Assembly: GCA_965644315.1 (NCBI GenBank)
Contig: CBFFRQ010000041.1
Coordinates: 1 to 64,000 of the forward strand
DNA from: Caecitellus pseudoparvulus
Lineage: Eukaryota > Protista > Bigyra: Bicosoecida
Direction of reading: 5' to 3'
DNA length: 64,000 nucleotides
Positions within the stretch are counted from its first letter, which is position 1, and each line of letters opens with the position of its first letter. Both the position numbers and the translations under genes were made by a program. The notes under the pieces were generated by a model. It was not told the origin of the DNA. It saw nothing but the letters and a program-made list of their open reading frames with translations, and did no database searches. Of this stretch, positions 1 to 64,000 are shown piece by piece.

Positions 1-2
1 GA

Positions 3-3000
3 GGAGCGATGGCCCCAGCCTCTCTCAAACTCCGCGTCCAGGAGCAACTCTCAATGCTGGACGAGGATGAGAGCAGCTGTCTGAGGGAGAGAAAGACGGC
101 AATGCGCACCTGCACCCGGCTCACTGCCAAGCTGAGGAAGAAGACCCTTGCTTGTGTCAAAGCGCGCATCAAAGACCTGGCCAAGTCTGACCCCTTCAAG
201 GCACACGTGCACATTCGGCGGCTTTCAGGGAGACCGCGCAACTCGGGCAGTTCGGCAATATCCTCAGTGATGACAGATACAGGATCCCTCAGCTCAGATC
301 CTGATACACTACGACAGGAGGTGGCGAAACAAATGGGTGCCATCATCAGCAAGCCTACTCCCCCTCGCACACCACTGAAGTATGGACTTGGTCGATTCCT
401 TCCTTCATCAACTCTGGAGTTCCAGCCTCCAGAAGACTGGCTTCCAAACACATCAGAGGTCCTCCGCTGTATGACTGCACTGAGCCTGCACCGCCACCCT
501 GGCTCAGGAAACTTCCAGGCGGAGCATATCAAGTACGCAAGCACACCCTTTCGCCTTGCATACGCTCAGACCTTGATCCACACCCTGTCAAGCGGATCGT
601 GCCCTGAACCGTACCATGGTGGAATAGGCACCCTGATCCCGAAGAAGACAAGCGAGGTGGGCCGGCCAGCAACTTACAGACTGATTGTCTGTAGGCCAGC
701 CCCTGCAAAGCTGTTCTTCTCAGCAGTGGCGGCCTCCCTGGAAAAGTGGATGTCCAGTTGGATATCTCCTGAGCAGGCGGGGTTCACAGCGCGACGCAAC
801 ACTCACGAACAAGTCATCGCCCTTCAAGAAGCAGTCAAAGGGCACTTGCGACACTCACCTTCAACTCGACAAGTTCTCATCCTGTTTGTTGATTTCAAAG
901 GGGCGTTTGACTCGGTCAGCCACTCCTGTATCACTGAGATTCTCAGAGATGCAAACGTCCCTGCTCCGCTTCTCAATCTGGTCAACAGCTACATGCATAA
1001 AGCAACCGTTTCCATCAACACGGCAGCAGGACTCTGCCCCCCCCTGCGTGTCACAACGGGTGTCCCACAAGGGGGTGCTCTTTCACCACTGCTTTTCAAG
1101 ATTGCAATCGACGTTGTCTCAAAGCGTTTGGCAGAACTCCCGCAACAAGGGGTCCAAGGCACTGGTATCTCAACTCCTGACGGATACCTCACGCATACGT
1201 TGTATGCAGACGACTTGGCGTGCTTAGCTACTACCCCATCAGGACTAAATCGAATGTTCAAAGAGGTCAAGACGATTGGAGAACGATCAGGGTTGCTGAT
1301 CAACCCCAAGAAGAGTGGGGTCATGATCATCCCTGGTCGTGATGGGACTTCATCACAACACACCAGCGACAGACAGAAGGCCCTATGGAGATCGAAGCAC
1401 CTGAGAAGTGGTGAAGAGCTGAAAGTGAACGGCACGCCCATCACACGAACTCCCACGTACATGTACCTCGGAGTCCCTATGGCTGAAAACCTCATCCGGT
1501 CCAGAGCACTTGCACTTGAGAAGGCGCAGATGGCCTGCACACATGCTGGGTTCTCCTGCGGAGCGGTCTTCTCAGGGGCATGGTTAGGAGTGAAGCTGAA
1601 GAACCAGATTGGAAGAGCCATTGTTACATCCTCAGCCGACTATGTCCTGTGCACACAAGCCAACAGCCTCTTGATACCTCTGCGACAAGTTGACCGGGGT
1701 GTGTCCAAAGCCCTGAGCAAGAGCCTTCTCTGTACACAGAGCTCACTCATGAGGCCACACAGTGCCGCAACACTCACACTATGCGGTATCAAGCCAGCCC
1801 ACATCAGGTCAACACAGCTTCGTGTGAACCTCTTCCGGAAGATGCTTGCACGCCTCCATGACCGCTCCCCCTTGGCAAAGTCCCTCCTCCTCACCATTCC
1901 CCAAGCCATAGACATGCTACCACCAAGCATCTCGACCGCGTTCGTCGTCCAAAGCACTGTACAACTGCAGCACCACCAAGCCAAACAAACGCCACTACCT
2001 TGGGCACTGTTTGGGATCCTTGACCTGTGGATGTATGGATGTCTGCCCGATCTGAACGATCTGAAAGATGCTTGCCTGGCAGAGGGGTCACGAAAGCAGC
2101 AAGCACTCACAGCAGTTCTCACATGTCTGAAGAAGCCACCACACTCTGCGAAGATCGAGGTGATGGGCATTGCGGTACCACCCCTGGCAACTATAGACAC
2201 CCCTCCGCAGTTTCAGTCACTCACATCATGGCAGACACGACACCAGGTGGTTGCCTCATATCTGCATGTGGTGCAAACCAAGCAAAGCATAGCAGCCGGC
2301 TACTCCACATCGTCAAGACTCCCAAGCGCCATCAAACCACGCCCTCATCACGTTGGCATTGGAGCACAACACTTCACAATGCTGCACCCGATCCCATCTG
2401 GGATCAGTCCCCTCCTGTGGGCATGCGCCGAGGACAAGCCTCTCTGCAACATGGTTCATCAGTGGCAGACACTACAACTCTTACATGGAGGGGATGACCC
2501 AACACTCTACTCGACCTGTCCACTGTGTGCCACTGAAGTCCCTGCAGACCTCCACCGCCACGTCATCCTCCACTGCCACAACCTCAACACACCAAGGCGA
2601 GCAGCCATTGAGAGACTTGCAAATCTCCTTCAAGAATGTGAGGACGAGGCAAGCACTCCGAAGACAACTGTCCAACACCCACCTCAAGCTGTGACTAGAG
2701 CCATACGTGCCAGCTTCACTAGCTTGTGCGTTCCGGAAGACCATGAAGAAGCCATGTACCGCCTCATTCTCTGTGGTCAATGGCCATGGTATTGGGGACA
2801 AGGCGATACAGGCCAACAAACATCCAGAGAGCAGGCCAGTGTGTACAGCTTTCCATACATAAGGTTCCACAAGGGGACACAGAAAAGATCTCCACCCCGC
2901 TCTTGGAAGGATCTCCAGCGGCGCGCTGCTGAGTTTGCTGGGGACGCATGGCGAGCAGTCGTGGCAGCCTTTCTTCGAGACAGGCACCCCGATAGACTCC

Positions 3001-3242
3001 ATGTACACTCCCATGCAAGGCATCTCTGGTGGTCAGTGTTCGGCAGAGACACTCCACTCCCTGGGCACAGAGACGCAGATGCCTCTGTAGTCACCAAGCA
3101 TCCCCGACCACCCAAACCTGCAAGAGTTAGACGCTTCTTTCCAGCACGAGCCGGACAAGTACCTTCCCATGAAGGCAAGGTACAGCAAACTTTGCGGAGT
3201 ATGATTCGCCGGAACGTGGACGCTCAACACGACAGCTCCTGA
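3..3242 (+). CDS. LINE-type reverse transcriptase ORF of element A (N-terminally incomplete)
   Basis: Frame is open from the window edge. RT motifs: LIPK, YRLI, EQAGF, LFVDFKGAFDSV, GVPQGGALSPLLF, LYADD, INPKKS, YLGV. C-terminal CPLC...HVILHC zinc motif. Confidence 0.93.
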   Translation, partial: GAMAPASLKLRVQEQLSMLDEDESSCLRERKTAMRTCTRLTAKLRKKTLACVKARIKDLAKSDPFKAHVHIRRLSGRPRNSGSSAISSVMTDTGSLSSDPDTLRQEVAKQMGAIISKPTPPRTPLKYGLGRFLPSSTLEFQPPEDWLPNTSEVLRCMTALSLHRHPGSGNFQAEHIKYASTPFRLAYAQTLIHTLSSGSCPEPYHGGIGTLIPKKTSEVGRPATYRLIVCRPAPAKLFFSAVAASLEKWMSSWISPEQAGFTARRNTHEQVIALQEAVKGHLRHSPSTRQVLILFVDFKGAFDSVSHSCITEILRDANVPAPLLNLVNSYMHKATVSINTAAGLCPPLRVTTGVPQGGALSPLLFKIAIDVVSKRLAELPQQGVQGTGISTPDGYLTHTLYADDLACLATTPSGLNRMFKEVKTIGERSGLLINPKKSGVMIIPGRDGTSSQHTSDRQKALWRSKHLRSGEELKVNGTPITRTPTYMYLGVPMAENLIRSRALALEKAQMACTHAGFSCGAVFSGAWLGVKLKNQIGRAIVTSSADYVLCTQANSLLIPLRQVDRGVSKALSKSLLCTQSSLMRPHSAATLTLCGIKPAHIRSTQLRVNLFRKMLARLHDRSPLAKSLLLTIPQAIDMLPPSISTAFVVQSTVQLQHHQAKQTPLPWALFGILDLWMYGCLPDLNDLKDACLAEGSRKQQALTAVLTCLKKPPHSAKIEVMGIAVPPLATIDTPPQFQSLTSWQTRHQVVASYLHVVQTKQSIAAGYSTSSRLPSAIKPRPHHVGIGAQHFTMLHPIPSGISPLLWACAEDKPLCNMVHQWQTLQLLHGGDDPTLYSTCPLCATEVPADLHRHVILHCHNLNTPRRAAIERLANLLQECEDEASTPKTTVQHPPQAVTRAIRASFTSLCVPEDHEEAMYRLILCGQWPWYWGQGDTGQQTSREQASVYSFPYIRFHKGTQKRSPPRSWKDLQRRAAEFAGDAWRAVVAAFLRDRHPDRLHVHSHARHLWWSVFGRDTPLPGHRDADASVVTKHPRPPKPARVRRFFPARAGQVPSHEGKVQQTLRSMIRRNVDAQHDSS

Positions 3243-3361
3243 CAATCTTCGCTCTCAACCACCCTCTGAAAAGTGTGGCAAGAGTCGTCGTGTCCCCCCC
3301 CACCGACCCACATGCTCCTAGACACCACCTTCGATTCCCCACATTATAACAAACAACGCCC

Positions 3362-4366
3362 TGACAAGCATACACAGGTCATGCACCCTGCCTGCTGCTG
3401 GATCCTGACCATGCAGCACCGCTGCGTGCCGCCCGTCGCCCCCCAACACCTCCTTCATGGCCAATCCGCCGGTCTACAGGCCGCCACACCATCCCATCCG
3501 GGCCACGATACTGACATGACAGCATACACAGGTCATGCACCCTGCCTGCTACTGGACCCTGACCATGCAGCACCGCTGCGTGCCGCCCGTCGCCCCCCAA
3601 CACCTCCTTCATGGCCAATCCGCCGGCCCACAGGCCGCCACACCATCCCATCCGGGCCACGATACTGACATGACAGCATACACAGGTCATGCACCCTGCC
3701 TGCTACTAGACCCTGACCATGCAGCACCGCTGCGTGCCGCCCGTCGCCCTCCAACACCTCCTTCATGGCCAATCCGCCGGCCCACACGCTGCCACACCAT
3801 CCCATCCGGGCCACGATACTGACCTGACAGCATACACAGGTCATGCACCCTGCCTGCTGCTGGATCCTGACCATGCAGCACCGCTGCGTGCCGCCCGTCG
3901 CCCTCCAACACCTCCTTCATGGCCAATCCGCCGGCCCACACGCTGCCACACCATCCCATCCGGGCCACGATACTGACCTGACAGCATACACAGGTCATGC
4001 ACCCTGCCTGCTACTGGACCCTGACCATGCAGCACCGCTGCGTGCCGCCCGTCGCCCTCCAACACCTCCTTCATGGCCAATCCGCCGGCCTACAGGCCGC
4101 CACACCATCCCATCCGGGCCACGATACTGACCTGACAGCATACACAGGTCATGCACCCTGCCTGCTACTGGACCCTGACCATGCAGCACCGCTGCGTGCC
4201 GCCCGTCGCCCTCCAACACCTCCTTCATGGCCAATCCGCCGGCCCACACGCTGCCACACCATCCCATCCGGGCCACGATACTGACCTGACAGCATACACA
4301 GGTCATGCACCCTGCCTGCTACTGGACCCTGACCATGCAGCACCGCTGCGTACCGCCCGACGCCCT
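3362..4366. repeat. 154-bp tandem repeat, about 6.5 near-identical copies
   Basis: The unit gacagcatacacaggtcatgcaccctgcctgc...gggccacgatact recurs every 154 nt (ORF-track echoes at 3379, 3533, 3687, 3841, 3995, 4149) with only a few substitutions between units. Confidence 0.97.
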
Positions 4367-4807
4367 ACTTGCGCTTGTCTGCTGACAGCGCGCCAGCGCT
4401 CACAGCCCCAGCAAGTGGTGAAGTCAGGATCCCGTGACGCGACACGATTAAATGATGCAGGACTTGCACGATGATAACACTTTATCCAAGCAGTTGATCT
4501 GTTCGTGCTGCAACAGTCGCTCCACAGCTCATGGGCTCACCTGTACAATTGCGGAAAACGCACATGGATCCTTCGATTTCCGCACACGCACCTGCTCTCC
4601 AAAGCCATGAAACCGGCGCACGTGCAAAGAGAATGCCCTTTCAGTGACTAATTTTACGTTCCTGCATGAAGTGGTGTTGAGATTGTGACTGAAAAGTGTG
4701 AGCCCCGGTGTGATTGCCTGGTTTGCTGAACTGTGGCACCTACAAGTTCCGTGAATGATGGGAAAATCAGTGTTTCGAGGACCACCAAGACCTTTTCCTT
4801 TTGGAGC

Positions 4808-5000
4808 GGATACTGAAGTATCCTAGCACATGGCGACATATATAACGGACTTAAGTCTGTGTTTGTTGCAGAACCATGCAAATGGTAGCCATGCTGATGT
4901 GAGTGACCGCCTCGCGGTTTGTAACATCTACTGTGAAGCTCCAGCTGAACCGCACATGAACAAGTGTGGAAGTGAAATGCATTACATCTGACTAACCTAA
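4808..5000 (+). ncRNA. Structured 3'-terminal RNA module, copy 0 (divergent; element A)
   Basis: Stems: GGATAC/GTATCC, CATGGC/GCCATG, ACGGAC/GTCTGT, ACCAT-GCAA-ATGGT, GATGT/ACATC, CCGCAC/GTGTGG. Then AATGCATT and CTAACCTAA. Same order as copies 1 and 2, with compensatory changes. Confidence 0.75.
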
Positions 5001-5005
5001 AGAAG

Positions 5006-5198
5006 GGCGGCTCATACAACGGACGTATGTCCGTGATGGCTGCAGACCCACGAGAGTGGGAGCCGCTGTGGTGCCTACTGCAGTGCATTCGTGTGCTGTG
5101 GTACGCAAGGCACCACGAGTGATGCCCAAGCTGTACCGTGCAAGAGTGTGCGGAGGCAAGTTGCAATGCATTGAGTGAGCTAACCCCTAACCTAACCT
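5006..5198 (+). ncRNA. Structured RNA module, copy 1 (5'-truncated B-type copy / pseudo-LTR) ending CTAACCCCTAACCTAACCT
   Basis: 5006-5069 is identical over 64 nt to 10354-10417. The rest is colinear with covarying stems. It lacks the upstream P0 hairpin present in copies 0 and 2. Confidence 0.8.
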
Positions 5199-8100
5199 CG
5201 TGTCATGGAATGTTGCTGGGTCGTGTGGCCGCAACCTCCACAAGGTTCTCATCTGCGCCCAGTCTGTATGCCTCCGATCATCCAGACTGGTCCTCTGCCT
5301 CACGGAACCTGGTGGCCACGGTACACTTGACTCGGAAGTCACGGGGCTCCAGTGTTTCAGGCCCTCCCCCCCAGATCGTCCTCCCGGCCGCAGTGAGGTC
5401 GCACTCCTGGTCGACCGTCGTCTACGCGCCACGCAGATAGTCAACCTTGGACTCGATGGACGCTGTGTGGTCGCCTGCTCCATCCCCATGAAGCCAAGGC
5501 CCCTTGCTGTCATCGCGGCCTACGTGCCCAACTGGCACACGGCCCAGCGGAAGAAGCCACTTGCAGACCCAGACACTAAGCTGCCCCACCGCCAAGAGGT
5601 CTGGGAGCAGCTGGCCAACGCTGTGAAAAGTCTGCGAACCACGCATATGATCTCCCTTATGGGGGACCTCAACTGCCATCCTGGTGATGGAGGACTTCCT
5701 GCTTGGGACGCAGCATGCTGGCAGAACCGTACAGATGTTGCTGACCCCATCCCCGACGTCAAGGAGCTCGCCATCGTGTGCGAGCATGGCAACCTTGAGC
5801 CAGCCGGGCTCGCCGGCTGCTCCACCCATGCTACGAACGGCAGAGCCCTGGACCATATCCTCGTCTGCCCACTGCTCAAGGCTCAGGTCAAGGTGCCACA
5901 CACAGTGACGACAACATTCTCCAGTGCAGGCAAGCAGAATCCGGAGAAGTCGATCTTGAGTGACCACTACCTCCTGTCAGCAACAGTCCAAGTTATGATC
6001 CCTCCACGGCCAAAGGGTGCCCGGCATGCCCACTCTTCCTTCTCCGTGCCGCCATGGTGGGCATCATCTACACGTGAAGGGCGCAGGGCACAGACCATGC
6101 ACAGGCGGCTGCTTGACTCAGCCATCACTGCTTCCCCATCCCCCCAACCCGGCCAAGCTGCAGACGCCCTGCTGTCAGGCCTGGATGATATGGTTGCCGG
6201 TGCTGCCCGACAAGCCCATGCCAAGTGCAAAGTTGTGGCACCCCCATTGCTTCAGGCCCTCGCCGACATCCGGACCCTCAGCTCTGTCAAGAAGCGGATG
6301 ACAGTGAGGACGGGGCGGATCAAGAAGCAACTCCGCAAGCTTCATCGACGCCGGCACCTTCTTCAGCATAGCCAGTCACCCCATGCCCCAGCTGCCCTGC
6401 GTTGCGAGGATGAGCGTAAGCATATGCTCATGGAAGACCTTGCTGCCACTCAGGTTGAAAGGAAGAAGGCGATGCGCAAGTGTACTCGGCTGGTTGCCAA
6501 GAAGCACAAGGCTGCCATGTTTCAGGTCCAGCAGCGCATCCGGGACTTTGCCCGGCTTGACCCCTTCACTGCTCACCTGCATGTGCGGAAGCTGTCCGGC
6601 AGAAGGAGGAAGGGCACCTCGTCGTCCATCCAGTCAGTCATGGACGACAGCGGCACCCTCATCACAGACCCATCACAAGTGCGGGCTGTGGTCAGGGACC
6701 AGATGGCCCAGATCATCAGCCCCCCTCGACGCCAAGTCGTGTCCCTGAAGTTCGGACTGGGTCGGCTGCTCCCACTGGCCCCGACACACATGTCGACTGA
6801 AGCCGCCTGGACCCCGAGCGTGGACCATATCTTGAAGAAGATCCAGTCCCTGAGCCTCCACCGCAACCCTGGCACAGGGCACTACCAGGCTGAGCATGTC
6901 AAGTATGCCAGCGAAGACTTCCGGAAGAGGTACGCTGCCGCTCTTCAACAGGCCATCAGCACCGGGTCATGTCCAAGTCAGTACCACAGTGGGGTGGGGA
7001 CACTCATCCCCAAGACTGCCAGCAAGGCCGGGAGGGTGCAGACATACAGGCTCATTGTCTGCCGTCCCCCCCAGGCCAAGCTCTTCTTCTCGGTCGTGGC
7101 CTCGTGTGTCGAAGACTGGGTGCAGCACTGGATCTCACACGAGCAAGCGGGCTTTACTCACGCCCGCAACACCCACGAGCAGATCCTCGCCTTGCAGGAG
7201 GTGTCCACTGCCCACCTGCGCGCCAAGCCCACTGCCAGTGTCCTTGTCCTTTTCGTGGACTTCAAGAGTGCCTTTGACACTGTCAGCCACGAGGCGATAC
7301 TCGAGATCCTCGAGTCAGCAAACCTCCCACAGCCCCTGCTCAGCTGCGTGAAGGACTACATGCAGCGCGCCACAGTGGCCATCCACACTGGCCATGGTCT
7401 CTGCGACCCCCTCCCAGTCACCAACGGCGTCCCCCAGGGTGGCGCACTGTCACCTCTGCTGTTCAAGGTGGCCATCGATGTGCTCTCTCAACGCCTGAGA
7501 GAGCTGCCAAGTCAGGGAGTGTCAGGGGCAGGAGTGCCGACACCCCGCGGCCACGTCACGCATACTCTTTATGCGGACGACCTTGCTTGCCTTGCCACCA
7601 CCCCTGCTGCCCTCCATCGGATGTTCCTCGAAGTGAAGGCCTTGGGCAGCCGGGTGGGCTTGGCCATCAACCCGCGCAAGTCCGGGGTCATGGTCCTCAC
7701 CGGGGCGCAGCAGGTCAATGGGGTGTCAGCCACGGAGCGGCGGAAGCTCATCTGGCGATCCCGGTGGCTGAGGTCAGGGCAGTCCATGAAGGTCAAGGGG
7801 ACACCCATCCAGCGCACGAGCACCTACTCGTACTTGGGTGTCCCCCTGTCTGAAACTGTCAGCCGAACCCGACTGCTTGCCACGAGGCAGGCCACTCTAT
7901 CCTGCACTCGGGCTGGGTTCGGCTGCGGTGCCCTCCTCAGTAGTGCGTGGCTGAGTCCGATCCTGAAGCAGCGGATCGGCACTGCATCTATCAACAGTGC
8001 CGCCGACTACATCTTGGCGTCCCAGGTCAGCAACTCGGTGCTGCCTTTGCGGGACGTCGACCGTGGACTTGCCATCGCCTTCAGCAAGGCCCAGCTGGGG

Positions 8101-9687
8101 ATGCAAAGCTCGCTGGCACGCATGCACAACTATGCGAAGCTTGCTGTGTGCGGCGTCTTGCCAACACACATCCGGGCGACGAAACTCCGCAGCAACATCT
8201 TCATGAAGCTGCTGAAGAATGTCCAAGTGCCCACCCCCATGGCCAAGGCGCTGTCCATCAGCCTGCGCCAAGCCCTGGACCTGCTGCCCTCCCCCCTGGA
8301 CATGGCCGGCATCTTCTTGGCCAATGTCCGCCTCGACAGGCCAGGCGCCGGAGGCATCCCAGATCCGTGGGCCTTACACGGTCTACTCGACCTCTGGCTC
8401 CTTGGATGCCTCCCTGACCGCGCACGCCTGGAGGCTGTGTGCCTGGAGCCGCCGCCTGGCTCGGCACCAGACGCACACGGGGTCGACATCACCGCTGGGA
8501 TGGACCCCGCACCCCCCAAGATCCAGCTGCTTGGACTCGCGGCGGCGGAGTCCTCGGATCTGTCCGCGGCCCCCCAGTTCCCGGACACCACCCCCTGGGC
8601 CACTCGGCAACGCGTCGTTGCCTCCTTCCTCCATGTGGCCCAGACGGTCAGGTGCAGTGCAGTTGGCTACACTCCCACGGGGGAGATGAAGGCCACCAGG
8701 CGTCCGAAGGAGTACCACATCGGTGTGGGCGCTCGCTTCTTCGCCTGGCTGCACCCGATCCCTTCCTCTGTGAACCCAGTCTTCTGGGTCCACGAAGGTG
8801 ATCAGGAGAGACGTGTGAAGGTGCACCTGTGGCAGACGCTTCAAGTGTTCAACGGGGATGACACCCCTACACTGTTCAGCGCCTGCCCCTTGTGCCACAG
8901 CGTCTCGTGGTGCAGCCTGCAGGAGCACGTCCTTCTTGACTGCCCCCACCACGCTCTGGTCCCTGCGAGAAGGTCCGCCCTGTCCGAGGTGCGGACCTTC
9001 ATGTCCAGATCCAATGATGCAGTGAGGGGGGTTGCCAACTGCCAGTACCTTGAAGTACCCCCCTCACTGCTGGATGCCGTCGTCCATGCCGAAGAAGGCC
9101 GCTTGTTGGGCCGCCCGCGTCGCCTGCTGCTGCTGCGACTGCTGCTGTGCGGCCAGTGGCCCCACCGATGGGGCCAGCCCCCGGCACAGCAGCCTTGGAG
9201 TCCCGAGGCAGCCGCGGTCCTGAGTAACCCCCATGTCACTCTCCGCGGCTCCTCGGGTCCACTCCGCCCCCCCAAGTACTGGCGCGAGGCCCTGGTAGCC
9301 GCCACGGGCCTCGCTGTATCTGCGTGGGACGCGGTGGTGACTTGCATGCTCAGCCTTACCTCTCGTGCCGACCGTCACATCCAGAGGCACGCCCGGTACC
9401 TCTGGTGGGCGGCACATGGGCGAACTTGTCCTCTCCCAGGTTACTCGGCTCCTGATCCGAGTACTGTGAGGAAGCATGTGCGGGACGTGAAGACGCGGCG
9501 CTTCGAGCGCACTTACTTTCCTGTCAGGTCCCCTCGTCGGCCGCCTCGCTCCTTCACGAGGCAGGCCACCTTGCTCGACTTCGGGCTGGCACGGCCGGAA
9601 GTCCACGAGGAACCTCCGGCACCGTCGATGTCATCCTTGGCGTCGTCCTCTGGGTCGTCCTCGAAGTGCTCGTCAGACTCTGAGTAG
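5191..9687 (+). CDS. APE endonuclease-reverse transcriptase polyprotein (~1,498 codons, no AUG at the 5' end)
   Basis: APE motifs: SWNVAG, LCLTE, AAYVP, GDLN, LDHIL, SDHY. RT motifs: LFVDFKSAFDTV, GVPQGGALSPLLF, LYADD, YLGV. Zinc motif CPLC...HVLLDC. The frame opens right after TAA 5188-5190 and the ORF-track start at 5200 is GTG. Confidence 0.93.
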   Translation, partial: PNLVSWNVAGSCGRNLHKVLICAQSVCLRSSRLVLCLTEPGGHGTLDSEVTGLQCFRPSPPDRPPGRSEVALLVDRRLRATQIVNLGLDGRCVVACSIPMKPRPLAVIAAYVPNWHTAQRKKPLADPDTKLPHRQEVWEQLANAVKSLRTTHMISLMGDLNCHPGDGGLPAWDAACWQNRTDVADPIPDVKELAIVCEHGNLEPAGLAGCSTHATNGRALDHILVCPLLKAQVKVPHTVTTTFSSAGKQNPEKSILSDHYLLSATVQVMIPPRPKGARHAHSSFSVPPWWASSTREGRRAQTMHRRLLDSAITASPSPQPGQAADALLSGLDDMVAGAARQAHAKCKVVAPPLLQALADIRTLSSVKKRMTVRTGRIKKQLRKLHRRRHLLQHSQSPHAPAALRCEDERKHMLMEDLAATQVERKKAMRKCTRLVAKKHKAAMFQVQQRIRDFARLDPFTAHLHVRKLSGRRRKGTSSSIQSVMDDSGTLITDPSQVRAVVRDQMAQIISPPRRQVVSLKFGLGRLLPLAPTHMSTEAAWTPSVDHILKKIQSLSLHRNPGTGHYQAEHVKYASEDFRKRYAAALQQAISTGSCPSQYHSGVGTLIPKTASKAGRVQTYRLIVCRPPQAKLFFSVVASCVEDWVQHWISHEQAGFTHARNTHEQILALQEVSTAHLRAKPTASVLVLFVDFKSAFDTVSHEAILEILESANLPQPLLSCVKDYMQRATVAIHTGHGLCDPLPVTNGVPQGGALSPLLFKVAIDVLSQRLRELPSQGVSGAGVPTPRGHVTHTLYADDLACLATTPAALHRMFLEVKALGSRVGLAINPRKSGVMVLTGAQQVNGVSATERRKLIWRSRWLRSGQSMKVKGTPIQRTSTYSYLGVPLSETVSRTRLLATRQATLSCTRAGFGCGALLSSAWLSPILKQRIGTASINSAADYILASQVSNSVLPLRDVDRGLAIAFSKAQLGMQSSLARMHNYAKLAVCGVLPTHIRATKLRSNIFMKLLKNVQVPTPMAKALSISLRQALDLLPSPLDMAGIFLANVRLDRPGAGGIPDPWALHGLLDLWLLGCLPDRARLEAVCLEPPPGSAPDAHGVDITAGMDPAPPKIQLLGLAAAESSDLSAAPQFPDTTPWATRQRVVASFLHVAQTVRCSAVGYTPTGEMKATRRPKEYHIGVGARFFAWLHPIPSSVNPVFWVHEGDQERRVKVHLWQTLQVFNGDDTPTLFSACPLCHSVSWCSLQEHVLLDCPHHALVPARRSALSEVRTFMSRSNDAVRGVANCQYLEVPPSLLDAVVHAEEGRLLGRPRRLLLLRLLLCGQWPHRWGQPPAQQPWSPEAAAVLSNPHVTLRGSSGPLRPPKYWREALVAATGLAVSAWDAVVTCMLSLTSRADRHIQRHARYLWWAAHGRTCPLPGYSAPDPSTVRKHVRDVKTRRFERTYFPVRSPRRPPRSFTRQATLLDFGLARPEVHEEPPAPSMSSLASSSGSSSKCSSDSE

Positions 9688-10329
9688 CGGGCGATGTGTG
9701 CAGAGCGCGGCGCGAGGCGGTGCAAGCTTACGGCGTGGCGTGGTGACAACCACGGTCGTGGCTGAGCGAAGTGCGAGAGCAGGGTGATGTGATGTCCTTG
9801 ATGAATGACGGAACCTGCGGAAAGTTGGAAGATGATGAGGTGTATATGTCCAGTATACTTACATGATGGCTCGGGGTCCATGTGCAGCTCGAGATAGATT
9901 CCTGTGACGGAGCGCGCGGAATTTGGCAGGGTGAACACGCGGGCGCGCGGGGCAACGTCGCAGGCGGGGCGCACCGGTCCTCAGGGCCTTGATCGATGGA
10001 ATGACTGGATGATCTGTGAAGAAAGGGAGGTGTTCTTGGTGTTCTTGGTGCGCGGGTGGCGTTGTTCCGGCGGTGCGCGCTGCTACCACCGGCGTGGTGC
10101 AGTGCAGCACCGTCGTGAAACGCCACCCGAAGGCGGCCACTGCGGCTCAGGACAGCGCGCAGTGGCCCCAGGCACACGTGCAGTGCCTGGCAAGGGCCAG
10201 GAGAAGCGGGGGGTTTCTGAATTATGAAGCGAAGTGTGGACTGGGACGAAGCAGGAGTGGACCCGGCCCCCTCTGGCTCAGCCGACTGAGCCGAGAGGGC
10301 GCGGGCGGGGCAGTTCGACACGTATGGGC

Positions 10330-10532
10330 GGGCGCGGGCGCGCCCTAGCAAGCGGCGGCTCATACAACGGACGTATGTCCGTGATGGCTGCAGACCCACG
10401 AGAGTGGGAGCCGCTGTAGCGCTCCTGGTGTGCCTTGTGCACAGCAGCGAGCGCTACATGTGATGCCCAAGCTGTATCGCGTGCAAGCGTGAAGGCGACA
10501 TGCAATGCATTAAATGAGCTAACCCCTAACCT
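10330..10532 (+). ncRNA. Structured 3'-terminal RNA module, copy 2 (element B) ending CTAACCCCTAACCT
   Basis: Stems: GGGCGC/GCGCCC+TAGCA, GGCGGCT/AGCCGCT, ACGGAC-GTAT-GTCCGT, CCCAC-GAGA-GTGGG, TGTAGCGCTC/GAGCGCTACA, TCGCGT-GCAA-GCGTGA. Then AATGCATT and the telomere-like tract. Confidence 0.8.
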
Positions 10533-10880
10533 GGGCAGGCACCGAGTTGGTGCTGACACCGACCGACACAGAGGAGAGCCACGCAATGAGGCCATCCAAC
10601 GCGCTTTCAGGCGGCAAGCGGGTACTCAGCAGCACTGCGTACATCTGGGCCCAGCCGGCCATGACACGGAAGACTCCAATGAGCAGTCCCCTGCTCTGAC
10701 CCTCCTTGCTTTCCCGATCACTCGTGCGCAGGGCCAAGTACACGAGGAGCCCCGTGAACAAAACCCAGGAGCCGATGCTCTGCAGAAAGCCACAACTATC
10801 ATCGGGGCACTTCACGCAAAGCAGCTGTGGGCTGGACCTTGCCCAGCCTTCAGCAGAATCACCGCAGAAAGCCTCTTCTC
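10533..10880 (-). pseudogene. Truncated paralogous fragment of the Cys-rich/transmembrane region of the giant surface protein
   Basis: FCGDSAEGWARSSPQLLCVKCPD...GVFRVMAGWAQMYAVLLSTRLPPESALD...TNSVPAQ aligns by eye with MCAECESGWVRSSIGTLCQQCTD...GLIRIVSGWAQVAGVILSLRLPPRTFLD...MTFEPIQ of ORF 12215..26359. Homology stops at GTTAGGGGTTAG. Confidence 0.75.
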
Positions 10881-10957
10881 TCATGTGAACTGAAGCCAAC
10901 ATGCACAACCAAGCCAGAGTCAAGCCCAGAATCAGACAACGCACATGCCCACCCGTG

Positions 10958-11886
10958 TCACTTCAACAGAGAAGCTCGGTGGAGCGCAATGTAACGCCTA
11001 CCCTGCCGGCTGTGTGTTCCACTCCAAGCTGCGTCGCGCACTGCCTCAAACGCAACACTTCCAATTTCATGCAATGTTGCACCTTGTACAGCCCTTTCGC
11101 CCGTCAAGCCGGCAAGCTCCCGTGCGACGTCCACATGGCCTTTCGCACAAGCTGCCCGGAAGCCAGCCTCGGGCCCACCAACGTCCCTTGCGTGCACATC
11201 CACTGTCCGGGACCCAGAAAGCGACAAAGCTCTCGAACGACGACAGCTCGGCCCCAATTGCAGGCAAACCGAAAGGCGGCCTCGGGTCCACTCCTGTCCC
11301 CTGCATTAACTTGCACTTTTTGCGGTCCTGGGTGCTCCAGCAATGTGCGTAGGACGTCCACGTGGCCCTTCATGCAAGCCCACCTGAGTCCAGCGCCAGG
11401 TCCCAAACCGTCAGCAGCATGCACGTCCACCTCCCGGACACCACGCAGCTCAAGCAACACTTTGACTACGTCGGCATGTCCGTTCGCGCACGCTGCCCGG
11501 AACGCTGCTTCGAGACCAGCAGCATCTCTGGCGTGCACGTCTACCGCCTGATCCCCTTCCAAAGCAAGGAGAAGCCTCACAACGGCCAAGTGACCATTGC
11601 GGCAGGCGCGGCGAAAACCCGCCTCCGGCCCACCCTTATCTTTGGTGTGCACATCCACACTCTGGGGTCCATCCAGGTCGAGTAGCCCACGAAGCAGCTC
11701 AACGTGCCCTGTCTCGCACGCCACAAGGAATGCAGCGGTCGTGTGCAGTGTCGACAGCGCATCCGTCGATCCACCTCCACGCTGCTTGGCTCCAGAGAGC
11801 AGGCTAAAGAGTGTACTGCAATCATTTCCATTGCATGCAGCTTCCCACTGCGCTCTGAATAACGCCTCACTTGAGTTGAAAGCCAT
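10958..11886 (-). pseudogene. Ankyrin-repeat protein with a 1-nt frameshift near 11226-11228 (pseudogene or assembly error)
   Basis: Repeats VDVHA..GPEAxFRxACxxGHxxVVRxLL in ORF 11104..11961 continue in a second frame (10958..11257: LSLSGSRTVDVHARDVGGPEAGFRAACAKGH). Adding one T to the T-run restores a single frame. Confidence 0.7.
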
Positions 11887-12214
11887 GGCCAACGGAACCA
11901 ATTTCCGCTTTCGTTCTTGCGACCCAGGCACTGACACGCAAGAATTACTCGTGGTAAGCACAACCGATGCGGTTAAACCACACCCTTAAGTTTCCTCTTG
12001 AATTGAAATTGACGCGTATGCACCCTGTGGAGCACTGCGAAGCGTTCGGATCCATGAGGAAGCTGCTTGCGACAGTGGGGGCCACGAACCAACAGACTCA
12101 TACGTGGGAGGCGGAGCACAGCCTAAGGCACTCCGAGAAAAGCTCGCATTCGCTGCCAACGTATTGGTTTTCACTGGCGTTCTCGTTTGATTCCCGAGAA
12201 AACACAGTGCCACC

Positions 12215-15200
12215 TCAAACATCGTCGTCCCCGACACTCTCAAACAACGAGAGATTCGGATTTGCCGAGCTGCTAGGGGCTTGGACTGCAGCTTCGTCGC
12301 CTTGCGGCCTAAGGCTATCTTCGCGACTCCCGGAATCGCATTCAGATTCGTCAGAGAGGAATGAAGGCAAAGTAGCCGCGGGCTCAGGTGCGATGGGCCA
12401 CGCTGCGAGTGCGGGTTCGTCGACGGTCGAGTCAGAGTCTATCGAGTCCCAGCTATCAAAGGCGCTCAAAACCAAACCCCTTGAAGCCTCCTTCTCACGA
12501 ATGGCACCTGCCTCCTCAACTATGGCGGACCCCTGCGCGCTTGCTGGACGGGCATGAAGTGCCACAAGTCCCAGGCTGCCAGCTGTACTCCCGGCGGGAG
12601 ACGCCAGTGAATCTGGCAAGGCTGACCATGAAGGGGCAAGCGGGCCCTCCAAAACGTCAGAAGTTTGGCAAGCCTCAACTTCGTCGCTTGCTGCACGAGC
12701 AAGCCCCGGGGGAGGGGAGGAGGCAGCCATGCATGGGCTGCAGGCTCTGGGCATGGCTTCTTTCTGTGCTGATTCATAAACGTTCAATCTCGAATCTTGA
12801 GAGGTTTCGCCAGACGCGAATATTGGCTTCGAGTGGGTCGAACGTGGATGGGGTATGGGCGAGGGGGAGTCCTTGACAGTGTCAGTGGAGCTGTCGCGCG
12901 CAGCAGGCGCAGATTGCAAAACAGGCTGAACCATTTGCACAGCAAAGGGGCCGCAGCAGTTGGCAGCGCAGCAGTGAGCCTTGGATGAACTGAGAACAAA
13001 CTTTGAAAACAGCGCAGGGGGGAGACAGCCTCCCACAAAGCAGAGACCCGCACATCCTGGCCCAAGCCCGTACTCACATGGCCAGCAAAAAGCAAGGCAG
13101 CAACTCTCACGGACTGAGACTCTCCAAGCCCAAACATTCCACACATCGATAGTGGGGGTGCACCATGACTGTTCTCTTGTGTGACTGGCGTTTGAATGTC
13201 CCACCTTGCGGCTGCGCTGCCTCCCCCCAGCTGCCTCGCTGAGAGTCCTCATTGGTTGTTCAGCAGCCCATGTGGCGCCGGCCCGGTCAGTGCCAGGTGC
13301 TCCGTGCAAAGCAGAATGCTCAATCGCTTGTGCTCTTCTGGAGAATGTGTCTGCAGTGACCTCAGCGACCCCCTTTGCCCGCAGCATGGCCATGTCCAGC
13401 TTCTCCAGAGCATGAGGCCAGCGCGTGGACACCACCGCGGCCCAGAGCTTTGTTGCGATGTACGCAATGAGCAGAAGGAAGCACACGTGGGCGACTGTCA
13501 TGAGAATGGAAACGGCAAGATCAAGTCCCTCAACGCGGGAGTCAGCGCCAGACTGGGACGTGCTCAGGCCTGCGAGCACAGACAGAAGCAAGACACCCAA
13601 GGAGAGCGCTTCAGCGTGGTTCATGACCCTGAGCTGGAAAGGCTTACAGACAAGCTGAAGCATGAGGGAAGCGAACAACAGCAGCGCCATGACAGCGCTT
13701 TGAGTGAAGGGCTCCACCACAACAACGGCAGCCATGTTGATGAGCACCTTCCTGGTCAGCACCACGACCTCCCAGAACCAGAAGCCGTTTCCAGCGACCA
13801 CCGACCGGCACCCCATGCGTTTGGAGCGTGGCTGCGTCTGAAGACGCAAGGCTCGGACAGGTTCAACCCATTCAACATTCTTCCTTAAGAACCTTGGCTG
13901 GGAGGCTGGGCTGTCCCGGTCAGTTGATGTGGAAAATGACACATGCTTTGACTCACTTGGGCGCTTCGAAGCACTAGTGGGGGTGTCTGCCAACTTACTC
14001 TGTGCCAAGGACTTCTCCTTCCGCCATCCCTGTACAGCAGCACTTTCTTCTTCACTCTCTTCATTTCCTCGTGCCGCCAATTTATCGTTGGAGGGATCCC
14101 CCATCGCAAAGCCAGCGTACAGAAACCCAAACATGAGGAGATTCCGACTGGTTCCCAGATTGAAGCGGATGCTGAACAGCAACAACCATGCAGCAAGGGG
14201 GATCCCAAGACCCCAGACAAGTAGGCCTATCCAGGCGAGCGCCTGCATCACAGGAAACTCGGCATCCATGCTTCCATGGGATACAGCGTGAGTGAAAAGG
14301 CGGTGGCCAAAGACCGGCTCATCCAGCAAGTTCAGCATGCGCAAACAGGCCCGGGTGACGCTAAAGTGCACTAAAAGTAGCAGCACCAATGATGCTCGAG
14401 TGCTTCTTGCAAATGTGTTCCTCCAAATGCTGGTTTCCCGCGAGCGACCTGGATGCCCATCCTGTCGCATGGGGAGGGATGCACTGTGAGGCAAGTCGCT
14501 GGCTGCCGTTGTCTGAGAATCTGATGCATGGGACTCAGGACTCGAATCCGGTGCGACAACAACCGACAGGAGCTGGCGCGGCTGGCTTCCCTGAGAATGC
14601 GTGGAGGTTGTGGCTTGCTCATGCCAAACCTGGCGAATGGCCATCTGGATGGCTACCACAACCGCCCCGATTGCAAAGGGAGCAGCAATGCACAGAAACG
14701 GAAGGCACAACGTGACCACGAAGGTTTCATAAAAGCCCATCTGTGTTGTGCACTGGATAGGCTCGAAGGTCATGTCAGCACCGCCGCCTGTCGAACCCGC
14801 CACTCTCAAGAAAGAGTCAAGAAATGTCCTGGGGGGGAGTCTCAAGGAGAGAATCACACCAGCCACCTGTGCCCAGCCAGACACAATACGTATGAGGCCG
14901 TCCTTTGCACCACCCGACGCAGACTGCATCTTGGCCAGAGAGGGAGTGTTGGAGGCCTGGTACGCAACGAGGCAACCGAGCAGGCCAAGCACCAAACAGG
15001 TGAGAGTCAGATTCAGAGAGCCGTCGGTGCACTGCTGGCAAAGTGTGCCAATACTTGAACGCACCCATCCACTCTCGCATTCAGCACACATCACCCCACG
15101 GTGCCCTTCCACACACATCGTGGAGGTGCCATTCGAATCAGGGACACATGCAGCCGGGGGCAGGCAACCGTGCATGCGGCTGGTGGACAAGACCGGGGCC

Positions 15201-18200
15201 TTGAACCCATCTAACTCAGAAGCCATGCCTTGCAGCCGGCGTTTGGAGGTTCCAGGCAGAGCTTCTCCCGCAAGCCCAAGCTTGCGCAAGGCAGATTCTA
15301 CCGCAGCTGACCTCCCTCTCGCTAGGACTGGCGATGCGGAATCCTGACCTTCAAGAACGACACACTCTTCACACCAAAACCCTGGTTGGATCTGAAGAAC
15401 TCCCCTTGGACAGGTGACACCAACTGAAGGGCACGCTACACACAGGGTCCCAGTGGCGGTCGCATACTGTTCAGACGGGCACGTCGAGCACCTTGACAAA
15501 CCGTCCACACTTGTGGGGCGAATGGAGCCTGGGGGACAAGGCTCGCAGTGCTTGCCATCACTGAATGCAGCGGTACCACCGCCTTCTGTCACGGGCAGCA
15601 CAATGTCTTGATTCCCTGGAGCGCACACACACTTCACTCCGGAAGTATCGAGGACCTGCCGTGCCGGACAAGATGGGGAAGAGACGACAAAGGGAACCAT
15701 GCCGCCGACCCCTCCAGCAACCGGCTGGCCTCGAACAAACACCCCAAGTACAGCCGCACCAGCTCGCAGAGGGTGCAAGGTGAACTTTGAGACAGATGGC
15801 GTCAGGCCGGCTTGCGACACTCGAGCAAGGGCAGCTCCAGCCACATTGTGGGACAGCAGCTGTACACTGGTCTTTGCTGGAACACCTGGCAGGCCAAGCT
15901 GCCTGTCTCGCACTTGGATGACAATGCGAGCTGGATCGTCGCGGGCAGTTCCAGGGACGTGCACAGTAGCTCCAGCTAAGCTCCTGGCAGAAGCGCTCGT
16001 TCTTCTCGCTACAGCACTGCTTCCAACCCCTTGGTTTTGCATCGACTCTGAGAGGCTACTTCGTAGCAAGTGGTGAGACTCTGCGTCCATGAAACTCTGA
16101 TGGGAGCTACCATGGCCTGCCAGAACGCTCAAGTAAACTGGGATGGTGCGCATTGGCTCCGACTGAAACGTGCCAAGCGCTTCTGACCACACAGCAACTT
16201 GAACCTTGAGGAGCCCTACGTAGTCTCCAGGAGGGGAGCACAACTCGAAAGTGGAGCGCCCAGAGGAAATCAGAACACCAGGGGTCAAGTTAGGCATTGC
16301 AGAGCTGTTCAAGGGGCTCATATATGGGTAAAACACGTCACGGGTCCCAGGTGGCCTTGCTGCCATCCCAAAGGAGTCACCATGCAACTCGGGTACGGAG
16401 CACTGAAGGCTGTTGCGATCAGGAATCCTGTGCCGCACATCGAGTACCACTGCCGTGGCAGATGACGGCTCAAGCTCGAAAGATGCTTCGCCGAGCACGT
16501 GAAGCCAAGCAGAGGATGTGCCAGCGCTTGAAGCTTCGAACGGATACCTCACCCCTTTTGCAGCGGTGGCATTGCTAACGGGTGATTCATGCTGAGCAAC
16601 GGTCACCAAAGATCGGCCAGTTGCCAACAAACTGCTTAGCTGCAGTCGAAGGGATCCTCTGCGTCCGGCCTGAATGGAAGTTTCAGGGCGGAACGGGGTC
16701 ACGGCCACGGAGGACACTTGCAATAGAACTTCAACAAGCACCTCGACAGGCCCTCGCTGTCCGGAGGTCCGCACCACGATAAAATGCCGATGAAATCCAA
16801 GCCTCAGTGTGCCGCCAATGCGCACCTTCACGACCAAGGAGCTCTGCGGCAGCAACACACCTGATTGGCGCCCATATGCGTTGCCTTCCACCAGCTCTAG
16901 CCAGTCAGGAAAGTGCCCTCGAGAAGACTCTGCGACAAACTGCAGCATGCCACCGCCATCATTGGCGATTGTAAAGCTCTGCGTCTGCTCCTTCCCCGGG
17001 GCCAAGGTGGCAATGAGCAGCGGTGGAAATACAAGCGGAGAGGGGGATAGCACGGTGAGCCGCACGCTAATAGTCTGGGGAAGAATTGACTCTAGTGTTG
17101 GTCTCTCAGGGTCAGCATGGCCCTCAACGACAAATGCATCATCGAGCAGGCTTCGGTATGTAGGTTGCACGAGCAACGTTCGACGGTACGTCCCGGCCGA
17201 AAGGCCGGCCGCAGAGAGCCTCAACTGAATCACATCATCCGCTGTGGGTCTCCTGAGCATTGTAACATTCAGCCAATCTACTCCATCTCCGCTGCGACCA
17301 GGCGCCACCTCCCAGCCAATGCCACCAGAACTCAAGACTGCTACTTGTCGTTCCTTGAAGCTTTCAAGACCTGAATCAAGAACATACACCCATGACACGT
17401 CTCGCGGAAACACCTGAAGTGCTGGTGCCGCTGTGGGAGTTACGGATGGTGTCACAGTGGGGCTTGCACCCGGCGAGGAAGTGCTCTTTGGTGTTCTCGA
17501 CGGTGACGGGAGCCTCGAGGGAGTTGGCGAAACCGATACCCGCGTCAATGGAGCCTTCGATGGCGCCGAAGAGGGAAAAGCTTCACCACCCGTTGATCCA
17601 CTGGATGGAGCTACTGACAGGGGCAGCTCCACCTGCTGGCCACGCCCGCTCGAACCTGAGACATTGAACGCCAGCACGAAGTGTGGAACCTCAGACAGCA
17701 GTCGCTCGCCTGAATCAATGACCGGGAAGCCACGGAAGTTACTGCGGATCTCAACGACAAACGGAAAGAGGGCCCCTGCTGTAGCACCGACAGATGCTAT
17801 CCTTGCCCCAAACCACTCCTGAGGCACAGAACAAGGACTGTACAGCGTGCCGCTCTCAGTCAGGCAGACAGGCTGTGACACAGACACTGGAAGGCTTCCA
17901 CCTGCTGCGTCAGCAAGGGTTAGTGAAACAACGACAGAACTTTCGCTTCTTGCCGAGCCTGCAATTGAAACGAACCCCAACGTGTGGTCCAACCTAAGAC
18001 CACCCACACCAGACCGAACAAGGTTGACAGGGCGACCACCAAAATCATCGCCAAGGAACACAGACAAAGGCTCTGGAGGAACGTCAAGAGTGGGAGGATG
18101 CTCAGGACTCTGTGTTGCAGTTTGAGTTGGGGTAACAGAGGCAGTTGGGGAGACACTCGGGGTTGACGTGCTAGTTGAGGTCAACGTTGGAGTACTCGAC

Positions 18201-21200
18201 GAACTGCTGGACGAAGATGGTGACTTGGACGGAGAGGAAGTTCCTGTACTGGACACTGATGGGGTAGCCGCTGACGAAACACTACTTGTGCCGGTTGCAC
18301 TCACAGTTGGACTACCACTACTTGTGCTACTAGGTGAAAACGTCCCAGACGCCGTACCGCTCGGACTGCCCGTCACTGACGCCGTCCCGCTCACCGTCCC
18401 ACTCACACTGGGTGTCCCCGTCGCCGTGCCGCTCGCTGTGCTCGTCAAAGACGCCGTACCGCTCCCTGACGCCGTCACCGATGCCGTGCCGCTCGGACTG
18501 CCCGTCACTGACGCCGTGCCGCTCGGACTGCCCGTCACTGACGCCGTCCCGCTCACCGTCCCACTCACACTGGGTGTCCCCGTCACCGTGCCGCTCGCTG
18601 TGCTCGTCACAGACGCCGTACCGCTGCCTGACGCCGTCACCGATGCCGTGCCGCTCGGACTGCCCGTCACTGACGCCGTCCCGCTCACCGTCCCACTCAC
18701 ACTGGGTGTCCCCGTCGCCGTGCCGCTCGCTGTGCTCGTCACAGACGCCGTACCGCTGCCTGACGCCGTCACAGATGCCGTGCCGCTCGGACTGCCCGTC
18801 ACTGACGCCGTCCCGCTCACCGTCCCACTCACACTGGGTGTCCCCGTCACCGTGCCGCTCGCTGTGCTCGTCACAGACGCCGTACCGCTGCCTGACGCCG
18901 TCACCGATGCCGTGCCGCTCGGACTGCCCGTCACTGACGCCGTCCCGCTCACCGTCCCACTCACACTGGGTGTCCCCGTCACCGTGCCGCTCGCTGTGCT
19001 CGTCACAGACGCCGTACCGCTGCCTGACGCCGTCACAGATGCCGTGCCGCTCGGACTGCCCGTCACTGACGCCGTGCCGCTCGGACTGCCCGTCACTGAC
19101 GCCGTCCCGCTCACCGTCCCACTCACACTGGGTGTCCCCGTCACCGTGCCGCTCGCTGTGCTCGTCACAGACGCCGTACCGCTCCCTGACGCCGTCACCG
19201 ATGCCGTGCCGCTCGGACTGCCCGTCACTGACGCCGTCCCGCTCACCGTCCCACTCACACTGGGTGTCCCCGTCACCGTGCCGCTCGCTGTGCTCCTCAC
19301 AGACGCCGTACCGCTGCCTGACGCCGTCACCGATGCCGTGCCGCTCGGACTGCCCGTCACTGACGCCGTCCCGCTCACCGTCCCACTCACACTGGGTGTC
19401 CCCGTCGCCGTGCCGCTCGCTGTGCTCGTCACAGACGCCGTACCGCTGCCTGACGCCGTCACCGATGCCGTGCCGCTCGGACTGCCCGTCACTGACGCCG
19501 TCCCGCTCGGACTGCCCGTCACTGACGCCGTCCCGCTCACCGTCCCACTCACACTGGGTGTCCCCGTCGCCGTGCCGCTCGCTGTGCTCGTCACAGACGC
19601 CGTACCGCTGCCTGACGCCGTCACCGATGCCGTGCCGCTCGGACTGCCCGTCACTGACGCCGTCCCGCTCACCGTCCCACTCACACTGGGTGTCCCCGTC
19701 GCCGTGCCGCTCGCTGTGCTCGTCACAGACGCCGTACCGCTCCCTGACGCCGTCACCGATGCCGTGCCGCTCGGACTGCCCGTCACTGACGCCGTCCCGC
19801 TCACCGTCCCACTCACACTGGGTGTCCCCGTCGCCGTGCCGCTCGCTGTGCTCGTCACAGACGCCGTACCGCTGCCTGACGCCGTCACCGATGCCGTGCC
19901 GCTCGGACTGCCCGTCACTGACGCCGTGCCGCTCGGACTGCCCGTCACTGACGCCGTCCCGCTCACCGTCCCACTCACACTGGGTGTCCCCGTCACCGTG
20001 CCGCTCGCTGTGCTCGTCACAGACGCCGTACCGCTCCCTGACGCCGTCACCGATGCCGTGCCGCTCGGACTGCCCGTCACTGACGCCGTCCCGCTCACCG
20101 TCCCACTCACACTGGGCGTGACAGACGACGTTACACTGGAGCTAGGAGTCACTTGAGGGGTTGCAGAGTTAGAAGGCGACTTGCTTGGCGTGGGTGTTCC
20201 ACTGGCAGTGATGCTCGGAGTCTGTGAACTTGAGGGAGATACTGATGGTGTCGCAGTTGTGGTGCCTGACACTGACGGAGTGGATGACGCAGACGAAGTT
20301 TGGCTGGGTGTCACTGAAGGTGACGGGGAGAAGGAAGTTGTGGGCAAAACCGCTGTGCACACCCCTCCTGAGTGTACCGTAGCTGCTGCAGGGCATGCAG
20401 GGCCAACGCCGGACTGAAGTACTTGAGTGACTGCAGACACTCTGCCACCTTGCACCCTTTCTTCCATGAGCAATAGTTTGCCCCCTCCCACAGTTGCTGC
20501 GCCTCGCCCAAAACTGCTTTCTGCTCGGACGGGAAATGGGATGCCTGCGACCCCCTGCCGAAGCAGTTTGCCGGACGCGACAGCCCCCTCCACCCCAACT
20601 GTCATCTCCACGAACCCTCCCTCCAACCCTAAACTCGAACCCACTAAGAGACTGCTGGTGTTGTGCTCGGCATCATGGTCAAGCAGGGCCATCGCGCTGC
20701 CGAAGCTGGTCAATGACAGTTGTGGGTTTGACGTGGCATCCAGAGCGACAATCCTGGAAATAAAAGCAGCACCAAAGACGGGATCAAGTGAAAACAAGAA
20801 TATTGCTCCACCACCTTCAAGTGCACTTGGCCAAGAGGGAGCCCCCACTGCCACGCGGAAAGTCTCGGGAGCGGGTTGGGAAGGCATGAGAGCAAGTGAG
20901 GCGCCAAGCATGCTGCCTTCTGGGACGAAGGCCAGTACAGATAGGTTCTGCCACGCAAACGTGGTGGAGTTGTTGGCCTCTGCGAACGTCACTATCATGG
21001 TGTCTCCCGTGCTGTTCAATCGCCCGGGAGCACCGACGAGGAGTGAAACATTGCCCGGGCCGCCAGCAGCACCGATGGGTGCCAAAGACGAAGCGAATGC
21101 ATCGCCAGCATGCACAGAGCTGCAGCAGGCTTGAGGAGCTTGAGAAGGGTCAATTACATACAATCTTTCCACATAGACGCCCTGACCCCTGGGCAGCACG

Positions 21201-24200
21201 TACAGCGTGGCAATTGCCACAAACCCAGTCGCGCTAGAGCTCTGCCGAGGCGAGGAAGCCCCAACAGCCAAGTCTGGGACTCCATTCCCATCAAAGTCGT
21301 GTATCACTGCCAGGGAGGACGCAAACCAAACATAGGAAAGCTGGGGCGTGATGCTGGGGGGCAGCTCAAGCCACAGTGTGTGCGCTGCCCAGGCTCGCTG
21401 TTGGTCAGGCTTGGAAAACACCAGCCACACATCCCCCCGCTCGCCAGCAGAGTCCAGCCCCAGTCTCGGCAAGGCGATTGCGAAATCACCAACTCCATCA
21501 GCATTTAAATCTCCCACAGGTTGTGCAGTGGATGCAAAGGGAGAGGCTGAGTTTGGAGGTTTGCTGCTGGAATGCTGCTGCACTGCTACGAAGCCCTGGG
21601 GAAGGAACACCGGTTGGAATGGACTTGGGCAGGCCCTGGCGCGGTGCGCAGATGAGGCTTGGCATGAGTCTTCAAATTGATTGGTGGGCATTGAGGCCTC
21701 TGTCACTGAAACAGAAGAGTTCTGACCCGGGATGTAAGATGCTGATACTGCAAGCACCCTCATGGACGCTGACGGAAGAGACTCCTCCGGCACAATGTCC
21801 ACGCTGAGTCCCCAAGAAAAGGATTGATGTACACTGTCTGTGTGGATAGTGTGGATGTGCTCGCTGGCACTCTCAAGAGACCTACGGGAGACATTGTACC
21901 GCAAGCTCCAGGTGGAGCCAGAGACTCCGGAGAGGGTGCTCGTACCTGGACTAGTTCCAAGGATGTGCACCGCGCCCGCTGGGCTGCCAAGTGCTGCAAG
22001 GCTCGACCCAAACCCAGCGTGAGGAAGTAGCACTGAGCCGACGCCTCGGATACTCACTGCATCAATGTAGGTCCACGATGACGTGCTGGTAGGTTCCAGC
22101 GACCCGATGACAATGCACCCAGCACCTTGCCCAAAGCCAGGAGCGCCAACTGCAATGAAGGTCTCACTCATGCCAAGGTTGAATACAGACAGGGCACTGC
22201 CAAGGAGAGCACCTTCTAACTCCTGCCCAGGCGTGAATGTAATGTTGAGCTCGGTATAGTTATTGGCGGCTCCAACCTCATCAATTGCAGCTGATAGGAC
22301 GACACCGGAACGAGTCGCTTGGCGACTGAAGGCGGGGGCGCCAATGATGAGCTGCCCAGAATCGTCCGACACATTTCCTGGGGAAAAGGCAAGAGCTGAG
22401 CCAAAGCTGCCAGTGGTCCCCAACGATGAGTTGGTGGAGTGAAGAACAGTGCTCCATACAACTGCCCCAAACTCAGCATCAAAGAACAAAACGAATACAT
22501 CTCCACCAGGCGGCACTGCCTCTTGAGCTGTGGGTGCACCGACGGCTAAATCGACGCGGCCATCTCGGTTGAGGTCTCCAAGGGAGCAGACAGCAGCGCC
22601 AAAGCGACGGAGCGGATCCGCTGCAGCGGGGTGCCTGGTCAACAGCGTCTGCCCTGGTACGTGCAAAGTAGGACTGGTGCCAGAAATGCTCAAGAGCACG
22701 TACCCTTCCCCAGCTTGAGGCAAGCCAAGAGCCCAGTCCACCACTCCGTCTCGGTCCACGTCCCCCACGAAGGACACTGACGCTGCGCTTTCAAAAGTGT
22801 GAAATGATGCGACCACTTCATCTTGGAAGTCATACAGCCTTGTATCTGAAGCATTTGCACCGCCAAAGGTGGACGCGAGGACCCAGGTTCCTGCAAGCGA
22901 GTCTTGCACAACCATGCCGGCGGTCGCGTTGGGAGGCAGGGCGAGGATGTACCACGAGAGAGAGCCGTTGAGTGGTCTTTGCACTGCAGTTGCACTGGAG
23001 ACATCAACCAGTCCGACTTCGGCCGGTGCACTGCAATCACCCATGGTCCCGCGCAAATACCTGCGAGACACCAGCGCACCAGAGGCACTGAACCCAACCT
23101 CGGAACTCCACCCTGGCGTAGAGGATGCCAGGAGCACCCTCGCATCACCATCCTTACTCACCACTGCCGCTGACATCATGTGTCCCATCCCAACCAAGTG
23201 TCTCCAAGGAGTCAGCAAGGGCTCATTTGTGGGGGACAAAACACGCACACCCTCCAGCTCTCCTGCATCCGTCAGCCTCGCGAGCAGAATGCTGCCCGTC
23301 CCGTTGGCGCTACAGGGCATCCCAGGAGCACCTACCAGCAAGAACGTGACATTCGTCGTATGGCTGTACCATGACGCAACGGAGTGGCCCATGCGCGCCC
23401 CAGGGAGGCCAGTGACCCCAAGAGCATCACTCGTGTTGCCGAGAAAGGCGACAAGAGATGCACGAGACGCGTTCTCAAAACGAAGCCAGGCTACCCCTCC
23501 ACTGCTATCCTGCACGGAAGAGAGTGATGGCGCGCCCACGAATACTTCAGCTTCGTCCCGGCTGCCTCCGCTGCCCGGCTGGGTGGCACAAGCTGTACCC
23601 ACACCGCTCTGCAGCCCTGCCCAGGGGTTGTCGCCGAGCACCCCCGAGCCAACCTCCTCCATTCCACTCACAACAAGAGCGCCAGACCAAGTCATTCGCA
23701 TCGTGGCAAACCACAGCCCACCATCTCCACTCCCCAGGCCAGGGGAACCTATGAGCAAAGCTTGGCGGTCAGGATCACGAGTGTCCAACGGACACAGGCA
23801 AGCCCCGAACTCGTCAGCTGGCTGGACTCCCATTTGCAACACCGCCTTTGCGAGCAAAAACGGCCTCGCTTGAAAGGCATCGCCAACGTCGTCCGGAGCA
23901 AGCAGAAAGACCGCCCCTGGAAGGGTCTCGTTGAAAGGCACGAAGGACATGAAAAGGGCTCCGGTGACTGCGTTGGCCGTCGCAACGGCCGCCGGTGATC
24001 CAAAGGAGGTCAAGTTTGCAGGAAGTGACGGTCCAAGGTCACTTGTTTCGTTGACGGAATCGCACTGAGTATGGGCAGTCGTCAACGAAACTGCCGAGCT
24101 GGTCACGTTTCCTCCACTATCCTGCCCAAAGGCGAGGATGCCCGCAATCCCATTTCCGTGCACATCAACAAGAGCCACGCTCGATGTGTTGGCCAGAGTT

Positions 24201-26442
24201 TGATTATCCTTTTTGCACCCCACGGGGCCCTGTGAAGCTGCAAACCCAGGCAACCAGCTTCCGCGTCCTTGTGGACCGAGCAGACGCCCTGAGAGCACGT
24301 GCACATCAAGACCTCCCTGCTCCTGCCCCGATGGAAGCTGCATGACGACATCAGCCGCGCCATCTCCGTCGAGGTCGGCATGTAGGTGGGTGGCAGCAAG
24401 GAGGCGCGCAGAAAGAAACGTGGCGGCGTCCACGGCAGGTGCTGGGACGACGACACCCAGGCTTGTGTCGGAGAAGCCTAGCCTCCCAATCGTGGCAACC
24501 AAGCCTGAGAAACGACCTCCAAAAAGGACAACCACTCCGTGTTCTGTGTGCCCTTCGACACTTGCAAGCTGGACCAAGAATGCAACATCTGCGAAGCCAT
24601 CTGCAGAGACGTCGCCCACTCCCGCAACAGAATCAGACGAAATGTTCACCTCACCGGCGACAGCTTCAAGGTGCAAAATGGACACCTCGGAAGCAGCAAT
24701 GCTTTGCAGGCAATCGATCTGGGAGCAGTTCTGCCCTGCGATGAGAGAGAGTGCCCCCGCATGCCCGGCGGCAAGCCCGACACTCCGTGAAGAGACAGCG
24801 AAGTCGCTCACTGCGTCACCGTCAATGGTGCCAATTCGAACAACACGCTGCCCGAACTGCAGCCCTTCAAAGCTTCCACTAACTTTCCAGATGCCTTCTG
24901 AGCTGTTCGGGCCCAGCGTCGTGTGGGCTGGCCAGGACGACCTACCCGCGACAACTGTGACCTGCCCGGCTGCTCCAGATGAGGTGTTCACGGAGGGAAG
25001 ACCACAGGCAACGTCCGCGACCCCATCACCAGATACGTCCTCGACTGGTTTGCATGCAATGTGCGACACCGGTTCCGTCGGAGAGAAAGAAAAAGTGGCC
25101 ATGGCAACCGCGCCAAGTCCCGCGACTGGGTCAGCGAGCCCCTGCGCCCCAAAGAGAACTACACCGTGAAGCCCACAGCTTTCAGGAGCCAGGAAGAAAT
25201 CTTCATACCCGTCTCCATCTAGGTCTGACCCACGGTGCCAGATCCCCAGAAGCGTTGTGCAATTTAACGGGACGGGCAGATGCAAGGCGAACTGCGGCAG
25301 CTGAACGTGCTCGCGAAAACGCACGGAGGCTACCCGTCCCAGAACGACCTGCAGGTTCTCAGCCCCCAGTTGAGGGGAAACTATGAAATCCATAATGTGG
25401 TCCCCGTTCAGGTCTCCCACAGCGGTAGAGCTGAGTGTGTCATTCAGAAAGGGGGTACGCAAGAGGCCACTTCCACAGCTAACTGCCATCGAACCGACGT
25501 CAGACACAAAGACGGGGCTTGACAGCCGTCGTCGAGTACCACTCAGATGCTCATATCCTCCTGCAGTACCCTCTCTAGTACTATGGACGCAGAGCGCGAC
25601 TGCGGTGGCCGCAGTACAAGGTGCAAGAAAGGCTTCCACGGCACCTTGAACGGCTCTGCTAGCCATGGTCTGCACGCAACATGCCGCTGAAGTGCTCCGG
25701 GGGCACTCCTTGTCGATCAATGACTGCACAGCTCCTTGCAAAAAGGCACCGCCAAATGGACCTTCCCAGATGGTGGGCGGCCCGTCTCCTGGGCCCCATG
25801 CAGCCGCTCGGCGCACAGCAACCACGACCTGGACACCATCGATCGCTTGGAGGGCACCGTCGCTGACCCCGGGCTGGAACTGCTCAAGAGCTGAAACATC
25901 GGGACTTGGATGCTCGTCGAGAGCCCTATCGCTGGAACCTGCGAGGTTTCTCTGCCCCTCGCAAGCTTGGGTGTCAGAAGCGAGGCACCGAATCGAGCCT
26001 GTGCGCACCAGGCCGAGCTGCTCCAACAGCAATTCCGTCGAGTACGGCTCCGCAGTGGATGGACAGGCAAAGGGGGCCAGCCCTTCATCTTCTCCATCCA
26101 GAATCGCCACCTCGTTTGGTGTGGATGCCCTGAAACGCGCGGAAAGTGGGAAAAGGTGCTGCGCAGCGGCGTTTCGACTGGAAACGCTGGCAGTGAATGT
26201 CACCAAACGACTCACGACATGGGAGGGGATCGGTGGGATGCGTGCACCAAGTTCAGGAGATGTGCTCTCCCCTCTGTCAATGCAGATGCTGGCCGCTGGC
26301 GTGCAGTCTCTGCCTGCCTCGCCAATCCACCGGTCACAGTTCGCCCGTCGGACTGCCACACGAGCAAGTCGCCCGGCGAACGTGCACCTCGCAAAAGAGC
26401 GCAGGCTGACGCCAGGACAAGGGTCGAAACCCAGCGCCTCAT
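12215..26442 (-). CDS. Giant (~4,700 aa) cell-surface protein: signal peptide, FG-GAP/integrin-alpha-like repeats, Ser/Thr mucin-like stalk, beta-rich domains, Cys-rich region, multi-pass TM domain
   Basis: Ca-binding/FG-GAP motifs GDLNGD, DLDGDG, GDVDRDGVVD, FGAAVCSLGDLNRDGRVDLAVGAP. CxxC-rich region and several hydrophobic segments near the C-terminus. Proposed exon 1 (26388-26442, MRRWVSTLVLASACALLR) joins in frame through a 74-nt GT-AG intron (26314-26387). Confidence 0.85.
18348..20118 (-). repeat. Coding higher-order tandem repeat (30-nt and 42-nt subunits in 132/162-nt units) encoding a G/T/S/V/A mucin-like stalk
   Basis: Subunits GTASVTGSPS, GTASVTASGS, GTASVTSTAS and GT(A/V)TGTPSVSGTVS iterate roughly a dozen times with near-identical DNA. 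Confidence 0.95.
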
Positions 26443-27085
26443 CCTCAACTTAGTGGACGTCGCCGTCGGGGAAACAAGTGCGCCACGTGCTCAGCGGCTG
26501 CACGCAGGCTACGCAGTCGAAGCGGTGTTGCGGTGTGCACTCCCTGCCACTTTGGGATCGAGGCCAGGTGCAACGATGGCGAATCCCAGCACTGGAAGGC
26601 AAGAGGACACTTTCAATGAAAAGCTGTGCTAGGTTGACGTGTTTTGCTCCTTGTGCAGCGAGTTCCTGGCCTGTGAAGGGCGGGATGATTGTAGGCTTCG
26701 GAGAGGACTGTGCTCACTGCCAACTCACTCACAAACGGCGGTGACCCCAACCTCCACAGGCGGCCCCGTTGCTGGAAACGCGCACGCAGCACTTAATACG
26801 CGAAAGTTTTACCCCTCCCTGTCCGCTTCACGAGCGTGTCTTTTGAAGGCCAGGCACACTGACCCGCTGCCTTGCTGAGCGGTTTCCATCTTTGCAGCCA
26901 ACGATGAACAGCACAAACGCCTCCCACACAATGCCCCCACGAGACCACAAACCGCAATCTGGTGAGCCACCACGGAACATTTCCCTCCCTCAGCAGCAGT
27001 CTCGCCTCCACGCGCGTCTTTGTCGTAGACCGCACAGACCGCCTTGCCTACCTTTCCCCAACCGGGCACCGTAGACACCCACGGC

Positions 27086-29353
27086 ATGGCATCCGCGGCG
27101 CCTCTGCCAGTGCTGCCCCGCGCTGCGCTGCTGGCGCCATGTGGCACTCTGCCCTGGGCATCTTGGGCCGAATGGGTTGCTGTCATGGATGCGACGTGGG
27201 CCGGGGATGGCGGGCGCCTGCTGTGGGCCCTGGGCGTCATGCGGAGCTGGCGCCAGCGGTGCCGGGTGCCTGCTTGCGTGGAGGCAACCGAAATGCTGCT
27301 GTCCAACGCTGTGAGGGACAATGGTCAAGCTCACGATGAGACAGCTCTTCGCCTTGCTGGGTGCATGGCAATTTCTCGTGCCGTGAACGGAGTCGTGGAC
27401 ACCGCTGGCGGCAGGTCATCCCAGCGGTCTGTGGCCAGCGTCGCTGCCAAGCTGGGCATTCCTCGTGCTGCTGTGGATGTGCGCCACGAGAGTACCCACC
27501 AATTGCTCCCAACACTGCCGTCTCTGCGGCTTGCCCGCACTTCCATGCTAGAGTGGCTGCAGCGCGGGTACTGGCATGCCCAGTACGAGGCACTGGATGC
27601 GGAAATCGGTCGGTGTGCCGCGGCCATCCTCCCCGCACTTCAAGCTTTGTCCACAGAGGTCCGAGCTGCAGATGACTGCTCTGACATCGAAACACCCATG
27701 ACAAGTCCCCAAGTGGCTTTCAACGCTCCCTGCTCATCTGGCCCGTCAGCTTCCCGCAGCTCTGGCTCGCGGAAGAGGCGCCGGGACTCCAATGCCCCAG
27801 CAGGAGCCTGCGGCCCCCGCGAATCTTTGCAGGCCTCGAACTTTTCCCCGAGAAAGGACAGCGACGTGCTGCCTGTGCATGTCCTCACCTTGGCCAGCCT
27901 CCCTGGCACGCCAGAACACGCACACGTGTTCGCCTGCAGCAGCAGCTCGCTGCGGGGCAAGGCAGCGCTGACCAAGGATGCCGAGCTGGCCCCCACTGCG
28001 CTGGCCTCCCTCACCACCAGCGGCGGCGGTAAACGTGCTCAAGCAGCGCCCCTTCCCCGAGTTGCTGTGGTCCTGAACCCCCACACGACCAGCCCTGCCC
28101 TCGCCCTGGGGGCTGTGTTCATCCCCTTCCTCCTGACAGGCAAAGTGCAGTGCCCGGCTGACCTGGGCACTGTGGGTGTGTCACCGCCCCCACCAGTCCA
28201 CGCCGCCGACGCCTTCCTGCATGGCGTTGCAGCGGCGCAGGCCGGTGCTTCCCCAAGGGCTGCCCGCGTCAGCCGAGAGGCAGCTGTGGCCACCGGCCCT
28301 CTCCTGTCCGCCTCCCCAGCAGCATGGCTGCCAGTGCTGCACGACCTACAGAAACGCCTGCCTGCACTTGCGCCCACGCTGTGGTGCTGGGCCGTGTGTG
28401 GGCAGGTGCAGGGCGTGGACTGCCTGCCGTGGCTTCGTCTGTTGATGTCCAGGCACTGGCATGCACTGGTGCGCCACGAACTGGGGCTGGTGCAGACCGG
28501 AGCGCCTCGCAGCGCGCCCCCTCCCCCCCGGCTGAGCATTGCTGGAGAAGGCAGGTGGGTGCAGGCCCTCCTCCGTCAGGAGTGGCCCGCGGACATCGCG
28601 CAGGTCATGGCTGATCCTGCGCCGCTGCAGGCGCTGCAGCGGCGGCACGGGCCTGCCCTGCTTGCCAGCTTGTTGCTGCAAGCGCCTGCCAAAGACGAGC
28701 GTCAGCTGGAGGACGTACATGTGGTGGGGCACGGCGGTGGCGCTATGCCGTGGCAGTGGACGCTGCATACATGTGGCGCTGCGGCGCACTCCAAGGCAGG
28801 CGCTGCCGCAGTTCTGCAACTGCTCGGCGAAGCTGGGCTGTCGCCAGGCCTGGCCACGCATGCCTGGTGGAAGTCACCCATCCAGCCGCGTGGTGCCAGC
28901 ACCAAGCGCGTTGCCTTCGTGCAAGAGGGTGCCAGTGGCGCTGCTCAAGGCGTGGATGTGCCCAGTCCCATTCCGCGGGCGGCGGCGGCGGCGGCATCCA
29001 CCCCCCGCTCTCACGCGGCTGCCGCCTCCCGCGCGCCCCTCACACCTGCCTTTGACTCCACCGTCGTCCTGTCTCTGGCAGACATTGAGGGCCTCCTAGG
29101 CATGTCTCGCAGCGAGTCAAGGGAAGCACACCAGCCTGGCGACAAGCCGGAGGTGGCAGGGTCCCCCGATTCCGGTGAGCCACCAGGCACGCTCTTTGAA
29201 GCGACAGGTCCTGCAGGGCTGAACGCCACCGTTGGGGAGGTGCACAGTCCAGAACCGCCGTATTCTGGTCCCCCCCGTTGGACGGCGTGCGTGGCTTCCA
29301 CGTCAGTGTCTGATGCTGTGTGCCTAGGATTGACCATCACTGGCAGCAACTGA
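27086..29353 (+). CDS. LAS1: Las1-like HEPN ribonuclease (pre-rRNA ITS2 processing)
   Basis: PWASWAEW, WRQRCRVPACVEAT, AISRAVNGVVD, GIPRAAVDVRHESTHQLLP (HEPN RxxxxH), LEWLQRGYW. Confidence 0.85.
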   Translation: MASAAPLPVLPRAALLAPCGTLPWASWAEWVAVMDATWAGDGGRLLWALGVMRSWRQRCRVPACVEATEMLLSNAVRDNGQAHDETALRLAGCMAISRAVNGVVDTAGGRSSQRSVASVAAKLGIPRAAVDVRHESTHQLLPTLPSLRLARTSMLEWLQRGYWHAQYEALDAEIGRCAAAILPALQALSTEVRAADDCSDIETPMTSPQVAFNAPCSSGPSASRSSGSRKRRRDSNAPAGACGPRESLQASNFSPRKDSDVLPVHVLTLASLPGTPEHAHVFACSSSSLRGKAALTKDAELAPTALASLTTSGGGKRAQAAPLPRVAVVLNPHTTSPALALGAVFIPFLLTGKVQCPADLGTVGVSPPPPVHAADAFLHGVAAAQAGASPRAARVSREAAVATGPLLSASPAAWLPVLHDLQKRLPALAPTLWCWAVCGQVQGVDCLPWLRLLMSRHWHALVRHELGLVQTGAPRSAPPPPRLSIAGEGRWVQALLRQEWPADIAQVMADPAPLQALQRRHGPALLASLLLQAPAKDERQLEDVHVVGHGGGAMPWQWTLHTCGAAAHSKAGAAAVLQLLGEAGLSPGLATHAWWKSPIQPRGASTKRVAFVQEGASGAAQGVDVPSPIPRAAAAAASTPRSHAAAASRAPLTPAFDSTVVLSLADIEGLLGMSRSESREAHQPGDKPEVAGSPDSGEPPGTLFEATGPAGLNATVGEVHSPEPPYSGPPRWTACVASTSVSDAVCLGLTITGSN

Positions 29354-29537
29354 ATGCATGAATCAAGCCTGTGTCCCACATACTTGGGTCCCTGAGGAAG
29401 GCAAGCTCCGTTTTGTCAAATTCCGTGCACAGCCCTCTATTGTCAAGCTTGCCTTGTTGTCCACACTCCCTCCTCCCTGCATTATGGCAAGGCACTAGAG
29501 CTTGGAGCGACAAGCATGGCGTCCGTGCGGAAATTGA

Positions 29538-31286
29538 ATGCAATCGAGCAATGGCACCTTCCTCAACGGCCTAGCTCGCAGCCTGGAATACGGTCAGGCG
29601 TGTTCCAAGTATTCAGAAAGCATAAGGTATTCTTCCTCCTCTTGCTGCTGTGCCTCGCGGGTAAGTTCCCGCTGCAGACCGTTGAGCAGCCTCGCACAGT
29701 GTGGCCACCGCGCTTCTGGCTGCGGCACAGGACTCCTTGTCCCCGTTCACCTGGTTTGGAGGACGTTGGCGATGAAGAGCCCAAGTCCAGCAGAAAAAGC
29801 ATCGAAGTCGTACTGTGCTGCCGTTACTCAATTGTCCCGGAACGGCTCGCTGCCAGCTGCGCGTGTCGCGCAGCCCTTGTCGGCCACAAGCACCGCTTCC
29901 AAGCCTGGCCTGGCCCCACAAGCCATGCTGCGCGACCTGTGCAGCATCGGCCCTGTGCTGCAGCCCCTCTTGCTTGCCATTGATCAGCAGAAAGCATACG
30001 GCCAGGCTTCAAACCAGGCCATTGAAGTGGACGGCCTGCTGGCGAAGGCGCTGCAGCTGGAGGCCACGCCGCTCCTGCCGCCGTGCATCTCGGGTGTGCC
30101 CACCCACGAAGTGGTGCGGTGGCAGCCGGCGGTTCATACTGCTGCCAAGGCCGCCTCGCGGTGCTGGAGCTCTCTGGACGTGCGTGAGCTGGCCCCCGGG
30201 CTGAACGTGAGCCACGGCACGTCGCTGCCGGTGCGGGCCACGTCCCAGTTCCTTCGCGAGGAGGGTGTGCATGATGGCGTGCGGACCAGGACTGCCAGGG
30301 GCGGTGTGGGGTGGCTGCCTGTGGGGGATAAAGACAGGTACTGCTATGTGCAGTGGAGGCTGGGGGTGGCAGGGCAGCAGGAGGCGGCCCACGTGCCGTT
30401 GCAACCGTGGCCAGACTCATATTCACCCGATGACGCAGGCCTGCTTCATGCCCGCCAGGCGGCGGAGCGGGATGGCGTGCACCACGTGGAGTTCCTAGGC
30501 AGCGAGGCCATATTCAGAGAGGGCAGGGATGCCGTCAGGGTGTCAAACCTGTGGCTCAGCCACAACCTGCACGCCATGGCGGCGTGGATGGTCACGCTGG
30601 CTTTTGGCCCTGGCGCGGCGGTGGCCGGCGTGCACGTGCGACGCGGGGACTGGGCCGCCGCGTGTGGCGCCGACCAGAACTGCCTGGTGACGGACGCGCA
30701 GTACACGGTGGCACTGGTGTCTGCCATGCAGCGGCATCGACTGCGGCACGTGTATGTGGCCAGCAATGACGCCGGCCCGTTCGTGGCGCGCATTCGCGGG
30801 TGTCTGGCTGCAGGAGAGCCGACGCCTGCCGTGCCCGTGGCGAAGTTGGACAGCTTGCAGACACCACGCCTGCCCATGCTACCACACGCGCCTCCGCAGC
30901 CATTCAGTGCGCAGCTGGCGCCGAGTGTCGTGTCCCTTGCGGATGTGCTGCCGTGGATGCAGGCTGCATGTGCTGGTTGGCCAGCTGGGGCCCCAGCTGC
31001 GGAGCGTGCGATGGTGCGGGTACAGGATCCATCAGGGCAGCATGTGCACGACTATAGCCTGGCCGGGGCCTGCGCCAGCCTGAGAAGGTGGCAGTTCAAA
31101 GGCAAGTTGTCAAGCAAGTACTTGGGATGGCTTGACAAGGCCATCTTGTCCCTGCTCAGCTGCGTAATCAGTACGCCCCGCAGCACCTTCTCCGGCCACG
31201 TGCTGCACCAGCGGCAGCTTCAGTTCGGGATTATCCCTTGCGATCACATCGCCACGAAGCTGCTGCCGTCAGCGTGGGTCACGTAA
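29538..31286 (+). CDS. GDP-fucose protein O-fucosyltransferase-like glycosyltransferase (5' structure uncertain)
   Basis: GVHVRRGDW, VYVASND, DKAIL...STPRSTFS motifs typical of POFUT/GT-B fucosyltransferases. Confidence 0.7.
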   Translation: MQSSNGTFLNGLARSLEYGQACSKYSESIRYSSSSCCCASRVSSRCRPLSSLAQCGHRASGCGTGLLVPVHLVWRTLAMKSPSPAEKASKSYCAAVTQLSRNGSLPAARVAQPLSATSTASKPGLAPQAMLRDLCSIGPVLQPLLLAIDQQKAYGQASNQAIEVDGLLAKALQLEATPLLPPCISGVPTHEVVRWQPAVHTAAKAASRCWSSLDVRELAPGLNVSHGTSLPVRATSQFLREEGVHDGVRTRTARGGVGWLPVGDKDRYCYVQWRLGVAGQQEAAHVPLQPWPDSYSPDDAGLLHARQAAERDGVHHVEFLGSEAIFREGRDAVRVSNLWLSHNLHAMAAWMVTLAFGPGAAVAGVHVRRGDWAAACGADQNCLVTDAQYTVALVSAMQRHRLRHVYVASNDAGPFVARIRGCLAAGEPTPAVPVAKLDSLQTPRLPMLPHAPPQPFSAQLAPSVVSLADVLPWMQAACAGWPAGAPAAERAMVRVQDPSGQHVHDYSLAGACASLRRWQFKGKLSSKYLGWLDKAILSLLSCVISTPRSTFSGHVLHQRQLQFGIIPCDHIATKLLPSAWVT

Positions 31287-31293
31287 GCTATGA

Positions 31294-31301
31294 AATGCAT
31301 T
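31294..31301. promoter_or_regulatory. Palindromic AATGCATT, candidate bidirectional 3'-end/polyadenylation signal between convergent genes
   Basis: Lies in an 18-nt gap between two convergent stop codons. The same motif occurs at 45819 and 63796. Confidence 0.55.
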
Positions 31302-31304
31302 GTG

Positions 31305-31677
31305 TCACTCTGCGTTGCCCAAGGCAAAGTACAGGATCAGCCCCAGCACCAACAGAGCAGCGATGCCACCGAGGACGAGTGTCGTAGGGTCATCTGAGTT
31401 GTCCCCCGTTGACCAGTCTGTGGGTAGGCGGGAGGCAAAGAGGCCATGGAGCGCCGCCGGTGCAGGGTGGACCACATCATGAAGCACACGCACTCTTCCG
31501 GTTGGAAACAACTCCTGCCTTGGCACGCAGCTGTGCAGCTGAGAGCTGGTCATCTGGCACACCACCCTGGTGGTACCTGCGCCTCAGTTCCCCGGCGGAC
31601 ATTTGGTCGTCTGTTTCAGCGGCAGGCAGGGGCGGGGTGTCGCGGTGTGAGTTTCGCATGGGCGTTTCACTCCCCAC
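31305..31677 (-). CDS. Small spliced tail-anchored membrane protein, unknown function
   Basis: Exon QMSAGELRRRYHQGGVPDDQLSAAQLRAKAGV, then a likely intron, then an exon ending in a hydrophobic TM (LVLGGIAALLVLGLILYFAL). TGCATT lies downstream. Confidence 0.55.
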
Positions 31678-31981
31678 GCACCAGCCATTGCAGCACGAAA
31701 GCGCGGCCTGAGAAGCGAGGGAGCACGGGAAAGGAGTGCAAGTCGTAGTGCATTAAGCGCATCTGTGAATCTCTGCGGCTGCATGTGACGCAAAAGCTTG
31801 TCCCAGCAGCACTCACACGACTTCGCTCTCGGCACCAAGTGCCAAGTGGCAAGGGATGGCCTCTGAGCCTGGGCTCCCGAGCAGCCGTGCGAGGGTATCG
31901 GTGGGAAGAAGACGCAAGACTGTGGCGTAGTGGGGCTTCCAGGAGCTTGCTTGTTTTGAGCTGCATTGGTGCCGCTCTGCG

Positions 31982-34900
31982 TCAAGCCGAGCCCGCCTCG
32001 GCCGCACCTCCCTGCGCGCCGCCACCGCCAGGAGTGGACCTCAAAGCACCACGGCGACGGCGGAAAGATCGCTGGAGGCCTGAGACAGCCACAAGAAAAG
32101 CGGCCTGGGTCGAGCAGAGGCAGAGGATGCTGTCGCAGGGCAGGATCAGCGTGTCTCGCGCAGGGCCGATGATGATGCCGCGGTCTGGCACTGGCAAGTC
32201 GCGCTGGGTGGAGGACAGGTCTTCCAACAGGCTGGGATGCAAAAAACAAGGATGTGGAGAGGGCGTCCTGCCCCCCAGCGCCCGCTCCTGTCTTGGCGCA
32301 GAAGCTGCGCCTGGGGATGGGGGTGCGCCGCCTTCGGAGTCGACGGGCACGGGGGGCGGGACGGGTGCCCCGTCGAGCGTTGGCGGCGCGACGGCGTACT
32401 CCTCCTGAGCTCCCGTGCGCATGCGCTGCTTGATGTGTCCCACACGGTGCTGCAAGAGCTCGGCAGGGCCCGGGCGCTGCGCTTGCCGGACGATGCCCAG
32501 CACCGTGAGGCCGTACTGCGTGCACAGCACGCGGTGCGCGGCGCCGTATGTCGGCACGTACAGCAGCTCGTCATGACCGCCAAGGGGCACTTGGTCCAGC
32601 TCCATGCACTGCGCCAGCATGTACGGTGACAGCATGAGGGTCTGCAGGGAGAGGGAGCTGTTGTTCAGGAAGGTGTCCACGAGGGGGATGAGGGAGGGCT
32701 GGAACCAGGAGCCCACCAGCAAGGCCGCCGTGCCGCCCGAGGAGATGGTGGTGCCGCTGGCCAACAGCCCAGTCGCCACAGCACGCTGCTTCGAGGTCAG
32801 CAACTGCCACGTGACGGCGTGCAGGGGGCCCTCGGTGCCCTCTGCCTCCTCCTCCACTGCGTGGGCCAGGCGCAAGTGCCGCCAAATGCGCCGCAGGGGG
32901 GTGCTCAGAGCTGCCCCACGCGTGCGCAGATACCGGCGATGGCGCGCTCGGGCCTCGCTCGCGGCTGGGGAGGCGGTGGGTGGCGTGCTGTGCCCAGACA
33001 GAGTCAGCACTGCCGGGAGCAGGGACAGCCCCGCTTCCCCCGTGAACAGGACACTGGCCTTGGTGAGGGAAGGCAGCACCTTGTGCAGGGCTGCCGTGCA
33101 GAGCAAGACACTGGTGTCGACGTCTCCATGCCGCGCACCATCCGCGGGTGCAGAGGTGGAGGACATGACCAGCACACGTGCAGCCGTGAGGGCGCCGGCA
33201 CTGATGATGTCCCGCACGTCCCATGCTCGTCCGAACTGGTAGCAGACGGGGGCAGGCGGCTCGTGAATGAGCAGGGGTGACTGCTCCACAAAGCACGACA
33301 CGCCAACGTCACTGCCTGGTTGCAGGAGCATGAGGATGGGCCGGCTGGAGAGGGCGTGCCCGGGCTCCCGCAGCAACTGCAGCAGCTGCTGCAGGGCTGG
33401 CACATCCACAGCGACTGGGCACATGATGAGGATGTGCCCTCCCCGCACTGGCATGGTAGCAGGGGCGGGGCTGGGCAGGTACCGGCCGCGCAGCATCTGC
33501 TGCCGCACCTCCAGCGCCGTCAAGGCACGCTGGTCGTGGTCCCGCAGCCGGTGGATGGCACGGAACTGCGCCTGCCCCACGCTCGCAGTGGGCGACTCGG
33601 TGGCTTCGTGTGCCATCTCCTGTGTCAGCTCCTCTGCTCCCTCGGACACCAGGTCCGCCAGTGCCACCGCCACACGGCTCGCTCGTGGGGTGCACGGCAC
33701 AGGGCAGGCATCCCTCCACTTGCGCAGGTCCATGATGCAGATGTGCTTGAACATGGCCTCATTGGGTGCAACGCCAAAGACGCGCTGCCCAGCATACAGC
33801 CGACTGGAGCCGGCTGCACCAGCCATGGAGATTTGGCCGTCAGGCATCTCCACCCCGATCAAGTGCACGCCACAGGAGTGGTTGTACTTGTTCACCAGCG
33901 CATCCATGGCCTCCTCTGTGCCGTCTGAGGGGGCCCACATGCGACTGCAGGGTGCGCAGAGGCCGCTGGTTTGCTCCTCCCTGGACACACGCGCTTCCAG
34001 CCGCTTGGACAAGCGGTCGCTCACCACCCCGCCCTCCCGGCGGCTGTGGGTGGACAGGAAGTACACTGCCGCTGCTGCCTCGGAGAACAGGACACCTTCG
34101 AAACCTCGCCCCTCTGGCAGGGTGACGGAGTAAATCTCATTCCCTGACCCGACAGCGTACTCGAGCTGGGTTGGGGAGTAGCAGTTCGACATGACTGGTT
34201 GAGTGGCCACCAGCAAGTTGCGCAGGGCCGGGGCGAAGCCAGGCACCACCGCATTCAGCGCCGCCAAGCTCATGTCGAACTTGGCGGCGCACACAATGCA
34301 GGTGCGGGGAATGCCGAGGCTCAGCGCGTGCTGCACTGACGCGGGCAGTCGCAGCAGCACCCGAATGGCGGCTTCACCCTGGCGCCCGCCCTGCTTCCAC
34401 GTCTGCATGCACCGCATGGCCATCTGCAACGCCAGCTCGTCTGCAACACTTGCATCGGGGTACGTCGCGTCGGAGATGACAAAGGCTGCTTTGGCAGCAC
34501 CCACCGCGACCCTGGACAGCTGCCGCTCCTCCAGCGGGCTGCCTTGGCAGTACATGACGCAGCCGGAGCCGCTGAAGGGCACCCGGTGGCGGGAAATGGA
34601 GGAGTCGTCGATTCCCGACACCTGCCGCGTGGCCTCCGTCTCACGCTCCACCTCTGCCAGCCCCCGCTCCAACCAGGCACGGCTCGTCCAGTAGCAGTAC
34701 CACGAGTACTCAGACGTGACGAGGAAGCGGCGGAGGGAGGCGGAGATGCCAGATTCGGGACACAGCACGACAGTGCGCAGGTCGCCCCCCGTGCCTTGCA
34801 TGTGTGCGTGGTCCTCATGGTACAGCTCCCCCAGCAACTCCAGCAACTGGGCAGCACACACTGTACCAGGTGCCCCCAACACCACGACGTGCTCGCCCAT

Positions 34901-36310
34901 GGTGGCGGGGGAGAACGCAGCTGACTCCCATGGTCGCTGGCGACTCTGCAGGAGGTCCAGCAGGGAGGAGGCGGCGTTACCGAAGGCAATGACACCCAGG
35001 ATGATGACTGCCAGCGTGAACAGGCGGGCCACGACGGTGACTGCCGAGAAGTCGCCGTAGCCGACGGTGGAGATGGTGATGAGCAGGAAGTAGAAGGAGG
35101 TGAAGGGCGACATGACCTCGTCCGAGCACGCGTCGCTGGACGTGTGCGCCACCGACCCATCCTCACACTCGTAGTGCTTCCACAGCCAGTTCTCATCGGA
35201 GGCTTGCCGCAGTGCGGGAACCTCCCCCACCACTTCCAGCACGTACACTATGACGCTGGCCACGAACAGGCCTGCGAGCGTGGACAGCAGGAACGAGCTC
35301 AGCTGCCAGCAAAAGCCCTCCGTGGAGGGGCACAGGCGCTGACAACGCCTGCCTGCCCGGTGCAGCTGCACGGCGGCGCCCCGTGACCACACAGTGCCCT
35401 CTTCCTCGTTGGTGGCGGCGGTTGTCAGCAGGGCGCCGTCGTCCTCGTCGGCGCCCTGCTGCAGGGGCTTCTGCCCGCTGCCCCCGTGCCCCAGAACCAC
35501 CGACATGGCCATGCGGCTGTACTGTTGTGCCAACTTGGCCACGTCAGCGAGGATGCCAAACAGCTCTGACAGGAACATGGCCCGCACAAAGGACAGGTCG
35601 AACCAAGTGCGCGCATAGACGAAGTCCTGCCCCAGCACGCCCCGAGCATCAGGTGGCAGGCACAGCTCCCCCATGCGGAAGCTGCCATCTGTGATGGGCC
35701 ACTTACACTCCACTGTCAGCAGCAGGGCGAAGGAGGTGAGGCTCAGCACGTCCATGATGGTGCTGCCCTGCAGCATGGGCGCGAGCGAGCCCAGCGGGAA
35801 GCTCAGGATGCGCAGGAGCAGGTTCAGGGTGAAGAGCAGGTGCGCAGTGAGGTCCAGGACGATCAAATCATCCAGGTAGTGCTGGCCTGCCATGCGCAGC
35901 AAGAACGACACCGTGATGTACACACTGGGCACAGTTTGAGTGAAAAAACGGGCGAGCAGCACGAGGCCCGGGTTGGCCTTGATGCAGGCAGCCACCCACG
36001 TGCTGTCTGGGCCCCCCTCTTCATCGATGTCGTCCTGGGCGTCCTCGGCGTCCTCTTCTTCCGCGAACACAGCCGTGTACGCCCTCTTGCAGCAGGACTG
36101 CACGGTGGCCTTCAACAGGCCGATGGTGCCGAGAACAGCCACGACGGCGACCCACACAACGAGGCTCCACAGCACCACCGCCCAGACAAAGTCCCACGAA
36201 ACCACACACGCAGTCTCGCCGGCGACGTTGGAGCAGCCCCAGGCGTCCCACTCGCCCCGCCGCAGCAGCAGGTGGGACAAGGACTGATCGATCAGTACCC
36301 TGTTGGACAT
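31982..36310 (-). CDS. Calcium-activated (BK/Slo-type) potassium channel alpha subunit
   Basis: Pore FYFLLITISTVGYGDF, TM segments, RCK-like segments (EHVVVLG, YCQGSPL...AKAAFVI, GHILIM, FGRAWDVRDIISAG). Confidence 0.88.
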   Translation of the reverse strand: MSNRVLIDQSLSHLLLRRGEWDAWGCSNVAGETACVVSWDFVWAVVLWSLVVWVAVVAVLGTIGLLKATVQSCCKRAYTAVFAEEEDAEDAQDDIDEEGGPDSTWVAACIKANPGLVLLARFFTQTVPSVYITVSFLLRMAGQHYLDDLIVLDLTAHLLFTLNLLLRILSFPLGSLAPMLQGSTIMDVLSLTSFALLLTVECKWPITDGSFRMGELCLPPDARGVLGQDFVYARTWFDLSFVRAMFLSELFGILADVAKLAQQYSRMAMSVVLGHGGSGQKPLQQGADEDDGALLTTAATNEEEGTVWSRGAAVQLHRAGRRCQRLCPSTEGFCWQLSSFLLSTLAGLFVASVIVYVLEVVGEVPALRQASDENWLWKHYECEDGSVAHTSSDACSDEVMSPFTSFYFLLITISTVGYGDFSAVTVVARLFTLAVIILGVIAFGNAASSLLDLLQSRQRPWESAAFSPATMGEHVVVLGAPGTVCAAQLLELLGELYHEDHAHMQGTGGDLRTVVLCPESGISASLRRFLVTSEYSWYCYWTSRAWLERGLAEVERETEATRQVSGIDDSSISRHRVPFSGSGCVMYCQGSPLEERQLSRVAVGAAKAAFVISDATYPDASVADELALQMAMRCMQTWKQGGRQGEAAIRVLLRLPASVQHALSLGIPRTCIVCAAKFDMSLAALNAVVPGFAPALRNLLVATQPVMSNCYSPTQLEYAVGSGNEIYSVTLPEGRGFEGVLFSEAAAAVYFLSTHSRREGGVVSDRLSKRLEARVSREEQTSGLCAPCSRMWAPSDGTEEAMDALVNKYNHSCGVHLIGVEMPDGQISMAGAAGSSRLYAGQRVFGVAPNEAMFKHICIMDLRKWRDACPVPCTPRASRVAVALADLVSEGAEELTQEMAHEATESPTASVGQAQFRAIHRLRDHDQRALTALEVRQQMLRGRYLPSPAPATMPVRGGHILIMCPVAVDVPALQQLLQLLREPGHALSSRPILMLLQPGSDVGVSCFVEQSPLLIHEPPAPVCYQFGRAWDVRDIISAGALTAARVLVMSSTSAPADGARHGDVDTSVLLCTAALHKVLPSLTKASVLFTGEAGLSLLPAVLTLSGHSTPPTASPAASEARARHRRYLRTRGAALSTPLRRIWRHLRLAHAVEEEAEGTEGPLHAVTWQLLTSKQRAVATGLLASGTTISSGGTAALLVGSWFQPSLIPLVDTFLNNSSLSLQTLMLSPYMLAQCMELDQVPLGGHDELLYVPTYGAAHRVLCTQYGLTVLGIVRQAQRPGPAELLQHRVGHIKQRMRTGAQEEYAVAPPTLDGAPVPPPVPVDSEGGAPPSPGAASAPRQERALGGRTPSPHPCFLHPSLLEDLSSTQRDLPVPDRGIIIGPARDTLILPCDSILCLCSTQAAFLVAVSGLQRSFRRRRGALRSTPGGGGAQGGAAEAGSA

Positions 36311-36798
36311 GTTGCCGCCCTGCCGCGCAACGTCACCCTATCGGGGTGCGGTGCTCGCAGCCTGTGCCTATATCCTGTAATCAAGGAGGGCTGCGTTGCC
36401 TTGTGCCTGCGGCGCTGCCCTGCTGCCATGCACTGGTCGACAGGGAGCGGCTGACGGCAGTGGCGGAAATTGAGCCTCCGCGACGACCGCGCAGCGGGCT
36501 GACTTCTCGACAGACACTCTGGAAATGCAGTTTGTGCGGTGAAAGCAGGAAGCAGTAGTGACATCCGTGGGTGTCGTTGTGGCTTAAATTTGCCACGGGT
36601 TGAATTTTTACGCAAGAGTGCGAGGGCAAATGGGCAGCCAACCGCGTAAGAAAGTGTCGACGCGAGAGAGGAAGCCAAGTTCGCTGCATTTCGCCTGAGG
36701 CAGTGCAAGTACCTCGAGCATGCAGGTGATAGCCACAGCTGCATACTGCAGCCTTGCACACTGGCTGCCCTCCACAGGGCACTGTCGCGTGGAAAGGC

Positions 36799-37376
36799 TC
36801 ACGCGTCTCCAGCGTCGCCCTCCCCTTCGCCCGTAGCGCCTGCCTGCAAGCCACGATGATGTGGAGGGACCCCGTTGCAGTCAGCTGCGCATGTCGTGCT
36901 TGCGCAGCGTAACGTACCTGCACCATGAGCTCGCCGATGCTGGCTTCCAGATCCGCGATGCGGTCCCCCATCTGGTCAATGCGGGAGATGATGGAGGTGG
37001 ACATCTCCGTGAAACGGGATTGCTGTGCATAAAGCAGGGCCACGGCAGCAGTGAGGGCAGGGCAGTGCGCCAAAAGTTGCCCAGAGGACCAGCCTCACCA
37101 TCTGCTCCAGCAAGCTTTGCACCTGCGAAGCGCGGATGTGCAGTGTGTGCTGGCATGCGGCACCAGCCACGAACAGGCGGAAGCTAAGGCACAGCATTAT
37201 CACTTACAAATGCAGTCAACTCTTCGGGGGTCTTGGGCTGCTCCTCTGTCGGTGCAGGTGGCGCAGCGCCGTCGGGGGAAGCCTGCGCGTAACGCCAGAG
37301 GGGGCAGTTGCAAGCACTCACTGCCGCAGCAGGGAAGCTGCACTGCAGAGGCAGTACACAGTAGCCTACTCACCAT
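36799..37376 (-). CDS. HSBP1: Heat shock factor-binding protein 1 (multi-exon)
   Basis: Spliced product ...PKTPEELTAF|VQSLLEQM|QSRFTEMSTSIISRIDQMGDRIADLEASIGELMVQ|AG..., with GT-AG introns at the junctions. Confidence 0.88.
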
Positions 37377-37980
37377 GATAAATGCTGTCCTTGACTGGGC
37401 CCTTGGGCCGCTGGAGATTCCTGCTCGCCCTACGACGAAGGATCCGCTGCACTCCCGTGCTGCAGTGAAACGCCAGGAAAGTGGGTGAGCTGGAGCGAAG
37501 GACTCGTTTCGCTCGACCTTGGTGGGGGCGAAGGGTTGCATTGGGATGGTGCATTGGTTCTATCTTGTCAGTGCACTTGAGTGGACCGTCGGGAACGTCG
37601 CCCACCTGCAGGGCTGCTCACCCCTGGCGTCGCAGCACGGGACAGAGGCGGCTCCCTGGCACAACACCCGTGTGAGGACCTGTGTGCCTTGACAGAGCAG
37701 CCATGCGCTGGCTAGACGGCCCGAATCTCCTCACCAGGGCTGGGAGATGGCTGCAGCTGCGTCCCATGGACAGAGCGCCGCCCTCCCGGAGCACGTGGCC
37801 AGTGCGCAGCAACTGCTGCAGGATGCGGCAGCGGGGAGGAGCAAGCCAGGACCTACAAAGCTGCTGGCTGCGTGCAGAACCATCGTCGATTGCTCGCTTG
37901 GGCAGGATGCCGTAGACACACTCAGCACCAGTGAGCATCGGCGCAGGACGCCTGCTTGACGACGGGCAGCACGCTGCCCC

Positions 37981-39918
37981 TTGCTGTTCCTCTCAGTTTT
38001 GGGGAAGTCCACCCCACACTCCAAGGCATGTGATGAAAATAAGTTGATCAAGACCATCGTGTGCCTGCTGCAGGATGCAGCCCTCGCAGGTATCGCCCCG
38101 CGAAGCGTGCGTTTCATCTGCTGCACCCTGAAACTCCCGCCTGCTCAGCCCGCCGCGTCACGCCACACTGCCCCTCCACTACAGCAAGACTGGGGAGGGC
38201 TTTTGAAGAAGTGTGCAGATGCCAAGTACCGCCATGTCGCCATCGCCGTGGTCCGCCTCGCCAGCGTGCTGGGGCACTTGAAACCAGCAGTGGATGCGAC
38301 GTCCTTCGTCAAGGGATGCACTGCCGGGACACGCAAGGCCCGGCAGGACGCGGACAGCCGCACCGCGTCAGTGGCGGCCAAGGGCAAGGCCGAGCTCCTG
38401 GCCTCCTCCGGCATCGTCGCCTCCGTGCCTTGCACGCGCGCCGTGTCCGCCTTCCACTGCGAGGCTGTGCTGGACGCGGTGCAGCGGGGCAGTGGCCGGG
38501 AAGCGGCCGTGGGCATGGCGGCTGCTGCAGAGGTCCTGGCCAAGCACGCGGCAGGCACCCTGCCCTACCACTCGGCGGGTGATGCTGACTTCCCCGCCTT
38601 CGTCCGCCGCCTGGAGGGGGCGGTGTTCCCCGGCGGCACGCTGCGCCCTTCCCTCCTGGCGCACGCCCACCCCCTCTGCCGCCTGCTGCTGCAGCTGGCA
38701 GGCGGTGGCTACAGCCCCGTTGGCGGGAGTTGTCCGCCCCTCAGCTCCGTCACGCTGTCCTCTGCCCTGACGCCACCTGCCAGCACGCCCAGCCAGGGCG
38801 CGCAGCAGTGGACACACACCCTGCACGGGGCCCCCTGGCTCCCACCCGCCACCTCTGCCGCCGCCACACAGGCTTTGGTCACGCTCTGTGCAGCGGATGA
38901 CGTGCACCTGGCGTGTCTGGCTGCGCAAGCTGCAGCTGCGCGTGTCCCCCCCTCCAGCTCGCCCCCAGCAGAGGCACCAGGCACCCTCGCCGCGGCTGTC
39001 GCAGCTGCCAGTGCAGTGGTGGCAGCCGCCGACCTGGGGCCCGCTGCTCACGGTCTGGACCCGCCACGGCCCACGGCCAAGCCTGCCGCCACGGCAGACG
39101 GCAGGGCACCCAGCACCTCCACCACCCTGCGTGTCATGCGCACAGTTCTGGCAGTGTCTGTGGCGGCGGTTCGGAGCAAGGTGGTCCTGCCGCCTGCGTG
39201 GCCGCCAGCTCACGCCATGCGGCGCGCCCTGAGCACATGTGCCGGGCACGTGGCGTGTGTGGCTGGGCAGGCGGCTGCCTGGGCCTGCGCAGCGTGTGGT
39301 CAGTGCCCGGGCACAGTGCTGTCTGCAGCAGCCTCTGGACACCTGTCCCCTGACCAGCGAGCGCGAGTTGTGGAGAGCGTTGTAGCGGCGCAGGGGGCAG
39401 GGGTGAGCCCCGCCGGCAGTCTGGCCGGCGCCCTGCTGGCCTGTGTGCGCGACCACCCCCTGTTCTTGTCACTGCCTAGCACCCTGGCAGTGCTGGAGCT
39501 GTGCCGGGCAGCCTCCCCGCTGCCAGTGCTGCAGGCAGCTCTGGCGGCGGCACTGGCTCCCCCTCATGACTCCGGCGGGCCTGCTGTGCTACCTGCCACA
39601 GCAGCGACGCCAGATGGCTTCATGTACGCCACCAGTGCAGAGGGCAGTAGTGGCCTGCCTGCCAAGGACTTGAGCCTGCCCTTTGCGAGCCTGGAAACCA
39701 GCCCTGCCTCCGCTGCACGGGGCATGGCCCGTGCGCTGTTGGCCTGGGCAGCTCGGCATGTGCGCGAGCACTTGGAGCGCGGGCCGCCGTGTGATGCTGA
39801 GCTGCAGGCTGCACTGCAGCACGCCGAAGTGTGGGCGGAGTGGCCCAGCACAGGGCCCCCTGCTGACTTTTTGCTGCTCGCTGTGGCGGCCAGGTTGCAG
39901 CACTCGCACGGCCAGTGA
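37981..39918 (+). CDS. Hypothetical Ala-rich helical protein (5' exons probably upstream)
   Basis: 645-codon ORF with host-like codon usage and no recognisable motif. Confidence 0.45.
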   Translation: MLFLSVLGKSTPHSKACDENKLIKTIVCLLQDAALAGIAPRSVRFICCTLKLPPAQPAASRHTAPPLQQDWGGLLKKCADAKYRHVAIAVVRLASVLGHLKPAVDATSFVKGCTAGTRKARQDADSRTASVAAKGKAELLASSGIVASVPCTRAVSAFHCEAVLDAVQRGSGREAAVGMAAAAEVLAKHAAGTLPYHSAGDADFPAFVRRLEGAVFPGGTLRPSLLAHAHPLCRLLLQLAGGGYSPVGGSCPPLSSVTLSSALTPPASTPSQGAQQWTHTLHGAPWLPPATSAAATQALVTLCAADDVHLACLAAQAAAARVPPSSSPPAEAPGTLAAAVAAASAVVAAADLGPAAHGLDPPRPTAKPAATADGRAPSTSTTLRVMRTVLAVSVAAVRSKVVLPPAWPPAHAMRRALSTCAGHVACVAGQAAAWACAACGQCPGTVLSAAASGHLSPDQRARVVESVVAAQGAGVSPAGSLAGALLACVRDHPLFLSLPSTLAVLELCRAASPLPVLQAALAAALAPPHDSGGPAVLPATAATPDGFMYATSAEGSSGLPAKDLSLPFASLETSPASAARGMARALLAWAARHVREHLERGPPCDAELQAALQHAEVWAEWPSTGPPADFLLLAVAARLQHSHGQ

Positions 39919-40089
39919 GCCGCCCCGCCTCTGCAAGGGCGCAGGCCAGATCACACACAATGCGCAGATTCAAAACAAAAATTCCAATTCCCCCACTCCC
40001 ACTGAATGCTGCCTCGCAGCTTGTCTACACACCGGTGCCCCTCCATCCCCCTGCGGTTTTTGACCCGCTTTCCCAGCCCACAGCACACC

Positions 40090-42390
<2,301 letters not shown>

Positions 42391-42825
42391 GCCTGCGGAA
42401 ACTGGTGCGGCGACACTGCAAATGGCGCTTTAAAGCGGGCGCAACGCAGGGGAGCGTGAGACACGCGCGGCAGTGTGCGTGAGCGTACTGGATTTTGACA
42501 CTGTTAATGCCCAGGGACACTGCCCGGCTGCCCTACAGTTTCTCCGTGCGTGGAGAAGGAGCCTGCGCGACTGGCCGGCGTTGTGAGCACAAATGCCAGA
42601 TACACAGGCGACGCATGCAGCCAAATCCCTCCCCAGGCGCCCCGCAGCAACTTTCACTTCAGTGTATAAAATTTCGCCCCCTTTCCCTCTCAATCAGCGT
42701 GCTATAGCAACCTTGAAGCTCCGCCACACCGAACGTCTTGCGTTGCAGAGGCTGGCGTGAATTCCGCACGCCGCCTCAGGCAGGGCACGTCTGCGGGAAT
42801 GGCCCTGCGCCCCCACATCTCCAAC

Positions 42826-44256
42826 ATGGCCCGATACACGCTGCTCTGCATCAGACGGGTCCAAACTAGCCGCCTCTGTGTGCGTGCACTGCGCGCTGCC
42901 TCGCTGAACCCCCCGCTCCACGTGGCACCATGCGGTGGCCTGCGCAGTTCATGGGGCTCACCCTGGCCATCGTGCTGACAGGCACCCTGGTGGCAAGCTT
43001 ATCAGCACCTGGAACTGCCCGTTTGCAGGGACTGGGGCGCGCTTCCCATGACGCCTCTGGTGCGGCCGCGTGGCGCCTGGGCCGCTGCGCTGCCCGCCCC
43101 CCAGCACGCACCCCGCCGCCTGCCTCACTCAGAACCCACATCCATGATGAACACCATGGGCGGCATGGCCATGGAAGGAGCTGCTGGCATGGACATGCCT
43201 GAGGCATTCGAATCCCACCAAGCCGCGCCCATGGCTGCGGCTGCCCCCCCTGCCTTGAGCAAGTCGCGTGCAGGAGTGGCCAAAGCCAGCGCTGGAGGCG
43301 CGCCCGCCGGCGGGGACGAGCCATGGCGCAAGGCCCCTGACGTGCAGGCACCCAGTGTCCCAGACTCTCAGATGCTCGTCAAGAACGGCAACGTGCAGCT
43401 GGAGGTCTCGCGCTCCTTCCAGGGGGGCGTGCGGGCGGCACTGCAGCAGGTGGCCGCCGCCACGGCCAAGGCTGGCGGCACCGTGCAGAGCCAGAACATG
43501 AACAGCGAAGACGTGATGAGCTTTCGGCGCCGGCAGCGCCGCAGCGCCGCGGAGGACGGCCGCCTGGTGCTGTCTGGCAGCATGACCTTGCGGGTGCCCG
43601 TGGCGGCGTTCGACGACTTCTTCGCGGGCCTGGCAGACCTGCCCCACGCCGTCCTGCACGCGTCATCCAACGTGCAGGACGTCACGTCGCAGTACGTGGA
43701 CACGGTGGCGCGCGTGAACACGCAGCGTGCGTCGCTGAAGCAGCTGGAGGGCATCATGGCTGCCGCCAGCAAGGTGTCCGACCTCACCGCCGTGCAAGCC
43801 AGCATGATGCGGGTGGTGGAATCGCTGGAGCGCCAGGAAGCCGCCAAGGCACGCCTGGAGCAGGCTGCCGCCATGTCCACTGTGCACGTGAACTTCCAGC
43901 TGGAGGCCGCCGAGCCACGCCCGGCTGAGCCCAAGCCCCTGCCAGCCTGGTCAGCGTCGTCTTCGTTCCGGCGCGCAGTGGCGGCGCTGATGCAGACGGT
44001 GCAGGGGCTGGCAGATGTCGTCATCACGGCGGTGGTGGTGGGCGTGCCTCTCGCGTGCGTGGCGGCGGCGGTGCTGTGGGGCAGCATGCACATCCTCGCG
44101 AAAGTGGCCAGCCTGGCCGCAGGGGACATCGGCAGCGCGGTTGGGGCCGTGCGTGCCGCGGCACAGGAGGTGTCTGCTGCCACGGCCGGGTCCGGCGCGT
44201 CCAGCGGTGCGAGTGGAGGGGGGGGCAGCGTGCGCCACCGGGGCTCAGCCGACTGA
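42826..44256 (+). CDS. DUF4349-domain membrane protein (5' exons uncertain)
   Basis: LVKNGNVQLEV, MTLRVPVAAFDDF, QDVTSQYVDTVARV, coiled coil, AMSTVHVNF, C-terminal TM. Confidence 0.7.
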
Positions 44257-44462
44257 TGCCTGACGTCGCCAAAGCCGCTGTGCGTTCAGTTTCCAATGCA
44301 ACGATTAGTTGACACCCACTTGTCTGTCTGCAAGCGAGAGGGTCGGGTCTACCTGCCCTTCCAGCCAAGCCAAAGCCAGGCAGGAGCTGCCTGCGACCCG
44401 TGACACACAGGGAAGCACTGCCCCCCGGGGGCACTCCACTTGCGCCACCTCGCCATTGAGCC

Positions 44463-45805
44463 ATGGGAAGAGGGCGTGGTCGTGGAGGGGTGGACTCGGA
44501 GGTTGCCATCGCAGGCGCATGCTGTGCATCGTTGGTGTGTGGTGGTCGCACAGCGACGTGCTTTGCAACTCCCGCTTGCACACCCCCTCTGCCGGCGTAC
44601 AGGTACTGCTGGCATCCTGTCTGATGCTGGGGTACTCTTTCGACAGTCTCGAGCCACGGGTGGGTGGTGCTTGCGGTCGCCAGTGTGGCCTGTGCCGGCC
44701 GGGCGGCACGCGTGGCGTTGTCGTGCTGGCCTGCACTTTTCCCGCCCGGCCCTCCCTGAAACTCGCAGCAATACGGTCTGCGGTACGACAAGATCACACT
44801 GCATGTCGAAGCTGGCAAGGTGTACAGTAGCGGGCGTTACTTCGTCGGCCTGGGACGTCGGGTGAGTGTGCACACGCCTTGACAAGCCTCGCCCCCCTTC
44901 AGCGCCGGTGCACAAGCCCCCTCCACCTCTCCACAGTTCATCAACTTCCCTCGCAACTCGCTGTACTTGGAGTTCAGGTGCGTGCTTGGCGCCGGTCAGT
45001 GCTTCGTCGCTCGTGCCAACCCTGCACTGCCATCGCCTCTCCGCGCTGCAGCGACTCCTCCACGGGCGGCGCCCGCAACGGGGCGGTGGAAGCGTGGACC
45101 AACGACGGGCAGAACATCAAGCTCAGCGTGAGCTTCTACTACCGCCTGCAGAAGGGCGGCATCGAGGACCTGTACTTCGCCTACAACGAGGAGGGCTGGA
45201 AGCCCGTCATCGAGGACATCGCCGCCGAGGCGTTCCGAGAGGTGTCCACACAGTTCACAGCAGAGGACTTCTTCACGCAGCGCAACCGCATCTCCGAGCA
45301 GATGCAGACACAGCTGGTGGCGCGTCTGGACGGCGCCTTCAAGATTTCCGCCGACGTCCTGCAGTTCAACTTCCTGGAGGTGGAGATCCCCAGCCAGTTC
45401 GAGGCGGCGGTGGAGTCCCGCGTCATCGTGTCGCAGGAAGTGCAGACCATCGCCGGGCCACAGCGGCAAACCGCTCTGACCGGCGCGGAGATCCAGTGGA
45501 TCTCAGCCAACGCCACGCGCGCCCGCCGCATCATCTTCGCCGAGGCCCAGCGCCAGGCAGCCGTCACCCGCGCCCGTGCTTCCGCTGGCGCCCTCAGCAC
45601 GTACAGCGACGCACGTGGCAAGGCCCTGGCCGAGCTGGCTGAGACGCTGGGGTGGTCCAACTCCACTGCACCCTTGCCGCGGGAGGACACTGTGGCTCGC
45701 CTGCTGCGGTACCAGTGGTACAAGGTCGTGCAGCAGGGGGGCAGCGCCGCGACAGACCTGCTGGTCAACTACCCCAAGGCAGTGCTGGCCACGGGCGGCG
45801 CGTGA
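44463..45805 (+). CDS. SPFH/Band-7 (prohibitin-like) membrane protein, multi-exon
   Basis: N-terminal TM, GYSFDSLEP|YGLRYD...GRYFVGLG|FINFPR|...TNDGQNIKLSVSFYYRL...FTAEDFFTQRNRI...EVEIPSQFEAAVE. Confidence 0.82.
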
Positions 45806-45818
45806 CCTCGCTGAGCCA

Positions 45819-45826
45819 AATGCATT
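45819..45826. promoter_or_regulatory. Palindromic AATGCATT, candidate bidirectional 3'-end signal
   Basis: In the 30-nt gap between the convergent SPFH and EF-hand genes. Confidence 0.55.
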
Positions 45827-45835
45827 GCGCACGCG

Positions 45836-46672
45836 TCAGAACACGCCGTCGTCAGAGTCTGATGGTGTGGGGGAGGGGGCCGCGCGCCGGGCAGCCTCCT
45901 CAGCGGCCGCCTTCTTGTCGGCTGCGTGCTGTGCTGCCATGGCGCCTTGCTGCTCCCGGCTCATGTGTGCGCGGATGCTGGCCAGGCGAGCAGACATGCT
46001 ACCCCGCCGGTCCACGGGGGCCTCCACGGGCTGGTGGCCGCCTGCCAGCTGCCGCGCCAGCGTGGCCACGTGGACAGACGAGTCGAACTCCAGGCCCAGT
46101 GTGTCCATAATGTCACTGACCTCCTCCCCCAGCAGCTGCGTGTTGTGGCTCGTGACGGTCTCCGACAGCACGTGCCGCAGCGCCTGCCCCGAGACAACGC
46201 CAGGGTCTTCCTCAAAGAACTCAAACACCTCCTCAATCGCATCAATGCTGAGGGGCTCCTTGTCCAGGTAAGTCTCGCAGCAGTCCAGGAACTGTGCAGG
46301 GAAGTGCGCGTTTCGGCGGAGTGGCCGGCTGCGTCGCATGCAACGTGCAGCGGGAGCACGGCACCGCCCGCCCTGACCACGCACTGTGTCAATGTCCACG
46401 CCTACGTGGCGCCAGCGCTCTGGGGTACACTTCACCACGCCGGCGACGAGCTGCTTTGTCGGGGGAATGCCCACTGCTGCGATCATGGTGCGCAGCTGCT
46501 CTGGCTGCAACAGCCCATCGCAATCGTCATCCAGCATGCGCCACATCTTCGCCAGCGAGGCAACAGACGTCTCTGGCATTACGAAACGCGGTTGCGGTTG
46601 CTGCTCGTGTTTGCCGGCGGCTGGCCCTGTCCCCGACGTGGGCAGTGCCGAGCTGCCTGCGCTGGCCGCCAT
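45836..46672 (-). CDS. EF-hand calmodulin/centrin-like protein (one intron)
   Basis: WRMLDDDCDGLLQPEQLRTMIAAVG and IEEVFEFFEEDPGVVSGQALRHVL...LLGEEV. Confidence 0.7.
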   Translation of the reverse strand: MAASAGSSALPTSGTGPAAGKHEQQPQPRFVMPETSVASLAKMWRMLDDDCDGLLQPEQLRTMIAAVGIPPTKQLVAGVVKCTPERWRHVGVDIDTVRGQGGRCRAPAARCMRRSRPLRRNAHFPAQFLDCCETYLDKEPLSIDAIEEVFEFFEEDPGVVSGQALRHVLSETVTSHNTQLLGEEVSDIMDTLGLEFDSSVHVATLARQLAGGHQPVEAPVDRRGSMSARLASIRAHMSREQQGAMAAQHAADKKAAAEEAARRAAPSPTPSDSDDGVF

Positions 46673-46778
46673 GTTGGGAGCGAGTGGTGGACGGGCTCCT
46701 CGCTCACGCACCGCCGGGCGCTTGAGTTGCACGCCAGACGAGGCTCTGTACGTAGCGTAGCTCATGTGCGTGCGTGAA

Positions 46779-48179
46779 TTATTTGGCGGCTTCGTCTGAC
46801 TGCGGTTCAGGTGTGCCCTTTGAGGGGGCGTCCGCACCCCCAAGTGCGCCGTGCTCTGCCGCCCCCCCAGTCAGCTGCGCCGCAGGGCGCGTCCATGCCT
46901 TGGCCCACCAGTGCACGGCATGCACCCCAGGCACGTCCAGGCGGTAGGCATGCTGCTTCCCCACCACCGCCTCACGCAGCGCCTTGGGCAGCGGTTGCAG
47001 GCTTGCCAGCGTGGCCATGAGAGGTAAGCCGGGAGTCAAGTCGCCCAGCTCGGTCACCCCGCGATCGTGCAGCTGTGCCAAAACATCCTCTAGCTCTGTG
47101 GCGTGACCTGCCTTGAAGAGGGCGGGTGGGGCCAGGGGCAAGGTGTTGGGCAGTGGGTACGCCACGACAGCCGGCAACACAACCGGCACACAGGAGCCAG
47201 CCCCAGCCGCGCCGCCATGTCCGATGCGCAGATCTGGCCACTCTACAGCTACGTACGCGCTCCAATCCTCACACAAGCCGTCAGGCAAGGCTTGTGGGGG
47301 CAGGGCGGCAGCTGTCGCAGCAGGCAGTGCCGGGCAGGCCGCGAGGCAGGCAGGGGCGGCGGCCAATACAGCAGCATGCAGCGGATGAGGCGTGCCCGGC
47401 CGGAGCTCGGAGCCTTGACTCTGCACAGCTGCTGCCATGAACGTGCCCAGCATGCGTGTGAAGAGGCCTGGCCCTGTCGTGGCTAGCGTTGCCTCTGGCG
47501 AGGTGGACACGGCTGTACCAGGGGGCTGCCCATCCGCCACGCTGCCGTAAGCATGCCCCACGCCGTACGCTCCACCTGAGCCTGGTTCAGAGCCAGCTGC
47601 GTCCGCCAGCCCGGGCGCAGCCACGGCTGCCGCCACGCCAGGCGAGCGAATGCCCAGCATGATGGCGGCCAGGCAAGGGTGCCCAGGCACGGCGCCGATG
47701 AAGGCGTTGTTCAACTCCCACACTGTGGAGTTTGACTGTGCCGTCACGAGGGCCCCTGCACGGGACAGGGCGTGCAGGGGGCGCGTGCAGAGCAGGTCCA
47801 TGTCCACGTACCAGCCGCCGTACCGATACAGCAGCTCGTACCGCAAGATGTCAGCTTGGAAGCCGCGGTTGGGAGCAGACGCAAAGGCAGCAGCGTTCAG
47901 CAGCGGGAGCTTGGCGACAGCTTCGTCGTCCCACAGCACACACTGCCAGTCTGGGTGCAGCGTCTGCCAGCTCCGGGCGACTCGGGCCAGTGCCGGAGGG
48001 ACAGCGCCGCCAAGCCACACCATGTGGATGAGGGGGGGGACCAGCGGGCCATCTGCCAGGGGCTCCTGGGACTGAATGTGCCACTGGGCGGCCTCGATCC
48101 ATGCCTCGTCGTCCATGCTCCAGAAGCAGGACATGCACTGGCTGTGCTGTGGCACAGCTGCAATTTCCGCAGGGTCCAT
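46779..48179 (-). CDS. Glycosyltransferase family 32 (OCH1/SUR1-like, DXD)
   Basis: PPLIHMVWLG, SWQTLHPDWQCVLWDD, ADILRYELLYRYGGWYVDMD, NNAFIGAVPGHP, TGPGLFT, HWWAKAW. Confidence 0.88.
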   Translation of the reverse strand: MDPAEIAAVPQHSQCMSCFWSMDDEAWIEAAQWHIQSQEPLADGPLVPPLIHMVWLGGAVPPALARVARSWQTLHPDWQCVLWDDEAVAKLPLLNAAAFASAPNRGFQADILRYELLYRYGGWYVDMDLLCTRPLHALSRAGALVTAQSNSTVWELNNAFIGAVPGHPCLAAIMLGIRSPGVAAAVAAPGLADAAGSEPGSGGAYGVGHAYGSVADGQPPGTAVSTSPEATLATTGPGLFTRMLGTFMAAAVQSQGSELRPGTPHPLHAAVLAAAPACLAACPALPAATAAALPPQALPDGLCEDWSAYVAVEWPDLRIGHGGAAGAGSCVPVVLPAVVAYPLPNTLPLAPPALFKAGHATELEDVLAQLHDRGVTELGDLTPGLPLMATLASLQPLPKALREAVVGKQHAYRLDVPGVHAVHWWAKAWTRPAAQLTGGAAEHGALGGADAPSKGTPEPQSDEAAK

Positions 48180-48528
48180 CCCACACCGAGCCTGCCAGAG
48201 CTGCGTCACACAGCGATCGAGAATGGCCGCCGGCAGGGCAGCCCGCAGGTGAACTTCAAGTATCAGACCAAGCCTATGGGAGTCTTGGGCCGCGTGCCCT
48301 CGCAGGGGTGCGCCTGGATGCTTTGCAGTGTTTTGGCCGGCTGAAAATGCAGGCTTGGCTCGCAGCGACAGCGCGGCAAACCAGGGCGGCGCTGCACACC
48401 ACTCTCCGGGCACTGAACAAAATGAAAAATGAGAACTGTCGCAGCACCGCAGAAGTGTGGATGAGTCGGGAGTGCCTCTGCATCTGCGCCTCGCTCGCTC
48501 GGGGTTCGCAAGGCAGCAGAAGCTTGCC

Positions 48529-50142
48529 ATGGCGTCAGCCAGTCAAGCCGACTTGCCAGCTCCTTGGGAGCAACACGAGGACGACGAGGGACAAGTGTAC
48601 TACTGGAACTCGGAAACCGGGGAAGCGTCATGGGTGCACCCAGCAGATAAAGCAGACGACTTGCCCTTTGGGTGGGAAGAGCTGGAAGGTGCGCTTGCCA
48701 TGCGTCGCGTGCGGCTGGGCCGGGCAACCTTGGACCGAGCTCAGCCAGGCCGCCCTCGCGCGCGAAGCGTGTGCAACGTGTGAAATGCGGCCCGACAGCG
48801 TCGAGACATGACCATGCATTCACGCCCCCTTCCCCGCTTGCACCTTCTCAGATGACAGCGGCAACAAGTGTGAGTGTGCAGCCGAACCAAGCTGGTGCAC
48901 GGCGTCAGCCGAGGCCGCTTGCGCACTCACCACCTGGCGCCCCCCTGCAGACTACTTTAACCACGAGACTGGGGAAAGTCAGTGGCACAAGCCCGCAGAC
49001 CAAGACCCCGAACTGGTGTCACTGAACACAAACTTGCCAGGTGCGCCGCAGCTCGCCGCTCCGACCGAGCCGCAACGCCTGTGGCAGTGGCCGACACTCG
49101 CCGCCCGCGCATTCACAGAGGGGTGGGAAGCTCTTCGAGATGACGATGAGAACGTCTACGTACGTGGGGGCTGCTTGGCTCGGCGCAGGCGGCCTCGGCA
49201 GATCCCCGCACCGCGTCACGTGCCCCCCCTCGCCTGCCTGCACAGTACTTCAACTTCACGACAGAGGAGTCGACGTGGGACCGCCCTGCGGACGCGGGGC
49301 CGCCTGGGGAGATTAAAGCCGAGGACACTGTGCGTGGCGCGTGTGCCCTGGCCGACAACCGCGCCGTCCCCGCCCACCTCCCGGTCACCGCCCCCGCAGA
49401 CTGCCGCTGTGGCTGCCGCGGCCGAGGCAGCGGCCAAGGGTGCTGTGCTGCCTGACCGCAAGGCTGCTCGGCGACACAGTGTGGCCAAGGCCATGATCTT
49501 GCAGAGCAAGCGCGCGCCCCGCATGCTCATGCCCATGATGGCGCTGGCGGAGGGCGGGGAGGAGGAGGGCGAGGAGGGGGACGCTGCCAAGCCCGCCGCC
49601 ACAGGGCCCTCCCCGAAGGAACAAGCTGCCAACCGCAAGGCCAGCATGCTGGCCAAGGAGAGCATCGTCACGGACGCAGCTGTCAAGGTGTGGCTGAAGG
49701 TGTCAGACAGTGCGTCGCGCAGTGACCTGCTTCTCCATCTGCATTGCCTCGCACTCAGGCACCCCCCCCCTCCCGCGCGCACACAGACGGCAAGTTCTGG
49801 CGCCGGCGCTTCTGCACGTACATCCCCGAGGCCCGCAGCATCTTCCTGTACTTGTCGGAGAAGACCAAGAGCAAGAAGGGCATCATCGACCTGGTGGGCG
49901 CCAAGGTGCTGGAGGAGGCACCGGGTGTGGACCTGGACAAGGCCCCCACGCCCTACGTCTTCGCAGTGGAGGAGCCGGAGCGCCCAGACGCACCCGCCAA
50001 GACGACCCTGTTCTGTGCGCCCACCGTGTCGGCGTCGGCCCAGATGCTGGGCGCGCTGGCCAGCACCAACTCCGGCGCACGCAGCGGCTCCCTGGCCAAG
50101 GTGAAGGGCTTGCCAGCCATCGGCGGCAAGCGCAAGGACTGA
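48529..50142 (+). CDS. Multi-WW-domain plus C-terminal PH-domain protein, multi-exon
   Basis: LPAPWEQHEDDEGQVYYWNSETGEASWVHP, LPFGWEEL..YFNHETGESQWHKP, EGWEALRDD..YFNFTTEESTWDRP; PH-like KVWLK|..KFWRRRFC...KGIIDL. Confidence 0.8.
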
Positions 50143-50195
50143 GGCGCGCTCTGCCCGCGTATGCCTGGTGGGGCCCGCGACCGCCCTCCCCTTTC

Positions 50196-51197
50196 TCATG
50201 AGTCCCCACCGCCCCGTGATCGACCCTGGCGCCGTGATGAATGTACTGATGCCGTAGAGCGCCCCTGGCGCAACTGGCGCAGGTCGGAGCGGGGTTGTGG
50301 CTGGCCTGCACTGTGCGTGGAGCGTGAGCTGCGCAGTGGAGCAGGCGAGCCACTGGCGCCGCCGCGCGCTGCCAACGCAGCTGACGCGCTGACAGGCGAG
50401 GCTGGGCTGCTGATGGAAGGCGCCTGGGAGGCTGCAGGGGTTGGCAGAGCTGGGAGGGAGGACCCCGTGTACTGCAGGTCTCCCGGCAACTCGGCACCAA
50501 CTGCCGGGGCCACGCCAGCCGCCCACTGGTCCAGGGACGCGTCTGGGCTGAGGGTTGCCGTGGCATGCCACGGACGCGAGTGCAGGTCCGAAGCGACACT
50601 CCGAGCTGTCTCGTGCATGGAGTTCATGTGTTGCCCAAGTCTCTCAGTCTGCGGGACAAACGTGGGGGTGCAGTGGGTGGCCGTTTCGCCTGCGTTTCCT
50701 GCACTGTACCCACCGCCTCCACCATGTTCTTGAACTGCTGGGCTTCTGCCAGGAAGGCGCTGGGAAACTGCTTCAAGAACGAGTCCTCGTCTCCCTGCTC
50801 TGTGCCCCTCTCCGGCACCTTGAACTGCTGAAAGCTGCGGTGGGAAGGAACTGTCTCCGGGTCAGGCGCTCGAGCTTGGCGGGCAACGCTCGCGAACGCA
50901 CCTTTCATGCAGCGCCTCCTGCTGGTTGTACAGCACCTGGTGCAGTTCTCGCAGCTCCTCGAACTGTCGTGTGATTGCCTCCCGGTGAGAGCCTGCAACG
51001 TCGCGAACCGGAGAGTGTGACACCCTGCACAAGCGGCGGCACGGGAGCCCTGCGCACCAAAGGCATGCAGAGACCCCGCTGCGCCTGCTGAAGCAGACGC
51101 CTCCAGTGCAGATTGGGCTGTGTCTCGAAGGGGCACTGTGTACGGCACATCGCCCCCGCTCTCGGGACTCGCTGCCCCACTCGCCGAGCTGGACATG
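50196..51197 (-). CDS. Hypothetical protein(s), structure uncertain
   Basis: Two abutting minus-strand ORFs (50624..51202 and 50196..50627) with no recognisable domain. Confidence 0.3.
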
Positions 51198-51549
51198 GTC
51201 ACTTCAAGCCACCGTCAAGCTGTCTTGCACACCTGGGATGGAATGCGAGCCTGTGAGGCAGGACTGGTTGCTTGCCCTGCAGTCCCGGGGCAGTGGATGG
51301 AATGTGCCGTGTGCTGGGCTTTGCAGGTCAAAGTGCGCCGCCTGCTCAGGGCGCTCCACGCCACCTCCCAACGAGACGCCGTCGCCGACCGGTGCGAAAC
51401 AAAAAACAAGCATTACCACAGCACTCTTTCTTCTCCGTGGGGCCTAGCACTGGCCGTGACTCCTTGCTGTGCTCGTGCACAGGGGCCTGGGACGACCTCG
51501 TGCGGTTTTTGGGCCAAGCCCACCCAGCACAACGCTCACCCCTGGCAGC

Positions 51550-54500
51550 ATGGCGACAACTTCCGGGCCAAGGGCGGATCAGGTGGTGTATGCAGATGAG
51601 AGGGACAGCGGTGCGGCTTCACGAAGCACGTTGTCGACGACTCCTGCCACGCCGGACAGTGGAGGCGACGCTGGCCGGCCCACGCTCAGCATCGAAGTGC
51701 CTCAAGACGGCTGCCAGCACCTGGCCATGCTGACCGCCCACACACCCATCGCAGTCATGCGACGCATGTCCATTGATGCATCCCCCACACCGCGCCCATC
51801 CCAAGGCCCCCGTCCATGCCTGACAGCACTGCACGACGCAGTCCTCAGCGGCAACCTGCCTGCCCTGCGCACAGCCCTCGCCCACCCAGACGTTGGCACG
51901 GTGCTTGACCTGCAGCTGGCAGAGGAAGGCTACCCTGCCCTAATCGTGGCCAGTTCCCAGAGCTGGCAGGGCTCTGCCCTGGGCTGTGTGCGGGCCCTGC
52001 TGGCAGCTGGCGCCCAGGTGCACGTCACGGACAAGTCTGGCTACACTGCCCTGCATTGGGCAGCGGCATGCCAGCTGGACGGGCGGGACATCATGCAGGC
52101 GTTGGTGGATGCGGGGGCCGAGCTGAACGCGCCGTGCAAGCAGGGGGAGACGCCCCTGCACCGCGCAGCCCGTGTGGGGCGAGTCACCAACGTGCGGTGG
52201 CTGCTGGAGGCTGGCGCTGACCCGGCCCTCGTCAACCACGAGTTCCTGGGCGCCATGGACGTCGCTGGCGTGTTCGAGGGCACGGTGTCCCACCTGCACC
52301 GCCTCTGCGTGCGGGCTGCCCTCACGGCCAGCCGCCCCGCCCTGCGCACGCTGGTGCTGACTCACGCTGACTGCCTGGCACACCAACACGCCCGTGAGCA
52401 CCACCAAGAGGCACCTGAGCGCCTCACTGCCATCATGGAGGCTCTGGGCAACAGCACATGCAGCGTGCAGGCGGCAGAGCAGGCCAGTGCCGCGGCAGAC
52501 GCGGGGGGGGGCGCTGCTGGCGCGGGCGGTGGTGGGCGTGGCCGGCGCGGCGCCAAGCGCCCCTCCGACCGCAGCAAGTCCATGGTCTTTACAGAGTCAG
52601 ACGTGGAGGTGGTGCGGGACTTCCCCTTGGCCACGCCGGAAGCCGTCCTGCGCGCACACAGCCGCAAGTACCTGGACGTGCTGGGGCGCCTGAGCAGGCA
52701 TGTGGGGCGACACGGGCAGCCAGTGCCCTTCACGCCCATCATCCAGCGCAGCATGCACGGCCTGTCACGAGAGGAGGTGAAGCCGGCTGCTGCCTGTGAC
52801 ACATCCTTCTCCCCTGGCTCCTACCGTGCGGCCCTGCGGGCTGCTGGGGCGGTGATGGCGGCGGTGGAGCGGGTGCTGGCTGGCACGGCTCGCAATGCGC
52901 TGTGCGTCGTGCGCCCGCCGGGCCACCACGCCGGTGTGAATGGCCTCATCCAAGTGCCCTCCGACATTGCACACCACTGCACCAGCAGCTGTGGCTTCTG
53001 CATTTTGAACTCTGTCGCCATTGGGGCTCTGCATGCGCTGCAGGGATGCCCGGCGCACCCCGTTCGTCGCGTGGCCATCGTGGACCTGGACGTGCACCAC
53101 GGCAATGGGACGGAAGACATCGTCAAGCACGTCATGCGCACGCAGCCGCACCTGCGCAGCGCGCTGCTGTTCGCCTCCGTGCACCTGTACGACGTGGCCA
53201 CAGCCATGAAGCCGGAGGAGGGCGGCGGCGGCGCCAGCAGCAGCCCGTCACCCCCCGCCACCCGCACAGCAGACGAGGCGCCCCCTGCGCCAGATGCGTT
53301 CCCCCTCGCGCCAGTGCCTGCTTCAGACGCCTCCAGCACGCCAGTGTCCACGCAGGAGGGGGGCGCACGCAGGGGGCGTCGCCGCCGCCGGGCCAAGTCC
53401 TTTGACGGCTTCGCTGTGGGGGACCTGGCCACTGGCGAGGCAGGGGACATGCCAGCACAGCCTTCCCCCAAGCGGCTGGCAGTGCAGGACGAAGAGGGGG
53501 AGGGCGGGCTGCCGCAAGCGCAGGGCGTGTCCACGCCACCACCGCCCTCCGCGGCAGAGCCCCCCTCCAGCGCACCTCCTCGCCCCACCTTGCGCATCGT
53601 CACGCCCAAAGGCACCCGCACGGATGCGCCCCCCACGCCGGCGGCGGACGGCGAGCTGGACCTGTACTCCTTCTACCCCGGCACTGGCAAGGACGACCTC
53701 CTGCCTGCCAACATCGTCAACTGCGCCCTGCAGCCGCTGTGGCGGGCCAAGGAGGGCCCAGCGCCCCTCCCGCCGCCCCTCTTGCAGGCTGCCGAGACTG
53801 CCAGCCGGGCGGCCGTGGCACTGCCCTCCCGGGCTGTCGCCGCCCGGGCGCTGGGCTCCGACATCCCCCACGTGTACTCCCGGGAGGTGTCCCCCACCTG
53901 CACGCTGTCGTACGGTGCTGGGCGGGAGGCCGTGCGCAGGGCCGTGTCTGCGCGCCTGGTGCCCACCCTGCGCTCCTTCGGGCCCGACCTCATCCTCATC
54001 TCGGCGGGCTTCGACGGCGCCAAGGGCGACGCCGGCAACACGCGCAACGACGGCAAGGCGACGCCGGGGCTGAACTTGAGAGGGGAGGACTTCGAGTGGA
54101 TTACGCAGCAGATCATGGCTGTCTCGCGGGTGTGCTGCCCGGGCAGGGTGGTGTCTGTGCTGGAGGGCGGCTACGGCGAGTGGAAGCGCAGCCGCGTCAA
54201 GGTGCCCAAGGAAGACACCCTGCGAGCACCTCACCCGGCAGCGTCGCCGCTAACTCGGGCACTGCAGTCCCCCACCCTGACACACAGCGGGCCGGGAGGG
54301 CTCAGGGCGGGTGCCTTCCACTCCGACGCCAACCGCACGCCCGCTGCACACTTGAAAGCTGCCGCTGACGCACTGACGAACCCGCCCAGTGCCTTGCTCA
54401 CAGCAAGCACCTCAGGGGGGGGCATGCTTGTCGGGCTGGCTCCCTTCCAGGGCCCGGCTCAGCCAGTCAGTGGCGGGGAGCAGGCCACTGACAGCAGTTC

Positions 54501-54636
54501 AGGCGCTGCTGCCGCGCCGACGGACACCGCCGCGCCCGAAGCCGCCGACACGACGACGAAGCTGGTGACGACCCTGCGGCGGAAACCGCTGGCGAAGAAC
54601 GTCGTGAGCCACTTGAAAGCGCTGGTGTTCGGGTAG
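51550..54636 (+). CDS. Ankyrin-repeat class II-like histone deacetylase
   Basis: Ankyrin motifs GYTALHWAA and GETPLHRAA. HDAC motifs HQEAPERL, RPPGHHAG, GFCILNSVAIGA, VDLDVHHGNGT, FYPGTG, ISAGFDG, SVLEGGY. Confidence 0.92.
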   Translation: MATTSGPRADQVVYADERDSGAASRSTLSTTPATPDSGGDAGRPTLSIEVPQDGCQHLAMLTAHTPIAVMRRMSIDASPTPRPSQGPRPCLTALHDAVLSGNLPALRTALAHPDVGTVLDLQLAEEGYPALIVASSQSWQGSALGCVRALLAAGAQVHVTDKSGYTALHWAAACQLDGRDIMQALVDAGAELNAPCKQGETPLHRAARVGRVTNVRWLLEAGADPALVNHEFLGAMDVAGVFEGTVSHLHRLCVRAALTASRPALRTLVLTHADCLAHQHAREHHQEAPERLTAIMEALGNSTCSVQAAEQASAAADAGGGAAGAGGGGRGRRGAKRPSDRSKSMVFTESDVEVVRDFPLATPEAVLRAHSRKYLDVLGRLSRHVGRHGQPVPFTPIIQRSMHGLSREEVKPAAACDTSFSPGSYRAALRAAGAVMAAVERVLAGTARNALCVVRPPGHHAGVNGLIQVPSDIAHHCTSSCGFCILNSVAIGALHALQGCPAHPVRRVAIVDLDVHHGNGTEDIVKHVMRTQPHLRSALLFASVHLYDVATAMKPEEGGGGASSSPSPPATRTADEAPPAPDAFPLAPVPASDASSTPVSTQEGGARRGRRRRRAKSFDGFAVGDLATGEAGDMPAQPSPKRLAVQDEEGEGGLPQAQGVSTPPPPSAAEPPSSAPPRPTLRIVTPKGTRTDAPPTPAADGELDLYSFYPGTGKDDLLPANIVNCALQPLWRAKEGPAPLPPPLLQAAETASRAAVALPSRAVAARALGSDIPHVYSREVSPTCTLSYGAGREAVRRAVSARLVPTLRSFGPDLILISAGFDGAKGDAGNTRNDGKATPGLNLRGEDFEWITQQIMAVSRVCCPGRVVSVLEGGYGEWKRSRVKVPKEDTLRAPHPAASPLTRALQSPTLTHSGPGGLRAGAFHSDANRTPAAHLKAAADALTNPPSALLTASTSGGGMLVGLAPFQGPAQPVSGGEQATDSSSGAAAAPTDTAAPEAADTTTKLVTTLRRKPLAKNVVSHLKALVFG

Positions 54637-54674
54637 GGCGGAGGTGCCGGCGTTGTGTCTGGTGGGGGGCGGAC

Positions 54675-55296
54675 TCAGGCGCCCGCGTCGGGCTTGTCCG
54701 AGCAGCCGCAATCCCCCCACCGCTCCTTCAGCGCAGCAGGTTCGCAGGAGAAGGGCGTCTTCCCCAGTCGCACGTTGACTTCGTTGTGCCTGTGGCAGAA
54801 CCATGCCACAAGGGCTGGACCGGAGTGCGTCGTGGGGGGGCTGCGAGCCAGCATCTCCCGGAAGTGCCCCGCGCACTCTGAGCAGGGGTAGAACTGGCCC
54901 AAGGAGTGAATGAAAGCCTGCATGTCCTGTTCCTGCTGCCTGGATGGCTCTGCCGGGTACTGCGCTGCCATGCGGTGCAGGAGCGTCCAGGACGACCGAC
55001 CCAGCTGCTGCCGAGTGGGGATGGCGCCCGATGCGAAGCCGCGCAGGGCGCTGTCGCTGTCTCGGCCTGGCCCGCCCACCACAAAGCCCAGCACTGCGAG
55101 GCAGATGACTGCAGCAGCCACGCCCAGCACGCGCAACGGCAGCACCACCTCACATGCGTCGCCGTTCCGCCTGCACAACATGCCTGATGCAGGACCGATT
55201 TCCGCGAGTGCGCCGAGCTTGCACAGCGGCCCTTCACAACCTCGAGGGCCCACGTGTGTCAGACAGAGTGCAGCGAGCATCACCTGTGGCCAGTGC
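54675..55296 (-). CDS. Erv1/ALR-family FAD-dependent sulfhydryl oxidase with N-terminal hydrophobic anchor (Erv2-like; start uncertain)
   Basis: LGRSSWTLLHRMAAQYP, FYPCSECAGHF, WFCHRHNEVNVRLGKTPFSC, ERWGDCGC. Confidence 0.9.
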
Positions 55297-55689
55297 ATCC
55301 CGTGGGGGGGAAATGTGGCGAGAGGTGCAGCTGTGCCGCACCAGCAGGCACGCCCCCGCTGCCCGACTCCATCAACCAAGCAAGGCGAGGACAAAAGCTG
55401 CAGCTGCAGAGCCACGGTGTGGGGAGGAGCCTCCTTCGCGCACGCAGAGCGGCACTGAGCAGGACCCGCCACAAGCGGCCAGCCACATAAACTTCGACAA
55501 ACATGCTCCCCTTTCTTTGTATCCGCCTACGCCTCCCTGCCTTGCCATCACCTCTGCCGGTGCTTGAGCGGTGCATGGGCTGAGCCAGCTCCTCACTTGA
55601 CAAGGAGGAGAATCAACGCCGGTCTTCCTTGCCTGGCGCCCTTGACGAGGAGCCCTGCGGCAGCCACGGCAGGAAAGGAAACCATCCAC

Positions 55690-56550
55690 ATGCAAGTTCA
55701 TGTCCCTGCCCCCGTGCAGCTTCTGGAGCCGCTCCCTGGCGCGGGTCTGCCCGGCACAAGCGCCCGCCGTTGTCGCAGCAGCGCGGCAGGAGGCAGCATC
55801 GACGCTGGCGGGCGCCCCTCCCTGCCACCCCTGCTGCAGCCCCCACAAAGTGCCGCAGACGGTGCCGAACACATGTCTGCGGGTGCCAGCAGGGCCAGCC
55901 GCAGTCCTTTTCTCCGTGCTGGCTCCGAGGCAGCAGCAGTGCGCGGCCGGCGCCCAGCCACCCTGCAGCCCCTCCCGCCAGGCAGCACATCGGGGCTGTC
56001 GGCGTCGCCCAGCTGCAGCTCCGGCCGGTACAGCCCTGCTGCCATGTCTCCATCACACCTCATTTCCCCTCCCCGAGCTGGGCGGCGCAGGGGAGACCGC
56101 CTGGCCCCCCTGCCTGTGCGCCATGGAGGGCTGCTTCCACAGGAAGCTTCCTCACCCGCCAGCCCTCAGTTGGCACCAGCGCCCAGCGCTGTGCAGTTGC
56201 CACCCATGGAAACCCCCATTGACGATCCACATGCCCCCTTACACCCCGACACCCACCAGGCTGCCGAAACTGCACCGCCGCTGGCCTGGGCGCTTGCTGC
56301 AACGCGAAGCAGGTCCCCTGTCGAGCCGACCTGCGGTACGCAGGCCGGCAGGGCTGCAACTCCCCCTCGAGAGGCGGCCCTACGGCCAGGACAGTGCAGG
56401 ACGCCCTTGCGTGGCGTGGGGCAGAGCGGCACCCCCCCCAGCATGCCGCACAGAGCCCACAGAGGCGGCAGTGGCTCGCACTGCGCCGCCTCCAGCCCCC
56501 GCTTCGCGCATGTGCGGAACATGCCGAGTTTGTCAGATGACCCTTGCTAG
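55690..56550 (+). CDS. Pro/Ser-rich low-complexity hypothetical protein
   Basis: Open frame ending in TAG immediately followed by AATGCA (56552-56557). No domain recognised. Confidence 0.3.
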   Translation: MQVHVPAPVQLLEPLPGAGLPGTSARRCRSSAAGGSIDAGGRPSLPPLLQPPQSAADGAEHMSAGASRASRSPFLRAGSEAAAVRGRRPATLQPLPPGSTSGLSASPSCSSGRYSPAAMSPSHLISPPRAGRRRGDRLAPLPVRHGGLLPQEASSPASPQLAPAPSAVQLPPMETPIDDPHAPLHPDTHQAAETAPPLAWALAATRSRSPVEPTCGTQAGRAATPPREAALRPGQCRTPLRGVGQSGTPPSMPHRAHRGGSGSHCAASSPRFAHVRNMPSLSDDPC

Positions 56551-56786
56551 CAATGCATGTGTGCAGGAGTTGCCTGCTGCCCTTGCCTTGCTTGAAGAGG
56601 CGGCACGCTGTGCCTGCCACGCCGGTGCTCAGAACTGCCCTTGCCGCAAAACCGCACACACACGGGACCCTGTAAAACCCGAAATGGTTCCCCGTGGGGC
56701 TGTGTGGCCACTGTGCTGCCTGCCCAAGAAGCAGGAGCAGCGTGGGCGGCACGGTGCCTGGCGTGTGGGCCGCGAGCCAGCCAAGC

Positions 56787-59700
56787 ATGAGCGGCGGGGG
56801 CCAGCACCAAGGCGGAGGTGGGAGCCAGGCCAGTGCAGCAGGCGGCAACAATGCTGCCCTGCAACTGGACGCCACTATACGAGCCCTGGAGCACAGCCAC
56901 CTGACGAGCCGGACGCTGTCCCTGGCGGACTTCGTGCTCACAGGGCCGCCAGCCACACTGGGCAGCGACGTCAAGCTGCTGTACGCCAAGTGTTCTCGGG
57001 CTGGCCTGCCCCAGGCCGACAAGGTGTACCTCCTCAAGGTGTGTGGCTGCATCGCCGCCCTGCTGGCGCTTCGCGCTGCTGCAGAGCGTGCCGCGGGGCT
57101 TGCCGCAAGTGGCAGCGTTTTGCTGCACGTGTCCGTGCAAAGCCACTGCCCTGCCACCACCCGCAGGTCTTCCCAGCAGAGGCGAGCCATGCATACGAGA
57201 ATGAGCTGGAGGTGGCTGTGAGCCTGCCTGCTCACCCGTACGTGTCACACACCTGGACTGCCTTCCAGGCCAGCCCTCCACACCCCTGTACGTGCTGCGA
57301 GAGAGGCAAGCGAAACGCTGCTCTTCCGCAGCCAGCCACGCTGCCCTGCGCTCCCCTGCAGTTGACGGAGCACTGAAGGACTTCGGGGAGGCCCTTGTCA
57401 TCGTCCAAGACAGCCACCCTGCCAACCTCAGCCAGCTGGAAGCTGAGCCGTCTGCTTGCTCCCTCCCCGTGTTCATGCGCACTGGGCTGTGTTTGCTGGA
57501 GGTGAGGAGGTCGGAGCCGCGCCGCCGTGCAGCGCCGCCACGCGCACCACGCCCCACCCCCTCCGCAGGCCCTGTCCTTCTTGAAAGCCCAGGGGGTCAT
57601 CCAGCCTTACCTGCAGTCCAGCCACGTCGGCATCACTCACAAAGGGCACCCCGTCCTGCAGAACCTCGTCGGCGCCCTCACCTGCCGCATCTCTGCCGGC
57701 GACACCGGCGGCGCCGCCAAACTCTCTGCGCCGGCGCGGGACGTCGTCGCAGCAGCTGCAGCAGCCACGTCAGGCGAGGTGCCTGACTCCGCCGCTGCCC
57801 TCGCGCGCTTCCCGCCGCTGTGCATGCTGGCGCCGGAAGTGCTCACGGGCGTGCTGCAGAGCTGGGAGGGCGGCGCCGACCTGCCAGTGGACGTGTCCGC
57901 CCAGGCGTCCTTCCTCGCGGGGCAGCTCCTGCATCGTATCGTGAGTGGGCGCCCACCCCTGCCCGAGTACCCCTGGCGGTACCTCACAGGCGGCGGGGGG
58001 GGGCAAGGACCGCAGTCCCTCACTTACGAGGTGGGGTGGCTGAACCAGCTGCCCTCGCACATCCCACCCCACCTGGCCTCCACCGTGGCACACCTCCTCG
58101 CGCCCATGCCCTCTCAGCGCATGCCCATCGAAGTGGCCGTGCGCACGTTCGCTCAGATGGGGGCTGCCGGCATCGGCGTGCCCCCCCCCCTCCCCCTCGT
58201 CGCTCGCCTGCTGCTGCTGACGGTGCAGCCCACAGTCACGCCAGTGGCAGACATTCCCGTGGGAAGCGATTGCCCGCGAGGAGCAGCTGCTGTCCTGCAC
58301 GCGGCCCCCCCCGTCCGCATCCCTGTGCCCGTGTGGCCGTCAGACAGCGTGGGGGCAGTGGCGCAGCGGGCCGCGCACCTGGCAGGCTACTCCTGTGGCA
58401 TCCACCGCCCCGAGGTGCGCCTGGTGCTGCCAGCCGCCCCCTCAGCGGCGCTGGATGACGCCCTGGGCACAGTTGCAGACGTCGTCTTCTCTCGCCCGGC
58501 GTGCTTCACGGGACCAGGCTCCCTGGCCGCCGCAGACCTGGCGCCCCTCCCGCACTGCTCTGTCGGCGTCGTGTACATCAACGCGCCCCTGCTGTCCGCG
58601 TGTGCTGCCAAGGAGGGGCGCGACGAGCCCCAAGCTGCGTCGCAGGGACCGCAGGAGGCGCCAACTGCCAGCCCCGGCGCCGACAGCACCGCCTACACGC
58701 CGGCCGTGTCCGACGGGCTGGGCGCGTTCGGCGCAAGCAGCGTGGAGGGGGGGCTCAGTGGTGGCATGTACCTGGGACTGGGCGGCGTCTCCGGCATGTT
58801 TGGAGACCTCGGCTCAGGCTTCGGCTCAGCCCTGCTGGCGCCGGACATGGAGTCTATGCTGCAGCAGGCAGGCACGGCCGCCGTGCCGCCAGGCCTGCCT
58901 GGCGCAGACCCACCCAAGACCTTCACCGTCACCCCCGGGCCGCCTCTGACTGGCTTCATGGAGTCCTTCACGCCCCCTGACTTCCCCGCCTCCGCCCTGG
59001 AGGCCCCCTCGACAGGCGAGGATGCTACGGAGGGAATAGTTGTCACTGCCATCCATCCCAGCCAACTTCCCCCAGCCCTCCAACCCACCACCAGCAGCCC
59101 CCCACCTGAGCAGGACAAACCTGCCCCGGCAGCTTCAGGGGGCTGGGCCAGTGTCGCGAAGCGCGCTGCTGAGCGTAGCAGTGCCGGGGACGACTCCGCA
59201 CCCACTTCCACGGGCGTGGCCGCGGCTGCCGGAGCCGAGGCGCCGATGGCCCGCCCAGACAGCCACAGCTCCAGCGCCAAGGTGCCCCCTGGCTCCCTGG
59301 GGGCGGACTGCGCGTGGCGCACGCTGCCAGACGTGGACATGGCGGAGGAAGTGTCCCGGCGGTGTGGCGTGGTGGTGGCGGCCGTGAAGGCGGGCAAGAC
59401 CTTCACCCGCCTGGCCAACCTGCGGGACGGGCTGCGGGACATGCAGGACCGCACGCACACACGGGATGAGGCGTCCCTGCTGGCGCTCAGCGCACAGGGC
59501 TTCCTGCAGGCGTCCATGGCCGCCCTGGAGATGGGCCGCCTGCGGGACGCTTCCTGCGCCAGCTTCGCGCTGCAGTGCCTGGGCAACCTGGCCATGCAGC
59601 AGGAAGTGCGGCAGGAAGCGGCGGACGCAGGCGCCATTGAGAGTGTCGTTGCCACCATGCAGACGTACAGCTCCAACGCACGGGTGCTGAAGGACGCCGT

Positions 59701-60157
59701 GGTGGCCCTGCGCCACCTCGCGTACGAAAACGACGGCAACAAGTTCCGCATCGTGTCCTCTGGCGCAGTGACCGCCGTCGTCGCAGCCATGCAGTCCTGC
59801 CCTGACTCCGCCCAGGTGCAGCGGCAGTGCTGCAGCGCCATGGGCATCTTTGCCGTGCACTCCAGCAAGGGCGACGTGGCCAAGCAGACCATCACTGATG
59901 CAGGGGGTGTGGCAGCCATCCTGGCCGCCGTGCGGCAGCACTCGGAGGACCCCGTCGTCATCGCCGCCGCGTTCAAGACCCTGGGCACCCTGGTGCACTT
60001 GCCTGCTGCCCGGGACGCAGCCCAGGCAGACGGCGTGGAAGAACTCATGCAGGAGGTGTCTGGCTGGGCAGACGCACAGGGCAGTCGGCAGGTGCAGGAA
60101 GCCATCCGCCTTGCTGCTCGCCGGCTGCGCGGGTCTGCGGGTGCCGGCAAAAGGTAG
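56787..60157 (+). CDS. Degenerate protein-kinase-like N-terminus plus C-terminal armadillo repeats, multi-exon
   Basis: Kinase-like traces (YLLK|VF, ENELEVAVSLPAHPYV, MLAPEVL, SFLAGQLLHRIVSG, HLLAPMPSQRM). ARM repeats (LGNLA...AGAIESVVATM, LRHLAYENDGNKFRIVSSGAV, AGGVAAILAAV). Confidence 0.65.
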
Positions 60158-60228
60158 TCGCCAGCGTGCGTGTCTGTCATTAATGCAGCTGGTCGTGTGT
60201 CGCGCAGTGCATTGCAAGTTGGGGTCGC

Positions 60229-60958
60229 TCAAGCCACCTTCTGGATCTTCTGATGCTCCCACTCCCGCCCACACAGCGGGCACACGTTCCGGGTCTTCAA
60301 CCAGCGCTGGATGCACTCCAAGTGGAAGCAGTGGTTGCACGTGCCCCAAGAGATGGTCACTTCCGACACGCCCAGCGCTTGGTGGTCGATGCTAGGCTCA
60401 TACAGCGAGTTCCTGCAGATGGCGCAGTTCTCCTGCGAAACCAGCGCCGCGTCAGCAATGCGTGGCACGCCGTCGCGTCACACAGCGCCCCCGCGCGAGG
60501 CCTGCCGGGTGCACTGCAGCCCTTGTGCAGACAAACACCTTGGCGGCGCAATGCAACAGCGGTAAAGGCTGGCGCCGCTGCACGGACGCAACTTGGCCAA
60601 GGCGTGGTGGCCTCAGAGAAACGCGGGAGTACCCCACACAAGCCAAGCTCGACAAGCACCCTTCCCGGAATCCAGCGCACGCACCTGATCGTTGTCCCAA
60701 CTCCACATGCCGATGGGAATCCACTTCTTCACCTGCGAGGACACAGCGCCGTCACATGGTGCTGCAAAGGCTCCCGGAAGCGGTGCAGGCGTGCAGACAC
60801 GCCGCCGCCCGTACCTGGAAGCGCTGCTCCCCCTCGGGGCCTGTACACGCGAAGCGGAGAAACTCCGTGCAGCTGTGTGCATGTGACACTAATTTCTTGC
60901 TTTGGGCACACGCACCTGCGCCTGCGCCCGCTGTGGCAGGAGCTGCTGCTGCTGCCAT
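60229..60958 (-). CDS. RBX1: RING-box protein (Rbx1/Roc1-like RING-H2), multi-exon
   Basis: [13 protein letters not shown]..|ENCAICRN...[30 protein letters not shown]. Confidence 0.85.
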
Positions 60959-61186
60959 CTTGGTGAACCTGGATGTCCTACTGCGCCGCTCTCGCGACAG
61001 TGGGCTGCGTGCTGTTGAGAGGCCTTGGGGGGGCCTGCGGGGCTGCTCGCGAAAGCTCAGCTGTTGCTGAATTCAACTCGTGCGAAGGGTGCATTGGCTA
61101 CCGGCATTTTGCCCTGTGGCTGCACTTGCTTCGCCCGGGCGCCGGCACAGCTGTCTCAAGTGTGCCGCGCAGCGTGCCTGCACGCC

Positions 61187-62193
61187 TCACATGGCAGCTG
61201 CCAACTGGGCGTCAGACACGTAGTGCCCGCCGGCAGCGCAGCGGAAGCCACCCTCCACCTGGCGCCAAGGGTATCCAGACACGCAGCTGCCGACGCGCTG
61301 CAGGGCGGCCTGCTGCTCCGGCGTGGGTCCAGGGGGCGTCAGGTCCACGACGACGTCGCGCAGGATCTCCTCTGCCTTTTCCTTGTCTGAGGAGAAGGAG
61401 AAGGACGCCACGATGGTCAGCTTGTTCTGGGGGTCCTGGATGAACGCCTTCATGTGCGGCAGCAGCTCCATCTGGTCGCTGGACATGCCGAACTTCTGCA
61501 GCACCTCCACAATCTGGGTGCAGGGCATGTCGTACACGAGCTTGGGCCCCACGAACAGCTGCAGGGCCTCTGCCTTGTCCGAGGAGAAGTCGAACGCCTC
61601 CAGCACCTGCACCAGCTGGTCGGCGTCCAGGGGTGGGTTGGGCTTCTCCGCAACTTCCGCCTTGAGGGCCTCCAGGCGGTCAGAGGACATGGAGCAGTCC
61701 GCCAGGCGTGCAAGCAGCGCTGCCATGTCCTCCTCGGACCGGTGGCCGTCGTCCTCGATGGCGTGCACCTGCAGCGTGCCGGCCTTGGCCGGCGAGAAGC
61801 CGCCCAGCAGGGCTAGCGCCGCCTCTTTGTCGCTCGAGAAGGAGAACACCTCCCCCACGACGTCTGCATCGCCGGGGTTGCTCACGTGGCCTTCAAATTC
61901 CTTCAGTGCGTCCAACTGTGCCGCAGGCAGCAATACTTGCCGTGAGCAGGCACACGCGCAGGATGGCTGCCGCTGCGGGGCGGCCCGCGCTGCGTCCGTA
62001 CCTTGTCAGAGTCCATGCTGAAGCACTCGAGCAGCTTGGCAACTTGCTCCGTGGTGAAGACGAAGTTCTGCACCAGGGTCTTCACAAAGGCGATTTGAGT
62101 TGAAGTGAAGCCGCCGTCCCCAACCACTGCGACGGAGGTCTCCAACTGCTCCTCGCTCATCTCCACGCCCACTGCACCTCCTTGAGCAGCCAT
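61187..62193 (-). CDS. DUF4476-like repeat protein with C-terminal Cys/His motif (one intron)
   Basis: Repeated FxFxSDK motifs (FSMDSDK, FSFSSDK, FDFSSDK). C-terminal GSCVSGYPW...GGFRCAAGGHYVSD. Confidence 0.7.
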
Positions 62194-63162
62194 GTTGTTT
62201 GGGGGTTGGTTCTGCGAGGAGCGCAGCGAGGTGTGCACGGTGTGTGGCCTTGCAGCCCTAGGGCGCCTTCGATGCGGGAAACACGGAGGCGCCACGCCGC
62301 GCCTCGCTGCAGCCATGCAGGCTGACACACGCAACACACATGAAGGGGAAAAGTAGTCCACGAAGGGATCCGTGTTGTGTGCTCGGATTGGCGTTTGGGT
62401 GCTGCGTGTGGGACTTGAATTGTGTGCAACGCGCAAGTATGCCGCTCCCGAGCCACCACGCCAACTCATGAAACGGCTGCCCTGACACCCCCCCGACCGA
62501 CATGCCGCCGCCGCCACGAAGCTTGCGGGGCTTGGCACTGCACCAGCTCTCACAGAGCGCCGGCCCGCCCCTCTCCAAGGTGCATAAACAGCAATGCTTC
62601 GATACCTTGCAAGGTTGAAGCGTCTTCTCGACATGCTGTACTTCGGAGCCAGTTGCAGTGAGGTGCCGGTTTCGGCGCTCGCAAGCGCCCACCCACGAGC
62701 TTGCCGGGCCCAAGGCTTACGAGGGCCGCCCCACATCCTAGCCAGGTGCTCTATGCCATGAAATGCTAGCCCGATGAATGCTAGGGCGTCACGTGGTTGA
62801 GGTAGCCTGCATGGCGAGTGCTGGAAGCGGCTGAACCGTGGCGAGTCCGGTGCCAGCGCAAGAAGTACCTTGACCCTGCCTTCCTGGTGCATGGCGCGCA
62901 GCTCTTTCCGGGAACAGCCTTGACGCCCATGACAGAGGACTGGACAGGCTTCGACTGGGGTGGTCAGCCGCGCTCCAACATGCCCCAGCAGCAAGCCCCA
63001 CAAACCAAGCACAGCTTCAAACAACAAACCCCTTGCACATGTTGGCACTTGACCCCCTTGCAAGCCTCTGTTTCTCGCTGCCCACCCAGCACTGTTTGTC
63101 CACTGCAACGGGCAAGGCCTGCACCAGCTCCGTGCGGCCGACACACTCCCAGCCCACAAGAC

Positions 63163-63790
63163 ATGGCTGCAGGCAGCGTCCCACGCAACTTCAAGCTGCT
63201 GGATGAGCTGGAGGATGCCGAGCGGAGCCAGGAAGGCATGGCGGACATTTCCCTTGGTGGGTAGCGCTTTCTCTGGGCTGCAAGAGACTGTGCGGAAACT
63301 GCGCCACCACGCCTTCCCGCCCACTGCACGCCAGGCCTCGTGACGCTGGAGGACACGCTGATGAACAACTGGCAGGGCACCATTGTGCAGGCGGCAGTGA
63401 GTGGTGCCTGCTGCCTGGCTGGTGGTGCAGGCACCCCCAGCACTGGCACCCGCATGTCGCTCGCAGGGAGGTGGCTCAGACGTCCGTGTTTGGTTCCTGT
63501 CCTTGGTGGCTGGCCCTGACTACCCCACACAGTGCCCCACCATCAAGTTCACGTCCAAGATCAACATGACGGGTGTGGACAGCAAGGGCAACGTGAGCGG
63601 AGCGGCGCGCCAGTGCATTGCCGGCGTCCACACACACCCCACCCACACAAGCACACAGGTGGACCCCTCCAAGATTGCATACTTGAAGGACTGGCAGCCA
63701 AGCAACACCCTGAAGGGGGCACTGACTGCCATCAAGGCTGCCATTGGCTCTGCCCCTCGCTCGCAGCCGGAGGACGGCGAGACGTATTGA
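63163..63790 (+). CDS. UBE2V: Ubiquitin-conjugating enzyme E2 variant (Uev1/Mms2), multi-exon
   Basis: VPRNFKLLDELE, ISLG|L...LMNNWQGTI, GPDYPTQCPTIKFTSKINMTGVD, SQPEDGETY. Confidence 0.93.
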
Positions 63791-63795
63791 CAGGG

Positions 63796-63803
63796 AATGC
63801 ATT
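63796..63803. promoter_or_regulatory. Palindromic AATGCATT, candidate bidirectional 3'-end signal
   Basis: In the 24-nt gap between the convergent UBE2V and NDUFS7 genes. Confidence 0.55.
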
Positions 63804-63814
63804 GCTGAGCCTGC

Positions 63815-64000
63815 TCATTTGCGCATCTTCAGCAGCAGCCCCCGGTTGCCTTTGATCTTCTTCTGCAGCTGCAGCAGGCCGTACAGCAGGGCCTCAGCGG
63901 TGGGCGGGCAGCCAGGCACGTACACGTCCACAGGCACAATCTTGTCACAACCCCGGACAACTGAGTAGGAGTAGTGGTAGTAGCCGCCGCCGTTGGCACA
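63815..64000 (-). CDS. NDUFS7: NADH:ubiquinone oxidoreductase PSST subunit, C-terminal part (gene continues beyond window)
   Basis: Minus-strand translation [49 protein letters not shown]. Confidence 0.96.

Follow-up and report, generated by a model that had tools for sequence, protein, structure and literature searches.

The window analysed here, a 64,000-nucleotide stretch of a marine protist genome that forms the start of contig C41 (C41:1-64000), carries in its first 10.5 kb two diverged copies of an APE+RT LINE and a stub of 179 nt, all head-to-tail on the + strand. These elements probably belong to a family of APE-type non-LTR retrotransposons (LINEs) specialised on telomeres, in which a telomere-like tail would be borne by the element RNA and would prime on DNA ends.

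LINE copies at the start of the window

The original prediction of two divergent RT elements lying head-to-tail on the + strand holds: the open reading frames at 9-3242 (RVT_1, E=2.7e-29) and 5200-9687 (Exo_endo_phos, E=1.1e-07; RVT_1, E=1.3e-31) are both on that strand, and the RTs of elements A and B are 60% identical. The three C-rich tracts it listed read exactly as given in Table 1 and, as it also stated, neither poly(A) nor a visible TSD is present at the window's three junctions. Element A carries YADD at 1203 in its RT and CCHC at 2517-2576 in its C-terminal part, and the tandem repeat in its 3' UTR comprises 6.5 copies (3360-4366, 97% matches). The domains of element B are APE (5200-5967), RT (7009-7845, with YADD at 7570) and CCHC (8884-8943); about 2.4 kb are absent from its 5' side, so it is not a complete copy.

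Table 1. Features identified at the start of the window
Feature	Position	Strand	Remarks
Element A coding region	1..3242	+	Incomplete, as the contig starts within it; equivalent to residues ~1074-2128 of P0001, a full-length relative of 2159 aa
Element A 3' UTR	3243..4807	+	Includes a 154-bp tandem repeat
Element A 3' structured module	4808..4991	+	Covariance model match, 124 bits
Element A C-strand telomere tail, 9 nt	4992..5000	+	
B1-type element stub	5001..5179	+	Module alone, extreme 5' truncation; covariance model, 171 bits
Irregular telomere tail of the stub, 19 nt	5180..5198	+	Final CT common to element B internal sequence
Element B coding region	5199..9687	+	5' truncation falls at the first APE strand; 1495-aa open frame
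Element B 3' UTR, upstream of module	9688..10339	+	
Element B 3' structured module, B2 type	10340..10518	+	Covariance model, 190 bits
Element B irregular telomere tail, 14 nt	10519..10532	+	Final CT common to paralogous gene sequence
Subtelomeric membrane-protein gene family fragment	10533..10868	-	92% identity to residues 205-316 of an 865-aa paralogue

Assignment to the APE-type LINEs, also predicted, follows from the RVT_1, Exo_endo_phos, YADD and CCHC matches and from the conservation of the APE catalytic motifs (E, D-N, D, D-H) in 7-8 subfamily sequences. As expected of LINEs, the elements have no LTRs and are frequently truncated on the 5' side, at many different points, and every copy retains a complete 3' module. 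Among solved structures, the best relative of the RT is L1 ORF2p (3e-21), followed by R2 (4e-17). A phmmer search of the APE domain against solved structures gave no match; a predicted model, with a pLDDT of only 57.5, has Foldseek matches to APE1 and L1-EN with probability 1.0. A full-length copy found elsewhere in the genome encodes one polyprotein of ~2,150-2,390 aa, made up of an N-terminal region, APE, RT and CCHC, and intact copies are single open frames, the longest of 2,386 aa. The N-terminal part is predicted to adopt a papain-like fold, and Pfam returned nothing credible either for the N-terminal region or for the C-terminal 330-360 aa. A protein atlas search gave no usable match, and database relatives other than P0001 and P0012 are metagenomic proteins of at most 33% identity. 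Subfamilies span 35-100% RT identity and all retain open frames, with a dN/dS between subfamilies of 0.11-0.22. Purifying selection on the APE domain argues that endonuclease nicking matters, and insertion into duplex telomere repeats is probably a second route open to the element through its conserved APE.

The autonomous elements have a very abundant 2.9-kb partner devoid of RT, which consists only of a homologue of P0001 residues 1-665 and the shared 3' module. Among the 150 module matches listed (of at least 150 copies genome-wide), 61 carry the score of located partner modules.

Distribution along chromosomes

The host telomere repeat was anticipated to resemble TTAGG or TTAGGG, and it is indeed CCCTAA/TTAGGG (12,668 forward and 3,934 reverse matches of the CCCTAA pattern). 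The host also has a TERT gene (TERT RBD, 79 bits, inside a 1,389-aa open frame). With a covariance model of the 3' module we found at least 150 copies on 66 contigs, and the RT gave 112 matches on 56 contigs. Every + strand match of either kind lies no more than about 24 kb from a contig start, and minus-strand matches lie within 20 kb of the right end on the four of these contigs with a known length. The copies have a single orientation, with the 3' end toward the chromosome interior, and are interleaved with host telomere repeats. This agrees with the polarised terminal arrays originally proposed, with 3' ends facing the centromere, and the copies lack poly(A).

At all nine contig ends examined, CCCTAA arrays of 0.26-5.7 kb come first and the elements after. 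The elements had been described as telomere-capping; we rejected this description, because the ends examined are capped by telomerase-type repeats in a host that has TERT. Does position 1 of the window point to a chromosome end, as supposed? The window is a contig start, yet position 1 falls within element A and the telomere of C41 itself is not in the assembly. Since C41 begins inside the array, we infer the terminal position of the window's array from the other ends. Such stacks of elements explain why many contigs of the assembly stop in subtelomeres.

The 3' module and its telomere-like tail

The same module of ~170-200 nt ends both elements and the stub, and a telomere tract follows directly each time (9, 19 and 14 nt along the window). 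Of the 44 pairs in the consensus fold, 29 show compensatory changes, and three homologous modules uphold the claim that one folded module precedes each tract. Paired cells amount to 93.4% in this fold and to 33-45% with slid partners. On four of five measures the observed values were beyond all 500 shuffles; on the fifth, the number of further pair types, 126 of the 500 did reach them. A comparison with Rfam, telomerase RNA included, gave nothing better than E=0.056, all far under gathering scores, and the description of this RNA as 'telomerase-template-like' is therefore no more than an analogy. The module-plus-tract junction, present in 52 of 52 copies examined, is far beyond chance.

At each of these 52 junctions the tail begins with CTA directly after the module, and none has an A-run. 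Tails have a median length of 15 nt and a minimum of 3; 26 of 49 are no longer than 15 nt, down to 3-5 nt. C-runs are irregular in 25 of 96 cases (26%) in tails versus 6 of 3,064 (0.2%) in terminal arrays (p=2.7e-34), the irregular units being CC, CCCC and CCCCC, and tails built of irregular repeats reach at least 34 nt. Two junctions could be tested against non-telomeric DNA. At 5198/5199, full-length copies have non-telomeric sequence; at 10532/10533, a paralogue and public contigs run on into gene sequence. In both cases the overlap is limited to the 2 nt CT. The tract acts like a component of the element, not like target sequence: its phase is fixed, it may be as short as 3 nt, it adjoins non-telomeric flanks with a 2-nt microhomology and its repeats are irregular. 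The CT overlap at two non-telomeric junctions suggests that the tract is most likely carried on the element RNA, where it would prime on DNA 3' ends.

The second of these junctions also bears on the proposal of priming at a broken end. Element B adjoins a subtelomeric gene that is truncated at residue 316 of 865, exactly at the tail, so that one window junction does correspond to a gene broken at the tract. The 336-bp flank of the element is a repeat found on at least 14 ends. We do not propose a strain polymorphism at 10531: the contigs that continue past this position have the depth of a repeat (~725 versus 37 for a unique contig) and represent paralogues. The proximal flanks at C30, C31, C44 and C135 had no paralogue within the DNA compared, so the break is demonstrated for the window alone.

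How would such junctions form? The transcript would end with the conserved multi-helix module followed by C-strand repeats (CUAACCC...). The RT would bind the module, as its covariation and its presence in the RT-less partner suggest, and the repeat tail would pair with the G strand, or with any DNA 3' end, and prime cDNA synthesis, as the junctions suggest. Synthesis frequently aborts, as the 5'-truncated copies show, and the next element or telomerase would then extend the new end, building the outward-pointing stacks and their caps, both of which are observed. In the window, a chromosome end broken in the subtelomeric gene at 10533 probably received element B first; the aborted cDNA end of element B (5199) then received the B1 stub, and the stub element A. 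Annealing of an RNA 3' tract and outward stacking had been predicted: the junctions, the fixed phase and the arrays agree with this, whereas the tail itself is seen in DNA sequence only, the public RNA-library data being assembled contigs with a depth of 2.6-5.8 that possibly contain DNA. Telomerase could also produce short tails if it first extended a break, or an end eroded to a critical length, by a few repeats. End-primed integration looks like the normal lifestyle of this element here.

Could the tracts be target DNA instead? In a strict TRAS/SART-type insertion, APE would nick the G strand after TTAG, the RT would start at the last base of the module and the flanking tracts would belong to the target. 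This would account for the conserved APE motifs with their APE1/L1-EN fold, for the single repeat phase at all junctions and for the long, perfect telomere tracts (127-547 nt) that flank some elements on both sides, as expected for insertion into duplex telomere. However, we hold it to be unlikely, as the many tails of 15 nt or less are too short for a repeat target, both testable window junctions lie on non-telomeric sequence according to the full-length copies and the paralogue, and irregular units are far more frequent in tails than in telomerase-made arrays. The arrays might also derive mostly from exchange between chromosome ends, by recombination and segmental duplication, and from telomerase healing of breaks, with rare retrotransposition and inherited junctions. 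An interval of 15,501 bp between tracts is identical in contigs C18 and C30; some ends, such as these two, are segmental duplicates of each other, and not every junction is therefore an independent event. The repeated 336-bp flank and the identical scores of many module copies point in the same direction. Yet 5' truncation points and tail lengths are of many kinds, the divergent subfamilies keep open frames at low dN/dS, and same-subfamily copies that are 99-100% identical sit on different ends with differing flanks, which makes this origin very improbable. Although the contig starts within a repeat, the chance that misassembly or contamination produced these contig ends is negligible, given like structures on 66 contigs and the presence of element pieces and of the module-tail junction in independent public runs from four studies.

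An RNA-borne tail priming on DNA ends remains our preferred reading. A bolder idea, which is speculative and rather doubtful, would make the element RT a second telomerase-like enzyme that is held by the module and recopies the CUAACCC tail, with slippage, onto free DNA 3' ends. Tails on non-telomeric ends, irregular units, tails of 34 nt or more and a gene broken at the tail are all compatible with it.

Relation to known elements

The closest parallels differ in the features that they share with this family. Like the TRAS1 and SART1 elements of Bombyx mori, it consists of APE-type LINEs restricted to telomere repeats, in fixed orientation and alongside telomerase repeats. Osanai et al. reportedly found in 2004 that the SART1 RT needs a structured 3' UTR and that read-through telomeric repeats in the RNA help to set the start site. 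TRAS and SART, however, have poly(A), two ORFs with a zinc-knuckle ORF1 and a sequence-specific nick, whereas the family described here has the telomere repeat as its tail (with no poly(A) at the 52 junctions), a single polyprotein frame rather than separate ORF1 and ORF2, and junctions on non-telomeric ends. In stringent-type LINEs (eel UnaL2/UnaSINE1; L2, CR1), the RT recognises a 3' stem-loop followed by a short repeat tail that is subject to slippage, and a partner borrows the 3' end. The conserved 3' structure, the short repeat tail without poly(A), apparent slippage on that tail and the partner with the same 3' end are found here as well, but those elements are dispersed, carry a tail repeat not related to that of the telomere and have non-coding SINEs as partners.

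Drosophila HeT-A, TART and TAHRE likewise form head-to-tail polar terminal arrays, heal broken ends and, as here, include a protein-coding partner without RT that is more numerous than the autonomous element (PMC5537684). Unlike our family, they belong to the Jockey clade, have poly(A) junctions and occur without telomerase; the present host has TERT and long TTAGGG caps, and the elements are not its terminal sequence. In Athena and Coprina, which are endonuclease-deficient Penelope-like elements (PLEs), a 3' stretch of telomere repeats is thought to anneal to the G overhang (Gladyshev and Arkhipova 2007, as cited in PMC10088271 and PMC8557442), and the same sources describe subterminal arrays under telomerase-repeat caps and 5' truncation. 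These elements have a PLE/TERT-like RT and no endonuclease, in contrast to the LINE-type RT, nearest to L1 ORF2p, and the conserved APE found here. Magnaporthe MoTeR1 and MoTeR2 are confined to TTAGGG telomeres and form an RT-bearing and RT-less pair with shared ends (Starnes et al. 2012, as cited in PMC10088271), with interleaved short telomere tracts and destabilised chromosome ends, according to PMC10088271; they are CRE/SLACS-like, however, with a restriction-like endonuclease and telomere-like repeats at the 5' end. In endonuclease-independent integration of L1 at breaks and dysfunctional telomeres, a free DNA 3' end acts as primer for the LINE RT, with microhomology, truncation and no TSD (Morrish et al. 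2002, 2007, as cited in PMC4700185), but there a dispersed element took this by-route in experiments on repair-deficient cells.

Telomere-dedicated retrotransposons are listed in PMC10088271 for few lineages (insects, Giardia, Chlorella, the rice-blast fungus, an anole and rotifers), and we found no published description of the present family in the literature. In a cell that keeps telomerase, it unites features otherwise distributed among those lineages: the endonuclease-bearing LINE type of TRAS/SART, the telomere-repeat 3' tail of endonuclease-less PLEs and an abundant RT-less coding partner of the kind of HeT-A or MoTeR2. It offers a natural system for studying how chromosome ends become primers for an RT, a step thought to link retroelements and telomerase, and permits testing whether such elements repair broken ends. 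Were the telomerase-like activity real, the RT would seed telomere repeats and element DNA at broken or eroded ends for telomerase to extend; the family would then represent a living intermediate between LINEs and telomerase and would serve a cell that has telomerase as a dedicated system for healing chromosomes.

Layout and coding capacity of the stacked elements

Two divergent reverse transcriptase (RT) elements had been described head-to-tail on the + strand, with three C-rich tracts, no poly(A) or visible TSD, and one and the same module before each tract. The window sequence confirms this arrangement, with exact coordinates: neither an A-run nor a TSD is visible at the three junctions, and a homologous module of about 180 nucleotides precedes each tract. 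The RTs of element A, which is cut by the contig start, and element B (5199-10532) are 60% identical. The middle unit is a module alone, the stub of a third element.

Features of the window
Feature	Position	Strand	Remarks
ORF with RVT_1, element A	9-3242	+	Pfam domain match
154-bp tandem repeat	3360-4366		6.5 copies, 97% matches
Modules	4808-4991, 5001-5179, 10340-10518	+	one before each tract
Palindrome AATGCATT	4976-4983, 5164-5173, 10504-10511		7 nt before every tail
C-rich tracts	4992-5000, 5180-5198, 10519-10532	+	read from sequence
ORF with Exo_endo_phos and RVT_1, element B	5200-9687	+	Pfam domain matches
Gene-family fragment at healed break	10533-10868	-	repeat on at least 14 chromosome ends
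4,714-aa intron-free ORF	12215-26359	-	immediately proximal to subtelomere
Nested tandem repeat array	18341-20152		30/132/294/426 bp, within the 4,714-aa ORF

The nearest database protein, P0001 (2,159 amino acids; 58% identity overall, 68% in the RT), gives the full-length order: an N-terminal region (residues 1-665), the APE from about residue 671, the RT and CCHC. Element A matches residues 1074-2128 of this protein and element B aligns to residues 671-2135, with about 2.4 kb of its 5' end missing; open frames of up to 2,386 amino acids are present elsewhere in the genome. Truncation at the 5' end explains why the frame of element B begins in the first strand of the APE and lacks an initial AUG: full-length copies continue upstream. 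Where element B meets the upstream tail, the full-length copies on contigs C135, C18 and C30 have internal coding sequence, which has CT alone in common with that tail. Of the elements, A alone has the 154-bp tandem repeat, in its 3' UTR. The + strand of the repeat has a strong excess of C (GC skew -0.23 for 2001-4000), and the telomeric G strand is therefore G-rich there.

Position of the family at chromosome ends

Contig C41 (242,505 bp, in an assembly of 30.6 Mb and 215 contigs) begins with the window, which takes up its first 64 kb; beyond the element stack lie long intron-free ORFs with 58-71% GC. Genome pattern counts agree with the TTAGGG-type telomere of the original prediction: a three-unit CCCTAA/TTAGGG pattern gave 12,668 forward and 3,934 reverse matches, and a control gave 0. 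A TERT RNA-binding domain was found on C77, inside a 1,389-aa open frame. All nine contig starts examined carry a CCCTAA array of 0.26-5.7 kb from base 3-4, followed by head-to-tail elements with telomere tracts between them. Telomerase repeats thus cap every end seen, and the proposal that the elements do the capping is rejected. Since position 1 of the window falls inside element A, the assembly broke within the array and the end's own telomere was not assembled. The commonest unit adjoining terminal repeats is a 2.9-kb element that encodes only a homologue of residues 1-665, together with the shared module, and is therefore an RT-less coding partner.

Over the whole assembly, an RT query gave 112 matches on 56 contigs. 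With a covariance model of the module, 66 contigs were found to carry at least 150 full-length copies among the matches listed. All + strand matches listed are no more than about 24 kb from the start of their contig, even on contigs of 0.4-1.35 Mb; minus-strand matches on the four contigs of known length (C34, C88, C105 and C208) are within 20 kb of the right end. Dispersed copies in random orientation, poly(A) tails or an unrelated telomere had been named as grounds against a telomeric system; none was found, since the copies are terminal and polarised and the host repeat is CCCTAA/TTAGGG. Public runs containing the window stretch are mostly marine metagenomes.

Tails, junctions and the proposed priming of new copies

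The module alignment (16 copies from about eight lineages, partner included; mean identity 70%) gives a multi-helix fold of 44 pairs, 29 of them with changes on both sides, which backs the idea of a common fold before each tract. Paired cells reach 93.4%, versus 33-45% with partners slid by 1-3 columns, and on four of five measures the observed covariation was reached by none of 500 shuffles. An Rfam search with the module returned no matching family. Near its 3' end, a single-stranded CAAGCTG and the palindromic AATGCATT are almost invariant; the palindrome, lengthened to 10 nt in B types, is a candidate site for RNA dimerisation or protein recognition.

The tract directly after the module starts with CTA in 52 of 52 copies and with CTAA in 51. 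Tail length has a median of 15 nt over 49 non-redundant junctions; it is at most 15 nt in 26 of them, with minima of 3-5 nt, and is above 100 nt in only two. Beyond the tail lies either another element, with its 5' end or 5'-truncated, or else a long tract of telomere repeats or DNA that belongs to no element. Irregular units (C-runs of 2, 4 or 5) account for 25 of 96 in tails versus 6 of 3,064 in terminal arrays (Fisher p = 2.7e-34), so the tails were not made with telomerase fidelity. At the 5' junctions, full-length elements meet distal telomere repeats in varying phase, as would be seen if telomerase extends the end of a completed cDNA. Full-length elements and partners also have a conserved 5' leader (L033:1263-1300 and L033:4219-4260, on C135), whose first 30 nt or so contain an inverted repeat of telomere-like CCTAA/TAGG units, which might assist telomerase or capping proteins at such an end. 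In two marine metatranscriptome runs there are contigs of low depth from the element B ORF, 3' UTR and module. One of them continues from the module across an irregular tail into further sequence, which read-through transcripts could explain; but an RNA library may also yield contigs of DNA, and contigs do not reveal where an RNA ends.

Element B abuts a broken gene, whose fragment at 10533-10868 belongs to a repeat present on 14 or more chromosome ends. On C187 this repeat sits within a minus-strand ORF of 865 aa whose matches to cysteine-rich domains are weak; the window fragment corresponds to residues 205-316 of this paralogue (92% identity) and ends exactly at the tail. Leftward of the break, gene sequence continues in the paralogue, and likewise in contigs of three public runs; it has CT alone in common with the element B tail. 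The paralogue has no telomere repeat at the break site, so the 14-nt tract arrived with element B. Members of the subtelomeric gene family (window 10533-10944 and L042:5382-7979, both minus strand) are present on 14 or more ends and encode proteins of about 865 aa; their weak matches of cysteine-rich receptor-like type, NCD3G and DUF7630, both fall below Pfam cut-offs. The window copy also ceases to follow its paralogues at 10868, which points to a breakpoint of recombination.

We consider it probable that an RNA-borne telomere tail pairs with 3' ends of DNA, whether these are telomeric or non-telomeric, while the RT is held by the module; the APE would offer a second route, into duplex telomere. 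In the simplest history of the window, a terminal deletion would have ended in the subtelomeric gene and the end would have primed element B. The cDNA would have aborted at 5199 and primed a B1 RNA, aborted in turn after 179 nt, and the end of this stub would have primed element A. The same product would result from template jumping in a single event. Recombination clearly carries arrays from one end to another, as an identical 15,501-bp interval is common to C18 and C30, but it cannot give rise to so many different truncation points and tails. In loci L035-L037 (C18), as in L043-L045 (C30), a partner is followed by a 17-nt tract, a full-length element and a 5-nt tract; the array shared by these two chromosome ends is a segmental duplication between subtelomeres. 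A strict TRAS/SART-like model with nicking only is unlikely: it accounts for the fixed phase and the conserved APE, but leaves the 3-15-nt tails, the non-telomeric targets and the irregular repeats unexplained.

Family proteins and known telomere elements

APE motifs are kept across subfamilies, and for a predicted APE model of low confidence (pLDDT 57.5) the match probability is 1.0 with both APE1 and L1 endonuclease. Among solved structures the RT is closest to L1 ORF2p (3e-21), then R2. Between subfamilies dN/dS is 0.11-0.22, with dS saturated, and copies within one subfamily are 99-100% identical; the subfamilies are constrained, recently active lineages. P0001 and P0012 are the only close database proteins, all others being at most 33% identical and without names. 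P0012 (2,150 aa) is a relative of a much more divergent second RT family, 34-35% identical to element B and with frames of up to 3,394 aa, also seen near contig ends (C136:4008, C147:54392, C42:707494, C134:16371, C171:11300 and others).

Residues 314-564 or so of the N-terminal region probably adopt a papain-like cysteine protease/deubiquitinase fold, common to full-length elements and partner (L035:2074-4044, on C18, and homologues, outside the window). N342, C348, H508 and D527 are invariant in eight sequences (26-46% identity), with papain-like spacing. VIA-align gave 38 chains with Z of at least 5 (best 8.1, a Z of about 8 being borderline), nearly all Josephin, staphopain, C39 or PLpro proteases; Pfam and the protein atlas gave no match. 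This predicted domain may cleave the polyprotein at the APE boundary.

The known cases in a 2023 survey are TRAS/SART, GilM/GilT, Zepp, MoTeR, Tx1-1_ACar, Athena and HeT-A/TART/TAHRE (PMC10088271); a full-text literature search for telomere retrotransposons in stramenopiles, Cafeteria and thraustochytrids found no description. The C. pseudoparvulus telomere LINEs behave like a blend of the surveyed cases. They differ from TRAS/SART, which have poly(A) and two ORFs, from the Drosophila elements, where telomerase is absent, from Penelope-like elements, where the endonuclease is absent, and from MoTeR, which has a restriction-like endonuclease. The addition made here is evidence, at the level of single junctions, that the tail is RNA-borne and that a break was healed.
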